The notes under the pieces are model-generated. The model did no database searches. It had not been told where the DNA came from and saw nothing but the letters and a program-made list of their open reading frames with translations. Both the position numbers and the translations under genes were made by a program. This document shows positions 1 to 64,000 of a stretch of DNA of 64,000 nt, piece by piece. Where the stretch lies: NCBI GenBank assembly GCA_044892525.1, contig CM097886.1:76570001-76634000 (forward strand), read 5' to 3'. The stretch is from Schmidtea polychroa. Taxonomy: Eukaryota. How positions within the stretch are numbered: position 1 is the first letter of the stretch; the number at the start of each line of letters is the position of its first letter.

Positions 1-2779
1 TGCACATGCTTGTCCCAAAAACATGAACTTGCCCAAATCTTTTCCATCGTTTCTTATGTAGCTCTTGATAAGATGGTTTTTGTCGGCACAAGAAAAGCAT
101 GGGCGCAAGATTGGGGTAGTGGCTGGAGTCGTGGACATTCTGAAGGATCGAAAGAATTTTATTAATATCAAGTTATTCCTGAATCGTAGAACATTCCTCA
201 TACTCAGTCAGATGTTACTATGTCAAAAAAAGATAATAATAATAATAATAAAACGGAATAGCAATCAATCGATTCCATGTACATATGCGGGGGAAACATC
301 GGAGCTCTGGCTATTTTAAAATGAGAAAATTAAATTTATCATCATTATTCGAACTCATTTTACGCGCCCCAAAAATTTATTTGTTAATTTAACCTATAAA
401 ATTGGTCGAGAGAAAATCCATCGAAATTGGTATCGTGATCCCTAGATTTCCTATGCGGGTTCCCGTTTATCAATGGGAGACAATTTCTTCAAGCAAATAA
501 AAACGGAAAGAAACATTTAATCAAATTTGTACTATGAAATTATATATATTAGTTAAATTGTAATAATTTTTAGTCGAGCCCATTGATCGATATTTGTGAT
601 CTTATCATGGTAGGTGTAGTTTCTCGCAACGTGCTACTATTATCACCATGGTCTTGTCTACTTATCTATGAGATATCAGCGCCTGGCTATTTCGATTCTA
701 TGTGAAACTATATCTCGAGTTGGGCGCGGATAGACCGGTTGGAATACATGTACTTACATGTACTGATTAGGTGTTTGCTATCGGATGTAAAATTCGCGCG
801 CGTGAATTTTTAATCGCATGCGTTCAAGTAGTGCTATGGACGTGTAGGCAATGGTACCAAGACATTATCAAAATTCATGATAAGATTGACTCTTATGGCG
901 TTCACATCGCCTAAAAAATTTGATTCAACCACGGGTAATAATTGGTTAAAAGTACAACTTTAACTATTAGAAACTCGTCTTTCCTGGCGAGGTGAGTTTA
1001 GTCGTGCTGGGATATGAAAATTCTACCGTTTCTCCGGCTCGGGTTGTTCCTAGGATGAGTCTTAACGAGGTAAAACTATTGTAGTTTGAAATTCTCAAGT
1101 TCGTTGTGACGTGATTTATCAAAAAATGATTTTAGTCTAAATAGCACCGTTTGCCGTATTTACAATTTCTATCGCTCTGTGATGACGAGGATTCTTGCCG
1201 ATAAAGTTCGGAAAATCTTGTACCGGAATTTCTGCGAGGATGAATTGACGGTAAACGCGAATTTTTGACGATTATAACGATGATAGGTGAAAGTTGAAAA
1301 CTATAGATCTCTGGAGTATTACAAGACGAACGATATTTCGGTCACTTTAGTCATTGCGAAGGTTCATACATAATGTTGTTCGAAAAATCCTACCCATCTC
1401 AGTTGTGTCACTTTTACTTTGTCGATTTAAGCCTTTTCTCTCCTGTGGCGACAGATCAGTGAGGAAACCCCCACAATGACCCGATCCCAACCACTGCGCT
1501 GCTGATGTAACATCCGACCTTCTGGCAAGAGGAACAACCAGTGTCCCTCGAGCTATGGCCAGCTGAACCTCAGCTTCGCGGAATGCATTAGAATTTCATA
1601 AAACATGGTCTTATTTCAATATCGAAAAGTCATGAGCATTATCTATAACATAAAAATTTATCTAATTCATAAAAACTTTAAATTAATCAAATTTCAAGCA
1701 AGGAAAACATTTTTTAAAAATTATTTAATTTAAGAAAACTTCCATTTAATATACTAATCATATTCAAAATATTTAACTTAAGAAAAGTCTCTATTTCATA
1801 GATCATTCATAAAAATACAAACAAAATTTTACGTAGTTTCTCAACGATTGTTTCTCTTTGCGATGAATAATAGATCTCCGAGTGATTTGTTTCCTTGAAA
1901 GTTCCTCGAATTAGTCCTTGAGTTCCTTGAAATGCTGTATAACTGTGTCTTAAAAATTGGTTTAGTTAACACTGTGAACACTAATGTGTAGGACTTACCT
2001 TAAAAATTGGTTTGGTTAACACTGAAAATTTTATTTCAGTGTCTTACTTATATACTTAATTTTGTGTTTGTGCGGACCAATCAAAATTGGGCACTGTTTC
2101 ATTATTTATTTTTAATTCGCTTTCTTTGTTTTTTGTTGGTTTTCTTAGTGTTTCTTTATTTTTTATTATTTTCTTATTAATTATTTAATTTTTATATTAT
2201 TTTACTATTTTCCTCGGTCTTTTTATCTTGATTTTTGATTTTTGATTTTTTTTGTTTTAATTCTCTCTAGTCAATTTATTATTATTTATTTCTAGTGTTT
2301 GTTTGTCTTGGTTTTTAATTTATTTTCTAATTTATTCATGATTTTGTATTATTTGTTAGTGTTTTCCTTTTTTAATTTTTGCTTATGTTGATTTCTTTTC
2401 AGCCCAACAATGATTTAATTGTTTAAATGATTCAATCAACATTATATTTGTTAACAGAACTTGATTAATATTGATCTGACAGAAAAAGGGAAGGGATATT
2501 AGTGCTAAATGAATAATATCAACTGTTATTGTCGCAAATAATTTACAAAAAGAATTCACAATAGTGCCAACAGACAAATAATCCGATTGGCCTATTAAAA
2601 TTTGTAAATTATTCAAGCATTTTAACAAATGTACCGAAAACATTCTAATTTAGGAAAACTCACGTTGTTTTTTTATTTTAAATTAAGTCGACTTTTAGAT
2701 TTCCTCAAGACATACCACGACATTGGAGGTGATAAATCTTGTCAGATACAACACTCTCTTTACGTTTTATTGAATTCCA

Positions 2780-2784
2780 TGAGG

Positions 2785-2826
<42 letters not shown>

Positions 2827-2940
2827 TATTATAATTATTTTAGTATTATTATAATTATTTATTATTATTATAATCATATTATTATTATTTTTTAGTATTT
2901 TATTATTATTATTTTATTATCATTACTATTATTATTATTA
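2780..2940. repeat. (ATT)n microsatellite, degenerate
   Basis: Long run of attattatt..., followed by near-pure A/T low-complexity DNA to ~3740. Confidence 0.9.
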
Positions 2941-3929
2941 TTTTTGAATAAATAGTTAAACATACATGGCAATGATTTAATTATAAGATAACGCCAATCA
3001 AACATTCTTTTCTCGATATATTTCGACAGTTTTCCTGTCATCAGTAGGTGGGATATGATAACTAATTAAATTAAGGATTTTAAAACAAATTTATTAATTA
3101 TATATAAAAAAATTTTTATTTTATAAAAACATTTAATTATTTTTAAAAAATTTATACTTAAATTAATATATTATTTTTTAAAATTTTAGCAATCAAAATT
3201 TAATTTAAAAATTTAAAAATTTTTATTAATTATTTAATTTAATACAACAATCAATACATACAATATAAAAAAAACTTATTTAAATAATAACATTATAAAT
3301 AAATAATAACATTAATGATAATAATAAAATAATAAATAATAATAATAAAATATATCAATAAAAATATAATAATAATAAAATAATATTAATAAAAGTAAAA
3401 TAATATATAAATAAAATGTATAAAGATTAAAATAAAAAATAAAATTAATGATAATAAAAATAAAATTATTAAAAATAAAATTATAATAAACAAAAATTAA
3501 TAATAGATAAAAAATAACATTAATAGTAAAATAATATTATAAATAATAAAAATAATATAATAATAAAAAAATAAATATAAATAAATGATAAAAAATATTA
3601 ATAAAAATAAAATATATCAATAAAAATAAATAATAATAATAACATTAATAATAAAAAATATTAATAAAGATAAAATAATAAATAAAAAATAATAAAATAT
3701 AAAATAATAATTATAAAAATAATATTGATAATAATAATTGTTTTTGATAGCATCATAAATGAAATATAAAACAATCAATAAATGATAAAATAATCCTTTT
3801 CAATATCCTTTACAATTTTGATGGAATATTCAATATTAGCTTTTGTTTTCTTTAAAATTTATTTTTTGATTAAAAAATATATATAATCAAAAATATTCAT
3901 ATAAAAAAACTTGAGAAAATGATTAATTT

Positions 3930-4545
3930 ATCATTTATTGATCGTTTGATGTTCAATTCATGCTGATATCAAGAAACCATGATAATAAATCCTAAAGAAA
4001 ACATATGAATCTTATTAGCAATATAATCATAAAATCAAACTTAGATATTTTTGAAATGAATCAATACTTCACCTGTAGAATGAATCTCGTTTCCATTCGA
4101 GCATCGATCTCCTCAGTAACTAAAGAAAATTCAACATCACAGAAATCTTCGTTTGATCTTTGCGCTTCGTCGATTTTTTTATTAAGAAAATCTTCAATAT
4201 TATTGAACTTACAATGGCTTTTGTGCATTATATCATCTCCCAAATTTTCAATACCTTTCAACACATTCACCTCATTGAAACAATAGCTACATTTCATTGA
4301 TGATACTGAATTCGAGTTATAGGAAAGCAATTCGTAATTGTAATTCAAAAGACTGACTGTTATCTATAAAAGAAAATCCTTTCAGCGCAAAATATTTCAA
4401 ATCGGGATTGTCATCAAATGTTTTCTCACGATAATCGACATCTAAATTTTCGATCATGCGAAGTCCTTCTACCCAAATATCTGATTCCAGTTTGGGGATA
4501 ATTACTTCAACATTTTCACTGGGTTTCTTAACATCCGGACTTTGA
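3930..4545 (-). pseudogene. Spliced IAP-like (degenerate BIR) gene fragment
   Basis: Minus strand YREKTFDDNPDLKYFALKGFSFIDN joins in phase 1 across a 52-nt GT-AG intron (4306-4357) to ISSMKCSYC...H...HCKF; a further donor (CAG|gtgaag) lies near 4070. Confidence 0.45.
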
Positions 4546-4959
4546 AATATTATTAATAAAAATTAATTTAATATTATTTATATACTCTTCAACTGGAGAC
4601 TTTTCATTGTCATTATTAAATGGCTCGTTTCCTAAATGCTGTCAGTTAAAGTGGTTTTTAATCTTTTATTAAAATTGTAAAACTGATTTCCCGGGTGCTT
4701 TACAGAGGAAAAATTAAAAGTAAATCGATGGTTATCTTTTATATATTTAAAATAAGTTTATAAATGTTAAAATAGTTTTCTAAAGATTTTCAAGAAAACT
4801 AATACAAATAAATATGCTGAATTAAATGAAATAATGTATGACATAATATCATTTACAACAAAGTATAAAATTCACTGTATAATTGAATATTATAATATTA
4901 GATATCAGATGACATTATGATGATAATTATAATAATGATAATTGAGAGCTATTGTTTAA

Positions 4960-6869
4960 TTTTAATCTGGTCAGTGTTTAGCATTTCACTGCCCATCGAC
5001 AGATAATAGAAATTTCATGAAAGCTGTAGAAATGTTAGCTAAATTTGATCCGATAATAACAGAGCATGTAAGAAACGGACAAACTGCTAAACAAAAAAAG
5101 TCATATGCCACATTATTTGGGAATCCATTTTCACGTTTGTTGTTCGGTGTGTGAATTTGACGCAAAATAAAGCAACAGTCGAAGAGTATTTTCTTGTTTT
5201 TTCTACATTAGCTGATACGACTGGTGAAGGTTTATTTAATTTCCTTACTAACGAATTATTGCCTAAATTTAGTTTGAATGTACAAAATGTTCGTGGTCAA
5301 GTCTATAATAATGGATCCAACATGAGAGGTAAAAATATAGGATTTCAAAAAAGAATTTTAAATATTAACTCCAGAGCAACTTTTGTAGCATGTGTAGCAC
5401 ATAACTTAAATTTAGTTCTTAATGGTGCTGTTAATATTAATAATGAAACCGTTGGATTTTTCGATATTGTTCAGGAATTATTTAATTTTTTTTTCTGTCT
5501 CTCCATATAGATGGAATATGTTAAAAATCAAAATTAAAAATTTAACTGTAAAACCCTTAAGTGGTACTAGATGGTCAAGTTGTATTAACGCTATAAGACC
5601 CTTGCACCAAAATATTAAAGAAATTTCTGAAAGTATAATTAATTTAAGAGATGATCAAAGTAGAGATATAAGAACAAGAAATACGGCAAATTCGTTATCT
5701 GGAAAATTAAAGTCGTTTAAATTTTTATGTTCGTTAATTATCTGGCAAAATATACTCTCAAAAATTGACTTAGTTAGCAAAATGCTACAAAATTCCAACA
5801 TTTAAAAAGATTTTTTAAATGAGAAACGAAACGATGCCAGTTTTAATGAATATATAAGTGAAGCTACAAACCTTGCACAAGTTATTGATGTAGAAAATGA
5901 ATTTCCACAAACCCGCATAAGAAAAGGGCCTCGTCAATTTTTATATGAATCACGTGATGAGTTTGTAGAAAATCTTAAACAAAACTTTAAAATTAATTTT
6001 TATTTTCGTATTATAGATAGAGCGAATAATTCTGTAGAGGAAAGATTTACGTTATTAGATCAATATAATAATATCTATGGTTTGTTGTATTCTTTCCATC
6101 TAAAGGTTCAGATATTTAAAAAAAACATTGCTTGGATTTGGAAGTTTTCTACAAATAAATGTTAAGAATGTAATAGAAAAAGATCTTAATTGTTTTGAAT
6201 TATTTAACGAAATATTAAGTTTTAGGGGAAAATTTTCCACCGCGACAAAGCCTGTAATGACTTTGAATTACATCATACAAAACGACTTAATATCCTCATT
6301 TCCCAATTTTTCTATAGCGTTAAGATTTTTTTTCACACTGCCTGTAACTGTAGCATCTGGAGAAAGAAGCTTTTCTAAGCTAAAATTAATAAAAACTTAC
6401 CTCAGGTTATCGATGTCAGAAGAAAAACTAACCATTCTTGCTTTGATATCGATGGAAAAAGATATTTGTGAGAATTTAAACTTGATGATTTTGCTTCAGC
6501 AAAATCAAGAAGAGTAAAATTGTGTAATCTTTTTTTGGTACTTTGTTTTATATGAAACTAATAATTTTTTTTGTTTGTTGGAATAAAATATTAAACCATA
6601 TTTGTTGATTTACAAATTTTAGTTACATTTTATAAAAAAAATTAAAACAACTTTGGTTTTTTAATATAGCATGTTGTCGTAAATAAATAAAAACTTTTTC
6701 TTCACTCATTTTTATTAGGTTTTCAATTTCATAAGGGTTAATTTTTACGAAGATAATAATCCCCATCGGGTGATCCGCACATCAGCAAATTCTAATCAAA
6801 AAATTAAATTAATAGGGGTACCAATATTGTTATTGCACCTGAGCGGCCAGCAACGCAGGAATGGCACTC
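4960..6869 (+). mobile_element. Decayed hAT (ZMYM/DUF4371-type) transposon, 5' truncated
   Basis: Frameshifted ORFs with NFMKAVEMLAKFDP, GQVYNNGSNMRG, CVAHNLNLV, LSGTRWSS and the hATC dimerisation motif TLPVTVASGERSFSKLKLIKTYLR; TIR-like gcaggaatggcactc at ~6855-6869. Confidence 0.85.
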
Positions 6870-8223
6870 CATCTATGATATATTATATATTTAGGACCTG
6901 CATATTAGTAAAATCATAACAATGAATAAATACAATTTAGAGAGGAAGATCGAATTGTTTGCTTAATGTTAATTTTATAATTAATTTTATAATTAATAAT
7001 TAATTTTATAATTATTTTATAATTAATTTTAGATTTAGGTTTTATCCCTAAGATATTGTTCATTACTTAAACGATTCAGCCCAACAAAATTTTCGAATTT
7101 CTCTTCGTCAATTTCTAACTGGACGTCCACTTCTTTTTTCAACGAATCGAGACATATCTATTCGACACAAAATGACAGTTTTATCTCAGTGATCTAAACA
7201 TTTAAGGATTACCTACATATTGCTCAACACATGGATATAGATATCTTTTATAATTTTTTTATAATATGAAAATTTTAAGCAAAACTTGAAAAAAGAACAA
7301 AACAATGGATAGTGATCAAATTTTGACAAAGTGAAGAAAATAAAGGGATTAGTTGCAAATAAAGGAGTATTATTATAATTCTGCAGTAATTTATTAACAA
7401 ATACTATCACAGTTATAATTATGGGTTTGTAATGAAATTTTGAAAAAAAAATATGGCTCATAAAAAATTAGAAATATACCAAAAAATACTTACCGACGTT
7501 TAAATAAATCATAAATGGGCAGGTCGGAAAATTAAATTTGTGCAGTTTCATTGGAATATCATTTTTTTTCCAATTAGAAATAGTTCCTTGACAATAAATA
7601 CACTTTACTTGATCTGGAACCGTTGCATTCTATTAATAGAGAAATTTTTTTACGGATAATTACTAAGATCAATTTAGAAAAAAATTCAGAATTTCAATTT
7701 AACTAATTACAAATCGTACGACTGTAAAGAATGAAAAAGGAAAATAAAAAACTGATCGTTGTCAAAAAGGATTTCATTACTAAATTATATTATAAATTAA
7801 TAACATAATTTTAAATAATTAATTTATTTATAGTTGATTTTAAATATGACAATTGAATCAGTGATAATTAATAAAAATTAAATTAATTTCATGTTAAACA
7901 TCATACAGTGACAAAATTAAAAATACGCTATTACATAGATGTCAGAATTTTTAAATTTCTTAACAAAATGATTTAACTTTCATAAGAAAACTAATTCAGA
8001 GTCGATATATAAATATGATTAAATTATTAACTAATTTTTATTTATTATCATTATTATTAATATTATTTATTATCATGATAAATGACTGGACAGCATTAGT
8101 GATGTAAAAAATTATTTAAAACTTGCTAGACAGGTTTATATAAAACAAACAAGAAGATTAAAAAAGTCTGTCCATTTTTGCTCACTGAAGTCATCTATAA
8201 AATAAAATGCCACCTATCTGTTA

Positions 8224-10805
8224 CAGAGACGGATCTAGCTTTTTGGGGGCCCATGGCTTAAAAATATCATACATGTTTAAAAGAAAATTGTTTTCTTTTT
8301 CTTTATAGGCTTTGACTCACTCCTTCGCCATTGACTATAAATAATTTAAAAAACAAAAGACTAAAAGGTTAATTATTATTTATTACATTTTTATTAAATA
8401 CTCGTATATGTATTAAGAAGTACACACAAGGCTATTAAAGTACAATCACAATTATTTATTGGATTTTCATTAAACATATATTAAGTACAATCTCAATGAA
8501 ATTAAATACAATACAATTACAATAACAGATTATTAAATTTTAAAATTATTAATGACGCATTTTTCTGACTTTTTCTCGGCATATTCGTTAATAACTTCAT
8601 CATAGTTCAATGACTTCGTTAAATCACTTTCCACTGATAAAATTATCAAGTCCGCTAATCTCTCATTATTCATTTTATTTCTTTGTTTAGTTTAATGTAA
8701 CTCATTCTAGAGAATGATATTTCTGGTTCACAATTAGTAATAGGTATCGTAAGGAAAATTTTTAATAATGTATATAAATTTGGAAAAGTATTAATTAATT
8801 GTTTATCGTAAATAATTTTTAAAATTTGTGCATAATTAAATTGGGTTTGTTCGTCAACTGTTAATTATATCAATGTATTTTTTAAAATGAATACACTCAT
8901 TTTTCATTTTTCATTTTCGTCAACATCATCTTTAAAAAAATTATCTACTTTTTCAATACTGGATTCATTGATTTCTTTTGTTTTTTTGTTTACAATATCA
9001 AATAAAAATTTAAAATAGCTGGAATTTTCCTCGCAAATTTTACTTCGTTTTTTTAATTCAATTAGAAATTTATCTAAAACGACGTTCAAAACTTCAATTC
9101 AAAATTTATCTTTCCTTGTTAATTTATGTTCACCTCCTGTTGTTCTGTCTGAATATTTTAGTATTCTTCTTTTAACTTCGTATTCTTCACTGAGATCATT
9201 AGTTAAAATTTTTGCCGATATCTCGTATTGGGTCAATTTGGTGTCAATGTTATTTCTTTTTTCTTTAATAAACGATTCAAGTGAAAAAAGAAGAGTAGAA
9301 GCTTCTAATAAATCAAGCCCAGGTGTTTGTAATTCTTTATTTACTTTATCTATTCTTTCTAAAATTTGTTCCCAAAAAATAACTAAAATTTCATTTTCCA
9401 ATGTAGTCATTTTACTATATAATGTTTTTGCCTCTCTTTTTGGGTCCATTTTCTCATTGCTATCGTTTCCAATTGTTTATAAAACTGTCAAAATTACGTT
9501 AGAATTATGTTTTAAAGCTTTGACAGGTCCATCTAGTTTTCCCCAATTTTTTTAAAGAAAGTGTTTTCTCATTTAACTTTAACGCTTATATCATTGCATT
9601 CCATTTTTTAGTGGAATTTGAAAAAAATACAAATAATTTTTGGATTATACCAAAAAATGATACAACGTTTGCAGCTTTTACTCCGATTTGATTTAGACTA
9701 TGTGCTGCACACGGTGTGTATACAGCCAACTTGTTTTCGTTTTGAAGCAGTGCTCTCAAGCCGTTGTATTGGCCAGACATATTATTTTTGTTTAATACAT
9801 TTTTAACAACATTAAGTAGGGATAGGCCGGTATGAGATGTAATGGGTGTTACTGTTAAGAATCTTTCATAAATATTACCTTGGTAGCAATATCTTATTAT
9901 TATAGACAGTTGATCTATGTGAACCACGCACGCTTCGAAATATAGAATTTATTCAATTCCTGTTCTATTTCTTCTATTAATGGCCTGTCGATTGTATTTT
10001 TATTTTCCTTTCGCTTTCCTTTCCTTATTTTTTACATTTTGTTATTTCTTCTCGTTTCTGGCTTCCACTTTTGTACTAACGAACCGTCATCTCTAAGCCC
10101 ATGTAGAATTTTTATAATATAAATAAAATTTAAATAATTTTATTTAGTTTTTTCAAGATACTTTGCAGTTTTATTTCGGTGCTAGTTCCTAGTACAAAAA
10201 AAATACTTACATACATAAGGTGATTCAGAACACCTCGGTGAAAATTGAACTACGTGTTGCTGTCGTCATTACAAACTATTTTTGCAAAAAATATGTAGAA
10301 TAGCAATTAAGTAATTAAGTGATGAAAATTAATCACGTTTTAATGTTATATATTATTTTTTGTTGACTTTTAATAAATATTAGTAAATTTGTGTGCTTGG
10401 TATAGAAAATAATAGATATATGTCCGAAAGGTTGGAGCCCCTTGCGGATCTGGGCCCAGGACTATAGCCCAGAGGTCGCAACGGGTACCCGTGCCATACC
10501 CATACCCAACGGGTACGGGTAAAGTTTTTAAGAGTTGACAGTCGGGTAGGATAACATCTGTTTACCCGAAAATTATTCTGTTTTATATCATATTTTATAT
10601 CATAAAAATAGCTGGTGCGAGTACACACGCAAGCATAAATCACGTGAACACTGAAATCTAATCGGTTCAAAATTTCGTGTAAGCCAGAGGTCGCAACGGG
10701 TAAACCTAATATCAAGCTACCGAGTACGGGTAGAAGTCGAGTGAAAAAAAGGAAATTTGCGACCACTGCTATAGCCCTATTAGCCCATATGTAGATCCGT
10801 CCCTG
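8224..10805 (-). mobile_element. Internally deleted hAT transposon with both TIRs
   Basis: TIRs cagagacggatcta (8224-8237) / tagatccgtccctg (10792-10805) match 13/14; near-TSD atctgtta/catctgta; transposase fragments DQLSIIIRY, CAAHSLN, NERLADLIILSVE; subterminal gaggtcgcaacgggta repeats. Confidence 0.85.
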
Positions 10806-11082
10806 CATCTGTATTACTCACTACTATATGAAGAATTTGAAGAAAAGATTAGATGCGTATGATAATATTTGCCAGTTTTTTCTTTATTTTTCATTTTTTC
10901 CAGGGAAAAAAATAAAAAAAACCTCAAAGTGATCTGAATAATAATATAAAAACACTAACTAGTTTTTCAGTAGCTTATTTAAATTTAATGAGTTTTATTA
11001 AATTTCTTGAGAAATCCTTCACTGATTTCTATAAAAATTTTAATTTGTAGTAAATTAAATATGCTGATTCATATTCATAAAA

Positions 11083-11155
11083 AATAAAAGTCACCAATTC
11101 TGGGATTTGAAATCCTCACCCTTCAAAATCATAAAGAGTACTTGACCACTGAACA
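11083..11155 (-). pseudogene. Decayed tRNA-like / SINE head
   Basis: A-box-like CAGTGGTCAAG and B-box-like GATTTCAAATCC at tRNA spacing; stems do not pair. Confidence 0.4.
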
Positions 11156-12202
11156 TATAGAATTAAAAAAAAAGTTTATCATTTTATTATACATATATTT
11201 GTTAGATGATGAGGGTAGACGCATCACCACATTCACCTTAAACAAATACTACAGAAAAGGCCAGGAAAATATAGAGTAAATGTACACACTGAGGAACGGA
11301 TATAGTAGGACAATTCCCAGTTACAATCCCCAAACAAGCTCCAGTGATTCGGTTGAACAATGAATTATCTATGATCCATTATCACTTTACTCTTATTTAT
11401 CATCATTTTTATCTTAGTGTAAACAATTATTTATTCGGGACTGTATTCTTATTTTTATTGTAATAATTGAGTTTTTATAGTCGTTTTATCATTTTATTAC
11501 TTACACATAAAATATTTACATAATTTAGGGACGGGATTATTCTTAATCAATAACATTGGAATTAAAACATTGAATTTCTTAATAAACTTTTAAAACAACA
11601 AATGAATAATTTCGCGTAATAATAAACGAAATTAAAATAACAAATGAATAGCAATAAATAAAAATACAAAAATAAATAATAAATAGACTTTTAAATAACA
11701 AATGAATTTTTAACATAATTTCTTATAACAATAAATAAAATACATTAGCAAAAATAACTTTATAAGTTTTTCTTTGATATAAAATAAATATGATTATTCC
11801 CTAAAAATAATAAATAATATTAATAGATATTCAAGAATTGGTATAAATAGTGACATTAAAATCAGTCAACTTTCCCAAAAATTAGACTTAACCCCCGAAT
11901 CTCTTGAAGTCAATCTTTTCGAGGTTTAAAAATAAGACAGACAAAAACGTCTACAAATTCTTTTTGCACTCACAGCATAACACGCTTTACAAACAACAAC
12001 AAACACAGCATTCACAATCGATTTCAATAATTTTAGAACTGTAATAGTCGAAAGCAACCTTCATTTGGAAGATGAAATTGTATATTTTAAATGTGAATTT
12101 TTGTTTTAATAAATAGTTCAAAGTCTTGTTTATTGATTTTTATATATATAAACCAATAGCGAGACCTTAACATATTAATTTTATTATAATCATATAAGAA
12201 AA

Positions 12203-12275
12203 GATCACACCTGGGATTTGAACCCAGGAACATCGATAAATCCAAAGAATATGATAACCACTACACTACAAGTCT
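12203..12275 (-). pseudogene. tRNA-Val-like pseudogene or tRNA-derived SINE head
   Basis: GTAGTGTAGTGGTTATCA (tRNA-Val D-arm), perfect T-arm CTGGG-TTCAAAT-CCCAG; acceptor and anticodon stems do not pair. Confidence 0.55.
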
Positions 12276-13539
12276 CATAAAATTATTATTTTGTATCCTA
12301 AATACAAAGGTTTAGGTAAATTTTCGCAGTTCTACTCGCGTTATTTATTTCATGAATTATGTGGCAACTGTATTATGTAGCCCTAAATTACGAATCTGTG
12401 CTAATAAGCATTTTTGATGGAATGATTTAACACTTTTACAGTGTATTCTCATTTAAAATAATTAAATAATACTAGTATATATCAATTTGTTTTTAAAAGT
12501 CGGAACAACAATCTGAACAATAATCAAATCTAAATAATATGAAAATATTGTCAGATTTGTGGAACACAATCATAGATTTAGTTTACAATATGTGATACAT
12601 GCACATAAGGTGATGGATAATTCAAACACAAGAAATAAAAATAGATGTAAGAGCTTCTGAAGGAGCAATAAAGTGAGATAAATGGAACTGATGAGGTTTT
12701 ATTATATATATTTGAAGATTATTTAAAAATCTTGATTTTCTCGATTTTCTTTCAACAGAGAAACCAAAACAATCTGATAATTAGAATTTAGACAATCACT
12801 GATAATTCCAGTTTTTAAGAATTTTACTATACGGTAAATTTCCAGAAAAATGTCTCATCACAAAAAATATTTGAAATATGTAAAATCTCACATGTGTCTA
12901 ATCAAGTTAAGAAAATTGGGCGATTTATTTTTGAGAAAAAATTATAGAACTGAAAATTAAAAACGAAAATAATGTGATAAAAGTGAGATTAAGCAGACCT
13001 GAGTGAATCCTCAGTGAAAAACAGTTAATATCAACGAATCCAGATATTCAATCTAATGCCAACAGATAGCTAAAAATTTCCTTATATATATAATTTTTTC
13101 GCTTGCTAACTATTTTAGATAAATATAAAGCCTAATAAGTGCAAATGATTTGATCAGTTTGAGCCCGTGGCCTTAATGTCATTTAGTAACCTGAAAAGTG
13201 GATTCAATTTTCCAAGAAGCAACAATGACCACAGAATCCACTTAAAAATTCAATAAATTCAATAAACCATATGCTTAAAAAGTTAAATGTTTTTATTAAT
13301 GTTTTCAATTTATTTTTTGTTAAATTTGTGAAAATGATTTTTAGAAATTTGATTAAAAATCCATTCTTAACATTTGTTTAAATAATACATGGAGAATAAA
13401 TTGAGTTATGATACTTGTGACAATTTGTCATTTTTTGGAAATTTTGAAAGGGATAAATATTTTTTATAATTAGCTTATTTTGTGTTATCGGGATTCATTG
13501 GCACAAATTACCAAAGGATGCAGTTAAATTTAACGCATG

Positions 13540-14300
13540 CCAGTAGCGATTTCAACACTGTTATTAACAAGATGTGCAAAAATCTACAACTTGTTAAGCA
13601 TCGATTTTTATCATTTCTTTTGTAAGCTGTTGCAAAATCATTTAACAATCTTTCAATAATCAATTGTCCTATTTGCGGAAATTAACTGTTAATAACAGCA
13701 ACAGTAGCTGCGTGAACATAGGTTAAAGCTTGGGATTCTGTTTGAGCAACTATGATAGTTCTTGCCAAAATACCACGACCTCGCAGTGGTGAGCTATAGG
13801 AGGCTCACGAGGACTCGCGCGAGCTCTTTGTTAAATTATTCTATGATTTGCGAGTCCCTTGTTCTTCTTGGTGACTATTTTTTCAAAAAGAAAATATAAT
13901 ACCTTGAAATCATTTTCATTACATACATTTGTAAAGCGACGATTTTTGTGTAAAATAAACCATTTAATTAACATTATTTTGTTTTTTTATGTCAGTAGCA
14001 GTGACAGATTACTAGGGTACTAGTTCATACGATTCTCGAGGAAAAAAAGAGCGAGCCCTTTGTTAAAAATTTCATAGCTCACCTCGGCGACCTCGGATTA
14101 TATTTTCTGATAGTAATTTCTTAATAATTATGTCAAAATTTTCGATATTAATTTTGTTAATAAGAATATTTATTGTTTTCTTAAAGACATCCCATGCAAT
14201 TCTTTGAAAAGCTTCGGATGATTTATCAGTAATCTTTTCTTGCATTAATCTCAATTTAGCTGGTGGTATGTATGTCCCACCTGTAATCCTGTTTATATCA
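13540..14300 (-). pseudogene. CWC22: CWC22 splicing factor (MIF4G region) fragment, disrupted
   Basis: GGTYIPPAKLRLMQEKITDKSSEAFQRIAW...LLSENIIRGR, continuing beyond the MITE as GILARTII...AVINS*FPQIGQLIIERL...KRNDKNRCLT; intronless, with a stop, a frameshift and a deletion. Confidence 0.85.
13784..14087. mobile_element. 304-bp hAT MITE inserted in the CWC22 fragment
   Basis: TIR cagtggtgagctat / atagctcacctcgg (12/14); perfect 8-bp TSD cgacctcg (13776-13783, 14088-14095). Confidence 0.85.
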
Positions 14301-16959
14301 TTGATATCCATTCTTATAATCTTTATATTTATCTTTTCGAAATTACCAAAGGATGCAGCAAAATCTAACGCATATACATATACATATTTTTTATTGTTTC
14401 GTTTCAAAAAGTGGAATACCATTAATATTATATTTTTAATATTTTCACCGTCAGTAAACAATTTTTCAAAATTAGCAATCAGCTGTGCAATTTCGTAACT
14501 TAAGTTTTTGAACTTAAAAAGAAGTATTTCAAAAGATTTTATTTTCGAATTTTGAACTGAAATATAGATAGCAATCTTGTTTTGTGAAAAAAGTAGTAAT
14601 ATTTCTTTTGAAATAAATATCTTGGAAAATTTGACTTTGCCATTATATAATTAAAGCATATAAGTAACCAGTACATTCTTGACTATTCCTTTTTTGAGAA
14701 ATCAACAATAAACTAATTCAAAGATAGATTTCATGGAAATATATTCATAATTTGAATTATTGTTTAATATGGAAGTTAAATACGAGCAAAATAACGACTT
14801 TTCTTTGACCAACAAACATTACATTGGTATTCTCGTTAACATTTCCGACCTCCCAATATGATTTATCAAGAAAAACGTTGTCGCTGTGTATAAAGAATAA
14901 AGCAGTCGAAGGAACTAGAAAATAGGGCAAAGTTTTTGAGATAATGAAAGAAATTTAGATCTTTGAAATAGCATTGAAAATAATTCTGAAATTGTGATCT
15001 TTTTCGTCAGCAGAAGTTGTTCACAGGATCATACACGATTGAAAGAATAAAATGGTTTTTACGAATCAAAGCAAGAATATAGATAATTTCCAATGGAGTA
15101 AGCATTAAAAATATCGTTAATTTTAAGGAATATAAATGATTCATAAAATACCAATGATAGAATTATCCTGTAAATTAGTTTGATTTTGAAATTAACCAAC
15201 GAAATAATTTTGATTATTGATTCTGAATAGTTTATAATAGTCCCTTCTCATCATTGTATCCAAAATTTGATTACTCCCAAATTTATTCAATGAAGTAATT
15301 ATCCAAACTGTCCTTCCCCTTTTTTTTAAAAAATTGTTGCGTCCGCGTTAATTTTTGAAATAGTATAATTCGATTGTCCTAACCCTATGTTATGTAAACC
15401 ACATAAGCCTGTATATGTTTTGTTTGATTAATTAATCTTAGATGTCTGTATACTTAGTATGATATCATTGTTTATTATTTATCCTAATGATATATATGTT
15501 GTGGATACAAATGTAGTATATATGATCTGACTGTATTGAATCACATTACATAGGAACCACGCTTTCAACCCAAGAATAACTACGAATTTTCCACAACCAA
15601 AGACATTCAATTTTAGATAATTTGGATGAATTTCTCGACAAAATAGAATCCAATACAATCCAATACAATCAACGAAAGTTGTTCAAACTTATGTTGGGCA
15701 AAAACTAAGTTTGTCAAAAACAAAGAAAAAATTTGGGCGAAGAAAATAGCAAGAAAAAAAATAACACTAACTAAAGTTAAAATCAAATTTAACTTTAAAA
15801 TCAAAAATTTTCACGAATATTGATAAAAATTAAGTCAATAAATAAATTGATATAAAATAATTAGGTTTGTTATAATGGAGTAAAACAGTGCACTATTTCG
15901 CACACACAAATCAAACTGCATAACCCGAATCATCAATCTTGTGTACATACAAAAATTTTACTTTGCGACACTTCGAAATTTATTGAGGAACTTTGAAGTG
16001 AGTATGTTTGATTGTTTCTGTTCTAGTAAAGTAATTGCTACACTTGTGAAAAGTTAGTTGATTAAAAAAAATTTTTATCGAATTATCTCTGATTTTACTC
16101 TAATTCCGCAATCACCATCTTCTGGTTCACTGTTGAAGACAGATACAACTCTTTGCCAAAACTTTATTTTCAGTCATGACGATATCAGAAATTTTAGATA
16201 AGCAGTATGAGAAAATCAATTAATAAAGCCCAATAAAGGATGACGTATGCACGCACAGCAAATAACACTTTAATTCGCATTAGTGTTTAGGAATCAACAC
16301 ATGACATGCGCAATTATTCAACGTGATCTTTTTCTTTTACGTATAACTGAGTCATCGGCACCAATGATAATCTTCATCCAAATCACAGACTGAGTCATTC
16401 TGACTCCAGGCGCACATTTTAACATGGAAGACTAGTAGCGCGGTCGTGACTCCTTCGGGCCCACCCAAGACGAGGATTATACATTGACTTTTAAAAAAAA
16501 TCAAAATTTAAGAAAGGATCTGAGAATTTGCTCAATAATCGAAAAAGAGAAAACTATAAAATCGATACAGTGGGAAAATAGTTTCACACAAGTAGGATGT
16601 TACAAATGGCGAAAAAAATTCTAAAACTTCGTTTGTTAAAGTAAAAAAAATCCTTATTAACTCGTAACCCAAACGTCACCTTATAACTTTCTCATTACAA
16701 CATTTGCTTTTATGGGTATGTCACAAGATAAGTCAATGATATTTTGGTGGAAGTTACGCCCCTTCTACAATTATTTTTTAAATTCTACATTGAAAAACGG
16801 AAATTGAATTAATAGAACTATAATCATGTTGTTGGTCAATTATATTTCCGTTAAGATTCACAAACCTTAATGGTGCGTTTAACAAAACTGATTTTGTGTG
16901 AGGGAAATTCTGAAGAATGACGTTTTTAAATTTTATGAAGTTTTTTTAAAATTATGTAT

Positions 16960-17273
16960 ATGCTACTAAATCAACATATCCAAATTTTCGCCAAGTTAAT
17001 GGTAAAAATTTTAAATTGTTTGAATGAATTAATAAATTAAATTAAAGCTTGAATGCAAAAGATTTAAAGTGTATTTCTAATTTAAACTATATGTTATAGA
17101 AGATATACTCTATTATTGGAATTTATCTCATCATTAACTGTAGAATATTAGCTAAGAGTAAATGAAGTATAATTAACAATGATAAAAACATGCACAAATT
17201 GGATGTAAGGATGCATTTGTTCATTCAAAGATACATGCTACTAAATCAACATATCCAAATTTTCGCCAAGTTA
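16960..17273. repeat. 39-bp perfect direct repeat, 275 bp apart
   Basis: atgctactaaatcaacatatccaaattttcgccaagtta at 16960-16998 and 17235-17273. Confidence 0.85.
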
Positions 17274-18105
17274 CTTAGGTGGTAAAAGTTCTTATTAGTA
17301 ATAGATTTAAAAATAAGTGGCCTTTTTAACTATCATAAAAAGACGTTGCTGACATGTTTCTGTTTAATCGTATATAAATAAACTTTATTTCATAAAACCA
17401 ACATTATTTCGAAAGGCGCTTTCGGAAGAAGGAATAGAAGTATGAAAATAGCATCACAAACAATCAGCAACGGCTAATGTAGAAGGACTTATCTGATGAC
17501 CATGCATGGGAAATTGGGATAGATGAATGCAGCTAAAATATTTCGTGTGGTAGCAACCAATAAATAGATTACTACAAACAAAAAAACTAAAGCAACAGAC
17601 CTTATATTCTCAATTGCTTTTCTTTCGATATACGTACCAATTTCCAGTAACGGAGCAATTACGTGAAGCGAGAGATGAGTGTATTTTGAAGTAATTTTAC
17701 GTGCCAGACTCATAAAGTCTCATTTGTACATTAACGCTTGAAACTAATATTGTTGTTATAGCCACTTAATGTGGAACAAGTTTAATTATTAAAGTGTGAA
17801 TAATTGACAGACTGAGTTCACAATTTGGACAAAACAGGCCATTAATGAAATTTATGAAGATTTTTTATAAGATGGATTGAATTTGTAGCTCTATTATCGA
17901 TGAGATAATCAGACATTATGAAACTCCCACACTAATTCAAATTCATTTTTAATAATTTAATTAATTATTTTTTATTTTAATTCGTGTTTTAACATTGTTC
18001 AATAATTGCACACTTGAAAATTGAATAAATTAATGATGGTTCAAAAGCATGAAACTAAAATGGCCGATTCACGTGAATTAAGGGAAATTTAACTTAACCT
18101 TGGAC

Positions 18106-18625
18106 CAGAGCTCCGCAACCTTTTCTCACCCGCGGCACACCACAAACAAAAATTTTTAAAAATTTACGTGATAAGAAATGCAAAAACAGAAAATGTATTT
18201 TTTTTTATTTGATAAATTTATTATCGCCGTTAACAACTATTTTTTATTTATAACTATAACTAATATGAACAATCACTAATGAGATACCTGTGCTTGTTTT
18301 AAGGAACATAATAGTTTTATATTTTTATGATGTATTTATATTTACATCATAAAAATTTATTGTTCTTAAAAATAAATTTCTCTAAAATTTCTTGTATTTA
18401 TTGTTCAGGCTGTAAAACTTGGTAGCACAATATAAGACAATAAATTTAAATGTGAAAAACCTGAAATGTAATTTTTTTAAACCATGTTTATTGACCGAAT
18501 ATTTTGTCAACAACACAATTATTTGTAAACAAGATAGATATAAGCATAACGCACGTGTCCGTCATAAACCCTATATTTTTTCTCGGGTAGGCATTGCGCC
18601 GCGGCACACCGGTTGCGGAGCTCTG
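18106..18625. mobile_element. 520-bp hAT MITE
   Basis: Perfect 15-bp TIR cagagctccgcaacc/ggttgcggagctctg; perfect 8-bp TSD ccttggac. Confidence 0.92.
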
Positions 18626-19215
18626 CCTTGGACTATATATGATTTTATATCAAAACCAATACTATTTAATTTTTAGAGATTTCTTTTTATATAAGTGAAA
18701 CTCATTTTCATAGTTTTTTGGGTTTCGAACCAACCAATCAGTATGTAATTTTTGTTGCATTTATTTTAAGTATTTAATTTTTTAATTTAATCCTTTTGCT
18801 TGATTTAGGTTAATTTAATTTTTACTATATTTTTAATTTCTCGGTCAATCGCTTTCATACGCCATCTTTATTCAGAAGCGTTTTTTGTGTTTGTCTCTTT
18901 TTTGTGATTATTTTGTTTTACTGCTCTTATCATGTGTTTCTTGTGCAACTTCTTGTGACTTTCTCATTTTATTACTTTTGTTTTTATTTAATTTTCTTCT
19001 TGCGCTTTGATTTAGTTTGATTTGATGTTTTTATTATTATTTTAATTAACTTTGTGCTTTTTACCTGCTGCATTTCTACTCTCAGCCGACTTTTTATCTT
19101 CATTATTTGCTGATTAGACAACAAAAGAAAATATTCTGAAAGGGAAAAGAAAAACAAACGAAAAAAAGAAATTTCTCTTCTAGCCAAACACATTCAACGT
19201 TTAAAGTGATGTAAT

Positions 19216-19374
19216 NNNNNNNNNNNNNNNNNNNNNNNNNNNNNNNNNNNNNNNNNNNNNNNNNNNNNNNNNNNNNNNNNNNNNNNNNNNNNNNNNNNNN
19301 NNNNNNNNNNNNNNNNNNNNNNNNNNNNNNNNNNNNNNNNNNNNNNNNNNNNNNNNNNNNNNNNNNNNNNNNNN
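19216..19374. other. Assembly gap (N run)
   Basis: Run of N. Confidence 1.
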
Positions 19375-21628
19375 TGCTGTTAATATATTGCAATGTTAAG
19401 TGAGTCAAAAGAAACATGTTTCGAAGCATTGTGTTTGCGCCTCATCGAATGTTACATATGATTAAATGATAAAATAAAATCACGAATTTAATTTAAAATG
19501 TGATATTTATTTTGAATCACTCATATTGCTCAAATATCATAGTAGTTAATTTGAAAGAAAATTTCAAAAACAAGAATCCGATCTATGTGGATCCTTTGAA
19601 AGCGAGAAGATCAATAAATGGTTAACGATGACGAACATGCAATATTAGAGATTTGCGAATGAAAATTGATGGAAATAATTTGAAGTTAAGTAATGCATCA
19701 ATTTCTGAAGAAAAAGATATTGCAATCGTAAATTTGGATAGGCATTTTCAGTGTTCATGGGAAAATGAATAATTATGTGGAATAAAATGAAAATATAAAT
19801 ACTTTATTTCTATTTCCTATTTGACACTAGATTAAATTGTATTTTAAATACGTACCGATAATTAGTAAAACGCTATGAAAACTCATGCATAAATTATTTG
19901 ACAATAATTTCAATTTATTACTTAAAATATATCATTCATCATAGTCGTTAGTCAAATCAGTAGTTTTGTTTTTTTCTTTGCATTTTAATTTAACAACTTC
20001 TGTTTCGGCCGATATAGTTTACACTGTTTACCTGTTTGCACTGAAGAAACCCATCTATAATATGGGTTGGCATGTAAAACCAATTATAGATGCGTCATTC
20101 TTTATGGTGAAATTTTTTGGAATGCATGTGGTTAATCTACTTACTTGTATTTAGCTATTTTATTTAGCTATTTTAACTATTTGTATTTAGCCATTTTAGA
20201 AATGACTTTCAAGTAATTTATTTTTATTTAAAGTAAACTTTAAGGCTTGAATATTGATCCATATAGATATGAGATTCGAGCTCTTAAATAATACTTTTTA
20301 TCAACATTTTTTATTATAAATTATTTTTAATTAATTTTTCAGAAGTTTTAGATGTTGTTATTATTATTTGGAATTATTTCAATATAATGTGAGTTTATTA
20401 TTATTTTATTAAGTAATTAAGTACAATTTATTAAATACAATTTATTAATACAATTTATTAAATTTCATATATTTATAAATTATATTTCTGTTTGATTCTT
20501 TGGGAATTCCTAATAATCGCCCGAAATTATAAAAATCTATAGAAATATTAAGTTTTAAATTTAGGTTAATCTAATTTAGGATTTTCTAGTTTTTTCCCAA
20601 CATCGGACGACAAAGTTGAGATTTCAGGGCAATGTGAAATACTAAAAACTATTAAATTTATTAAATATTTAAGATAAATCTTACGAAATAATTTCTTCAT
20701 TATCTATAGAACTCAAAATTGAGTTTTCGGAATTTTTGTTAAAAATTTTTCATTCATTTTTTTCTAAAAAATTCTAAAAATGTCTGTAAATGATTTATTA
20801 TAGTGCGTTTATTCATTGCAACGATTCTACATATCGAAAATTTGCATGCATTTTTTACTATGTGTTGTGTTTTTGTTTGTCAGTTTATTTTTTCTACCAC
20901 TTTCTCATTTTCTATATTAAATGGGTTTATTCATTGCAACGCTAAAAATCAACACACATGTAAGTTTGTATGTTTATATGATATACACGTATTGATTTTA
21001 TTTTTACATTATAGGATGCGTTTATTCAGTGCGTACAGGTAACTAGATTTTGTGTTTGTGTGTTCGCGTCCGTGTGTGCGTTTGTTTTTGTGACATCTGT
21101 GAAATTATTTAGGTTATTCGATTCCCTGCTGTTGATTGTATTGGAGTTTTTTCCAAGTTGTTTGAGTGCATTAATTACATTATCGCGCTGATTTCGAAAT
21201 TTGGAATTGTTTTTATGTTTTGTGGATAAAATAAATTATTTTTAAAATTTATAAAGCTGAATTTTTCTTTTGTTCATTTAAAAGCATAAATTGGAATTTT
21301 CTGTGATCTTGAATTTCTTTTGGAATTTTTAAATGATTTTCGATATCAAAAATTTCTGTTTTATTTAAACTTTAACAAAAAAAAAGCGTAAACCGATTAA
21401 TTTAGAATCAAAATTAAAAGTTTTGAAACACTTTAAATCTGGAAGTACTTTAATGATAATAATGGAGTCACTGAGCATTTGGATAAAAAAAATTAAAATC
21501 AGCAGAGAATGTAATTGATCAAAATGGTTATTCAAAAGAAAGCACAAACTATTTATAAATTTCGTCTAGCGAAAGGATTTTGGAAACTTATATAATTTAT
21601 TGTAGATATTACTTTACTCTTCAGTTAA

Positions 21629-23520
21629 CTCTTTGGGTACATTTGACGAGACTCGTCATCGATATGCACAGTCAAAGTTACAGATGACGACTCTGATTCG
21701 TCATTTAAACTTAACATATTATGTGTGGTGATTTTCTTGCAGATATATGCGTGCGCATGCGTTGTGCCCACTCTAACACGACTAGTGTTCGCGTAACAAT
21801 TGACGCACGGAAATATATATGTTTCAAAATGTTTACATCTTCATTTTTATTTCATGTATACTACTCTAAAATGACGGAAATGAAAAATTTAGTTTATTAT
21901 AGTGATAAGGTGAAAGATCTTGAGCAATCAGATGTAGAATTTAGTAGTGATTACAATGAGCCAGAAGGTGAGTATGGTAGTGATAGTGGCAGTGACATAT
22001 TACCGATACGTCGTTAATGTACAAGACTGTTATCCAGCAGTAATGATGAATTTTCTGATAAAGAAATCCAAGAAGACTGGATTTGGGAGAGAAAGTAAAA
22101 TATACCTGATATAGGTGGAATCAATCCTTTATGATACGGAAATTGAACGACAATTTTACACCTTTGAAAGTGCTGCAACAAGTTCTTACTGAAGAATTTT
22201 GGAGTATTGTAGAAGAGACAAATAGATATGCAAGACAAATAATAAAAAACGAAGGTACTGCAAACAGAAGAAATCTAAGATGGTTTTCTGTAACTTCAGA
22301 CGAAATAAAAGCATATATTTCATTATGCATTAAAATGTCAAAAAATCAAAACTACATATGTATTGGTCGAAAAGAAATGTTATAAATACTCCAGTGTTTG
22401 CAGATAGGTTTTTTGATATTTCAAGATTTTTACACTTTGCAGACAATGAAAACTTTAATTAAGATGACAGAACTAGGAAAATCAGAAAATTAGTGGATTA
22501 TTTCAACAAAAAATTTAGTTATCTTTGCGTCCAAGAAAGTAAAGTATCAATTGATGAATCTCTGATGAAGTTCAAGGGACGATTGAATTACGTTCAGTTC
22601 AATCCTATTTGGCCTAAAGTTTTATAAACTATGTGAATCGTCTTCAGGTTATTGCATTCGCTTCAAAATTTATGTTGACAAGGATAAAGTGCAAGAAACT
22701 GATACACCTGGTTCGGCAAGTGTCATCATGGAAGTGGCTCGACCAATTCTAAACAAAGGTTATACCTTGTATTTGAACAATTGGTATTCATCGCCACAGT
22801 TATATCTAAATTTATTGCAACAAAACACAAATGTAGTTGGAACTGTTCGAAAGAACAGCAAACATGTGCCAAAAGAGCATGGTTTGACAAAACTAAAAAA
22901 GGGGAAATGAACGTGTTATCATTTCGTGGTTTATTGGCCCGAAAATGGAGAGATAAAAAATATGTTTACATACTTAGTACAAAACATTCAAAAATTGAAT
23001 TAATAGATTCAGGGAAGCGAAAAAAGTACAATGCTAATTTTGAAAATATTATCAAACAACCATGTATCGTAAAGTACAATACCGGAATGGATGGAGTTGA
23101 TAAGCACGATCAAATGCCAGCGTGCTTTCATGTTATGAGAAAATGTCTGAACAGATATAAAATTTGGCTTTTATCTATTGGACATGACAATTTTCAATGT
23201 GAACGTTCTCTTTACGAAAATCAATTACTCTAATAGAACAAGGATTGTGTCATATCGCTTAGCAATTACTGAGTAATTATTGGAGCAAGTGTCCTTGCAG
23301 AGTTACAACTGCCATGAACGTCCCTCAATTAGCGATACGCCACTTCGTTTACAGACGAAGAATTTGGGACATTTTCCGGAGAATATTCTACCAACCGACT
23401 CAAAGCAGCATCCTACGAAAAGATGTCCCGTTTGTATCACCATAACATCAGAAAAGAAATTACCTGGCAATGCAAACAATGCAAAGTACCTTTGTATCTA
23501 CCAAGCTGTTGATAAGTTGT
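21629..23520 (+). mobile_element. Decayed piggyBac (PGBD4-like) transposon
   Basis: Left end ttaa|ctctttgggtac; frameshifted transposase with IDESLMKFKGRL, LYLNNWYSS, GTVRKN, YNTGMDGVDKHDQ and C-terminal HPTKRCPVC; right TIR not found. Confidence 0.85.
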
Positions 23521-23799
23521 GAAGATCGTTGAATCTGAAAATTAATGTGCAAAAAGCTGTGAACATTTGTGGTTTGAAAGTTTTAATATAGTTTTGTTAT
23601 AAAATTGAGGCTATTTAAATTGTTTATAGTATATAAACATTATACCAACAAAGTCTGAACTTAAAGCAAAACATCTGAACGAATATTTAGGCCAATTAAT
23701 CATTTATGAACTAAAAAAGAACAATAATAATATTCAAGATGTTTTAATTGTTTATAAAAACGCAGTTGGATTTTTAAAATGATGGTCTTGAATATTCTC

Positions 23800-25460
23800 A
23801 AATGGACGCTGAAGAAGCTCCAAGATTTATTCATGCCAGCGACTCTGAATCAAGCTATCTAGATAATGACGTCAACCTATCGGATAAAATGGACGAAGTA
23901 ATATCGGAGATTATCAATGAAGAAGATGATGACATGTTATTTCATAGTGAAATTAAACCAGAGATGAAGAGAAAAATGGAAAAATTGGTATCATAATCCT
24001 ACAATGAATGAGAGACGAACTTTTCAAGAGAACACATTTCGTGGAAAAATAGTATTTTCAAAATCTTCACTCTCATGTCCCAATATTCCGGTAAGATTTT
24101 TTAGTAAATTTCAATTAACTTTTAATGCTTGAAACTATTATAAAATGTACTAATTAATACACTGAGGGCGAATAAACTCCTATAACAAAGATTGTCATGG
24201 AAGGATTCAATATATATTTATAGGATCTCTTTATATTTAATAAAAAGAAGAAATTGCAACCTGCGAGAAACTATGGCCCTTCCTCAATAAAGAATAGAAT
24301 TTCTAGAAATAGGTTTGAATTAGATTTTTTTATCAATTCAATAAAGCCTACGAAGTGAATTATAATTCTTCTGACCAACTAACAGTTGATGAACAATTTG
24401 TCGCTTTTAGAGAACCTTGTTCATTCAAGATGTACATTCCGTCAAAGTCAGGAAGAAATGGCATCAAGATTTTGGTTCTTAGCAATACAAAATATGCGTT
24501 TTTGTGCAATTCTAAAATCTACTTTGGCAAAGCGTATCAGCGAGACAATCATGGTGAAAATGTATTGAAAGGTCTCATTATTCAACTTTATTTGAAGAAA
24601 GGTAGAACTGTTAAAGGTAGAAATGTTAACTTTTTTACCACTCTGTCATTGACATTATGCAGACAACAATTGTTGGAACCGTGAGGAGGAACAAAATAAA
24701 TTTAATTCCAGAATTCAAAACTCAAAGAAGCAAAGAGAAAGACAATAAATATCATTTTTAAGAAAAAATAACCCTTGTGAATTTCAACTCAAAAAAGAAC
24801 AAATATGTTACCCTACTTAGCACTTGACATAAAAGATGTGAAATATATAATGTGGCCTGAAAGCCTGAAATCATAATGTATTACCAACTCGACAAAAGCA
24901 AGTATTGATACATTAGATCAGCTAATTCGATGTAATTCGACTAAAAAGACTACTAGACGTTGGCATATGGTTATTTTTTTAAAACATCCTTGATGTGGCT
25001 GTATATTTCACTTTTCTATTAAACGTTGAAAAAATTCAAGATTTTCAATAAAAACAGAAAAACAGTTGCAAGTTTTAAAAATGTTATCCGAGGAAATTCT
25101 AGGGGATAAGGTCAAAAGAAACAGAAAAATTATATAGAAAGGTGATGTGCGAATATGGATCAAACAGGAGAAGCCGAACAACTTGTCATTAGTACAATGA
25201 ATAGGTTTGTGATATAATTAAAACAAAACAAAAATAGGAAAAAGAAAACGTAGATAAAACAGCAAAAACGAAAAGATAAAATTGTTTAAAAGAAAAAAAA
25301 TCGAGAAAATTAAATAAAAGAAATAAATAGGCCGATTAAAACAAGCAATTTAAGTAGAAAAAAATAAAACATTGATCACGATGATCAAGTTAGCACCCAC
25401 AGAAAATTGGTCACAAAGCTATGTAATAGACCACAGTGAACAGATTGACACCTACAGAAG
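23800..25460 (+). mobile_element. Second decayed piggyBac transposon
   Basis: LTVDEQFVAFREPCSFKMYIPSKSGRNGIK, NFFTT, TKASIDTLDQ-like segment; right end ...cctacagaag|ttaa. Confidence 0.8.
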
Positions 25461-28400
25461 TTAAAAGGGATATACAAGAAGAAAGCAAACAGAGTACCAG
25501 GACTTTGAACTAAACTCAAACTCTAAAAAATCTGAGAACAGAATTCTACGCTCTGAACTAAAAATGTCAAAACTCAAACTCACACTCAATTAAAAAACTC
25601 GTTAAACAAAGCCAACTCTATACAACTCCAAGCAAATAAGTTAGAAGTAGATAGATTTTAAATAATTCAAGAAAAAAATCTCAAGTCAACGATTCCGAAG
25701 ATAATTATCGACTCTAAGGGAAATCGAACGAAAACGACGTCAAGAAAAGCGACGATAGATCGAAAAGAGACAAGAGAACAGAAGAAACAAAACTTGAACC
25801 AAAGAATTTTTCATCGAAGTTGTGACTTGAAATTAATTCCAGAAACAGAAAAATAAATTACAATCAATTTTATTCATGATGTGTATTTTATTGTTTGCTA
25901 TAATAATTGTTAAAACCCTTAATATTATTTTATATAACCAATTTTTAAGGTTTTATTATATAATAATTTATTATAAATAAAGTTAGAAATAATTTTTGGC
26001 TCACATTTCGATAGTCATTTAGGAATTTCGACTTCTTATCTCGGTGAATACATGAATAGTTTGAGAATTCTATATACTAATTTTAATGAACTTATGTGCC
26101 GAATTCGATAACAAATATAGGAATTTCAATGGTCCACATCTTGGATGAAATAATGCGATAAAAAAATAAAAGTTATTTGGCGGTTCGATTGTAATAGAAC
26201 TCGTTTAGGAATTCGATAGAAAGTCTAATGTGATAATCGTATTCTGATGAGATTGCTTATGGATTCGAGAGTGAAGGACATTCGGAGAATATTTCTGAAT
26301 TGACGATTCGATGAAAAAATTTAAAAGTTGCGAATTGAACCATTTTAGGGGTTTGAGGAAGCTACCATTGTGTTGGCTAAATACTAAGGAATTTAATTAT
26401 TGTTTCACTAGATAAAAAACAACCAGGACAAAAACGCAAAAAATTCAAATTAATTAAATTCAAAACGAGTGGAAAAATACAACAAATAAATAAAAATATA
26501 TTAAATAAAATGAGAAAGAAAAGAAAATACAAAAGTTAATTAAAAAACAAAATACAAATAGAATAAGAATAAAGATTAAATACCGAAAATACAGACAACA
26601 CCAATTAAAACAAAAAATCAATGAGCAAAAATTACAAAAATTTCAAATATAACTCCAATAAAGTCGATAAGCGACAAATAAAAGATGAAAAATAAGAAGT
26701 AACAAAAAATAGATAAACTATCGGTGTTGACATTTTTGAGGAAAAGTGAAGGAACTAAAATTTCAAAAAATCGACGGAAAATGCTCAAAAAAGAAACCAT
26801 AGAAGACGGAAGGAATAAAAGAGAAGCAGTACAGAGGAAAAGAGATTTGGAGCAAAGGGGAAGAGAAATGGGGCCGTAAAAAATCATATTTCTATGTCTA
26901 AATTTAGACTTTATTGAATAAGAATTTTTTATCTTTAAAAAAGTAAGTGCTGATTCAACGGCACCAACCTGAACTTTTGCAAATGACTGCTCGGGTGCTC
27001 AGAATGACACGCTGAGCACCCGTGAAAAATCTAAAAACAAAACTCAGGTAGCGTGGAGTCCTATCTGAGTTAAATAAAGGGTATAAACAAAAAATAATAC
27101 TAGACAATACCAAACAAAAATAAAAGATTGATAGTAAAACAACTGTTCAGACAAATAGTAATTTTAAATAATCATGGTTCTTAACAGTTCTCGACAATTT
27201 GCAATACATACTCTCATATGCTCTTACGAGACATGGAAATGAACAAGCTCATATTGACAAAAAATATATAATTGTAATTAATACAAAAAACATTAAGGCA
27301 ATAATTTTAGAATACAAAAAATAATTAAGGGGCATATAATAATGATTTTTTTTTTATATAACAAGATAATATTATTAATAACTCTTATAATAACATTAAG
27401 GGCTCTTATAATAATATTAATGTGATTTCTATAATAACAGAGACCTAAAGAAATGATATAAATAGTGGTACAAAATCATTATTTATCGCCCAAAATTTAA
27501 TTCACATTTTTGTAAGTGCAAAAGGTCAATCCTTATTAGTTTTAAATATCCGACAGGCATAGCATAACGCAAACATAACATTCTCACACACTACATAACA
27601 CGCAAAGTTTATTTATCTGAATTTTAAGAACCTTGTAAAGAAATTATCGTGATTTAAAAGTTAGTTGTTTAAGTAAATTTTTTGATGAAATAACTATTTT
27701 AAACAGTGTTTCACTTTGTCTATATTTTATCTATATTTGAATAAACATACCAGTCCAACGTTGAGAATCACAAGCTCTTTATATTTGAGACCTCAACACT
27801 ATGATCAGCTAAAAGGATTCCAGTTTTTAGTTCGGTCTATTTTGTTTTGATGCGTTTAGATCAGAAGAAACATTGACTGAAAAGATGACTGCGAAATGGT
27901 AGGAAAGGTAAGCAAGATGTATATCTAAAAAACAATTAGAAAGAGAAATCCTTTGCTGTTATTTAAATAAAAGTTTATGTCTTACTATTCATCTATTCTT
28001 GTTTAATAGTTTTGTTGATAATAAGATTTTAAGAGAAAAACGATTAAATAATAAAGTGGAACAAACAATTGTCTCTGATAGATAGGAATTTGTAACTAAT
28101 ATAAAGAAATAGGTAAATTAAAAGTACACAAAAAAATCTTTTGACTTCGAGATGAAGTGACATGCATCAATAAAATAATTTTTATAACTATAAATTTTGT
28201 AAATTAAAACTAAATTATGAATTTTTTTTGTGATTATGAAATCTTTTAATAGTCAAAATAAATATTACTATTATTTATTAATATTTTCTTATCGCGAATG
28301 TAGATGGCAGTATGAATACCATCTGCGCAATTAACATAAATTTAATAAATGTAATTGCAGTGGACCAAATGGAAAATTTCGAGACGTAGCTCGGTATACT

Positions 28401-31400
28401 TCAGAAGCGGCTCGGTAAGCAGAGGGAGCAGTCGATGGTACAGATATGTCGTCGAATGGAGCTTACATGGTTATATGTACGGCAGTTAAATCAAACACTA
28501 GAAACTATCGTGAAGTTTCGAGTAGAGGATCAGGGGATAATTCACGATCTGAGAACAAGCAGATCCTGGAACTGCGAGCAGGCGCTCACATAAATACTGG
28601 AGTCAGTCGCGTTCCGACCTAATCCGAGAATGAATTATTCCCAGACAACTTTTAGGGGTGCCAGTAGCTAAAAAGGTTAAGAACTATTGATATTTATTAT
28701 TTTATTATTTTTTACTTTAATTATATTAAATATTTTTAATTATTTGTTTATTTTATTTAATTTTTTTAATTTAATTATTTAATTATTTATTACATTAATT
28801 ATTTTTAATTATTTATTTAATTTTTTAAAATTAATTATTTTATTATATTTATTTTAATGACATTTAATATTTTAATTTTTTATTTAAAATTTATTAATTA
28901 ATAGATTTTACTATTTTTATATTTATTTCTTAATTTTTTTTAACTATAATAAATATTTTTAATTATTTGTTTTATTATATTTTAATAATTACCATTATTT
29001 TTTTAAAATGCATTTTAACATATCTAATTTGCATCTACTCAATACTGTTAGATTTTGTTCTTAATGCGAAGAAATGTTTATTAGCAATACAACTATAGTA
29101 GATTAGTTTTTAATGCAACGAACATCTATTGTTATTTTGGTACTTCTCTGATATACCGCAGCTGGAAAAGTTATTTTTTATGAAATATAAATTTGCATCA
29201 TCACCTAAAATACTCATAAGACCGTTACTAACACAAACAGAATATATTCTGACAGGATTATTTTCGAAAATTATCGATTAATTTCTTTTACCCTTGAATT
29301 ATTTAAAGAAGTTAAAGAATTATTTGAAGAAATTAAAGAAATTTTCGTGGTTTTGATTGGTGGCGCCCAACCGCGATTGAAAAAAAATTCTAAAAAAAAT
29401 CTATGTAGCTATCAAGGTTTATTTATATCTGTGTGCGGCCTCCTATGAAATGATCTATCTAGTTATTCTAAATATGTGGCACTAGCCTACATTTGTATGC
29501 TGTGACACTGCGGAATGCGACTACTTAGTCTAGAAAATAGATGCTCACGCAACTTTGTCATTTAGGATACCTCAGCCTCGGCTTTCAGCTGCTTATTTCA
29601 TTTCGTATAGGATATTGTGATGTGAAAATATCGTGACAGATTATTTTAACTGAATTATTTTAATCATTTTGTGTAAACTTTTTGAAAAGATATCTAAAAA
29701 CTAACACCAAGGTAAGTGGATAGTTCAATAATTTGTAATAAAATATACCAAACATCTTTGATTTTTGTAATTGTAATTATCTGTCTATGATACAAATGGA
29801 GAATACTTTTTAGCTACGTATGTATAAACGTATATCAAATATCCCAAAAGAGAAATATGCCTTTGGAAGTTTATACATCTAAGAAGCAAAAAAGGTGTGT
29901 ACGTGGAAAAGCAAAACAGGTTATATATTGATGAAGTTCAAAGCATATTTGGATCCATCTTCAAATATGTTACAAAAACTGATATTACCCAAAGTTCATC
30001 AAAAGAAACAGATTCTAATTCTTACGTTGATGTAAGGAATGATTAAAATAACAGCGACATTACAAAAATGACAACAATCCATGAAAAAGACGAATCACCA
30101 TGGAAAAAGGTAATAATATGAATAAATCATTAACTATGCGGGGCTTGAGAAACGTCTCACATTGGAGTATACCCGTTTCTAACTATGTTTGAATTGAAAT
30201 CATAAACAAAGGAAGTGAACATTTCCAAAACAGAGCAGGACCATTTAGACCTGTATCTAGGTACTGATTAAATACTAAAGGCAATGATCGACATCTTTCA
30301 AAAGAATTGTTTTATAAAATGCCTGATGGTGAAAATATTCTGCGATCGTGGATGGTTTACTCTTCTATCACTAAAAATCTGTACTGCTTCTATTGCGTTT
30401 GTTTGCTGCCACCAATAGCACTAATATACAAGATCTGCATTTGTGACTGGATTTCAGAAGTGGTGAAAACTAAATCCTAAAGTGACCGACCATGAAACCT
30501 CAAATGAACATCTGGAAATTGTTGAAAAGTTGAAAAAACTTTAGAAATGAAGCTAAAATTGAAGAAAACAATAGATGACACTGCCTTGCAATTAATTGAT
30601 ACTGAAAAACAGAAGTGGAAGGGTCTTTTATCCAAATTTTTAGATTTAACTTTGTTTCTGGTTAAACAAAACCCAGCATTTCGTTGAAGGAGAAGGCTCT
30701 ACAAATAAAGGCAACTTTTTAGAACTAGTCAAACTACTTTCAATGTATGATGTAGTGCTGAAAGAACACATCTTGAATTTGAAGCATGGTAAATCATCAA
30801 AAGTATAATATCGCCAGATATATAAAATGAATTCATAAGTGTTTTATCGAACAATGTAAAATGTAAACTTGTCAACAAGATTAGCAAAATATTTGGTGGC
30901 CGGACAAAATGTCACGGACAAAATGTCGTGGACAAAATGTTATGTGGACAAAATGTCACGGACAAAATGTCATGGACAAAATGTCATGGACCAAATGTCA
31001 TGGACAAAATGTAATAGACACAATGTATTGGACAAATTCTGGGTTGGGAATGACTATACAATGTTTTGCCATTCTATATCCTTGTTTTACAAGCCGACAC
31101 CAAAGTTCAATCGGCCGGCCGAATGAAGACGGCCACACGGGGTCCACATCTACAACCGCACGTTGTACAGTGGACATGTGTACACATAATTATATAGTAT
31201 CACCCATCCCAAATCAATAAACGCACAGACTGCGAGCCTTCGCAGTAGGGGAGAAAAGAAAACAATTAAGCAGAGGGCAAAATTCAATGGAAAAAGTCCC
31301 CACTGCGGAGTTTTAGAGCATCGTTCTTAAAATTTCCCAAAACTTTGGTTTGACACTTTTTTGGGCATACAAATTCACCTTGGCCTTCGCAATAAAGTCC

Positions 31401-31707
31401 TCAGGGATAAACAAATTAACAAAAGTACATACTAAGAAACCAACCAACAATCAACCAGCCACACTCCAAATAACTTGTGTTACTTCAAAATATAGAAAAA
31501 TGTATGGTATGTTATACTGTATCAGCTGAAAATGTAAAGGTAACAAGATTTGTGATTAAAAATTTGGTCATTCATTTATTTTTGTAAAGCCAGATAAACA
31601 TATTGAAGTTGTTAGTTATAAATTCAATTAATTTAAAATTTGGTAAATGATTTTTAATTGGCATTTTGATATAAAATTTTAGAAAAACATTTTTTAGAAC
31701 GACCATC

Positions 31708-32259
31708 ATGTTAGAATTTATCACTTCACAGAAGGGAACTAGAAAACTAGTAGTATTAGGATATTTATTTACAAATAACTCTGAAGGCAGTGATGGCAAG
31801 GAATACTGGCGTTGTGAGATAAGAACACGTAGGGCACGTTCATTAAAAAACGATAGAAAATATTATTCTATATCAAATCAAAGTAAAAGAAGACGTGGAA
31901 ATTCTAGAAACAAAGAAAGAAAACGTAGAAGTTCTTCAAATAATAAAAGAAGGCGCAGGGATGGCTCTCGTGAAAGCAATAAACGTGAAAGAAATCGATC
32001 TAACGACAGAAAATATAGAGATAGGTCTAGAAATAGAGAGAATAAATATAAATCTCTTGAAAGGTCACGTTCTATAGATAGAAGAGGTAGAGGTAGAAGA
32101 CAAAGAGATTCTTCAAATGATAGTAGAAGAAGGAATCGAAATGACAATTATTCTCGTAGAAACAGATCAGATAGTCGAAGCAAATATTATGCAGCTGATG
32201 TTAAGGAGATACAAAAGACGCCAGAACTGTTAACGTGTGGCAGCTTTCTAACTGAGTGA
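31708..32259 (+). CDS. FLYWCH N-terminal half fused to an inserted Arg/Ser-rich sequence
   Basis: MLEFITSQKG..KLVVLGYLF..YWRCE, then an RS-rich tract; the FLYWCH HNH resumes ~32325 in another frame. Confidence 0.6.
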   Translation: MLEFITSQKGTRKLVVLGYLFTNNSEGSDGKEYWRCEIRTRRARSLKNDRKYYSISNQSKRRRGNSRNKERKRRSSSNNKRRRRDGSRESNKRERNRSNDRKYRDRSRNRENKYKSLERSRSIDRRGRGRRQRDSSNDSRRRNRNDNYSRRNRSDSRSKYYAADVKEIQKTPELLTCGSFLTE

Positions 32260-32424
32260 GAAATACAATGAAATGTATTTCTTCAATGTATTCTTCAATA
32301 TTCTTCAAACTCCTTGAAATTGGTGTTCACAATCATACTGTAATTCATGGTCGAGTTACTGTTAAAGCAACACGCTGCAGTATGAAAGGAAGAGCTGAAG
32401 AAACAGAGGAAGCAAACCGGTCGA

Positions 32425-33495
32425 TTGTCCATAACGAACTGCTCAACATTCCGGATACAGCAGCTCATCTACTTCCGAGCAGACAGTCACTGTCGTCATC
32501 GTCAGAAGGCTGGACTAAACGATTTTCAGGATATAACAGTGTATTCTCAGACACAAAGTGGTCAACCTTTTCTTCGAATTGAAAGAGACGCGATGCTCAT
32601 CTTTGCTTCCGATGATGATCTACATTTCCTCTCTAGATGTGATCATTGGTTTGCCGACGGAACATTCAGAGTCACTCCGTCTGGATTCGATCAGCTTTAT
32701 ACCATCCATGGTTTCGTCAACGGTGAAGTTTATCCAGCAGTTTATGCCTTGTTAACTGCGAGAACTGAATATATCTATCAACGTTTCCTGCAAGAAATCA
32801 TGACCTTGAAACCTGATCTCAATCCAGTCTCGCTTGTCGTCGATTTTGAGCTGGCTTCAATTCGAGCTTTTCAGCACACATTTCAAGCAGCAACCGTCAC
32901 TGGATGCATGTTTCATTTTGGTCAGTGTGTTTGGAGAAAGTTACAATCAGAGGGTTTATCTGCAAAATATCGAGATGAACCCAATTTTGCACTTCGTGTC
33001 AAACGTCTTCTCGCCCTAGTATTTGTTCCAATCCCAGAAGTCATTGAAGTTTATGAAAGTCTGACAGCGGATCCAACATACCGTGACCTCGATGTTATCT
33101 GTGATTACATGGAGGATAACTTCATCAGTAGAGAAAGGAGGGGAATCAAAAGACAGCCCATATTCCCAATAGAACTTTGGAACCAATATTTGAGAGTCAT
33201 TCACAACTTGCCACGCAGCAACAGCAACATCGAAGGGTGGCACAACGCTTTCAACAATGTTGTTGGTTTTGCCCACACAATACCGACAAAACTTGCGCGC
33301 AAACTGCAACAAAAACAACACAGCACCCAACTACTGCGTCGTCAATTGGAATTAGGTATGCCGACGGGAAAGAAGAAGAAAATGTACATCCGCATAAACG
33401 ATGCACTACACACTATGGTCTCATACTACGTCAATCGAGACCCAGTAACATATCTGGGTGATGTTGCACGTGTTCTAAATATCAACGTCGTATAA
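32425..33495 (+). CDS. MULE DDE transposase (catalytic region)
   Basis: WFADGTFRVTP, QLYTIHG, VVDFELA, GCMFHFGQCVWRK, SNSNIEGWHNAFN. Confidence 0.92.
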   Translation: MSITNCSTFRIQQLIYFRADSHCRHRQKAGLNDFQDITVYSQTQSGQPFLRIERDAMLIFASDDDLHFLSRCDHWFADGTFRVTPSGFDQLYTIHGFVNGEVYPAVYALLTARTEYIYQRFLQEIMTLKPDLNPVSLVVDFELASIRAFQHTFQAATVTGCMFHFGQCVWRKLQSEGLSAKYRDEPNFALRVKRLLALVFVPIPEVIEVYESLTADPTYRDLDVICDYMEDNFISRERRGIKRQPIFPIELWNQYLRVIHNLPRSNSNIEGWHNAFNNVVGFAHTIPTKLARKLQQKQHSTQLLRRQLELGMPTGKKKKMYIRINDALHTMVSYYVNRDPVTYLGDVARVLNINVV

Positions 33496-34807
33496 CGTTT
33501 CATTATAATTTTTACTAAAACCTATTTATACTTTTGATTTAACAAAACATTTTAACTTGTTTTTAAAAAACAATCAAGTATTGTATAAATGTTATTACTT
33601 TGAACCATTTGGCACATTCATTTATCCTTTTGCTTCTTTGCATGCTACTAGATGTGAGGTTCAAAAATAACAGTTCAATTAAATTTGTTTTAAATAAATG
33701 GTATAGTTAATCTTGATTATTAAGACAGAGACTGAGATATCTATTTTACAACTGCTGCTGCACGAATCAGCTTATTTTACACACGACAATATCGCCAGAA
33801 CATGTTGGCTAGAACATTTTGAGTAGGAAATTTTGACCACGACATTTTGTCCACGAAATTTCGTCCCGTGACATTTTGTCCTAGAACCAAATATTTCAGT
33901 GTCATATTTGATAGCACACCCGATATTTCACATGTTTATCAAATGTCTGAAGTGATTCGTTTTGTGAAAATTGATAATAGAAAAGTGGAAGTATTCCTTG
34001 GATTTATTCACTTAAAAGGAAAAAGAGCCGCTGATCTTATTGATAAAATTCTTAGGCTTAGATATTATAATGTGTTCTTCTCAAGGCTATGAAAATGCAG
34101 TTATTGTGAGCGGGATACATGGAGGAGTACAAGCCATTAATAAAACAAAAAAAACTGTATTTTGTGTATCTTTTCTTACATTTTTTACATTTTTTTCTGC
34201 TTCCACTAGCCGCTGGCAAGTGCTTATTAAAGACTTTTTCAACAACGCGTTGGAAAGCTCATTGTGCTGCAATAAAATTATTAGCAATTTTTGATGAGTT
34301 TGTGATTGCAATTTGGAAATTAAATGATCAACAAGAGAATGTAGACACCAGAGGTATATAATGTCACATTTTTCTGTGTTACCTTTTCATTTAGAATGAT
34401 ATATTAATATATAGCGCTCATATAACGCATCAATAAAATATTTGCTAGATTTTGATAATTTTAAAAATTTATAAAAAAAATTAATTTTTTTTAATTTTAA
34501 AAAATAATTTTGAATATTTTTTTTTAATTTTTAAAAATTTTTTTTGAATTTTTTGTGTGATAATTTCAGGCAATTTTAAAAATATTTTTAATCTGATCAA
34601 TATTCATTAAACTCGTATTTAAAATTAGTCATATTGATTGATAAATATTGTTGGGTATTTTGTGCAAGTCGGTATTACTGTCTGACTCCTTTGTGTTCTT
34701 TTCGAAATTAAATAAACAACCCAACACAAAATCTTTATTTGAGACTAATACACTTTTATTAATTCAATCACACTTGATACAACCCTTTTTTGTCTAATAC
34801 TAATACT

Positions 34808-34937
34808 NNNNNNNNNNNNNNNNNNNNNNNNNNNNNNNNNNNNNNNNNNNNNNNNNNNNNNNNNNNNNNNNNNNNNNNNNNNNNNNNNNNNNNNNNNNNN
34901 NNNNNNNNNNNNNNNNNNNNNNNNNNNNNNNNNNNNN
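34808..34937. other. Assembly gap (N run)
   Basis: Run of N. Confidence 1.
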
Positions 34938-35555
34938 TTCGACTTTAGTCGAAATAATTCAATTTTTGATAAAAATAATATTTCATTAGCGGAGATAACT
35001 CAATTTTCCAAAAAGAAATTTTTATTTTTATTGTGAATTTGGTGTTTTTATTGATTTTTATCTCATTTTTGTGCCTCTCCTGTTGAACACCAACAATATG
35101 CTTCTTTTCCCAATATTTTAATTCTAAACATTTATGAAAAAATGTTTTTCAAATTGTAAGCTTTTTTAAAATTTTAAAATTTTTATTTTAGTTTAAATTT
35201 TTAGCATGTTGTGTGGAAAAATATATGAATTAACAGATTTTTTATTTTTAGTTATAATCTAATTTAGAAGTTTATTGATTTCTACAGATTTGATTTTGAT
35301 TAGTTATAGGTTTGAATAATGTTCATATCAGAATTATAAATACTATAATTGTTTTCATTTGAATTTGATTTTGTAGCTAAAATCAAATTATTGCATAGAC
35401 TCATCCATCAATAGATGCTAATTTTGATGTTATACGTTGATTGTTAATCATATTGGAAATTCTTCGTTTTCAAAATTTAATAATTGTGAATATATATCAA
35501 AATTAGTGCAACTGTAATAATGCATGATAAAGTAAAACTTTTTGTTAAGAAAAAT

Positions 35556-35879
35556 TTAAAACTTATTATTATTAAATAAATATTGAACTTTAAAATCATT
35601 TACCTCTCTATAATAGAAACCAGATTTTGCCAAAATTTTTATTTGACAGTCATTGAAAATCTCGGAATTTCCAAATGAATTAATACGTTCTGACTCTTTG
35701 CGATATTTCTCATCATAAACTTTCATTTTGCTATAATCAACTTTTCGCTTAATAAAATTTTCCGGATTTGCAAAAATATTTCGATAATGTATAAGATTTG
35801 CAGCGGTCGGTGTTTGACAAACTTTGTACGAAGAAATTGACATTATTAAAATATTCGAGTTTTCAGAATGATCCATCAA
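35556..35879 (-). pseudogene. BIR N-terminal half (IAP-like exon or fragment)
   Basis: ESERINSF...ILAKSGFYYRE followed by a donor-like GAG|gtaaat; no CxxC/H/C half found. Confidence 0.35.
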
Positions 35880-36479
35880 AGATGAAACTATTTTAAAAAT
35901 TTTAAATTTAAAAATTTAATAATTGCAATTTTTTAACATAGTATACTTTATATCTTTCGTATTTTAAAATAATATTTAAACATAATATACATTGGTATTA
36001 GTAAAACACTAGTTTATCATCTTATTTTATTTACTTAATTAATTAAAATTGATTTATTAAATAATAAAGTTATGTTTAAATTTAGTTTAGATAACTGATT
36101 ATTTGATATTGCAACTCATGAACAGAAACCACAATATAAAAAAGGTTGGTTATTAACTGTGCACATAAATTTATTAATAGGAAGGATAAACTAACTGTGC
36201 CCATAACACAATTTAAAGTGTATCACACATTGTGCTAAAAAAAAATTAAACAAGTGCTCAAAATTTTACAAAAGTGTGCTTAAAAACATCTTTTATCCAC
36301 AGGAAATTAATTTTAAGTAAGTGAAAAAACACCTTATTTTTTAAGGATTTGAACACTTGAAGTTCGATTGTTGCCATTGTCGATTGGCAATTATCAATAT
36401 ATTATAATGTGTCACCATTTTTTTGTACGACATCCCTTTCGGTATTGAAGGGTCATTCAATTAAAAATCTTATTAGAAA

Positions 36480-37230
36480 AAGATCATGTGATCAACCCTA
36501 GATAATGACTGTCGCCATAATTTTATTTACTACTTGCAGGCTTTCAAACACGAATTGAAAATCTTCTTGTCTTTTATTTGCGCATACTAAAATTCCAAAT
36601 GGATGAAACACTTTATCCATGGCACTGATTCCAAATTAGTATGTAAGTGCTATCTGCATGAATGAACTTTACTGTTTATGAGATTGATAACAAGCGCTAG
36701 TGATTTTGAATTTGACCCTTTTAAAGTTTGAAGAAAGTTAAAAGTTGTCTATCATTTGGAATTTCAATTTCAGCATCTAAGAGCTTCTCTTTAAACAAAT
36801 TCTGGTTGATGAGCTTCGGTTTCTTGACTCCAAGTTGACAAAGCTTTTTGATGGCTTCTTTTGTTGCTGAATCAATCCCTCTTTTGGTTTGGTTTTCTAA
36901 GATTTCGTCATGATTGTGATTGCAGGTGGTTTCAAAGTGGACAACACCATGTTTGTCACTGTTCATAACAATCCCTGTAGCGTTTCTTGTATTCTGGTAT
37001 TATTGCTGTGGTTTTGTTGAGAGGTTGCAAAGGTCCTTTGTTGGTTTGAATTTTGTTGTTAGAAGGGTTGTGTGTTGCTTGGTTGTTGTATTGATATGGT
37101 TTAAATCTGCGAATGTTTATTCTGACTTTTTGTTATTTATTTGTAGTGTACTCATATTTTTGTTCAGATCGATTAGTTTGTCGGGGTCCTTCGTATCTTG
37201 ATTCAAAACCGCTGGTGTAAGGAATTTTTA
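36480..37230 (-). mobile_element. Second MULE transposase remnant
   Basis: CNHNH, FIHADSTY.LIW, MDKVFHPFGILVC, IMGDS motifs, with stops and frameshifts. Confidence 0.7.
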
Positions 37231-38169
37231 TTAGTACTGTATCGACGATTAATTTTGGTTGTTTACTTTTGTCGTCTTTTGTTTTTTGACAATGTAAGTG
37301 TTTTACGATTTTCCAAATAATTTATATTAACGAGTGCTGACTGTAATTATCAAAAAAATTATAATAAATAACTTAGTTGGGGTATAACATAGGTAATGTT
37401 CTAGGCCCCTAAGCGGTAGTTCATCATTCAATTGTAACGTGTCAAGCGTGACGTAGTTTAGGGGTTAGTCTGGTGCGAGTGCGCCAAAATGTATGCTTTG
37501 TCTAGGGCGCCATTTTGGCTAGGGCCGGCCTTGAATAATAATAAACATCAATATCTTTACTGATTCATAGTTAATTTTTTACTAAATTCAATGTCAATTG
37601 AAAAGAAATTAGAGGTGAAAATTGAAAGAAGCTCTTATAAGAAAAATAATAATATTAATATTAAAAAAATGGATTTAACTATAGTAAAAGCTGAAAGTTT
37701 CTCAACTAAAATGTGCAATTACATTGCTCCTAATATTATTTATATTTAGTTAAATTCTCCACATATATTACTGGTGGGTTACTGGTGGTTGAATGATTGA
37801 GTGCTGTTACCAGCGTAACCCAAAATACAACATTGTTTTTCCGCTTGGTACCCGTTGAGTGATCAACGTTGGTACTGTACCAAGGGTTGAGTACTCGCAA
37901 AAAGTGAGCGCATCAAAGCACTATAGTTGTCGAGTACTCCGTGGGTTCACGGACTACCGATAGAAGGTGTGTGTCCGATTTCTCAGGTCCCTTTATCAAA
38001 ATTGTTTTCCCAACCTTATGCACAAACTCTCATTTCCCAGGCAATCATAAACTGTACTAGTCATTATTTTATCACTACGAAACGTGCAGTATTTTAACAA
38101 GGAACATATTATTTGAAGACTACCACAATACATAAAAATACTACAAAACACCTAAAACCGAATATAAGT

Positions 38170-38673
38170 TCAAACAGGCTTATTGGTAGGACTGGCCAAT
38201 TCCGTCGCAGCTGCTAGTGACGAATTTGCTTGTCGCTCGTATTCGGCCAGTCTAGCTTTCTTCAATTTTTCCCGAATATTTCGGCCTAACCGCTTTCTTT
38301 TGGGTTTCTCTTTCGCGGCCGGGGGGTATATTGCTGCTAGTTCCACGGTCAACGGCCGGATTTGGCTTATGGCGGCTCCGTGAACTACTTGTTCATTACG
38401 TTCGGTTTTTAACGCGCGGAGCTGGAGTTTCAGTGCCCGGATCTCCATCTGATCCTGCGCAGCTTGAGTCTGCAGTTGAAGGACCTGCGCCACCTTCTTT
38501 TTCATATCCTCGGGACTAAACCAGGTGCTTTCTAGTTCCCGGCACCGTCCCTTGAGCTTGTCTACTCGTATGCGGAGCTCCTCGGACTGTTTTTGAGCTT
38601 CTGCCCTATCTCTTCGCAGATTTTCCAATAGTTTGAACACTAGATAAATTCAACGATTATATTCTTGCAGCAT
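38170..38673 (-). CDS. Coiled-coil, basic (NLS-like) accessory protein; in-frame TGA at codon 8
   Basis: aatag-t-ATG at 38673; MLQEYNR*IYLV is in frame with the 156-aa ORF; KPKRKRLGRNIREKLKKAR. Confidence 0.55.
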
Positions 38674-38849
38674 ACTATTCATTCAATTATAAAATAAAAT
38701 CAATATTATAAATAAACATAGTTTCGGATGTTAAGCACGCAATACACAAGATGATTTATTAAAAGGACTGAAATAATTATCACTAAAATCAAAGTTTAAT
38801 AAAGTCACAACTGAATGATAATTTGCAAAAACAAAATTTTGACGATGAG

Positions 38850-39215
38850 TCAGTTCAGTCGCTTGCGAGGCCTTCCCCTCTTCCGCGGGGTTGCCTCGGC
38901 CTCTTCTAGGTCCTCCACGGTTTTTCCCTCTTTTTCTGCTTGGATTTGTAGCTCGATCTTCTTGAGTCGCATCTGAGCTGCTTCTACCTCGATGGCCGCT
39001 CGGTCGCGGGCCTCTTGCAAAAAATCGTTTGTGGGCTCTGTTTTTACCCACGCCGGAGCGTCCGGCTCCGGCCCACTCCTGATTACTGGGCCAAAGTTGT
39101 CGAGGTCCAAACCCCGATTCCAATCATGGATACGGTGCCATATGTACCGTGTACGGAGTCTGGTAAGCATCTGTCGGTCGGCTTCTTCGTGGCTATCGCT
39201 GTCAGAGTAGGACAT
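38850..39215 (-). CDS. 121-aa AT-hook/coiled-coil protein
   Basis: ATG preceded by attattttgtag-aa; C-terminal RKRGRPRKR AT-hook; VKTE SUMO consensus. Confidence 0.65.
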   Translation of the reverse strand: MSYSDSDSHEEADRQMLTRLRTRYIWHRIHDWNRGLDLDNFGPVIRSGPEPDAPAWVKTEPTNDFLQEARDRAAIEVEAAQMRLKKIELQIQAEKEGKTVEDLEEAEATPRKRGRPRKRLN

Positions 39216-40164
39216 TTCTACAAAATAATAATCAAGCCCCTCTATACTGATTGAGATACGACGTCAACCACAAGAGTTTGTTGACCCTTTTTCCCTAAAA
39301 AAAAAATATTTTATTTTAAGACTAACATCTATAAGCTTAGGAGCAGTGGAATAAGATTTCCTACTTTATCAAAACAAACACAAAAAAAAAAAGGAATTCC
39401 GTCAAAATTCGTTTGTTTAAATTAATCATTTCCATTCAAAATTTTGTTTACCACTGAGTGGTAATTTTAATTACTATTTATAAATTTTAATTTATATGTT
39501 AATAAAATGTGAATTTTTTTTTAGATCGTCATTTTTAGGCCACTAAATTCGGGCACGCTGGGGCGACAGGTACTAGCAACGAACTAAGCTCTTCGTCTGC
39601 TTACCTTTCCTTCGGTTGTGCTCGTTATGAGTGGTTTGCTCTACATGCAAGTAATTTATTTGATTTTTCTACTTCCTTATTTTTTAGGCGATAACATTAG
39701 GAACCTCGATCGAGTAAGGGGAATATATTAGCTTGGAGTAGTCTTCCCATAGTTCTTCCCAGGGAATGACATTTCATGCCCAATATTTGATTTGGACCCG
39801 CAATTTGTCCCTCGCAGAAAATTGGAAATTTTTCGGGAATATTTGTATTCTGTATGTAGGTAAATCTCTGCGAATTATGGCTTATTTATTCAATTGCATG
39901 GTTCGCCGGAGTCATCCTCACCATCTCCTGGAAACTCTTGATTGTCATAGCCCCGTCTTGAATTTTTCCTTAAGGTTTCTCTGGGGGGGGGGGGTGTTGC
40001 TAAATATAGATTTTCAGTTAGGAACGTTTTTATTGGGCAAAAGAATTGACTCCAAATCTAGATATGGGGAAAAATCAATAATTGATTTTTTGCTTTCCTA
40101 GTAAGTAATACTAATTATGATCATAACCGTAAAAATGGAGATAACGAGGATAACAAATGATCGT

Positions 40165-40310
40165 AGTGGTAATAATAATAATAGTAATAGTCATAATAAC
40201 AATAATGATAATAATAATAATGAGAATAATAAGGATAGTAATAAGAACAATAATAGCAATAATAATAGTAATAATGATAATGGCAACAATAATAATAATA
40301 GTGATAATAT
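40165..40310. repeat. (AAT)n-like degenerate microsatellite
   Basis: aataataatagtaat... run. Confidence 0.85.
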
Positions 40311-40559
40311 AACTTTATATTTTACCATTCGTATTTTGGCTTTCACCATTTAGGGATTCATATTTTATGAGTTCGAAGGTTACATTTTGCACTTTACAGG
40401 TTTTCGTCTACGATTTTCAATTTTTTATCTTACAGTTTATAAATTCATACTTTAGAAGTTCTCATCATACACTTTATAATTTATAAATTGTTTATTTAAC
40501 ATTTTACCATTTTATATTTTTTACTTCCTAATTTTCTATTTTCAGATTTATAGTTTCAT

Positions 40560-41000
40560 GGTCTACCATTTAGAAATTTGGATTCTTGATTTATGATTAT
40601 ATGGTTTAAATTTTTTGTTCAATATTTTACGACGTTATGTTTTCGACTTAATGGTTATGATTTATACAATTATAGTCTACTATTTAGAAATTTAGATTTT
40701 TACTTTATGATTATATAGTTTTTGCTGACAATTTATATTCAACATTTTACGATCTTACATTTCAGACTTCATCGTTATGATTTGCCCTTTTATGATCTAC
40801 AGTTTAGATTTTTGATCCATAGTTGTATAGTTTATAACTTATAATACTATATTCGGTATTTTAGACTTTATGATTATACTTTACACTTTTAAAGTCTACA
40901 ATTTAGAAATTTAGGTTTTTAATTTATAGTTGGTAGTTTTATATTCAGTAATTTACGGTTTTAGGTCTATAATTTATCAATATAATTATCTCCAAGCTAT
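40560..41000. repeat. Degenerate ~100-120-bp tandem repeat, ~4 copies
   Basis: gtctac(c/t/a)atttagaaattt(a/g)g anchors at 40561, 40675, ~40795 and 40894. Confidence 0.65.
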
Positions 41001-42908
41001 TATAGTTATTTATAAAAGTTATAATCAATTATTTATACCTTTAGGAATATGTTACAGTGAGAATTTAGATTCGGGATTCTTTTAAATTTATAACTTTTTC
41101 CTTTACGTTGGATTCATTAAGTCGGTGATTTATTCACAGGTCTATCCAAATTTAAGCTCTACTTAGACATAGGCCGAAGAATTTTACCATTTCTATTATT
41201 CCAATTACCATGGGCTCCTATTACCAAACCTAATTCGGCATATGTCCAAGTGTACCAAAATATTATTATTGATCAACCAACTACATTAATGTGCTTGCAG
41301 AATTGTGTAAGTTTAGGTATGAGCTCTACTCAATTTAGGACCTTAGTGTGGAGTCGTTGTTTATGATTTTGAATGTGGATTTTTCATGTGTATTAAACGA
41401 AAGTCGGGAAGAATATTGCTTCCATGGCCCCACTGTGACCACTTCTACAAACCTTAGTGTTGTGTGCTGAGTCAACCATTTACGGTTGACCTTGAATAAA
41501 TACAAAGAGTCAGGCGGAGGGTTTCCTCGACCTAACTCCATGGCAGGACCATGAAGTAGTTCGACCTCCGGCTGACCCGAACAAAAAGAAATCATATAAT
41601 AAATATCACTATAATAATGATAATGCGTGTCTGCATGTCCTGTTAATAACGATTTTAATAACTTGGATGCAGGACTGAACAACGACGCAGGAATACCAGT
41701 ACGCCGTTGATCACTCATACATCGCAAAAAATTTTAAGCAAAAATAGATTTAAAATACCATCTATATAATTAAACAATTAATATACAAATAAAGATCAAT
41801 GCTTACTATCGATTTTGGAAATTTCGTCACAAAAATTTGGCATAAAAAGTGATTGATTGTGACTGAAACGTGTCAGTATATATACCTATTTTGTACACGT
41901 GTATGTATTGATGCATTAAAACAAACTCGAATTCTTTTTATTCCAGAATTTTCTATTTTACGATTTTGCTATTTTTAATGGCAATTTTTGTGCCATAATT
42001 TTTGTTTTTATTTTTATATTTTTATTTTTTAATTATTTTTCATTAATTTTACGTCCATGATGGATTTGGAACGGTTCCAGAACATTCTATTTTACTTTTA
42101 ATTTAATTTTTATTTTAACTGATGTTTTTATGAATTCTTTTTGAGATTTTTTTTTTTTTTTTTTTTTTTTATTTTTAATACTAATTTATTTATTTTCCTT
42201 AACTTTTGTTGTTCTAGATAACTTTTGTGATGGTCATCGCCATTTTTATAGAATGTTCTGGGTTTTTCTGGAATGTTTTACTGTTTTTATCGTCTTTTAA
42301 GTTATTCGAGTCTGTTTTTTGTAACTCTGTGTTTATTTGGTTATTTTTGAGTTAGATTTTTGCATCACTTCTTGCTTTTGTATAATTTTGTTTAATTTCT
42401 TTGTTTATGTTTTTGTTGCTTTCTCCTTTAGTTAATATTGTTTATTTGATGTAATTTTAATATTTAGCTAAACGTCTTGCTTTTGCATGTTGTGTACCTG
42501 CACCTTTCAGTCACAATTCAAGTTTGGGTCTAGAAGTCAGTTCTAGCCCAACATAAAACACTCGGGGGCCCATAAAATTGCGACCCGCAATTTAAATCAC
42601 AAGATGAAGAAAATTATTTTTCAGAATACTTGCACTATATTACAAGTGCCTACATGCAAATTGGGTCTACGAGCTACAGGGTCGTGACCTCAATACCCAC
42701 ATACATAAAAAGGCTACTATTATACTACATTCTACGGATGGGTTGAAAGATGAAGAAAAAGAACGACCGAGGTCGGTCCACACAAAAATAAAATTATCAT
42801 GCTCAAGAATCAATGTTATTAGTCACAATCAGTCTCAGTCTTTGAAATCATGATTGTTTGATAATGTTTTATAATGTCATGAAATGTTTATACTGTCGTG
42901 ATGTCACA

Positions 42909-43883
42909 TTAATAAAATTCGGTTGTTCGGGATCTCGTCTCGATGACGGCTCTGGTTTCAATGTTTGGGGAAGATTTGAAGTAGCTTGGTTGGTTCGTTG
43001 TTTGGACTAGCTGTTCTTCCATTGGGATACGAATACTTCTTGATTGTTCCTTTAGTTTGAGGGTTTTGTTTCTTTCTTTACTGGAATTGGGTTTGAGTGC
43101 AATCAGGCTCAGTACGGTGATGTTTATCATTAGGCTCGCCGCTAATAGGATCAATATTGTGAGGGATTCAGACTCTCTCGGTTCTATTACTTTGGGTTTG
43201 TTCATAATTTCTTTTAATTGGGTTGTATCCGCCGTTTCTGATTTTTCGGGCTTATTGAATTTGTTTTCTTCTGAGGTGACAACTTTCTTTATTGCCTCAA
43301 GGGTTTTAATCATCTTCTCGGAGTTCGTTGGGTTTTTGTTTATGGTAGTTAGGATTTCCCTTGTCATTTCTTTCAAGGTTTTCGTTACCTCATTTTTAAT
43401 GCTGGGTTCCTCTTTGATGATGGAAGTTATTTTTCCTTTCATTTCCTCCAAAGATTTTACTACTGTTTCGCAATTGCTTGAACGTCCATAGGCGGTTGCT
43501 GTTACCTGTTGTTTTATTTCCTCTAATATTATTACCATCATTCTCATTGCGGCTGGATCTGTTTGGGATTCTCTCTTTGATTTCTGACTTTGACATTGTT
43601 TGGCTAATGTTGCTATCTGGGTTCTGATAACTTTCATTTCTTGTTCTAACATTGTTTTTATTGTCTGAGCCATTTGCACTTCCGTCGAACTTTCAGTTGT
43701 TTGTGGACATTGCGAACATTGTAACTTGATTTGTTCGCATTCCTCATTGGGTTTTTCGCAGATCGATTTAAAGCTACTACATCTGCGATATGGGTATTCT
43801 TTCTGGCATCTGATCATTGATTCTTCTGCTTGCAGGATTTTTGGCATTGTCATTATAATCATCATCACGATTAGGCTTCTCAT
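42909..43883 (-). CDS. 324-aa type I membrane protein (signal peptide, Cys-rich N-terminus, coiled coil, TM)
   Basis: MRSLIVMMIIMTMPKILQA signal; 6 Cys within 31 aa; TM LTILILLAASLMINITVLSLIAL; aag|ATG. Confidence 0.75.
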   Translation of the reverse strand: MRSLIVMMIIMTMPKILQAEESMIRCQKEYPYRRCSSFKSICEKPNEECEQIKLQCSQCPQTTESSTEVQMAQTIKTMLEQEMKVIRTQIATLAKQCQSQKSKRESQTDPAAMRMMVIILEEIKQQVTATAYGRSSNCETVVKSLEEMKGKITSIIKEEPSIKNEVTKTLKEMTREILTTINKNPTNSEKMIKTLEAIKKVVTSEENKFNKPEKSETADTTQLKEIMNKPKVIEPRESESLTILILLAASLMINITVLSLIALKPNSSKERNKTLKLKEQSRSIRIPMEEQLVQTTNQPSYFKSSPNIETRAVIETRSRTTEFY

Positions 43884-43959
43884 CTTTACATATACATATA
43901 TGTTAATAATAATTACTTGGCTTTATTTACAATTTATTTACACGGTTATTTTGTCTCAT

Positions 43960-44727
43960 TTATTGGGAGCCACCGACCTCATCCCTTAATTTTACGGGAG
44001 GTTCAGGTGCTCGTCTTTTGCTCAACTCGTTCATTCTTATTACTTCGAGTTGCGTTGCTATCAACTGTCTCTTTAATTCTGGTATTTCTTGTAATTGCTT
44101 CTCTTTACTTTTCCATTTTCTCTGCTTGATGGTTATTGCCGTCTGCAATGCTTGCATGCTTCGTCGTTTTTGATTTAAGATTCTCCGGTAATTTTCTTTC
44201 AACTTCCATTGTTTTTCTGTTTCCTCTCTTTGTTCCTTGATCTCTTCCTTGAGTTTTACATTTCTCTTCTCGACTTTTTTACTTTCTCGCACTCTTGTTT
44301 TTGCATAAGCATATTGTGCTTCTAACTGCTCGATATAGACTTGGTCGATATTCACAATCTTTTTCAACTTCCTTGTTTCTGATTTCCAATAATCTTCGAT
44401 TACTGCCTGAGCTCTCAACTCTACTATCTCTTGTCTCAGGTTTTTATTTTCTGTCTCTTTTCGTTTCGATTCCTTTATTTCCCTCAAAATTTCTTGCTTG
44501 ACAGTGTTTATTAATCGTCTTGATTGAACAATATGCTGCCTCAATCTCGTAATCTCTACATTTTGATTTGCAATCTTTAATTTGAACAACTTCTTGCTGA
44601 CTCTCCATTTATTGCTATAATATTTCATCGGTTCTTGCTTGATTGGTATCATATCCTGGTTTTGTTCAGGTTGGTCGTTTGACTTTCCTTCGTTACTCGT
44701 TGATTCTCTTTCTTTTAAATAATTCAT
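43960..44727 (-). CDS. ~255-aa basic coiled-coil accessory protein
   Basis: Intact ORF; likely start MNYLK after tatttttgtag-at; heptad-rich in K/E/R/Q. Confidence 0.7.
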   Translation of the reverse strand: MNYLKERESTSNEGKSNDQPEQNQDMIPIKQEPMKYYSNKWRVSKKLFKLKIANQNVEITRLRQHIVQSRRLINTVKQEILREIKESKRKETENKNLRQEIVELRAQAVIEDYWKSETRKLKKIVNIDQVYIEQLEAQYAYAKTRVRESKKVEKRNVKLKEEIKEQREETEKQWKLKENYRRILNQKRRSMQALQTAITIKQRKWKSKEKQLQEIPELKRQLIATQLEVIRMNELSKRRAPEPPVKLRDEVGGSQ

Positions 44728-44818
44728 ATCTACAAAAATATACATATCATATTTCCTTTTGTCTTCTTTTTATTCTGAATTTTTCGGTTTTGTAATTTTT
44801 ATTTGGTTTTGGTTTTAT

Positions 44819-44819
<1 letters not shown>

Positions 44820-44862
<43 letters not shown>
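44820..44862 (-). repeat. 43-nt poly(A) tract (element sense strand)
   Basis: T43 on the plus strand, ~33 nt past the stop of the 44895 ORF. Confidence 0.9.
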
Positions 44863-44894
44863 CATTCTTATTTACAGGCAACATCTCCCTTCGA

Positions 44895-46493
44895 CTAAAT
44901 CCATGTTGCGTTATTTTGTTCGTTATTTTCATCGAAGCCTTCATCTGTGGTGACTTCGGCAGGCTGTGGCACTTGCAACGGGAACGGGTAGAGTGGCATT
45001 AATAATATTGGTGGTTGTCTCCTTAACCGATCTATTTCCTCTCGTAGTTCCGTTGAGATGTTTATTTCCTCATCCAATAAAAACGTTAATCTACCTTCGT
45101 TTTCTATCATTTCGTTTAATTCCTCTTCCAATCGTTGGGTTCTTTCGAGCGTTTTTAGTTTCTCAATTTCCGCTCTCAAATTTGCTTCATTTTCTTCGAA
45201 GCATCGTTTTATTATCTCGGTTTCCTGTTTGGTTTGTTGAATTGTCTTGTCGCACTCCTCTCTATATTTCGCATTAAGCTCAATCTGGTGCTTCCAATTC
45301 ACATCCCTTTGGGTGTACATACCTTTATATCCGTTCATCTCTTGATTGGCTTCTTCCACTTCGGTTTGTAATTGTCGGATCTGTCGATCTTGGTCTGTCA
45401 ATTGTTGTTCCCATCTCTTTTCCTGGAATTCATACCTTCTTATTTCTCGAGTCTGTTTCTTTATGATTCTCTGTCTACCGTCGCTGATCCGCGTCTTGAT
45501 TCTATATTCTCTACTCAATCGGCTGATCTCATCTTTTTGGTTTTCTATCGTTTCCCATATTTTAAATTCGTCTCTTTCCATCAGTTTTATTGGTAACTGT
45601 CTTAACTCCTCTTTGGTCTCTTTCCAATTCTTTTTCCATTTTCGGGCTTGATGCTTGAGACACTTTTCGGTTTCCTCAGTTTTCTGCTGTCGTTTTCTCC
45701 ACTCTACTTCCTCTTCTTCTCGCTGTGCAGCTCTTGTTTCGTAAAATTCTTGGTCTGCTTTTCGTAATCGCAGTTGTTCCTTGCTACTGATTTTCCAATA
45801 GAGCACTTGAGTTTGACTTCCTAGGTATTTATACTTCCATTTCTGGGCTTGTATCTTTATTTGTGTGTTAATTCGCTCTAATACGTTATCTCTAACAATT
45901 GGTTCTCTATGCGGTGTTCTCCTCCCTTGCCCTCTGACTTCGTTTAGGGTCTTTTTGCATCTTTCCCATTTTTCTTTCATCATTGCGCATTTGCCCTTTA
46001 CTTCTTCTAGTTCGGCCTTGTAATTCCGTATTTGATGTTCGTGACTATCATTCTGCCTTGTCTGGAGGGTTTCGTACTTTAGCTTCCATTGTTGCGCTTG
46101 TAGTTTTATTCGTTCCGTTTTACGCTGTTCCTCCTCGTATTGCTCCTTTGCTTCCCTAATTTGTGCCTTCTGCATTATTATCTCTCCGCATAACCCAACT
46201 ATCTCCATAATCCGCTGAGTTCGTAAATTCGAGAGCTCTTCCTCCAATTCTTGGTATGTTGAGGTATTTCTCACATCCTCGGTTAATTCCTCTACCTGTT
46301 TCATCCACTCCTCCTTTGTTGCTAGTGCTTCCGCCTTCTCCGCTTCTAATTCTTGTTGCTTTTTCTCATACATGGTTTTGTACATTTCTATTTCTCTCTT
46401 TACTCTTTCTGCTTCGTATGTTTGTATGATGGATTTGTACTGTTCGAGTTGTTGCATCTCGGTTTCCACATAGGTTTGTGATTCTTTATTCAT
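44895..46493 (-). CDS. 532-aa long coiled-coil accessory protein
   Basis: Intact ORF, E/K/Q/R-rich, repeated QAxxWKxK motif; attatttag-aca-ATG. Confidence 0.8.
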   Translation of the reverse strand: MNKESQTYVETEMQQLEQYKSIIQTYEAERVKREIEMYKTMYEKKQQELEAEKAEALATKEEWMKQVEELTEDVRNTSTYQELEEELSNLRTQRIMEIVGLCGEIIMQKAQIREAKEQYEEEQRKTERIKLQAQQWKLKYETLQTRQNDSHEHQIRNYKAELEEVKGKCAMMKEKWERCKKTLNEVRGQGRRTPHREPIVRDNVLERINTQIKIQAQKWKYKYLGSQTQVLYWKISSKEQLRLRKADQEFYETRAAQREEEEVEWRKRQQKTEETEKCLKHQARKWKKNWKETKEELRQLPIKLMERDEFKIWETIENQKDEISRLSREYRIKTRISDGRQRIIKKQTREIRRYEFQEKRWEQQLTDQDRQIRQLQTEVEEANQEMNGYKGMYTQRDVNWKHQIELNAKYREECDKTIQQTKQETEIIKRCFEENEANLRAEIEKLKTLERTQRLEEELNEMIENEGRLTFLLDEEINISTELREEIDRLRRQPPILLMPLYPFPLQVPQPAEVTTDEGFDENNEQNNATWI

Positions 46494-46575
46494 TGTCTAA
46501 ATAATTACACTATTACTACCACTATTATTTCATACATTTATTATCTACACTTTATACACGGAATTTTAATTTTTG

Positions 46576-47754
46576 TTATTGATCGGCGTAGCGGAATCCT
46601 TTGATTCGCTGCGCAATCCTCTGTCTGCACATCGGACATTCCTTTACTTTTCTACTACATGTGGCACATGCGATCAAATGTCCGCATGGCATATGAATAA
46701 CTTCTACACTCCTCTCCCAACACATAGTACATTTGATATCTCGTAAGATAGCTGTTTTGACCATTGATTCTTCTTTTATTTTTGTTTCAGGTTTTTCTCT
46801 ATACTGGGTTATCGCTCTGATCATATCGTACGTTGTTGTTGGTATATGTACATTTTTCTGTAGTTTCTCTCTAATCATGTTCTTTGCCCTTGTCGTGCCT
46901 ATTCCGGCTGCTTTCAACGCTCTGCACATGTTGGGTTTGTCTACCACTTCGTCAACCTCTTCCTCTGTTACTAGTACTTCCGGATATTCGGTTTCTTGTT
47001 CGTTGTGATATAGGCACCATGCTTGATGTCTAATTTCTGGTATGCCTTCTTCCGGTAATCTCTGTTGGCTTTCGCATCTTTCACACTTTAGTATTTGATT
47101 TTCTGTTAGGTAGAACCCTCTTATTGCTAATTCAGGTCCTCTCGTATCATCTCCGAACGTTTTCATTCTATTATCTGCTATTTGCGTGAGGAATTCCCCT
47201 TCACAAGTTGGAACATACTCATCAACGATTCTGGTTATCGCGATGCTCATTTTCCCTCCTTTTTCGTCTTCAGTTTTCAATTTCTCCAAGGCTTCGTATT
47301 TGATTTCCGGTTTGTTGTGTACATCAAATCCCAGTACGAATAGACAAGTTGGGAATCGTCTACGATGTTCCTCCTTTGGGTGTTCTCCTTTTTTCCATTC
47401 TGCTAATTTCCCTTTACAGAAACGACATGTTACTTGATCGGGTATCTCTGGTTTTCCGGAGAAGAAAAATCCGTCGCGTGCTAGCGCTCGGCTCTGTTCC
47501 TTGGTGAAAATGGTCTGATGTTCAAATGACAGATATCTCTGGTTCTCACATCTGAATTGTTCATTATCTCCCAGTTTCAAATTTTCGTGTACCCAATTAT
47601 AATCGTTTCCCATTCTCCGATAATATGCGTAACTACTTGGTTTTGTTTTGCTGACTTCCGCATCCTTCACTCTTTCTCTAGGTGACATATTGTCCTCTTC
47701 CTCTCTCATTGTGATCGTTTTCTTTCGGATATTCGGTCTCTCTTGATTAATCAT
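46576..47754 (-). CDS. Inhibitor of apoptosis protein (BIR + degenerate BIR + UBA-like + RING), intronless
   Basis: LARDGFFF...VTCRFC...W..GEHP.EEHRRRFPTCLFV; C-terminal RING CTMC...PCGHLIACATC....CPMCR. Confidence 0.92.
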   Translation of the reverse strand: MINQERPNIRKKTITMREEEDNMSPRERVKDAEVSKTKPSSYAYYRRMGNDYNWVHENLKLGDNEQFRCENQRYLSFEHQTIFTKEQSRALARDGFFFSGKPEIPDQVTCRFCKGKLAEWKKGEHPKEEHRRRFPTCLFVLGFDVHNKPEIKYEALEKLKTEDEKGGKMSIAITRIVDEYVPTCEGEFLTQIADNRMKTFGDDTRGPELAIRGFYLTENQILKCERCESQQRLPEEGIPEIRHQAWCLYHNEQETEYPEVLVTEEEVDEVVDKPNMCRALKAAGIGTTRAKNMIREKLQKNVHIPTTTYDMIRAITQYREKPETKIKEESMVKTAILRDIKCTMCWERSVEVIHMPCGHLIACATCSRKVKECPMCRQRIAQRIKGFRYADQ

Positions 47755-47894
47755 CTATAATAAATTTCATCATTTCTTTTTACATTTTCTTTTTCTAATT
47801 TTTATGGTTTTGGCAAGTTACTTTACTGTATACAATAACTTTATATTTACTTTACGTCGTTTTTACAAAATATTTACAGTTCCCTCCTATCCGT

Positions 47895-49319
47895 CTATCG
47901 TATTTCTATTGTTGGTCCTTCCTCATCTAGTTCGATTAGGAAGAATATAGTGTCCTTTTCTATGTAGGACCCTTCATTAAATTGGTATAGCTGCATAAAC
48001 TCTGCTACTCCTACCGCAGGATTAACCTCTGTAATCGGTTTATTCCCTGCTGGACTGGATGCTCGAAAACACATTATATGTGTCTTTTTTGCTCCTAAGA
48101 GAGATATTTTTAATCTATGTCGGAATGGCCATGCTATTAGGTCGTCAAAATCTCCTTTACAAATTTGCATATATATGGACATGCACCGATCTTTAAACTT
48201 TCCTTCACCATTTGGAAACCATCTCAATTTCATCTTGTATCCATGTTTCTTGGCGTAGAATGGTTTGCTCACTATCGTTGTCTGGATTCCTTGCTTTGCT
48301 TGCTCCATTATTTCCGTTATTCCTTGGATTTTCCACATGTATGGTAGTATTGGTAGTTCCTCTGTTGTCAGTTCCTTTGTAGTCCATTTGGTTTGTAATT
48401 TAGTTACTTCGACTAATTTGTCGTCTAATTTCAACATCCTTTGTGTTACGGCTTCTCTCGTATTTTCGAAGCTTTCCTGTGAGCTCAGCATTTCTTTTAT
48501 CATGATTTTATGTGATTTGAGTTCGTCTTTGACGTCTTCAATTGCTCTTGCTGTTAACTCTATTGCTCTCATCATCTTTTGCATGTGCTCGAATGTATTC
48601 TCCTCCACATGCTTCTTCATTTCTTCTGCTGGTAATTGTGCTCTACAGTCGAATGTCACCATTGGGCATTTTATTGCTTTTCTCGTGCATATCTCCCAAT
48701 GTTCATTTAATCTGACGTTGTTAATTTCTCCACACTCGTTTGGGCATTTCCCTGTATATTCGTCGCAAATCCGTCTTTCTACTGCGTTTCGATGTTCCAT
48801 TTCGATTTCTCTCCAATTAGCAGTTTCTCCGCAAAATTCGCATTTTTCCGTTCGCGCTTTGCATTCCCCTTTATGTTTGGTTTTCTCTTTTCGTAAAAAC
48901 TTTACCGTGCATGCTTCGCATTCCGATTCTAGATATTCGCATACGTCTGTATGGGCTCTTAACTCCTTTACTCGGCCTGTCCATTCGCATGACCTTTGGG
49001 TGCATCTTATTTTCACTTCTCTGATTTCTCGGTTCATTGCTCTATCCGGTATCGTACCAGTGGGGACCAACTTAAATGCTTCTCCACATCCTGGACAAGT
49101 TTCTCGTTTTAGTCTGGCTAATCTTATATCACACCCTCGGCACAATCTACACCCGCATCGAGTTTGACTTGCTCCAATTAATAATCTTCTACATGCTGTA
49201 TCGGCACATAATAATCTCTCTTCGAACTCGTCCGGCTCGGCTTGGTATTTTCTCATCAACTCATAGTTAATCTTTTGTTCCTCTGCTTCTCTCCGGTTTT
49301 CCTCTGCTTTGTTTTGCAT
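47895..49319 (-). CDS. TRAF-like protein (RING, TRAF zinc fingers, coiled coil, MATH), intronless
   Basis: CGCRLCRGC..TCPGC, DRAMNREI, CEWTG...H..VC, MATH YMWKI..SKPFY..GYKMKLRWFPNG..SIY..ICKGDFDDLIAWPF. Confidence 0.93.
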   Translation of the reverse strand: MQNKAEENRREAEEQKINYELMRKYQAEPDEFEERLLCADTACRRLLIGASQTRCGCRLCRGCDIRLARLKRETCPGCGEAFKLVPTGTIPDRAMNREIREVKIRCTQRSCEWTGRVKELRAHTDVCEYLESECEACTVKFLRKEKTKHKGECKARTEKCEFCGETANWREIEMEHRNAVERRICDEYTGKCPNECGEINNVRLNEHWEICTRKAIKCPMVTFDCRAQLPAEEMKKHVEENTFEHMQKMMRAIELTARAIEDVKDELKSHKIMIKEMLSSQESFENTREAVTQRMLKLDDKLVEVTKLQTKWTTKELTTEELPILPYMWKIQGITEIMEQAKQGIQTTIVSKPFYAKKHGYKMKLRWFPNGEGKFKDRCMSIYMQICKGDFDDLIAWPFRHRLKISLLGAKKTHIMCFRASSPAGNKPITEVNPAVGVAEFMQLYQFNEGSYIEKDTIFFLIELDEEGPTIEIR

Positions 49320-49408
49320 TCTACAATGATGATTTTTAATCTTGGGATTTCTACTTGATTATAACTCTATTTATTTACAGGATTATTTACATTTCACTCC
49401 TTTTTCTC

Positions 49409-49864
49409 CTACACATCTACCGTCGAGTCCGGTTCCCCTGTTCCTGGTAACCCGGTCATCCACTCGACTAAACTGGTAATATCATCATGTTGTCGATTTT
49501 CATGCAACCTTCTAATTTCTTCCGCTTGCCATCTGATTTGGCTTATTAACTGATTGTTATTATACTCTAGTTGCGCGATTATTTGGTGTTGTTCCTCTAT
49601 TTTTGTAATATATATTGCATTTCTATTAATACTCTCTATCAACGCCGTTTGGTTTCGTACCCAGTGCTCTTGAGTCTGATTTGTCAATTGGGTCATTAAT
49701 TCACACTGTACCCTCCACATGGATCCTGTTGGCTGACTCGGCTGGTTTGGCACGTTCATTTCCATCATGTCTACTGGATGTACATTCATAAGCGGCTGTT
49801 CTCTTACTTCAACAACATGTGGTATCCTATTTGGGTGTTCTTGCTCTTCGTTTCTCTGGTTCAT
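49409..49864 (-). CDS. 151-aa small coiled-coil accessory protein
   Basis: Intact ORF, Q/N/E-rich heptads; tattataaatag-ga-ATG. Confidence 0.6.
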   Translation of the reverse strand: MNQRNEEQEHPNRIPHVVEVREQPLMNVHPVDMMEMNVPNQPSQPTGSMWRVQCELMTQLTNQTQEHWVRNQTALIESINRNAIYITKIEEQHQIIAQLEYNNNQLISQIRWQAEEIRRLHENRQHDDITSLVEWMTGLPGTGEPDSTVDV

Positions 49865-50012
49865 TCCTATTTATAATACATGGTCATCATACTTGTTTTT
49901 GATTTTTCTACATATTGTTTTAATTTACTACTTTTATTTTGTACATACTACTACTATTATCACTACTTTTATTATTTCATTTATACATTATTTACAACAA
50001 CTCCTCCTCTCG

Positions 50013-51407
50013 TTATACCAGTGTCGCCATGGGGCCGGAATGCAGCGTGCGCATTCCCCCATATCTTTCGTCCGTTATTCGGTATATATCGACTTCGTGT
50101 GTCCATTCGTTCGGTGTGGGTATTCTTGGTAGTTCCGACATCCACAATCCGCTGGATCCGGGATCCTCTACCACCTCGTATTCTTCTAGATTCAGATTCT
50201 CTGTTGGAATACCGTATTCAAATTTTTCCACTTTGGGCCATTTTCTTTGGTTTCTCGGTTTTTGTTTACATCTTTTGGTGGTTCTTATCCACTGAATCAT
50301 TGCTAACGCTATTATCGTGCTTACTATCGCGCTAGTTATCCATATCATCTTTGTGATGATCGTTGTTCCATTATTTGTTTTTTCTGTCGTTAATATTGTA
50401 CTACCTGTGGTATTTGTTTCTGGTGCTTTGATTTTCTTGAATGCTTGATGTAATCGTTCCTTCTCTTTTTCTGTTAGGTGACTGTGATTTTCCCGTTTCT
50501 CTCCCCCTTCTTGATCTCGGGGTATCCACGGTATGTTTATTAATTGGGGTTTTTGTCGAGTTATTGGTTGACATACGCTGGTTCCTCTTCCTTTCTTAAG
50601 GATACATACTTGGTATCGTTCTTTCCGTTTCCCTGTCTCCATTTTAACGTCTGTACCTTTGTCTATCGGTGTTGTTGTACAGTCGATTATTCCCGTCTTA
50701 TCCATTACACATATCCTTATGATTGGTTCTCCTTCCTGGTTTTTGACTGTAATTACCTCTTCACCTTTCTTGTTGAGGTTAATAGTTATCTGCACTTCCC
50801 GTCTTTCGTCTTTAATTACTTCGTTAATCCATGTTGTTGTTGTTATTAATTCGGTTTGATTTTGCTCTGTTGTTGTTTTTGTACTAACTGATTTGTTTGG
50901 CTTCTTGGTTGTTATCCCCCTCAATGGATCTTGTTTCATTGCCATACTCTTTGGCTTGTCTTTTCTTGGTGCAGTTCTTGTTCCTTTACATACTACTATC
51001 CCTTGTGTTCCTGCGCATACCACAGTAGGGGTATTTGGTTTGACCTCTCCCCAGAAGAATTTGTGGTCTTGTGTCATATCAGTTATTATGCATATGTCTC
51101 TGTCTTCTCTGATGCATACATGTGTAATTGATCGACTCCCTTTATCTTCTATTTCGATACCTTCTTCCAAAATGTTGAGTTGAAAATGTACTCCGGTTTC
51201 GTTGGCTCTTTCTAGCTCCATTTCCTCTGTTGATATGTCTCTACAGATGTCATAATCTCCACATAGCCTGGGATCTCTTTTTTGGCTGCTAAAAATCTTT
51301 CCTTTTGTTATCGATCTGAAATCACAACTTACTCCTGTTCCTTCCATTAGTTGCACACATATTCCGACGGCATTTCCGTCGTAATCCTGACTTTTATCAT
51401 AAATACT
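50013..51407 (-). CDS. Type I membrane glycoprotein-like ORF overlapping the polyprotein end (-1 frame)
   Basis: Frame open from 51407; Cys-paired ectodomain, Thr-rich stalk, TM MIWITSAIVSTIIALAMIQWI, tail with Tyr motifs; no own signal peptide or upstream ATG. Confidence 0.75.
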   Translation of the reverse strand, partial: SIYDKSQDYDGNAVGICVQLMEGTGVSCDFRSITKGKIFSSQKRDPRLCGDYDICRDISTEEMELERANETGVHFQLNILEEGIEIEDKGSRSITHVCIREDRDICIITDMTQDHKFFWGEVKPNTPTVVCAGTQGIVVCKGTRTAPRKDKPKSMAMKQDPLRGITTKKPNKSVSTKTTTEQNQTELITTTTWINEVIKDERREVQITINLNKKGEEVITVKNQEGEPIIRICVMDKTGIIDCTTTPIDKGTDVKMETGKRKERYQVCILKKGRGTSVCQPITRQKPQLINIPWIPRDQEGGEKRENHSHLTEKEKERLHQAFKKIKAPETNTTGSTILTTEKTNNGTTIITKMIWITSAIVSTIIALAMIQWIRTTKRCKQKPRNQRKWPKVEKFEYGIPTENLNLEEYEVVEDPGSSGLWMSELPRIPTPNEWTHEVDIYRITDERYGGMRTLHSGPMATLV

Positions 51408-54400
51408 TCACCTTCTTGGGAAGCTTCTCTTACGATTCCCATATTTTTTGTTTCTGTTAAACAGATGGATGTTAATATTATAAATATTCTTTGTAGTAGG
51501 ATTGGCTGGATTTGATTTCGACACACTATGCTATGTAGTGGGGACTTTCGTTTTTTGTTCTCCGTTTTGTCGAATCCTTGATCTTCACCTCGACATTGGT
51601 CTTCTTCGTCTTCTTCCAATTCCTCATCATCACTCGTTGTTTCTCCGCCTTCCGGATTCTGTTCTCTGTCGTTTTCCTCTGGGTTGTTATCGTTATCCCC
51701 CATCCTTTCGTCGTCGTCGTCGTCGTCATTCCTCTCACCCGGGGTTTTCCTGAAAATGTCGTCCTCGACATTTGCTGCTTTGATCATCTCCTCGTATTTT
51801 TTAATTATCTCTTTTTTGTCGTTGTGGATACTTTCTCGTTCTTCTTTGGTTCCTTGATATTTCCGTTGTTTCCGGTGCCATTCCCACACTAGTATTTCTA
51901 GTTGCTTTTTCATCGCATGTGTTTTTGTGCATTCCCACCAATTACCTGTCAATTCTGTTCTATTTCTCTGTAATATTGCTTTAATGGTTTTTGGCATTGG
52001 TGGTCTTGAGTATATGGCGCTTCTTAGTACGATATTTTCGTTGTTTTGGAATTGATTTATATCAATTACTTCCGCTCTTAATTCGTTTTGTTTCCATTTG
52101 ATTAATATTGCTGCGGTTCTGTCTAAGTTTCCTCTGATGGCTTCCAGAATTGGTTCAATGCTCTGTCCCAACACCTCGGCTTCTTCGGTTGTTGCATTTC
52201 CTGTGATAAAGTTCACTATACTAGGTCTTTTTGACCTGACGGCATAACGTAATACGGTTCGTTGTTTGTTATCTTTTTCTTTCAGCGTGGATCCCGTTCT
52301 TAATAATTCTCTGAGTACATCTCTTGACGCGCCTATTGCTATGGCTTTCATCAGTGGAGTTTTTCCTTTACTGTTTTTGACGTTTGTTGATTGTTTGCAG
52401 TTTTCCATTATTCGTATAATCTCTAAAGCTCGTTTTTCTTGTCCTGCTTTCACTGCATGATGGATTGGCCAGTTATTACTCAAATCACTTGTTAGGAACA
52501 TGATTGGTAATCTCCGGATTAGTTCATATATTTGAGTCGGTATTTGTAATCCTTCGGCATATCTTCGTCCTTTCGCATATCTTTCTGCTACTAACATTAG
52601 TTTGCCCAATACTTGGTATTTATTGGTTATATCGGCCCATTCTGGTACAATTTCTCGTGCTATTTTTATTGTCATATTCCATGTTGCTTGGCTCCTTGCC
52701 ATTGCGTCAGCTTCGCTTTCTGCTTCAGTTCCTTTATGGGCGCTGCTGCTTGTTTCTCCTCTCAACATGAATATTCGTCTTGTCTGTGATCTAGTTAATC
52801 TACCGCTTACTTCTGGTTCCGTTGTGGCATTTGTTTGTGATCTCGTGATTATCCTTCTTGTTTCTGGGTCTTTAGTGGCAGTTTTCGCTACTGCTTTGCA
52901 TCGACATGTATTCACATAAATGGGTCTAATTAGTGGATTGTTAACCAACTTCACTCTAGCGTTGTTCTCGTTTACATAGATGATTTCATATGGCCCTCTG
53001 CCATTACGTTGTAATTTCTTTGCTGTTCCTGGGATTAATTCGGGTGTTTCTATAATAACCCAATCTCCGATTTTAAATTGATGGTTTTGCACGTTCTTCT
53101 TTTTATCATGTAATTCCTTATAACTCTCTTGGTTGAATCGGATGTTCATCCCTGCGGTTTTCCATATTTCTTGCATTCTCTCCTTGAACTTTGTCACATA
53201 ATCATCTATCTCCATATATTGTGAGATTGGCGGTTGGTATTCGAGATCCATCGGCATGTTGCATTCCCTTCCATACATGAGTTTAAACGGACTCATTTTC
53301 GTTGCTGAGTGTATTGACATTCGATAAGCCATTAGACACAACTTAATATATTCATCCCAGTCCTTTTGATGTTTACTCACGTAATTGGACATCATGTCTA
53401 TTAGTATGCCGTTAAATCTTTCTGTCTGACCATTCGTTTGCGGGTGGTATGGTGAGGTTCTCAATTTGGCAATTCTAAAATAATTTGTCACTTCATTTAT
53501 TATCTCGCTCATGAAATTAGTTCCTTGGTCAGTTAAGATTTGTTTTGGTGTTCCATATCTGCAGCAGATCTCTTCCACTAATATCCTTGCAACCGTTCGT
53601 GCTTTCTGGTCTGGCATCGCAAATGCTTCAGGGAACTTAGTCAGATAATCAGTTATTACCAATATATACACATTTCCACTGTTAGTCTCTGGTAGTGGTC
53701 CAACTACATCCATTGCAATCATTGTCATCGGTTCTGGCGGTATCGGCATTGGTTTCAATGGTGGCTTTAGTTTACTGCCCGTTGTTTTTCTGGTTGCGCA
53801 TATCAGGCAGTTCTTTATCCATTCTTTCACGTCATCGCTCATATTTGGCCAGTAATATTTCTGTTTGAGCCTTGCTTCTGTTTTCTTGGCTGACATATGT
53901 CCGCCCAATTTACCATCGTGGTATTGAATCATAATTTCTTTCCGTCTACTTTCTGGTAGACACATCAATCGTTTGTCGCCATCCATTACCAATAGCCATC
54001 CTTTCTCGATCGTATATCTGTGACGATTTTTCTCCATGTGTTCTTTTAGTCGATCATCGTTGTTGAATATTTTCATATCGTTTTTTTCCAGGAACTCAAT
54101 TATTAGTTTTAATTCATTGTCTTCCTTTTGTTCGTTCTTTAGATTGGTAAAATCGATATCTTCCGCGATTATCAGGCATATTCGTCTGACGTCATGATCC
54201 ATGAGTTCTTCAAATACAAATCTCGACATGCAGTCTGCATTTGCGTTTGCTTTTCCTGACTTGAATTTGATGTATGGGGAATATTCTTGTAACTGCATTG
54301 CCCATCTCATCAATCGACTAGATGCCTCTTTATGTTGGCCCAACCAAACTAGAGGTTGATGGTCCGTAGTAATAATTATCTCGTGTCCCCATAATAAATA

Positions 54401-57400
54401 TTTGAAATGTTTTATCGCCTGAATTATTGCTAAGGCTTCTCTTTCTGTGACCGAGTAATTCTTCTCGTGTTTTTTGAACGTCTTGCTATAATATCCGATG
54501 ACTCTTTCTCTTTTCTCCTCATCCCATTGTCCTAGCACAGCTCCTGATGCGTATCCACTTGCATCAGTTGCTAATAAAAAAGGCTTTTTGAAATCTGGGT
54601 GGATTAAGATAGGCGAGGCTATTAGTTTATCTCTGAGCGATTCGAAAGCTATTTGCTGTTCCCTTTCCCACAGAAATGGAGTATCTTTTTTTGTTAGTTC
54701 TTGAATTGGTTTTGCGATAGTTGCATAATTTTTGATAAACTTGCGGTAGTATCCGCATAATCCCAGAAATTCTTGTACCTGAGTCACGGTTTTTGGTATC
54801 GGACAATTCTTTATTTTCTCAACGTTTCTCGGATCTGGTTCTTTTCCTTTTGCCGACACAATGTGTCCTAAAAATGTGACTCTCTCCTTTGCCCAGTCGC
54901 ATTTTGACGGTTTCAATTTCAGCTTCCATTGTTTCAGTCTTATGAATACGTTTCTGATGTCGATTAAGTGTTGCTCGAAAGTACCTGAATAAATTAACAG
55001 ATCATCGATATACACCATACATTGTTTGATCCCGTGTGTCACAAAGTTCATACATCTCTGAAACGAAGCAGGTGCGTTTGTTAATCCAAATGGCATCTTT
55101 TTAAACTGATATAAATCTTTTCCGATGGTAAAGGCTGTCTTTTCTCTATCTTCCTCTTTAACTTTAATTTGCCAGTATCCACTCTTTAGATCTAAAGATG
55201 TAAAGTATGCTGCTCCATGTAACATCTGTAACATTTCGTTAATATCTGGCAGTGGGTATGTATCCCTTTTTGTTACTGCATTCAACCTCCGATAATCGAT
55301 ACAAAATCTCTGTGTGCCATCTTTCTTTTTGACCATTACTACTGGAAATTGCCAGGGTGAACAGCTAGGTTCGATCACTCCGGCATCTAACATCTTTTGT
55401 ACCTCCTCCTCTGCTACCGTTTTCTGTGCTTCGGCTAATCGATATGGTCTCAAAGTTATGGGTGTCTCATCCGTTAATGGTATAATGTGTTGCGTTACAT
55501 CGCTGGTACCCAAATCCAAATCTGAAGCCGCAAAAATATCTTTAAACTCAATCAGTAGCTGTCTGAGTTGTTCCTTTTCGTCTTCATTTAGGAGTTCGCT
55601 ATCGATGGTCCATAATTCTTTTTCGTCTGCTCCCTCGCTTTTGATCTCCGGCAGCTCAATGTTCATCATTGGTGTGAGTTTTCCAAGTCTCTCGTTTTCG
55701 TAGATTACTTTATCTTCCTCATCAAAATTGGTGATGTTGATGGGTATCTCGTTATCCTCATTTATACTGACAATTTCTCTTGCCAATGGCAGCTCCCTTC
55801 TCTTCTCGAATTTTTGACTTGGTTCAAATATCATATCTCCTTTGGCTTCGTTATCGACCTTGACATAACATATTGTCTGGGTACGTGCTGGTATTATCAT
55901 TTTTTCGGAGCATCTCACTTCTGTTCTCATTGTGCATATCTGTCCAGTTTTATCTTTTAATTTCATGGAACTTAAATCAATCACAATTTCTTTCAATAAT
56001 TCCGGCATTACATCTGTTCCAATTATACATGATACGCTTAGCTGTCTAATGACTGCGAGGTACGTTGTAACTTTAACCCCTTTGTATTCGATCGTTGACC
56101 ATACTCTTCCTACTACCGCTATGGATTGTTTGCTGCATGTTATTACATCCATGGTTGTCTCCTCAATGCATGGCCATAGTCTTCCTGGTAGCATATTCAT
56201 ATTTATTGCTGAGATATTTGCTCCGGTATCAATCATTGCATCCATCTCTATTCCGTTTACTTCGACCGTGATAGTTAACGATGGTCCTGCTGGTGTCTGC
56301 AATACCGCAATCGTTCGTGTCTCCACCTCTTGCCCCACATTTTTAACTGGCTTGATCATTGTTGGGTCCATTGCTGCCCAATTTGGTTCATACGCCGTTG
56401 GGTAAATATTTGGTACGGGTAATCTCCCGGTTCCCATTCTTATCCGTTCTCTCATTGTCCCTGGTCGTCGCATTGGCCCATTGGTTGGTGCCTGTAAATA
56501 TGGTGATCCCCATGGTTTCCTTTTTTCGTTTTCCCAAGTGTCTGTATTTTTGTTTATCAACATTACTCCTCCTTGATTATTATCGTCATCGTCGAAATCA
56601 TCATTGTCATCACTATCATCGTCTCGTCTGAGATTCATCCACTTTTTCCACTTCCCGGTTCTTTTCGCTTTCTCTTGAGTTCTTTCCGCTTCCAATCTCA
56701 TTATCACTTTGAACTTACGTCCGACTTCTTCATCTGTCCCTTTCATTTGCGTTAATATTTTCAACAATCTTTTTATTCGATGAATATCCTTTGAGTGTCC
56801 ATGCAACACCATTGTTTTCGCTAGGAACGGTAAGAATCCAATTGCAAGTTTCCAATTTACTTTTCTCTCGCGCTTATAGATGTCAAAACATGCTAGCATC
56901 TGAGTTAGTATCACTCTAACTATTTGTATTATCAGAATTATTCCGAGTATCCCTGCCATCATTTGGCCAAATACCAAAAATCTACCCCACATAGCCTTCA
57001 TCATGTTTGCTGTTGCTTGTTGGTAGTGACTTGGTGATAATAATAGCTCGTAGTTCGGGCTCTCCCCATAATTATTTCCTCCAGAAATAGTCACTATATT
57101 TGATAAGATTGCTTGTCTTTGCGCTGGGAATAACAGGTGGGCTCTTGCTGATTCGAGATCTTTTGGTGTATATAATCCACTCTGGGATACGTCTATCGGC
57201 TTGAACTCTAGTTCTGTTGTTAGTTCCGTCAATCCAAATTTCTTGGGCGTTACTACGATTGTTTTACTTGGGAATTGAACCCATTGTCCATCTTCTTTTT
57301 CATACATTGGTCCATATGCATTACTACAATTAAACAGATTTGGTTGAAACCCTACCGGGTTCATTACCCTAGTGACTGCTTGCACAAACCTGGGTTTACC

Positions 57401-60400
57401 TTCGTGGATAATTTCGAGTTCGTTTGCACACTTATCTCTTGGTATTGTAGGGTTTTCTGGCAATCTTGCCATTATCTTTTTGCATTGGTAGGTGTACATC
57501 ACTTCGCCCACGATTCGTCCGAAATATCCTTCCTGTAATGGTAGTAACGGAATTGCGTTATCTGGATTTGTAATCGCCATTGCTAATTTGGTTCTCAGTA
57601 TTTCTTTGTTGAGCAGGCAATCGTTTCTTAACAGATCATGGTAGACTTTTTCCGTGGATGTTAATCCTCTGTGATATAAGAAATCCATCTTATTATTAGC
57701 GTATAAATATAGTTTGACATCCTTTTCGCTTAGTCTTCCGACTGCATTTGCTAGGGTTCTCCGCGACAAGTAGATCCCTTTATAATTGGTGCTGATCACC
57801 ATCTCATCGCATTTACTCACCATTTTGTTCTTTATGAACCTCATTCCTATTCCATCGTCTTTGGAGATTATCGCTGTGGGTGTTACTTCCGATTCCAATT
57901 TCGATGTTATTACGTCTTCTCTGAATCCTTTCCTTGCTCTCAACTCTTCCATCGCTCGTTTTTCTGCTTCTCCTTTTGGTTCACTGTATACTTTCCCTTG
58001 GATTTCTTCGAATATTGCTGTTTTGAGCAACATTAGTCGACATACCTTCTGATCCGCATGGTATACCAGAGTTGACATTCCGGTTGAACATGATCGATCT
58101 GATGCGAGACAACTTGGGTATTTCTTCATTGCTTGCGTGTCAGGGTCGAAATAACCTTGATACCTTTCTAATTTAGCTTCGTAGCTTTCTATCACGACCA
58201 CTCCACTAACCAGTTGTCCGTTCAAGGTGTACGTTCCTGTCTCACATGTTCCGTCTCCTTTAGTGATTCTGCCTGCCGTATACACACGAGTCGTTTTTAT
58301 TTTTCCTGGTTCTGCAGCAATTTCAATCCCTTGCCTTAAGTGGATTCTCCCCGATCGGAATCCTTCCTCGCATTCCTCTCTTGATAGTAATATTACTGTC
58401 GATTCCAATCCCGGTTCTATGATTGTTGAGTGAGAGGATGAACCGCAGTGATGTGCAAATATCTTTCTGGTTACCGTACATTCTTGGACCATAGTTTTGA
58501 TGAAATCTGCTTCTTGATATACGTTGTACGAGACTGATGCCATGACTGTTTGTAATTTTCTTGGGTTTGCCGCTTTACAGTCTTCCGTATCCTTTAATGA
58601 ATATTTCTCATGGATTTTTATGTTGTCGCAGTCGTATACTGCAAATGACTCCGTTCCTTTGATACACATCATCCATATCAATATCGTGGTTATTATGGCA
58701 TTCATTCCCTTTCGACTTGCTCTTGGGTCGTTTATATTGATTGTTCCTTCGAATTCAGTTAGCAAATCGCGTAACTTTGCTTGCATCATTTCCGTTTGAT
58801 CTTTCTTCCCAGTTGATTCGATGAAGCTTCTCCATCCCCCTTGTTCAAGTATATATGGTTCTATTGATCGTTTAATTATTTCTGTTACTGTGAATTCGTA
58901 ACCCGTTGCGTTATATTTTGGCATTCGTTTTTTATATTGGCCGATAACGTTATATACTAAATATGCTAATCCCACTAAAAATCGATTTTGGTCCTCTGAT
59001 CTGCTTAATAGATGTTCCACAATTAATCTGAGTTCCACGGGATCTTTTAACGTTAATCGAATTTTATTATCCATGATTTTCATTATTATCGGTTTCAATA
59101 CTGCCCATAATTGTTTGGCTTCGGTCGGAATATTATCCTTCCTCATGACTCTTTTCACTTCTGGATTTGCTAATGCTAACATGTTGGCTAATAGGTCATT
59201 TATCCATCGTGTCCCTTGTTCTCGGACGCTTGTCTTCACTTTCACTTGTTTTACTAATGCACTTAGTTTATCCATTTTAGTTTTTACCTGCTCCATTTGC
59301 GCCTGAACTTTGGATTTTGGTTCGATCTCTGCTTTATCTGTTTTTGGTCTTCCTCTTGTTCGTCGATCCATAGCTGTTCCGGTTTCTTTCCGTTTTGGCG
59401 GATTGTAAGTTGTATCTTTTGACGTGGTCGCTCCTGGATCTACTCTCCAGTTGCTCCATTCATCGGTTGTGGTTACATCTTTATTGGCATCTCTTTCCAC
59501 GTTATCTAAATCCGTCTCGGCTTCCGTCGTTTCCACTGGTTGTCTCTGCGCGCATACAAATCCATCTAAATCATCAGTTGTCAGTTCACCTTCGTCGATA
59601 AATAGATCTCCTGATTGCGATGCTCTCATAATCTCGCCTGCTTCTACTATCTCTTGTAATTCATCCAGTATTTCGTCTTCTCCCGTTGTTTCGATCGTCA
59701 CTTCACTAACCGCATTTGGAACTTCTGGTGTGTCCAAACTTCCTGGTTGTTGGGTGGATGATTTTTGCTTTATCTCTCTTCTCCTTAGCTCTCTACCTGC
59801 AATTTTACTCACCGTTAATCTGTTCACAATTTCTCCTTGGAGTGGTGTCACACCGATCTCAATATCGTCGTCTAATGATCGTCCCTCGTGTTGTAAGTGG
59901 AATGGGAGTTCATAAGGTATTCTCTTTTTAACTTCTCTGACTTTAGCTGTCGTATAGAATTCCTTTTCCATTGGTTCAAAATCTGGCATGAATATTTTTA
60001 ATTGATATTTCTCAGGTGAGTTTTCGGCCCACTCTTGTTGTTTCCATTTCCGGATGATTTCACCAAATTGTTCAGGGTACCATACGTATACCCGTCGATA
60101 TTCTTCAATCGCTTTAACGATCTTTCGTAGATTTTGAATCCTTTTGCATGATTCGGCTATCCATTTTGCTAGTTCTACCACCGCTCGTCGACGATTTTTC
60201 GCCCCGTTTTGTAATATCTCCATCAACTCCTTACATTTTTGTGCTTCCAACAATGTTGCTGCTTCTTCCTCATCTGCGTCGGCGTCTATTGGTAGATGTC
60301 CTGAATCAGACACTCTTCTCCTCATCATACAGATTCTCGGTTGATTTTCTGGTATGTTCAGTCGTTGGTTCATTTCTTGTTCTGTTTCAACTTCTACTCT

Positions 60401-63400
60401 GATCTGGATAGCATTGTTTTTCACAAATTTTGACTGCTCATTCTCAATGTAACTTAGACGTATTAATTTAGGTGTCCCAGAAGCGATATTTTCTGATGTT
60501 GTTGGTCGTTGATAGCAGGCGCTCCTTGGATCTGGTTTCAATGTTTCTTTATGCATGTTAAGGCTATCTTTCAATGGTTCGATTGCTATCGTCACTTTTC
60601 TGCTAAACGGCCATGGTACCTTGTCGTCATAATTTCCTTTGCAGATGACGAAGAATGCCGACACATAATTTCCTTTACCTATCCCGTCTCCGTTCGGGTA
60701 TATTCGCAATTTCATCTTGTACTCACCTAATCCTGAGTAGAACGGTGGACTTACTAATCGTGTGATTTTCTCTTCCTTTGCTGATTTTATCTTTTCCATC
60801 CAATTCTCAATTTTCCACGTGAATGGTGCTAACCTTACTGGTTCTCGTATCTCCTCATCTTCTCCTGATGGTAATTCATTTTGGAATTCTTGTGGTAATA
60901 TATCCTGGTAAGTATCGATCGGTTTCTCTCTTACCCATACTGCTGCGATCTCTTCGGGTATATTATCTATCCAATTTGGTTCCAACTTTTGCTGCTCCCA
61001 ATCCCATCGAGCTTCACTTTCGATCCACACTTTTTTCCATGGTATCAGTTTGCAATCTTCGTCATTGAAGGCTGCTAGTTTTAGTTTATCATCCTTTAGC
61101 CAATGGTTATAAATATCTATTATTCGATCCATCTTTGCCCTCATTCCCCATTGGAATCTTTTAATTTGTTGCTCGGTTTTCGTGGCGTTTTTGTGCCCAC
61201 CAGATGGTTCATCCATCGCGATTATATTGATGACGGCTCCATCTTCCCAGATTCCTAGTTCGTAAATTACAGTTCGGTCTCCTCTTTCTAGCATGTGCCG
61301 GTTGTACATTATTATCACATCTTCGATCATTCCATCCTCACTATTTTCTCGAGCTTTTTGGATGATCTCTTGATCTATGATTTGCACTAACTCGTCAACT
61401 TGGCAATCGGGATTAACTTCTATTATTTGTTTCTCTTCATTTGGCAACTTCACCTTTATTTTTATCGTTTCATGCTCGCATTTGGTTCTCTCGTATTCTC
61501 CGTATTTAGATATCAATTCTGTCGCTCGTTTGTCTTCGAATCTCATAATTTCCGTGTCTCGTACGTCTTTAACAAATTGTTTCATTAGTTGTGGCCATCT
61601 TTCTCTCAATCTATTAATGTATTTCCTTGTCTGATCGATAGCTTGTTTGACTAAAATTATTTGGTTTTCTTTCATTATTTTTCGTTCGATCTTTTCCAAT
61701 TCTGGTTCTACTTCATTGTTAAACACTTGTTGGATTTTCTTGAACATCTCTGCTACCGAGTCGTCATCCCTGGTTTTCTCTAAGGTTAAGATGTTAGTTT
61801 CGTTTGGCCATATCATCGCATCTACCAAATGTATGCCTATTTTAACTTTGTAACCATCGACATATAATTGTTTATTTTTATGGCTCGTTCCCATTTTTTC
61901 CTGTACCCAGTTGTACAGTTCATCGGTATTTGTTCCTTTTAATTCGATAGTCTGTATCTGAATCTCGGGGTGTTGAATGCTTACTTGATATTGATCTGGG
62001 CCTGCTTCCTTTAGTTTCTCTTTATATTTTGTTGCTAAATCTTTCCATGCTGCCGTTATTATACCTCCTTCACACTGGTATACTTGAGTTATAAATTTTA
62101 AGCATTTTCTGTATGTTAACTCGTTGATGTAGCTCTCATTTCGCTCTATTTCTGTTACTGTGTCGAGAATTTCCTCGAATATCTCTTCTTCATCTTTTTC
62201 TATCATTGATTTCATGTCATCATTTTCACTCTCCTCACTACTTTGAGGTGTTTCACTGTTTGGAGGTGTTTTTGGTTCGTTATTTTCCTCACTTGACTGA
62301 AATAATTCGCCTCCCAGGCTACTCACCTCACTTTTCTCATCTTCCTGATCCGTCTGATCGCTCCGCATTTGTCTCAGCATGTTTATTTTAGCTTTGGTAT
62401 GTGGTTCCTTCTTTTCAAACCACTCATTTTTCCTGAACCAATGCTCTTTCACTTTTTCTTTTATTTGTTCCTCAGTTAATGTAGGATTTTCGTTTTTGAT
62501 TCTGTCCTCGATTTTTTGTAGTAGTACCCTCTGAATTCGATTTTTTGTAACTATCTCATTGCTTTTTGGTTCGTCTTTACTCTCATCTCTCTTTTGTCTC
62601 CTTTCTTTCTCCTCTTTGGTAAATTCTTTAATCAATTGTATTTTCTCTTCACTGCTCAATTCTGTTCGTGGATCGATCTCATTTTCTTTTGTCGTTTTTA
62701 TCTCCTTGTTTATTATCGGTTCACTCCCGTCGTTGTTAACACACTGCTCCGCAGTGTGCGATTCCTCTTTATTTGTTAATCTCATCATATTTATTCTTCC
62801 GGGATTCGCTTCCCGTTGTTTCCATCTTTCTTGAATTTCTCTGGCTTCCTCGTTTTGTAATCTTTGCCATTCGACTCGTTGCTGATCTTGTTGTTGCTTA
62901 CTTGGTTGGTTCCGGATTTCCTCGGTGCTCTGCATCATGTTGATTCGTTGTTGTTGGTTATTAGTCGGTATTCGCAGGATCATATCTTTTAATTGTTCGA
63001 TTTCCTGCATGAGGTTGATTTGTGTGTTCTGAACTGGATTGTTTGATCCTGGTTGATTTGGTTTGGTTCTCATCGTGCATTCTCTTGCCATGTGTCCAGG
63101 CTGATTACAATTGTAGCAGGTTCTGGTTCCTCCTCTGCTCATAGACATCATGGGTCCTCTGCAGACATTTTCCGTGTGGCCTCTTCTCCCACACTTTTGA
63201 CACATCCTTGCTTTATAACATTCATTGCTCCAATGCCCTGGTCGTTGGCATATGTTGCACGTTCGATTGTTGATGTCGTTGTTCCTGAAATTATTAGTAA
63301 AATTTTGAATATTACCTCCATTGTTTTGGTTTCTTGTTTGTGGAGTTTTGAACAACTGTTGCGATCCTGGGATGAATTGATTCATTACTGGATTTGCATT

Positions 63401-64000
63401 ATTGACTTGGTTGTTTGTGGTTGTTGCTGTTGCCGCTGGAGCTGCTGGAGCTGCTGTCATTGCTGCTACTTGTATTGGTGTTAAGTAGGTTTCACATTTG
63501 TTAGCGATTTTTAGTGCTTCTTCCAGCGTCTCTGGTGCTCGGCATCCCAAAGTTGCTCGTATATCCTCCCGTTTCATGCCATCTACGAATACGGCTATTA
63601 TTTTGTCTTCCGGAACTGGTTGATTTGAATCGAAGGCTTCTCGTGCTAGTCGTCTCAATTCGCATGCGTACAGTGCGTTGGATTCGTTATATTTCTGCTT
63701 TCGATGCAGAAAGTCTAACATTTTTCGATTTCCCTCTTTTTCGGTACCGAATGTTTTTATTAAAAATTCCTTGATCTCTTTCCACGTTCTCAACTTAGTT
63801 GCATCACATTTCGCCTCCAAGTATACATCTTGGGCGCTTCCCTTTAGATATAGGGGTATTCGTTCTCGTACGACTATGTCTGGCCAGTGACATATCGTAA
63901 TGTATACTTCGAATTCCTTTATAAACGTTTCCAGCTGGTTTATATTTCCATCGAATGGCTCTCCTCGAAATTTCTCTCTGAATTCTCCAATGTTGACGTG
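51347..64000 (-). CDS. Giant Gag-Env-Pol polyprotein (>4217 aa, 5' end beyond the window)
   Basis: The 4157-aa ORF stays open for 60 more codons to the window end (HVNIGEFREKFRGEPFDGNINQLETFIKEFE...IPLYLKGSAQDVY, capsid-like). Confidence 0.97.
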   Translation of the reverse strand, partial: HVNIGEFREKFRGEPFDGNINQLETFIKEFEVYITICHWPDIVVRERIPLYLKGSAQDVYLEAKCDATKLRTWKEIKEFLIKTFGTEKEGNRKMLDFLHRKQKYNESNALYACELRRLAREAFDSNQPVPEDKIIAVFVDGMKREDIRATLGCRAPETLEEALKIANKCETYLTPIQVAAMTAAPAAPAATATTTNNQVNNANPVMNQFIPGSQQLFKTPQTRNQNNGGNIQNFTNNFRNNDINNRTCNICQRPGHWSNECYKARMCQKCGRRGHTENVCRGPMMSMSRGGTRTCYNCNQPGHMARECTMRTKPNQPGSNNPVQNTQINLMQEIEQLKDMILRIPTNNQQQRINMMQSTEEIRNQPSKQQQDQQRVEWQRLQNEEAREIQERWKQREANPGRINMMRLTNKEESHTAEQCVNNDGSEPIINKEIKTTKENEIDPRTELSSEEKIQLIKEFTKEEKERRQKRDESKDEPKSNEIVTKNRIQRVLLQKIEDRIKNENPTLTEEQIKEKVKEHWFRKNEWFEKKEPHTKAKINMLRQMRSDQTDQEDEKSEVSSLGGELFQSSEENNEPKTPPNSETPQSSEESENDDMKSMIEKDEEEIFEEILDTVTEIERNESYINELTYRKCLKFITQVYQCEGGIITAAWKDLATKYKEKLKEAGPDQYQVSIQHPEIQIQTIELKGTNTDELYNWVQEKMGTSHKNKQLYVDGYKVKIGIHLVDAMIWPNETNILTLEKTRDDDSVAEMFKKIQQVFNNEVEPELEKIERKIMKENQIILVKQAIDQTRKYINRLRERWPQLMKQFVKDVRDTEIMRFEDKRATELISKYGEYERTKCEHETIKIKVKLPNEEKQIIEVNPDCQVDELVQIIDQEIIQKARENSEDGMIEDVIIMYNRHMLERGDRTVIYELGIWEDGAVINIIAMDEPSGGHKNATKTEQQIKRFQWGMRAKMDRIIDIYNHWLKDDKLKLAAFNDEDCKLIPWKKVWIESEARWDWEQQKLEPNWIDNIPEEIAAVWVREKPIDTYQDILPQEFQNELPSGEDEEIREPVRLAPFTWKIENWMEKIKSAKEEKITRLVSPPFYSGLGEYKMKLRIYPNGDGIGKGNYVSAFFVICKGNYDDKVPWPFSRKVTIAIEPLKDSLNMHKETLKPDPRSACYQRPTTSENIASGTPKLIRLSYIENEQSKFVKNNAIQIRVEVETEQEMNQRLNIPENQPRICMMRRRVSDSGHLPIDADADEEEAATLLEAQKCKELMEILQNGAKNRRRAVVELAKWIAESCKRIQNLRKIVKAIEEYRRVYVWYPEQFGEIIRKWKQQEWAENSPEKYQLKIFMPDFEPMEKEFYTTAKVREVKKRIPYELPFHLQHEGRSLDDDIEIGVTPLQGEIVNRLTVSKIAGRELRRREIKQKSSTQQPGSLDTPEVPNAVSEVTIETTGEDEILDELQEIVEAGEIMRASQSGDLFIDEGELTTDDLDGFVCAQRQPVETTEAETDLDNVERDANKDVTTTDEWSNWRVDPGATTSKDTTYNPPKRKETGTAMDRRTRGRPKTDKAEIEPKSKVQAQMEQVKTKMDKLSALVKQVKVKTSVREQGTRWINDLLANMLALANPEVKRVMRKDNIPTEAKQLWAVLKPIIMKIMDNKIRLTLKDPVELRLIVEHLLSRSEDQNRFLVGLAYLVYNVIGQYKKRMPKYNATGYEFTVTEIIKRSIEPYILEQGGWRSFIESTGKKDQTEMMQAKLRDLLTEFEGTININDPRASRKGMNAIITTILIWMMCIKGTESFAVYDCDNIKIHEKYSLKDTEDCKAANPRKLQTVMASVSYNVYQEADFIKTMVQECTVTRKIFAHHCGSSSHSTIIEPGLESTVILLSREECEEGFRSGRIHLRQGIEIAAEPGKIKTTRVYTAGRITKGDGTCETGTYTLNGQLVSGVVVIESYEAKLERYQGYFDPDTQAMKKYPSCLASDRSCSTGMSTLVYHADQKVCRLMLLKTAIFEEIQGKVYSEPKGEAEKRAMEELRARKGFREDVITSKLESEVTPTAIISKDDGIGMRFIKNKMVSKCDEMVISTNYKGIYLSRRTLANAVGRLSEKDVKLYLYANNKMDFLYHRGLTSTEKVYHDLLRNDCLLNKEILRTKLAMAITNPDNAIPLLPLQEGYFGRIVGEVMYTYQCKKIMARLPENPTIPRDKCANELEIIHEGKPRFVQAVTRVMNPVGFQPNLFNCSNAYGPMYEKEDGQWVQFPSKTIVVTPKKFGLTELTTELEFKPIDVSQSGLYTPKDLESARAHLLFPAQRQAILSNIVTISGGNNYGESPNYELLLSPSHYQQATANMMKAMWGRFLVFGQMMAGILGIILIIQIVRVILTQMLACFDIYKRERKVNWKLAIGFLPFLAKTMVLHGHSKDIHRIKRLLKILTQMKGTDEEVGRKFKVIMRLEAERTQEKAKRTGKWKKWMNLRRDDDSDDNDDFDDDDNNQGGVMLINKNTDTWENEKRKPWGSPYLQAPTNGPMRRPGTMRERIRMGTGRLPVPNIYPTAYEPNWAAMDPTMIKPVKNVGQEVETRTIAVLQTPAGPSLTITVEVNGIEMDAMIDTGANISAINMNMLPGRLWPCIEETTMDVITCSKQSIAVVGRVWSTIEYKGVKVTTYLAVIRQLSVSCIIGTDVMPELLKEIVIDLSSMKLKDKTGQICTMRTEVRCSEKMIIPARTQTICYVKVDNEAKGDMIFEPSQKFEKRRELPLAREIVSINEDNEIPINITNFDEEDKVIYENERLGKLTPMMNIELPEIKSEGADEKELWTIDSELLNEDEKEQLRQLLIEFKDIFAASDLDLGTSDVTQHIIPLTDETPITLRPYRLAEAQKTVAEEEVQKMLDAGVIEPSCSPWQFPVVMVKKKDGTQRFCIDYRRLNAVTKRDTYPLPDINEMLQMLHGAAYFTSLDLKSGYWQIKVKEEDREKTAFTIGKDLYQFKKMPFGLTNAPASFQRCMNFVTHGIKQCMVYIDDLLIYSGTFEQHLIDIRNVFIRLKQWKLKLKPSKCDWAKERVTFLGHIVSAKGKEPDPRNVEKIKNCPIPKTVTQVQEFLGLCGYYRKFIKNYATIAKPIQELTKKDTPFLWEREQQIAFESLRDKLIASPILIHPDFKKPFLLATDASGYASGAVLGQWDEEKRERVIGYYSKTFKKHEKNYSVTEREALAIIQAIKHFKYLLWGHEIIITTDHQPLVWLGQHKEASSRLMRWAMQLQEYSPYIKFKSGKANANADCMSRFVFEELMDHDVRRICLIIAEDIDFTNLKNEQKEDNELKLIIEFLEKNDMKIFNNDDRLKEHMEKNRHRYTIEKGWLLVMDGDKRLMCLPESRRKEIMIQYHDGKLGGHMSAKKTEARLKQKYYWPNMSDDVKEWIKNCLICATRKTTGSKLKPPLKPMPIPPEPMTMIAMDVVGPLPETNSGNVYILVITDYLTKFPEAFAMPDQKARTVARILVEEICCRYGTPKQILTDQGTNFMSEIINEVTNYFRIAKLRTSPYHPQTNGQTERFNGILIDMMSNYVSKHQKDWDEYIKLCLMAYRMSIHSATKMSPFKLMYGRECNMPMDLEYQPPISQYMEIDDYVTKFKERMQEIWKTAGMNIRFNQESYKELHDKKKNVQNHQFKIGDWVIIETPELIPGTAKKLQRNGRGPYEIIYVNENNARVKLVNNPLIRPIYVNTCRCKAVAKTATKDPETRRIITRSQTNATTEPEVSGRLTRSQTRRIFMLRGETSSSAHKGTEAESEADAMARSQATWNMTIKIAREIVPEWADITNKYQVLGKLMLVAERYAKGRRYAEGLQIPTQIYELIRRLPIMFLTSDLSNNWPIHHAVKAGQEKRALEIIRIMENCKQSTNVKNSKGKTPLMKAIAIGASRDVLRELLRTGSTLKEKDNKQRTVLRYAVRSKRPSIVNFITGNATTEEAEVLGQSIEPILEAIRGNLDRTAAILIKWKQNELRAEVIDINQFQNNENIVLRSAIYSRPPMPKTIKAILQRNRTELTGNWWECTKTHAMKKQLEILVWEWHRKQRKYQGTKEERESIHNDKKEIIKKYEEMIKAANVEDDIFRKTPGERNDDDDDDERMGDNDNNPEENDREQNPEGGETTSDDEELEEDEEDQCRGEDQGFDKTENKKRKSPLHSIVCRNQIQPILLQRIFIILTSICLTETKNMGIVREASQEGEVFMIKVRITTEMPSEYVCN
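52090..52480 (-). other. Ankyrin repeats (polyprotein domain after integrase)
   Basis: WPIHHAVKAG, NSKGKTPLMKAI, KDNKQRTVLRYAV, EPILEAI. Confidence 0.85.
52900..53930 (-). other. pol: Integrase domain
   Basis: HHCC (H.GKLGGH...CLIC), IAMDVVGPLP, LTDQGTNF, YHPQTNGQTERFN. Confidence 0.97.
54220..55480 (-). other. pol: Reverse transcriptase and RNase H domains
   Basis: RFCIDYRRLN, LDLKSGYWQ, MPFGLTNAPASFQR, YIDD (55001-55012); RNase H TDASG, EREALAI, TDHQPL, NANADCMSR. Confidence 0.98.
55950..56300 (-). other. pol: Aspartic protease domain
   Basis: AMIDTGANIS (Asp at 56228-56230), CIIGTDVM. Confidence 0.95.
56780..58705 (-). other. env: Envelope glycoprotein, chuvirus/Monjiviricetes class III fusion-like, in frame between Gag and PR
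   Basis: Signal MNAIITTILIWMMCIKGTES, then FAVYDC..YSL.D..C, HCGSSSH, C.LNKEIL..KLAMA..NPD, GEVMYTYQC, TRVM..C..GPMY..W, SGLY..DL..LLFP; TM at ~56890-56990. Confidence 0.85.
58814..59225 (-). other. Bcl-2-like domain in the polyprotein
   Basis: BH2-like IEPYILEQGGWRSFIES (58814-58864), BH1-like HLLSRSEDQNRFLVGLAYL, upstream amphipathic helices. Confidence 0.65.
59795..60007 (-). other. Ubiquitin-like domain 3
   Basis: YQLKIF...KVREVKKRI..FHLQHEGRSLDDD. Confidence 0.5.
60385..60826 (-). other. TRAF-type MATH domain in the polyprotein
   Basis: FTWKIENW, SPPFYS..GEYKMKLRIYPNGDG..GNYVSAFFVICKGNYDDKVPWPF. Confidence 0.93.
61220..61468 (-). other. Ubiquitin-like domain 2
   Basis: IKIKVKLPNEEKQIIEVNPDCQVDELVQ...IMYNRHMLE..RTVIYELGIWEDGAVINII. 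Confidence 0.65.
61781..61990 (-). other. Ubiquitin-like domain 1
   Basis: QEKMGTSHKNKQLYVDGYKVKIGIHLVDAMIWPNETNILTL parallels ubiquitin [39 protein letters not shown]. Confidence 0.55.
63075..64000 (-). other. gag: Gag capsid and three CX2CX4HX4C zinc knuckles
   Basis: LHRKQKYNES...Y...LRRLA capsid motif; CNICQRPGHWSNEC, CQKCGRRGHTENVC, CYNCNQPGHMAREC. Confidence 0.95.

Follow-up and report, generated by a model that had tools for sequence, protein, structure and literature searches.

Predicted protease cleavage sites in the giant polyprotein of a Burro-like Ty3/gypsy element from Schmidtea polychroa

Burro and GYPSM1 are giant gypsy-like LTR retrotransposons of planarians that, as described in PMC6431247, carry an LTR pair, exceed 30 kb in total, reside in AT-rich host DNA and encode a huge ORF of ~4,900-5,100 aa. 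Their polyproteins combine a Gag bearing two to three CCHC zinc knuckles with MATH, ubiquitin-like and ankyrin cargo, an in-frame Env between Gag and the protease (PR), and a dUTPase-like domain between PR and reverse transcriptase (RT); BIR and TRAF genes also occur in the elements, and in Burro1 the ubiquitin-like domain lies between MATH and BCL-2 (PMC6431247). The GAG-ENV-POL errantiviruses of Platyhelminthes, Nematoda and Bryozoa, with their gB-type Env, likewise place Env between Gag and Pol (PMC13524379). As far as searched, the Burro/GYPSM1 account gives no processing map (PMC6431247), and the errantivirus account mentions only furin cleavage of Env, with Burro unnamed and no map for the element protease (PMC13524379). 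Cleavage of retroelement polyproteins is itself a textbook mechanism. In Ty1, a copia element, three sequenced sites (VPTIN/NVHTS, IHLIA/AVKAV and TARAH/NVSTS, the slash marking the cut) have mainly V/I at P2 and P2' (PMC6952103). Ty3, which is without cargo, Env or a post-integrase site, is cut at the capsid/nucleocapsid (CA/NC) border, around PR, at RT/integrase (IN) and also at the RT N-terminus (PMC6525542, PMC4974528). Foamy virus sites are said to resemble those of yeast retrotransposons (PMC3185560); foamy Pol is made separately from Gag and is cut once, solely at the RNase H (RH)/IN border, so that PR and RT stay joined, and there is no giant cargo polyprotein (PMC6669543).

The window analysed here is a 64,000-nucleotide stretch of the Schmidtea polychroa genome (GCA_044892525.1, contig CM097886.1, positions 76,570,001 to 76,634,000). 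It contains a giant ORF that belongs to a Burro-like Ty3/gypsy element, with the domain order Gag-cargo-Env-PR-dUTPase-like-RT-RH-IN-ankyrin. The features, in the order of translation, are as follows.

51347..64000, minus strand: polyprotein ORF, 4,217 aa, 5' end open at the window edge
63455..63472, minus strand: QVAAMT candidate site, aa 177-182, CA/NC border; predicted cut A/A
63074..63262, minus strand: three CCHC zinc knuckles, nucleocapsid (sequence and PF00098)
63005..63022, minus strand: QINLMQ, aa 327-332, behind the last knuckle; predicted cut N/L
62930..62947, minus strand: RINMMQ, aa 352-357; predicted cut N/M
62780..62797, minus strand: RINMMR, aa 402-407; predicted cut N404/M405
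62372..62389, minus strand: KINMLR, aa 538-543; predicted cut N/M
61205..61474, minus strand: weak ubiquitin-like domain, ~aa 843-932 (OTU1_UBXL, E 0.019)
60389..60823, minus strand: MATH domain, aa 1060-1204 (PF22486, E 4.7e-29)
60320..60337, minus strand: RICMMR, aa 1222-1227, 18 aa past MATH; predicted cut C/M
56801..58708, minus strand: in-frame Env, fusion glycoprotein (PF24664, E 1e-67)
56297..56314, minus strand: TIAVLQ candidate site, aa 2563-2568, protease N-terminus; predicted cut A/V
55934..56305, minus strand: predicted mature aspartic protease, aa 2566-2689, intact DTG (Ddi1/retroviral protease fold)
55925..55942, minus strand: QICTMR, aa 2687-2692, protease/dUTPase-like border; predicted cut C/T
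55667..55924, minus strand: dUTPase-like domain (fold comparison)
54215..55603, minus strand: reverse transcriptase/RNase H (domain match)
54167..54184, minus strand: RICLII, aa 3273-3278, RNase H/integrase linker; predicted cut C/L
52769..54175, minus strand: predicted mature integrase, aa 3276-3744 (domain match and Ty3 alignment)
52760..52777, minus strand: RIFMLR, aa 3742-3747, between integrase and ankyrin cargo; predicted cut F/M
52202..52465, minus strand: ankyrin repeats, C-terminal cargo (PF12796)
42909..51407, minus strand: downstream ORFs of the same element, which served as controls

The PR-dUTPase-RT-RH-IN order of Burro/GYPSM1 is present here, as are AT-rich surroundings, three knuckles and MATH, ankyrin and BIR cargo; the ORF runs for 4,217 aa until the window edge cuts it. 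In contrast to the described elements, BIR and TRAF occupy separate downstream ORFs, a set comprising a 464-aa ORF that overlaps the polyprotein end in a different frame, a 153-aa ORF, TRAF-like and BIR/RING ORFs and three that are coiled-coil-like. The weak ubiquitin-like match, supported by a ubiquitin domain in the relative P0012, precedes MATH, and we therefore term the element Burro-like rather than Burro1. A Bcl-2-like region may lie before Env, where a 26-residue stretch matches Bcl-xL chains in a PDB sequence search (E ~0.8-1.8 only); a BCL2-like domain had no Pfam match, and a Protein atlas search with aa 1590-1740 returned none. Env has a transmembrane helix at aa 2349-2365 (hydropathy) and a signal-peptide-like start at ~aa 1765-1785, the latter judged from the sequence and relatives rather than with a prediction tool. 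A repeat search within the window found no LTR pair, and the element's 5' end lies beyond the window.

All eight peptides listed by the original prediction lie at their claimed positions in the minus-strand ORF 64000..51347, in frame and each once (aa 328, 352, 402, 538, 1222, 2688, 3273 and 3742). Five conform to the proposed expression [RK]I[NCF][MLT][ML][RQ]; of the other three, INLMQ and ICTMR have Q in front of them, and the last two residues of RICLII are II. These hexamers are probably sites of the element's homodimeric aspartic protease, which retains its catalytic triplet (D2591-T-G) within the same polyprotein, and cuts at them and at aa 177 and 2563 would partition its cytoplasmic portions. 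From the recurrence, position and conservation of the motifs we infer cleavage, its register, the products and their topology. The predicted register is P3 R/K/Q, P2 Ile, P1 Asn/Cys/Phe, then the cut, P1' Met/Leu/Thr, P2' Met/Leu/Ile and P3' Arg/Gln. P2 is Ile in 8/8 sites (Val at aa 177 and Ile at aa 2563 in the added candidates), and P2' is hydrophobic in 8/8 (Met in five, Leu in two, Ile in one), compared with mainly V/I in Ty1. A beta-branched P2, a small or polar P1, a hydrophobic P2' and polar P3/P3' are shared with Ty1, TIN/NV paralleling RIN/MM, whereas eight to ten sites, Met-rich P1'/P2' and basic P3/P3' distinguish the present element. The site class would be a lineage-specific, Met-rich variant of the Ty1/Ty3 type.

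The strict expression, which was picked post hoc, is matched five times in the ORF against a mean of 0.006-0.012, a count reached in 0/1000 shuffles under each of three schemes. As a look-elsewhere test, every pattern of 4-6 positions that can be built from fixed residue classes was enumerated across the whole ORF. The top pattern was [RKH]I.M[LM]R (aa 402, 538, 1222 and 3742), and 0/178 local shuffles matched its score, the best shuffle being a near tie (8.884 vs 8.889). BLOSUM clustering of 6-mers was dominated by tryptophan and did not single out the motif, and class-based enumeration was used instead. Leave-one-out ranks of the eight sites are 1, 1, 1, 1, 1, 1, 3 and 2 among 4,205 positions. 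Because synonymous codons differ and no repeat of at least 40 nt links the copies, their likeness is at the protein level. All eight sites lie outside Pfam domains, with none in the Env ectodomain. The proposal that the motif marks domain borders holds for five of the eight (behind the last of the zinc knuckles, behind MATH, at PR/dUTPase and RH/IN, and behind IN), whereas aa 352, 402 and 538 have no defined domain on either side. Borders were not taken from an AlphaFold model of aa 311-1340 with one relative, in which mean pLDDT was 34.6. Two look-alikes would doubtfully be cut: RECTMR (aa 306, profile score 8.0), rejected as a site since its Cys is a zinc ligand, and RICVMD in the 464-aa ORF (profile score 7.1).

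Close relatives, which for the most part belong to a single family and are gene models in fragments, some of them chimeric in part, keep the sites at aa 327, 538, 1222 and 2687. QINLMQ is kept in 8/8 that reach its position, and similar motifs follow the last knuckle in distant relatives (by eye); QQRIN is present at the aa 352 site in 7/14, in sequences that are unreliable beyond it. An alignment with three Gag-only relatives misaligned them, and only its P0072 pair was used. In P0072, KINMLR corresponds to HINMLR (5/6 identical, with 0/15 identical neighbours upstream and 7/15 downstream), and RICMMR to RISVLE (2/6 identical, same pattern).

Distant relatives, 36-45% identical in Pol, were scored with a pattern written after their motifs had been inspected. 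The pattern is present in the pre-PR segment of 7/10 (1.9 expected), the RH/IN segment of 9/11 (3.7 expected) and the post-IN segment of 9/11 (4.1 expected), in a count that draws on 11 of 69 matches; the other 58 were mostly non-clade or concatenated gypsy models and included the near duplicates P0016 and P0021 and the distant P0042. Among ten proteins fetched later, the best 10 of 55 matches, it is found at RH/IN in 7/9 (2.5 expected) and post-IN in 3/4 (1.05 expected), six having no post-IN segment. TRAF/MATH matches from a separate search were left out. The strict motif occurs in 0/14 distant relatives, so that the distant support covers only the loose four-residue pattern, which is barely enriched in the ORF itself (33 vs ~24.5 expected; 46-58 of 1000 shuffles). 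RIFMLR, with Phe at P1, fails this generic pattern; the post-integrase motif in P0020 is ICMMQ. A Gibbs search of 46 junction segments from 11 relatives beats 17/17 nulls, yet its motif is mixed and ranks the eight sites poorly (103-1333 of 4,212).

The eight-site map is incomplete: two likely candidate sites of divergent sequence are absent from it. The aa 177 position (CA/NC) is covered by 13 of the 14 close relatives in Gag, all of which share the form Q[VI]-small-small-[LM]; the candidate is weak on the eight-site profile (rank 117), and the CA/NC pattern is found in 0/5 distant segments. TIAVLQ at the PR N-terminus ranks 53, and a cut there would place D2591 at position 26, compared with D25 in HIV-1 protease. 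Candidates at aa 1753 and 1764 (before Env), 2478 and 2777-2779 were dropped for low profile rank and lack of conservation; INIIAM (aa 924) was taken instead as the last ubiquitin-like strand, and a di-glycine behind the ubiquitin-like domain was discarded as a deubiquitinase site, being absent from P0072.

On the Gag side, the predicted products would be capsid, nucleocapsid (150 aa) and three short spacers (25, 50 and 136 aa), followed by a single 684-aa ubiquitin-like+MATH product; on the Pol side, they would be a protease of 124 aa, a dUTPase-RT-RH product of 586 aa if no site went unrecognised, an integrase of 469 aa and, with at least 473 aa, the ankyrin tail. Host signal peptidase probably makes the Env N-terminus, so that the protease and Pol would at first form Env's cytoplasmic tail, from which a cut at aa 2565 would free them.

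Two of the peptides were originally said to coincide with known Gypsy processing junctions, and at the level of the linker they do: QICTMR closes the protease fold, and RICLII lies in the linker that holds the Ty3 RT end, ~12 residues downstream of the position aligned with it. A Ty3 RT construct ends AVY, followed by TI, in the equivalent linker, and AVY/TI fits V-x/x-I (PDB 4OL8 and 7Q5B alignments). QICTMR is nevertheless the least secure of the eight sites; the pattern is kept post-PR in only 1/10 distant relatives. It might instead serve a structural role, closing the dimer sheet of the protease without being cut, with PR-dUTPase-RT remaining fused, a reading for which foamy Pol provides the precedent (PMC6669543). 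In a model I2688 lies in a beta-bridge, the linker to the dUTPase fold is only four residues long, and no motif occurs in the disordered dUTPase/RT linker (aa 2779-2800), with which the start of Ty3 RT aligns. We nonetheless regard the fused arrangement as rather unlikely: QICTMR has leave-one-out rank 1 of 4,205, and its counterpart in the 65%-identical relative P0070, RICMLK, is closer to the motif family. Moreover, the dimer-sheet strand of retroviral proteases ends directly at a cut site.

That every cargo domain is freed singly, as first proposed, is improbable. Sites do flank the ubiquitin-like+MATH block on both sides and precede the ankyrin tail. However, the profile scores no motif between MATH and the ubiquitin-like domain ahead of it, nor any across aa 1225-2565, a stretch that takes in a helical domain, the Bcl-2-like region and Env; with the dUTPase/RT border also lacking one, cargo would be freed in blocks. 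For domains to be released singly, more sites as divergent as aa 177 and 2563 would have to exist, and a profile lacks the power to exclude these.

It is highly improbable that only the canonical junctions (after NC, the PR ends, RH/IN and after IN) are cut and that aa 352, 402, 538 and 1222 are unprocessed remnants of decayed internal duplication, or helix-start or binding motifs. Consistent with such a restriction, aa 352-538 have no defined domain around them, the low-confidence fold (pLDDT 35) puts aa 327, 352 and 538 within helices or where helices begin, and distant relatives carry one or two post-NC motifs rather than four (by eye). Against it, these four peptides are the best family matches, each with leave-one-out rank 1, their flanks have no repeat in common, and aa 538 is conserved in P0072 beside a stretch with no identity. 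RINMMR at aa 402 is covered by no relative and lies in a very polar linker (flank hydropathy in the 2nd percentile), yet it fits the active site when the protease dimer is modelled with aa 387-421 and three controls. The N/M bond is placed at the catalytic centre with a score of 0.62 (best control 0.14), I403 and M406 being symmetric against the two catalytic loops; runs share at least 85% of contacts, with partner pLDDT of at least 55. The score mark is reached by 51/78 solved vs 2/108 mismatched pairs, a calibration outside which peptides fall, and the pass may reflect likeness to solved protease-peptide complexes. Chance likeness selected post hoc is hardly credible: the expression was fitted to its own matches, one shuffle nearly ties and BLOSUM clustering misses the motif, but with four more sites outside the counted pattern and five independent domain borders hit, the enumeration, leave-one-out ranks and conservation already largely refute it.

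The papers found give no account of Burro-like polyprotein processing, and the map of sites for the element's own protease is apparently new for this class, whose polyproteins rank with the largest retroelement proteins known. The predicted map specifies which peptides to use as substrates, how large the products should be and where their N-termini lie; it also points to ubiquitin-like+MATH as one product to be studied jointly, and suggests how an in-frame Env could coexist with Gag and Pol, through signal peptidase and cleavage at the N-terminus of the protease. Throughout the clade the post-integrase site persists regardless of what lies behind it, which is ankyrins in this element, a second protease-like domain in P0010, P0011, P0013, P0019 and P0020, and signal-peptide-like membrane proteins in P0012, P0024 and P0032. 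Tentatively, the protease site may be a portable expansion joint for adding captured host domains to a single polyprotein, its narrow, Met-rich specificity in this lineage releasing ubiquitin- and apoptosis-related blocks only upon protease activation as timed anti-host effectors; if so, the blocks would be ubiquitin-like+MATH and the ankyrin tail.

The eight peptides noted for this stretch lie within one polyprotein ORF, whose features are as follows.

Features of the element's polyprotein (domain assignments from Pfam)
64000..51347, minus strand: giant polyprotein ORF, 4,217 codons, running past the window edge at its 5' end
Polyprotein ORF, minus strand: zinc knuckles
aa 1060-1204, minus strand: MATH domain
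Polyprotein ORF, minus strand: Monjiviricetes-type fusion glycoprotein
aa 2577-2665, minus strand: aspartic protease (PR)
Polyprotein ORF, minus strand: reverse transcriptase (RT), RNase H (RH), integrase (IN) and ankyrin repeats

The predicted fold of aa 2551-2820 is a Ddi1-like protease followed by a dUTPase-like domain. The layout is that of the planarian Burro/GYPSM1 elements as described in the available text of PMC6431247, but here the ubiquitin-like domain and MATH are arranged in a different order, and we therefore call the element Burro-like, by likeness to the published elements. BURRO1 is reported to increase upon smedwi-2 RNAi (PMC8532177). MATH occurs both in the polyprotein and in a TRAF-like ORF (zinc fingers and MATH) which, together with an IAP-like ORF (BIR and RING), lies separately downstream (window 46576-49358, minus strand).

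The eight peptides originally proposed as protease sites were all present and in frame at the coordinates given for them. The accompanying expression, [RK]I[NCF][MLT][ML][RQ], described five of them and left the other three outside, and a slightly wider expression matched exactly the eight (0.04 expected; 0/1000 shuffles), both expressions having been fitted to the sites after the fact. For this reason, we scored every 4-6-mer pattern that can be built from a fixed set of residue classes across the whole ORF; the top-scoring one was [RKH]I.M[LM]R, whose score was reached in none of 178 locally shuffled ORFs, the best shuffle being a near tie. A leave-one-out profile built from seven sites ranked the eighth at 1, 1, 1, 1, 1, 1, 3 and 2 of 4,205, a ranking that carries over the original choice of sites. 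The motif copies differ by synonymous codons and their flanks are unrelated; a BLOSUM cluster test of the polyprotein did not bring the motif out. The seven ORFs downstream, 2,641 aa in total, gave a single score close to those of the sites, RICVMD (7.1). It lies in a 464-aa ORF (window 50013-51407, minus strand) that shares ~60 nt with the end of the polyprotein ORF and is read in a different frame. The polyprotein closes with a hydrophobic segment (aa 4166-4182), and the 464-aa ORF encodes Cys-rich strands, a run rich in Thr and, at its C-terminus, a hydrophobic helix; from their sequences, the two look like a single membrane protein split by a frame change.

None of the eight sites falls within a Pfam domain, and five lie at defined borders: one follows the last zinc knuckle, one comes 18 aa past MATH, one marks the junction of protease and dUTPase, one sits in the RH/IN linker and one follows integrase. 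No domain is defined around aa 352, 402 or 538, where the predicted fold is uninformative (pLDDT 35). The Ty3 RT construct 4OL8 stops within AVY|TI (Gag-Pol residue 1011); in the alignment, this position and RICLII share one linker, RICLII being ~12 residues further downstream. The start of Ty3 RT corresponds to about aa 2787, within a linker that is disordered and from which the motif was absent in a profile scan of the polyprotein. Two divergent candidates had been overlooked, QVAAMT (aa 177, at the capsid/nucleocapsid, or CA/NC, border) and TIAVLQ (aa 2563); a predicted cut at IA|VL would place catalytic D2591 at position 26, vs 25 in HIV-1 protease. Their low ranks in the eight-site profile (117 and 53, respectively) mean that motif scanning is unable to rule out further sites. 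All ten candidates lie on the predicted cytoplasmic side, as expected, a distribution that with eight sites is not significant by itself.

Close relatives (44-64% identity) are fragmentary, partly chimeric gene models, largely of one family. Among them, the site after the nucleocapsid (NC) was preserved in all eight long enough to include it, QQRIN was present in seven, and the CA/NC form Q[VI]-small-small-[LM] in 13 of 14. One related database protein, P0072, reads HINMLR at aa 538 (5/6 identical, vs 0/15 just upstream) and RISVLE at aa 1222 (2/6 identical, pattern retained); another, P0070, reads RICMLK at aa 2687. The site at aa 402 lies outside the coverage of every relative compared, and the relatives that span aa 352 are not reliable there.

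A database search yielded 69 proteins, of which 14 with Burro-like features were examined; none had the strict motif. A looser pattern, [VI]-x-x-[VILM], written after the relatives' junctions had been inspected and scored in anchored junction windows of 11 of the 14, occurred before PR in 7/10 windows (1.9 expected), at RH/IN in 9/11 (3.7) and after IN in 9/11 (4.1), with no excess after PR (1/10; 1.2) or at CA/NC (0/5; 0.7). Applied unchanged to the best 10 of 55 later-fetched proteins, it recurred at RH/IN in 7/9 (2.5 expected) and after IN in 3/4 (1.05), six proteins having no post-IN window, with 1/2 each before and after PR. An unguided Gibbs search returned a mixed motif that ranked the polyprotein's own sites poorly.

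In several relatives (P0010, P0011, P0013, P0014, P0017, P0019 and P0020), two or three domains resemble aspartic proteases and have D-[ST]-G motifs, the extra ones lying behind integrase and in the interval from Env to the main protease. Relative P0012 has ankyrin repeats between Env and protease, whereas the present element has them after integrase; cargo thus shifts between slots bounded by protease sites. One clade member, P0221 (48% identity over integrase), is labelled a Turicibacter MAG protein and probably stems from a eukaryote's retroelement DNA that was binned with bacterial contigs.

The spacers of the downstream ORFs share a short element.

49989-49996, 49384-49391, 49372-49379, 47871-47878, 44869-44876, 43935-43942 and 43924-43931, minus strand: TGTAAATA

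It lies within ~40 nt past the stop codon in five of seven spacers examined, often behind a GA-rich stretch, and the BIR/RING spacer has near-matches; across the whole window TGTAHATA was not enriched (20 vs 13.9). This short motif, which resembles a Pumilio element or forkhead site, may flag transcript ends or starts of accessory genes. Directly past the copy after a 533-aa ORF, a run of ~42 A (minus strand, window 44821-44862) resembles a poly(A) remnant. Elsewhere, a MULE-type transposase ORF (32386-33495, plus strand) lies within window 30902-33866, between 14-nt tandem repeats forming inverted arms.

Protease processing of LTR-element polyproteins is known, as is the Ty1-like site type. 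In the available text of PMC6952103, the sequenced Ty1 sites are VPTIN*NVHTS, IHLIA*AVKAV and TARAH*NVSTS, with P2 and P2' chiefly Val or Ile, and the available text of PMC3185560 describes foamy virus sites as similar. In Ty1 register, the motif reads P3[RKQ]-P2 I-P1[NCF] | P1'[MLT]-P2'[MLI]-P3'[RQI]. When the protease dimer was modelled in complex with aa 387-421, the score was 0.62, vs 0.14 for the best control; the mark it passed was reached by 51/78 solved and 2/108 mismatched pairs, a calibration that does not extend to peptides. Across runs, contacts agreed to at least 85% and partner pLDDT was at least 55. I403 and M406 were modelled symmetrically on the two catalytic loops, pointing to the register N404|M405, the motif being the sole hydrophobic stretch in the modelled peptide. 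The model's pass may stem from solved protease-peptide complexes. Predicted cuts behind P1 at other sites include N540|M541, C1224|M1225, C3275|L3276 and F3744|M3745.

Cleavage at the ten candidates would yield capsid, a 150-aa nucleocapsid and spacers of 25, 50 and 136 aa, then a 684-aa block carrying the ubiquitin-like and MATH domains together, a 1,341-aa motif-free stretch that includes Env, and, on the Pol side, protease (124 aa), dUTPase-RT-RH (586 aa), integrase (469 aa) and an ankyrin tail (473 aa). Among these, products of about 17, 16, 80, 13.5, 68 and 55 kDa are expected. Env begins with a signal-peptide-like segment, as in relatives, and ends with a transmembrane helix (aa 2349-2365). 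By analogy with membrane-protein biogenesis in general, signal peptidase would free the N-terminus of Env, and protease and Pol would remain Env's cytoplasmic tail until cut at aa 2565.

The original cleavage map is borne out in part: the motifs are probably sites of the element's protease, and in place of the singly freed domains it envisaged, the sequence suggests that cargo is most likely released blockwise. The literature searched, which held few subscription papers, contained no processing map of Burro-like polyproteins. The new parts are an unusually tight consensus peculiar to this element and placed at cargo junctions, a run of four consecutive sites behind the nucleocapsid, and a post-integrase site that is preserved clade-wide whatever cargo comes next.

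Follow-up and report, generated by a model that had tools for sequence, protein, structure and literature searches.

A predicted chuvirus-type glycoprotein read in frame between Gag and Pol in a giant Ty3/gypsy-like element of Schmidtea polychroa

In a 64,000-nucleotide stretch of the Schmidtea polychroa genome (GCA_044892525.1, CM097886.1:76570001-76634000; hereafter the window), an Env-like region shares its reading frame with Gag and Pol, which raises the questions of whether this region is a genuine fusion glycoprotein, whether the arrangement is an accident of this locus, and how a protein encoded in this manner could be made. The arrangement itself is a confirmed, already published oddity and not a discovery, because a 2019 study had already described the giant Burro elements of planarians as carrying env between gag and pol without a break in frame (Arkhipova & Yushenova 2019; PMC6431247). 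An earlier sequence-only reading of the locus, which took it as established that retroviruses and errantiviruses place env 3' of pol as a separate ORF, was incomplete in this respect. Beyond the published Burro description, the present analysis adds the position of the Env signal 3' of a BCL2-like domain, about where the tail anchor of Bcl-2 sits, and a set of accessory genes, TRAF-like and IAP-like ones among them, that forms a cassette downstream.

The polyprotein frame and the genes downstream

The sole stop codon of ORF1 is the terminal one, and the frame is otherwise uninterrupted for 4217 codons up to the window edge (Table 1). Given that no ORF in the other five frames over the same 12.5 kb exceeds 163 aa, the length of ORF1 is not attributable to chance. 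Residue numbers used here refer to a 4157-aa version of ORF1 (51347..63820), the actual open frame being the longer one of 4217 codons; the extreme N-terminus of Gag lies beyond the window edge. The order of domains is Gag, MATH, BCL2-like, signal, Env ectodomain, TM, tail, PR-RT-RNaseH-IN (in Pfam order for the enzyme part) and ankyrin repeats. The capsid domain of Gag matches both Retrotrans_gag (E 1e-6, 29.2 bits against a Pfam cutoff of 24.1) and Ty3_capsid (E 2e-6), Pol shows 35-48% identity to many Ty3/gypsy Pol proteins, among them ones named Ty3 or 412, and the catalytic motifs of Pol (DTGA, YIDD, HHCC) are all intact. The placement of Env in frame between Gag and Pol is thereby borne out, with Gag and PR flanking it in one and the same 4217-codon frame.

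Downstream of ORF1, the coding sequence continues on the same strand with uniform composition, so that about 21.1 kb of the element, from 42909 to the window edge, is contained in the window and its 5' end lies outside, as would the LTRs and the PBS. ORF2 overlaps the end of ORF1 in a different frame, whereas three relatives (P0001-P0003) carry a signal-ectodomain-TM module that is topologically like ORF2 and in frame with Pol. The MATH domains of ORF1 and ORF4 are 34% identical. Each of the downstream ORFs has an AG just 5' of its ATG and a poly(A)-signal-like motif past its stop; this spacer motif is absent across ORF1, where an internal poly(A) site of such a kind is accordingly not indicated. 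The host flanks have 16-30% GC and abound in hAT, piggyBac and MULE remnants, features compatible with a planarian host though not diagnostic of one. No long direct repeat that could represent an LTR pair was found within the window, where one copy of the element is visible, and one relative (L001) likewise has a short end repeat only, of 52 nt.

Table 1. Features of the element, with positions counted from the first nucleotide of the window
Feature	Position	Strand	Basis or remark
ORF1, giant polyprotein frame	51347..64000	minus	4217 codons, open to window edge
Gag capsid domain (Retrotrans_gag / Ty3_capsid)	63482..63958	minus	Pfam
Gag nucleocapsid, three CCHC zinc knuckles (aa 188, 207, 235)	63077..63259	minus	Pfam and motif
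MATH/TRAF-C domain (aa 1000-1144)	60389..60823	minus	Pfam
Putative BCL2-like domain, BH1-BH2 part (approximate bounds, aa ~1600-1690)	58751..59023	minus	profile search
Env internal signal sequence (aa 1706-1725), predicted signal-peptidase site	58646..58705	minus	hydropathy and 16-sequence alignment
Env ectodomain (aa 1726-2286, 561 aa), predicted class III fusion glycoprotein, Monjiviricetes/chuvirus type	56963..58645	minus	Pfam, AlphaFold, Foldseek
Env TM, stop-transfer segment (aa 2287-2305)	56906..56962	minus	hydropathy
Env cytoplasmic tail and linker to protease, 211 aa	56273..56905	minus	position between TM and PR
Aspartic protease (from aa 2517; DTGA at aa 2531)	55997..56272	minus	Pfam and motif
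Reverse transcriptase (YIDD at aa 2937)	54857..55333	minus	Pfam and motif
RNase H	54281..54670	minus	Pfam
Integrase (HHCC zinc domain and catalytic core)	53441..53956	minus	Pfam and motif
Ankyrin repeats, 3' of integrase	52202..52465	minus	Pfam
Second signal-like hydrophobic segment near ORF1 C-terminus (aa 4104-4122)	51455..51511	minus	hydropathy
ORF2, 447 aa, Cys-/Thr-rich, TM near C-terminus	50013..51356	minus	frame differs from ORF1, overlaps ORF1 end
ORF3, 151 aa	49409..49864	minus	no family match
ORF4, TRAF-like (zf-TRAF and MATH)	47895..49319	minus	domain match
ORF5, IAP-like (BIR and C-terminal RING)	46576..47754	minus	domain match
ORF6, 532 aa, charged, coiled-coil look by eye	44895..46493	minus	no family match
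ORF7, 261 aa, charged, coiled-coil look by eye	43960..44745	minus	no family match
ORF8, 324 aa, N-terminal signal-like segment and C-terminal TM	42909..43883	minus	last ORF with the element's composition

A predicted class III glycoprotein and its conservation

Multiple lines of evidence bear on the nature of the Env region. The ectodomain matches the Pfam family PF24664 (Monjiviricetes_fusion) with E 1e-67 and 229 bits, against a cutoff of 27, and a phmmer search with Env returned 991 matches, including stand-alone G proteins of roughly 650 aa. The AF2 model of the monomer (pLDDT 86.9) aligns in Foldseek with chuvirus G (E 7.7e-38, TM 0.60) and with herpesvirus gB (E 1e-14, probability 1.0, about 630 columns), gB being also the sole match of an Env profile search of PDB. 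Across 77 sequences, 5 Cys columns of Env are invariant and 8 further ones are at least 90% conserved; the window's copy has 14 Cys past the signal and a single N-x-S/T sequon. Homology and modelling together identify the ectodomain as a predicted class III fusogen of the chuvirus/mononegavirus G family, and the class III fold, on which the sequence-only reading had staked its case beforehand, is present.

The predicted topology is that of a type I protein, with a signal, the ectodomain and one C-terminal TM, the latter (Kyte-Doolittle 2.53) being the only strong TM among the first 4100 residues of ORF1. This agrees with the earlier description of a signal peptide, a Cys-patterned ectodomain of about 550 aa and a TM 5' of the protease. 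The range then given, 56560-58705, coincides at its upper end exactly with the Met (aa 1706, nt 58705) that opens the signal-like stretch; its lower end lies within the cytoplasmic tail, about 115 aa past the TM. The tail and linker had no match in a Pfam search, and their length, which is variable, spans about 80 to about 470 aa across the relatives.

Twelve divergent metagenomic relatives, with Env identity of 23-45%, have Env followed by PR within one protein, and a CCHC knuckle is also present 5' of Env in 3 of them. The same architecture thus recurs in independent assemblies, in no fewer than 12 metagenomic contigs that stem from several samples. Every relative examined has kept both the hydrophobic core and the TM, and in none is the stretch from the Env tail to PR interrupted by a stop codon. 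Judging from these comparisons, the embedding of env in frame is a conserved trait of the family and not a local accident. Pairwise identities of Env and Pol are correlated (r=0.91, 21 pairs), and the Env was probably acquired in an ancient capture from a chuvirus- or mononegavirus-like RNA virus, and has co-diverged with Pol ever since. Two relatives, on long-read-style contigs, are broken into several abutting ORFs.

Alignment of the signal region in 16 sequences reveals A, S, T or G at position -1 in 15 of them and a small residue at -3 in all 16; in 15 of the 16, the hydrophobic core and the small -3/-1 residues end three residues ahead of the conserved N-terminus of mature Env. A Met precedes the core in only about 6 of the 16 (the window's copy and about 5 of 15 relatives), and hence the segment looks less like the beginning of a protein of its own than like a signal sequence internal to a longer one.

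With respect to the domain that precedes this signal, a profile built from five pre-Env domains retrieves Bcl-xL/Bcl-2 with E values from 5e-4 to 6e-3, covering the BH1-BH2 part, and all 60 matches listed belong to the Bcl-2 family. As a single-sequence query, the window's own domain yields weak Bcl-2 matches only, and Pfam gives no Bcl-2 match for this copy; in relatives, Pfam Bcl-2 matches remain below cutoff (E 1e-3 in P0009, E 0.2 in P0004). A single-sequence structure model reached a pLDDT of 43, at which a fold search is meaningless. The BCL2-like assignment is, accordingly, weak when based on the window's own sequence. The hydrophobic segment of Env begins about 46 aa past the invariant GGW columns of the BCL2-like domain.

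Likeness to Burro and other Env-carrying elements

The Gag capsid with its CCHC knuckles and the PR-RT-RNaseH-IN order with catalytic motifs are those of Ty3/gypsy elements, and the window probably contains most of a giant endogenous retrovirus-like element of this type and of the Burro kind, with at least 21 kb inside. Burro, or GYPSM1, elements are giant gypsy-like LTR retrotransposons of planarians (Grohme et al. 2018; Arkhipova & Yushenova 2019, PMC6431247) with which the present element shares an internal region of more than 20 kb, a giant single ORF1 with retrotrans_gag and three CCHC knuckles, MATH_TRAF_C, a BCL2-like motif (here a putative one, from a profile search), a mononegavirus-glycoprotein-like Env between the BCL2-like region and PR, PR-RT-RH-IN, ankyrin repeats in ORF1, a BIR domain, and an AT-rich host (PMC6431247). 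Domains that form accessory ORFs may alternatively be subdomains of the polyprotein in this group (PMC6431247): here BIR+RING and TRAF+MATH make up separate ORFs, and the BIR thus differs from that of Burro in lying downstream of ORF1. ORF1 has at least 4217 aa, as compared with 4873 aa in the S. mediterranea and 5140 aa in the D. tigrina Burro. A Pfam hmmscan detected neither a dUTPase-like domain, which in Burro lies between PR and RT, nor a SUMO-like domain, the Burro ones having been reported by HHpred. The match with Burro is drawn from published domain descriptions, in which neither the topology in the membrane nor processing by signal peptidase is discussed (PMC6431247). Burro-type elements have been reported in thousands of genomic copies (PMC6431247); their copies are abundant in the S. 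mediterranea genome, which is >70% A/T, and BURRO1 was reported as transcribed and active.

Flavivirus and pestivirus polyproteins offer an analogy of mechanism: a single ORF with internal signals, signal-peptidase-type sites and alternating stop-transfer segments, a capsid-side product that keeps the signal as membrane anchor, and an own protease that works on the cytosolic parts. There is no kinship in sequence, and the present element differs in being reverse-transcribing and in having an aspartic protease, its cleavages being predicted.

Among nematodes, endogenous retroviruses with an upstream env reportedly form one continuous ORF. Nematode elements of gag-env-pro-pol order (Sacco et al. 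2022, J Gen Virol, as cited in PMC13524379) and the GAG-ENV-POL 'errantiviruses' of Bryozoa and Platyhelminthes (Chary & Hayashi, PMC13524379) share with the present element a Ty3/gypsy backbone and a class III (gB/chuvirus-like) Env 5' of Pol, and some of their ectodomains likewise lie between two hydrophobic segments (PMC13524379). These elements, likened here by description, were collected at roughly 3-10 kb and are without the giant polyprotein or the accessory cassette (PMC13524379). Mosquito elements (Dezordi et al. 2020, PMC7642597) drew on the same Env source family, the Jingchuvirales-type class III G; they belong to another retroelement superfamily, BEL/Pao. Cer1 of C. elegans, sister to a flatworm Env-carrying element (PMC13524379), is a Ty3/gypsy element with gag and pol in one stop-free ORF, as here, but has no Env, and its extra protein arises by splicing (PMC10309623).

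How the embedded Env might be produced

On balance, we lean toward the explanation that ORF1 of this Burro-kind element is one continuous protein, translated and threaded into the ER through the Env signal. Genomic RNA would give rise to a single polyprotein; once the internal signal emerged, the ribosome would be targeted to the ER and the ectodomain translocated, with a signal-peptidase cut three residues ahead of the conserved N-terminus of mature Env. As the TM would halt transfer, synthesis of Pol would proceed in the cytosol, and Pol would stay joined to the Env tail up to its release by the protease of the element. The product reaching from Gag to the BCL2-like domain would keep the hydrophobic core of the signal as a C-terminal membrane anchor, and such an anchor is the normal topology of Bcl-2 proteins. 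The threading that the sequence-only reading had proposed is favoured indirectly by the signal-peptidase-type sites, the scarcity of a preceding Met and the lack of a post-Env stop, all noted above, and by the absence of a 2A-type skipping motif (NPGP). The further suggestions of the same reading, that Gag, Env and Pol would be made 1:1:1 and that particles would be infectious, are inferences. An equimolar output of Gag and Pol would be awkward for capsid assembly, and the window's Env opens with an in-frame Met, as expected of a protein translated on its own; these points count against the explanation we lean toward, as do the weak BCL2-like assignment in the window's own copy and the missing Pfam match to a dUTPase.

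Retroviral Env is translated from spliced RNA, and this precedent, together with the in-frame Met directly 5' of the core in the window's Env and about 5 of the 15 relatives, speaks for a different and, in our estimate, unlikely explanation, namely that Env comes from a cis- or trans-spliced subgenomic mRNA, that env is removed from the Gag-Pol mRNA as an in-frame intron, or both, such that the single ORF is a convenience of packaging and not a unit of translation. The AG before each ATG and the poly(A)-signal-like motifs at the downstream ORFs suggest that the element makes use of RNA processing, and the extra protein of the single-ORF Cer1 comes from an mRNA that is spliced and of which the first exons share the frame of gag (PMC10309623). 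Against splicing, 10 of the 16 sequences lack a Met before the signal; as no relative has a stop past the Env tail, any env mRNA would still read into PR-RT-IN; and the frame is held over both junctions in lineages whose Env identity is as low as about 25%, a constraint that an intron would not impose.

If ER threading operates as we propose, Env might nevertheless act inside the cell, where it would recruit Gag and Pol to the membranes of the ER so that they assemble there, much as in the case of particles with budding into the ER, and would have no part in cell-to-cell or host-to-host infection; on this view the element is a retrotransposon that assembles at membranes and not an infectious agent. 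The tethering of both flanking products to the membrane by the same topology, the single N-glycosylation sequon of the ectodomain and the thousands of Burro-type copies (PMC6431247), which fit amplification in germline or stem cells, are in line with this scenario. We regard it as improbable, given that the whole class III fold, with its invariant and near-invariant Cys columns, has been kept over deep divergence and that a plain membrane anchor would not need a 560-aa fusogen. Far less credible still, and disfavoured here, is that the layout is devoid of functional meaning, the copy being a dead relic or the long ORF an artefact of assembly. One visible copy with no LTR pair in the window, the displacement of ORF2 from the ORF1 frame when the corresponding module is in frame in relatives, and the splitting of two long-read-style relatives into abutting ORFs could be cited in its favour; opposed to it are 4217 stop-free codons in an AT-rich genome, the intactness of every catalytic motif and the independent assembly of the same architecture in the metagenomic contigs.

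Several of these features may also be combined in a joint reading, which we offer tentatively as possible rather than probable. One hydrophobic segment would serve both as the tail anchor of a captured Bcl-2-like regulator of apoptosis and as the signal peptide of the captured class III fusogen, so that one signal-peptidase cut would yield a properly anchored cytosolic Gag-MATH-BCL2 product and a lumenal Env. The threaded precursor would pass the membrane four times (signal, TM, signal, TM), with a second membrane protein at its end, and the TRAF-like, IAP-like and other genes would be expressed from units that resemble operons and have a poly(A)-type signal apiece. Our literature search found no description of this topology or RNA-processing logic. 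If true, the joint reading would make the element an invertebrate 'complex retrovirus' that has modulators of host death and of immune signalling at its disposal.

The polyprotein frame and its embedded envelope

Translation of the minus strand indicates that the frame of ORF1, the giant polyprotein of the element, remains open for 4217 codons up to the edge of the window, its sole stop being the terminal one, so that the N-terminus of the protein lies outside the window; across the 12.5 kb of ORF1, no ORF in any other frame exceeds 163 aa. The Pfam searches order its domains from Gag through MATH, Env and the aspartic protease to the RT, RNase H and integrase of Pol and a set of ankyrin repeats (see table). 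The catalytic motifs DTGA, YIDD and HHCC are all intact, no internal repeats were detected in the polyprotein by BLAST, and Pfam detected no dUTPase in the gap between protease and RT. The best named match of Pol comes from a pseudoscorpion (40%). The single open frame and the domain order bear out, as it was written, the claim of the sequence-only reading that Env is embedded in frame between Gag and Pol.

The Env unit begins with a methionine at the same coordinate that had been assigned to it from the sequence alone. Its 561-aa ectodomain contains 14 cysteines, one N-glycosylation sequon and no furin-type site, and is followed by the TM segment and a 211-aa tail that continues into the protease in the same frame. 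The ectodomain had been expected to adopt a class III fusion fold. An AlphaFold model, built from an alignment of the window's Env segment with 76 homologues (mean pLDDT 86.9), retrieved herpesvirus gB chains as the top Foldseek matches among solved structures (E 1e-14, probability 1.0, about 630 aligned columns) and, among predicted viral structures, glycoproteins of chuviruses and related mononegaviruses, with Tacheng Tick Virus 4 G matching at E 7.7e-38 and a TM score of 0.60. Moreover, when the sequence profile of the Env family was compared with the PDB, gB alone was matched, albeit weakly (E 0.005). Given these matches to gB and chuvirus G, together with PF24664, the class III fold is present.

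Near the end of ORF1 lies a second signal-like segment. The next reading frame, ORF2, encodes a Cys/Thr-rich protein with a TM segment at its C-terminus; ORF2 differs in frame from ORF1 by a single change, which may be a lesion or the normal state. Entry of ribosomes into ORF2 by a programmed -1 frameshift was considered and rejected: the frame relation fits, but the short overlap contains no canonical slippery heptamer. A topologically similar signal-ectodomain-TM module follows Pol, in frame, in three metagenomic relatives (P0001-P0003), and no sequence similarity of this module was found between the lineages.

Features of the element and of the surrounding DNA in window coordinates, with residue numbers of the ORF1 protein where they apply
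Feature	Window position	ORF1 residues	Strand	Remark
ORF1	51347-63820		minus	4157-aa ORF (ORF listing)
Retrotrans_gag/Ty3_capsid and three CCHC knuckles		N-terminal part	minus	Pfam
MATH domain		1000-1144	minus	Pfam
BCL2-like domain	~58751-59023		minus	putative; directly before Env signal sequence
Env initial Met	58705	1706	minus
Env signal hydrophobic core		1709-1719	minus
Monjiviricetes_fusion (PF24664)		between MATH and protease	minus	Pfam, E 1e-67
Env TM		2287-2305	minus	highest hydrophobic peak of ORF1 protein
Aspartic protease		2517-2608	minus	Pfam
RT		2830-2988	minus	Pfam
RNase H		3051-3180	minus	Pfam
Integrase		3289-3460	minus	Pfam
Ankyrin repeats		3786-3873	minus	Pfam
Second signal-like segment	51455-51511		minus	near ORF1 end
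ORF2	50013-51356		minus
Spacer after ORF2	49865-50012		minus
Spacer after ORF3	49320-49408		minus
ORF4, TRAF-like	47895-49319		minus	zf-TRAF and MATH
Spacer after ORF4	47755-47894		minus
ORF5, IAP-like	46576-47754		minus	BIR and RING
Spacer after ORF5	46494-46575		minus
Spacer after ORF6	44746-44894		minus
Spacer after ORF7	43884-43959		minus
A run	within 44790-44869		minus	~45 A
A run	~42150-42180		minus	~24 A
GC island	38000-40000			39-45% GC
Overlapping ORFs in GC island	38170-39215		minus
DNA-transposon remnants	5151-6517, 9099-9927, 22781-23233, 31708-33495			host flank
N runs	19216-19374, 34808-34937

Relatives and the published Burro layout

All relatives come from unannotated metagenome contigs. 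An exhaustive phmmer search recovered 991 Env homologues, of which the best approximately 20 form part of long proteins, the others being stand-alone glycoproteins of about 650 aa with approximately 25% identity. A search for polyprotein-sized proteins yielded three that join Env and Pol in a single chain, in each of which Pfam places Env upstream of PR-RT-RH-IN, and BLASTP collinearity combined with Pfam identified Env followed by PR in one protein in 12 cluster representatives (P0001, P0002, P0003, P0004, P0005, P0007, P0008, P0010, P0012, P0014, P0016 and P0019). In three relatives (P0008, P0019 and P0021) a CCHC knuckle lies upstream of Env. Pairwise Env and Pol identities are strongly correlated (r=0.91 for seven elements, the 21 pairs being non-independent), with Env somewhat more diverged than Pol in every pair, and this co-divergence argues that the Env-Pol fusion is old, stable and selected. 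No homologues of the accessory ORFs of the window were found in the loci of the relatives; such cargo is specific to the lineage.

Several features of the relatives are recorded here in their own right. Two to four tandem aspartic-protease domains follow Env in P0008, P0004, P0007, P0001 and P0002, the last two of which carry an additional DDI-like protease domain 3' of the integrase. An RNase_T (DEDD exonuclease) domain is encoded by a downstream ORF at two loci (L001, 14249-15688; L002, 15113-16390), recalling the captured DEDDy exonuclease ORFs of LTR elements in bdelloid rotifers (PMC5408684). L003, a 9-kb contig binned into a bacterial metagenome-assembled genome labelled Flavobacteriaceae bacterium (GCA_003506685.1), encodes the Env-Pol polyprotein of a eukaryotic retroelement and is almost certainly a binning contaminant. 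The long-read-style contigs L006 and L007 (sample ERZ25039515) show the same gene order in several abutting ORFs, a split that may reflect decay of the copies or assembly indels.

With respect to known systems, the closest parallel is Burro/GYPSM1, the giant gypsy-like elements of the planarian Schmidtea mediterranea (Arkhipova and Yushenova, 2019; PMC6431247). Burro ORF1, of 4873 aa, combines Gag (retrotrans_gag and three CCHC) with MATH_TRAF_C, SUMO-like and BCL2-like motifs, an Env that is homologous to mononegavirus fusion glycoproteins and located between BCL2 and PR, and, after PR, a dUTPase-like motif, RT-RH-IN, BIR and ankyrin; its accessory ORFs may instead be subdomains of the polyprotein (PMC6431247). 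The window element shares this domain repertoire but differs in the length of ORF1 and in carrying BIR in a separate ORF; given the match to the published layout, we place it provisionally, on its sequence features, among the Burro-type Ty3/gypsy elements. BURRO1 is reported to be abundant, transcribed and piRNA-controlled. Subsequent work describes a gB-type Env in the order GAG-ENV-POL in Bryozoa and Platyhelminthes (PMC13524379, which also cites Sacco et al., 2022, for nematodes); another known capture is that of chuvirus-type G by BEL/Pao elements of mosquitoes (PMC7642597). In the literature searched, no use of the term 'gag-env-pro-pol' was found, and the Burro review (PMC6431247) was the sole source linking LTR elements with IAP/TRAF cargo. 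The embedded Env layout is thus already known, having been described for Burro in 2019 (PMC6431247). Of the sequence-only reading, the in-frame embedding and the class III fold stand, threading of the polyprotein through the ER is plausible given the conserved sequence features, the proposed stoichiometry and infectivity stay hypothetical, and novelty is lost.

Downstream ORFs, element ends and flanks

Beyond ORF2, six further ATG-initiated ORFs of the same strand and composition extend to 42909, including the TRAF-like ORF4, whose MATH domain is 34% identical to that of the polyprotein, and the IAP-like ORF5. In every spacer after ORF2 to ORF7, a TGTAAATAA-like motif occurs approximately 15-30 nt after the stop, and in five of the six an AG lies at most 4 bases from the next ATG. 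All six exact matches to TGTAAATAA within the element fall in the spacers; a seventh, also on the minus strand, is found in the host DNA (31765). This layout looks like a succession of per-gene poly(A) signals and splice acceptors, as would be found in operon-like units. The longer of two A runs begins a few bases after the motif of one spacer and may represent either the templated poly(A) tail of a captured polyadenylated mRNA or a simple-sequence expansion.

No LTR pair was found in the window, because the 5' end of the element lies beyond it; in the contigs of the relatives, the search for LTRs returned no more than an end repeat of 52 nt in L001 and a local duplication of 117 nt in L005. 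A GC island within surroundings of 22-35% GC, with overlapping ORFs, could belong to the 3' region or LTR of the element, or be another insertion. The DNA around the element has 16-30% GC, matching the planarian genome, which is more than 70% A/T and rich in Burro copies. The flank contains DNA-transposon remnants, among them hAT-like and piggyBac-like ones judged by eye, and a MULE transposase ORF that shares 83% identity with a metagenomic protein and 71% with its best named match, from a freshwater mussel; relatives of this ORF also carry FLYWCH. Rfam and tRNA scans were both empty.

Signal sequence, putative BCL2-like domain and proposed polyprotein processing

The region around the Env start was aligned in 16 sequences, all of which contain a hydrophobic core of 12-16 residues, mostly with basic residues ahead of it, and share a conserved mature start, A/V-Y/F-D-C. 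The residue three positions before this start is Ala in nine, Thr in three, Ser in two, Gly in one and Met in one, and a small residue occupies position -3 in every one of the 16; small residues at -1 and -3 are the pattern recognized as that of signal peptidase. A methionine immediately precedes the core in only about six of the 16, so the segment does not, in general, initiate a protein of its own. Ribosome skipping of the 2A type was dropped, as no NPGP motif occurs in the window or in 14 relatives. The poly(A)-signal-like motif of the downstream spacers has zero occurrences within the 12.6-kb ORF1, and no stop separates the Env tail from PR in any relative. Cer1 nonetheless shows that splicing is open to a gypsy element with a single ORF (PMC10309623); neither polyprotein translation nor splicing is discussed in PMC13524379. 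The conserved signal-peptidase pattern, the rarity of methionine and the absence of a stop before PR, of 2A and of an internal motif indirectly favor a model in which the whole polyprotein would be translated, its signal sequence being internal and its TM segment acting to stop transfer. The threading through the ER that had been proposed from the sequence alone accordingly stays plausible, at the level of sequence, with its conserved signal core, cleavage-type site and uninterrupted passage into PR.

Several relatives conserve the approximately 100 aa that precede the Env signal, and this stretch appears to form a BCL2-like domain. A profile of five pre-Env segments matched only Bcl-xL/Bcl-2 among the 60 PDB matches listed (E 5e-4 to 6e-3), over the BH1-BH2 part and ending just before the natural tail anchor, and the single pre-Env sequence of the window retrieved the same family weakly. 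Two relatives, P0009 (E 1e-3) and P0004 (E 0.2), gave Pfam Bcl-2 matches immediately ahead of Env, each under the curated cutoff; the window's own domain gave none. A single-sequence AlphaFold model of this domain was discarded (pLDDT 43; no fold-search match below E 0.7). If the BCL2-like assignment holds, we infer that the Env signal core would take roughly the place of a Bcl-2 tail anchor, the invariant GGW lying about 46 aa before it. After a signal-peptidase cut, the upstream product would keep this tail anchor and face the cytosol.

The remaining value lies in a processing model that can be tested and in the placement of the signal downstream of a BCL2-like domain. The threading idea can now be checked against the conserved cleavage-type site, the unconserved start codon, the co-divergence of Env and Pol and the placement of the signal after the BCL2-like domain; according to the model, mature Env should begin three residues ahead of the conserved Y-D-C. 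An Env inside Gag-Pol means, as already published for Burro, that a retroelement can house its envelope within the polyprotein, a layout that would force a membrane-threaded product and an assembly logic different from the retroviral one.

Follow-up and report, generated by a model that had tools for sequence, protein, structure and literature searches.

Host element and its coding content

We analyzed a 64,000-nucleotide stretch of the Schmidtea polychroa genome (assembly GCA_044892525.1, contig CM097886.1, positions 76,570,001 to 76,634,000), hereafter the window. It carries a young LTR retroelement of about 35 kb, with 4.78-kb LTRs that are 99.9% identical and a 4-bp target-site duplication, TTAC. 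The large polyprotein, ORF1, encodes in its Pfam order Gag zinc knuckles, a MATH domain, a Bcl-2-like domain, Env, protease, reverse transcriptase, RNase H, integrase, and ankyrin repeats, the Bcl-2-like part of this order coming from relatives rather than from a Pfam match of the window sequence. The coordinates are collected in Table 1. A second genomic copy has an ORF1 that reads through into the C-terminal part, whereas ORF1 of the window copy stops at 51347, the split falling near 51350-51400.

Table 1 Features of the retroelement in the window (positions are those of the window)
Feature	Position	Strand	Basis or remark
3' LTR	37772..42553	minus	about 4.78 kb; 5' LTR 4-8.7 kb past the window end
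IAP-like accessory ORF (BIR + RING)	46576..47754	minus	Pfam
TRAF-like accessory ORF (zf-TRAF + MATH)	47895..49358	minus	Pfam
ORF1 C-terminal part, different frame in the window copy	50013..51407	minus	hydrophobic segment near its end
ORF1 polyprotein, at least 4217 aa	51347..64000	minus	ORF list and Pfam; runs past the window end
Ankyrin repeats	52465-52202	minus	Pfam, in ORF1
Integrase	53737-53441	minus	Pfam, in ORF1
Reverse transcriptase (RT)	55333-54857	minus	Pfam, in ORF1
Protease	56272-55997	minus	Pfam, in ORF1
Env transmembrane segment	56906..56962	minus	hydropathy 2.53 over 19 aa
Env ectodomain (mononegavirus-like fusion glycoprotein), starts FAVYDC	56963..58645	minus	Pfam PF24664 Monjiviricetes_fusion, E 1e-67
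Predicted internal Env signal peptide: h-region MNAIITTILIWMMCI, c-region KGTES	58646..58705	minus	-3/-1 rule
Linker of 36 residues with predicted helix, from domain to signal	58706..58813	minus	
Bcl-2-like helical domain (model helices, residues 14-152)	58811..59227	minus	model, Foldseek, profile
BH2-like IEPYILEQGGWRSFIES	58814..58864	minus	in frame in ORF1
Core helix 5, after the BH1 equivalent	58990-58928	minus	
BH1-equivalent DQNR at the Bcl-xL NWGR position	58982..58993	minus	Arg kept, Gly lost
RGRPK motif, taken to be AT-hook-like, upstream of the domain	59342..59371	minus	
MATH	60823-60389	minus	Pfam, in ORF1

For this region, the genome gave 749 candidate matches; the 150 that were scored were 97-100% identical, many of them in frames of 4,791 aa. 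The family is young and abundant. The element exceeds 30 kb, has long LTRs, and combines a single ORF1 of the order Gag-MATH-BCL2-Env-PR-RT-RH-IN-ankyrin with a BIR domain. Because this anatomy matches the published description of Burro elements, we infer a Burro-type element.

The C-terminal region of ORF1 has features of its own. Another hydrophobic stretch follows the ankyrin repeats (51455-51511, minus strand) and precedes a Cys-containing region, and a further hydrophobic segment lies near the C-terminus (window 50013-51407, minus strand; also L106:474-2999). By these features the region resembles another surface protein, one equipped with an internal signal; if so, the Pol-ankyrin product would be tethered in the manner that we propose below for the Gag side.

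Additional frames were observed in and around the element. A small RING-finger ORF (zf-C3HC4_3, E 3.5e-12) lies beyond the window end, between the 5' LTR and ORF1 (L051:3751-4233, minus strand). Four more accessory ORFs of 153-533 aa, rich in Glu, Lys, and Gln (42909-46496 and 49409-49870, minus strand), gave no convincing family match; in one of them a hydrophobic segment lies close to the end. Within the LTR, open frames of 130-159 aa (38170-39263 and 41335-41733, minus strand) are repeated in the other LTR, and the two that were scanned had no convincing Pfam match. Fragments of DNA transposons were found at 5091-6517, 22703-23233, and 32386-33495, comprising a hAT dimerisation domain, a piece of a DDE_Tnp_1_7 transposase, and a MULE transposase. 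The end of the frame at 14072-14650 (minus strand) presumably resembles the splicing factor CWC22; a Pfam scan of this frame gave no CWC22-type match. Contigs of runs X1 and X4 join 60802 to 61665 with 14 other letters between them, a variant in which some 860 bases preceding the MATH domain are missing. Contigs of four presumed RNA runs cover the element in parts; no joint into Env was seen among them, and they are uninformative on splicing or expression.

A Bcl-2-like domain ahead of Env

An earlier note, made from the sequence alone, had likened a segment of ORF1 to the BH2 region of Bcl-xL, had read QNR in place of the BH1 motif NWGR, and had placed a hydrophobic segment about 35 residues after BH2. 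All three observations held on re-examination: the BH2-like segment is in frame in ORF1, the BH1 equivalent reads more fully DQNR, and the hydrophobic segment begins 36 residues past BH2, at 58705. The BH2 motif (W..GGW) appears in the window as PYILEQGGW, and its GW is invariant in all 15 rows of our alignment of retroelement sequences (A3). A BH2-like pattern, written after the alignment had been seen, occurred in 2 of 2000 shuffles of ORF1. The canonical pro-survival NWGR is replaced by DQNR in the window; among the 14 rows that cover this column, Gly occurs in none and Arg or Lys in ten, with Val in place of Arg in family C and His in family E. The linker between domain and signal measures 25-59 residues in relatives by our script, one mis-measured row having been set aside. 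The RGRPK motif upstream of the domain, which we take to be AT-hook-like, also occurs in family B, in P0004, and in P0007, P0013, and P0015, which are without the Bcl-2-like domain.

Taken alone, the window sequence has no match to Pfam Bcl-2 (PF00452, curated cut-off 31.4 bits), and its best match to Bcl-xL has an E-value of 0.67 and covers BH2 only. A genome-wide Pfam Bcl-2 search, in which 150 of 909 candidates were scored, yielded a second element family (family B) that aligns with the window over the domain, the signal, and Env (27% identity, E 1e-23). The family B example scored 28.6 bits, below the cut-off, and the sister-element copies L042, L057, and L064 exceeded it (32.2-33.3 bits). 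Two more searches raised to six the count of element families in this genome that have the domain. Among 1.84 billion representatives searched, 34 proteins were recovered, seven of which have a BH2-like motif before the signal; four of these seven match Pfam Bcl-2 (E<=0.012). Of the 15 rows of A3, 13 match Pfam Bcl-2 at E<=0.1; the row of the window is one of the two that do not.

Profiles built from the relatives matched Bcl-xL with E-values of 1.6e-6 and 3.8e-6 (two profiles), and the 60 listed of 113 matches to the PDB were all Bcl-xL or Bcl-2. An hhalign comparison of the profile with seven stand-alone Bcl-2-like frames from this genome had a probability of 96.4. The sequence support from the profile and hhalign comparisons spans helices 4-8 only. 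A word-index protein search found no match for the single query or, at near lengths, for alignment A2; at longer lengths, A2 returned only P0003 and P0004. Transposase-like matches from the ESM Atlas were rejected as noise, their recognition score lying under its threshold. Since it is the relatives, and not the window sequence alone, that match Bcl-2, we accept the homology proposed in the earlier note on their account, and the domain is almost certainly a Bcl-2 homologue.

Stand-alone Bcl-2-like genes are also present in this genome. Seven near-identical Bcl-2 frames with NWGR (L021-L027) lie within 0.9 Mb on contig C4; in the one examined, the frame has no hydrophobic tail. Multicopy genes (L036-L041 and L043-L050, and also L060-L063) have their own hydrophobic tail and stop, and some contain an intron-like stretch. 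Members of this group lie near integrase ORFs (L062, L063) or near a 948-aa ORF with a weak Endonuclease_7 match (L061). These multicopy genes are probably cargo of another mobile element.

Predicted fold of the domain

An AlphaFold2 model computed from A3, which holds retroelement rows only, reached a pLDDT of 69 and a pTM of 0.68; prediction from the single sequence was uninformative (pLDDT 39.5). The model is a helical bundle around the central hydrophobic helix 5. Foldseek comparison of the model with the PDB returned Bcl-2 proteins in all 41 rows listed, with probabilities up to 0.99 and, for Bcl-xL, a TM-score by target of 0.60 and an E-value of 0.12; the superpositions had an RMSD of about 5-6 Å. 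Against the viral set, the first 11 rows were Bcl-2 proteins. Across both sets the probability rose as high as 1.0, yet every E-value was at least 0.018. The best matches by sequence and fold were the pro-survival proteins Bcl-xL and Mcl-1 and herpesviral Bcl-2 proteins. The check by AlphaFold and Foldseek that the earlier note had suggested thus favors a Bcl-2 fold in prediction, at weak E-values.

The hydrophobic segment as a predicted Env signal peptide

The earlier note had also read the hydrophobic segment as the signal peptide of Env. We examined this with a custom script in 38 sequences, comprising the six genome families and 32 library proteins, and dropped nine that had no anchor pattern or no upstream sequence. 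With cleavage placed three residues before the Env "YDC", the -3/-1 rule of signal peptidase was satisfied in 24 of the 29 remaining sequences; in eight other registers, the count was 0-7. In the window, the segment reads KGTES|FAVYDC, with predicted cleavage at TES|FAV, between 58646 and 58645. The fixed register and the small residues at -3 and -1 are those of a cleavable internal signal peptide. These predictions support the earlier reading, and the segment is very probably the internal Env signal.

Nine relatives in which 130 or more residues lie upstream and a BH2 motif is missing carry the same hydrophobic segment. The 12-aa hydropathy averaged 2.62 in the 13 Bcl-2-bearing rows versus 2.92 in these nine (p 0.32), and neither the length nor the hydrophobicity of the segment was greater in elements with the domain than in those without (p ~0.3). 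The window segment is short, with an uncharged run of 16 residues and a 19-aa mean of 1.35, and is typical of signal peptides; its 12-aa mean of 2.5 at least equals the 2.1-2.2 measured for the tails of three stand-alone Bcl-2-like genes of this genome. A captured Bcl-2 tail as the source of the segment is rejected, because Bcl-2-less relatives have the segment at the same register. As judged from these sequences, the segment is an Env signal by origin, since Bcl-2-less relatives keep it and since the Env tree fits losses of the domain through which it stays (see below), and it bears no sign of having been reshaped into an anchor.

Selection and history of the domain

In sister families, dN/dS estimates point to purifying selection on the domain. 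The ratio was 0.02-0.03 in four pairs of family E, similar to the 0.04 of Env in the two pairs whose Env frame was intact; it was 0.09 and 0.15 in family B, 0.33 and 0.37 in family C, and 1.0, on five differences, in family D. The linker of family E is under constraint equal to that of the domain, so the selection signal is not specific to the Bcl-2-like domain. Twenty copies of the window's own family, taken by rank from the top, differ at 0-3 of 621 bases; this family is too young, with too few differences, for selection to be measurable.

In an Env tree of 26 rows, all ten Bcl-2-bearing rows fell in one supported group, with five Bcl-2-less rows inside it. The tree, which was rooted by midpoint only, implies four changes. 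It fits one gain of the domain followed by several losses, the signal always being retained.

Proposed membrane tethering and alternative explanations

The stretch from Gag to the protease has just three hydrophobic peaks, namely core helix 5, the signal, and the Env transmembrane segment; if helix 5 is buried, the membrane is crossed an even number of times. The explanation that we tentatively favor, at slightly less than an even chance, is that this is a Burro-type Gag-Env-Pol whose Bcl-2-fold domain is tethered to the ER through the cleaved Env signal and likely binds BH3 helices, aiding cell survival. It builds on the position and homology of the domain, its presence in six families, and the constraint in sister families, and takes the fold and the cleavage site TES|FAV as predicted. 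The Env signal would open translocation and Env would enter the ER; the Env transmembrane segment would stop transfer, returning Pol to the cytosol. Signal peptidase cleavage would then leave a Gag-side product ending in the Bcl-2-like domain, the linker, and the signal, with the geometry of a tail-anchored protein and the signal as its sole anchor. A membrane-anchored product after cleavage is a reasonable conclusion from the topology, and the tail-anchored state would exist only once TES|FAV had been cut. The element protease may release the Bcl-2 module from Gag. Tethered to the ER, the domain would likely bind BH3 helices of host death proteins, favoring survival of the cell that makes the element.

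We counted the IAP and TRAF-like ORFs within the same element in favor of a survival role, and the BH3-contacting Arg kept in DQNR in favor of BH3 binding. Against these stand the absence of the NWGR Gly from every row covering it and the ER route of insertion, which differs from the usual mitochondrial route. The mutation G145A in Bcl-2 abolishes Bax binding (PMC5841437), and tanapox virus 16L (NDNR) and orf virus ORFV125 (SPGR) bind BH3 peptides via the kept Arg (PMC8310162). We consider that the domain has about an even chance of binding BH3 helices; persistence of the anchor on it is just as evenly poised. The anchor itself is a by-product of the Env signal and not a captured Bcl-2 tail.

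The signal might instead be removed after Env cleavage, by signal peptide peptidase or by the element protease acting in the linker, so that the segment would be only an Env signal and the domain a soluble BH3 binder. Signal-derived anchors are removed in this way from HCV core and flavivirus capsid, and the ordinary character of the segment, its sameness in Bcl-2-less elements, and the variable linker length all suit such an outcome. However, every one of the 13 Bcl-2-bearing rows has the domain immediately ahead of the signal and lacks any other hydrophobic tail, and in three of the four stand-alone Bcl-2-like genes examined a tail of comparable strength follows BH2 by 18-28 residues; we consider removal of the signal unlikely. 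A low probability also attaches to the view that the fold is a signaling scaffold, inhibiting an immune or ubiquitin pathway without BH3 binding, in the manner of vaccinia A52 and B14. These are groove-less Bcl-2-fold proteins that inhibit NF-kB (PMC2494871), and NWGR is kept in none of our 14 rows, its Arg is lost in families C and E, and MATH, TRAF-like, and ankyrin modules share the element. Yet the BH2 GW is invariant and the top matches are pro-survival proteins, whereas A52 and B14 are without significant sequence similarity to Bcl-2 proteins (PMC2494871), and the poxviral BH3 binders tolerate NDNR and SPGR (PMC8310162).

Alternatively, the domain could remain in the Gag precursor, with the signal tethering Gag for assembly and the Bcl-2 fold being structural or membrane-binding. 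The domain is in the frame of Gag with no intervening stop, the AT-hook-like motif lies upstream in elements with and without the domain, and rubella virus capsid associates with membranes via the E2 signal (PMC3040668). This account seems quite improbable to us: five Bcl-2-less Env relatives are nested among the Bcl-2-bearing ones, so the domain looks dispensable for assembly. A separate spliced RNA, with translation from the Met at 58705, might also give rise to Env, whose signal would then be N-terminal and unrelated to the Bcl-2-like domain. A Met does open the h-region in the window copy and lies near it in families B and F, but it is absent there in families C, D, and E, and no CAG/TAG acceptor occurs between 58863 and the Met; on both counts a separate spliced env message is highly improbable. 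Moreover, Pol has to be read through Env in one frame.

The tethered BH3 binder that we favor carries a stronger claim with it, namely a retrotransposon lineage in which a functional BH3-binding Bcl-2 homologue is maintained, with a cleaved Env signal peptide as its sole membrane anchor; this we regard as rather doubtful. Were it true, a death inhibitor would be placed on the ER whenever Env is synthesized, to act upstream of the IAP that the element encodes, and a retroelement would for the first time have a functional vBcl-2, one whose DQNR groove is tanapox-like.

Comparison with known systems

That a Bcl-2-like domain is present in Burro elements is already known, and the statement in the earlier note that none had been described in a retrotransposon was wrong. 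Burro/GYPSM1 of Schmidtea mediterranea are giant gypsy-like LTR elements with an ORF1 of 4,873 aa that contains a BCL2-like motif, with env in frame between BCL2 and the protease, and with MATH, BIR, and ankyrin domains (PMC6431247, citing Jurka 2007 and Grohme et al. 2018). The element studied here resembles them in its length of more than 30 kb, its huge ORF1 (4,791 aa in many copies), its three CCHC knuckles, its MATH domain, its BCL2-like motif, its in-frame env before the protease, and its ankyrin and BIR domains. The Burro section of that paper does not mention a signal peptide, a cleavage site, anchoring, or the state of BH1 (PMC6431247). BURRO1 is transcribed (PMC8532177), and its IAP reportedly keeps planarian stem cells from undergoing apoptosis (Lee et al. 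2026 Dev Cell, cited in PMC13465017). This B-IAP is BIR and RING anti-apoptotic cargo, matched here by the IAP-like ORF (via PMC13465017), and is a different gene of the element from the one encoding the Bcl-2-like domain. Beyond this, our analysis contributes the predicted cleavage site, the origin of the segment, signs of purifying selection on the domain in sister families, and a delimited fragment.

DNA viruses encode their Bcl-2 homologues as separate genes, each with a tail of its own; here, in contrast, the domain is part of a polyprotein and has no tail besides the Env signal. Herpesviral BHRF1 and BALF1, the ASFV protein, tanapox 16L, and ORFV125 share the compact fold predicted for our domain and provide its best viral fold matches. 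Tanapox 16L also has a divergent BH1 with the Arg kept, NDNR compared with DQNR here (PMC8310162). If our favored reading is true, a Bcl-2-type inhibitor, the second beside the IAP, would be coupled one-to-one to Env synthesis, and the element would combine two layers of protection from cell death, as large DNA viruses do.

The placement of Env has its own parallel. GAG-ENV-POL errantiviruses of Platyhelminthes, Nematoda, and Bryozoa have an Env of the HSV/gB type encoded between Gag and Pol, the ectodomain being flanked by a signal peptide and a transmembrane segment or by two transmembrane segments (PMC13524379). Our element resembles them both in the place of Env and in having an ectodomain flanked by a predicted signal and a transmembrane segment. 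The terms "Bcl" and "Burro" have no occurrence in the main text of that paper (PMC13524379). Our literature search found no account of an Env signal serving as anchor; other papers or supplements may discuss the idea.

The rubella virus capsid, which is not known to be a Bcl-2 homologue, is a viral precedent, by analogy, for anchoring by a signal peptide. It retains the E2 signal peptide as its anchor, which is needed for mitochondrial targeting and dispensable for blocking apoptosis (PMC3040668). The likeness is that of an anti-apoptotic polyprotein product anchored by the signal of the next glycoprotein, the anti-apoptotic role of our domain being a proposed one.
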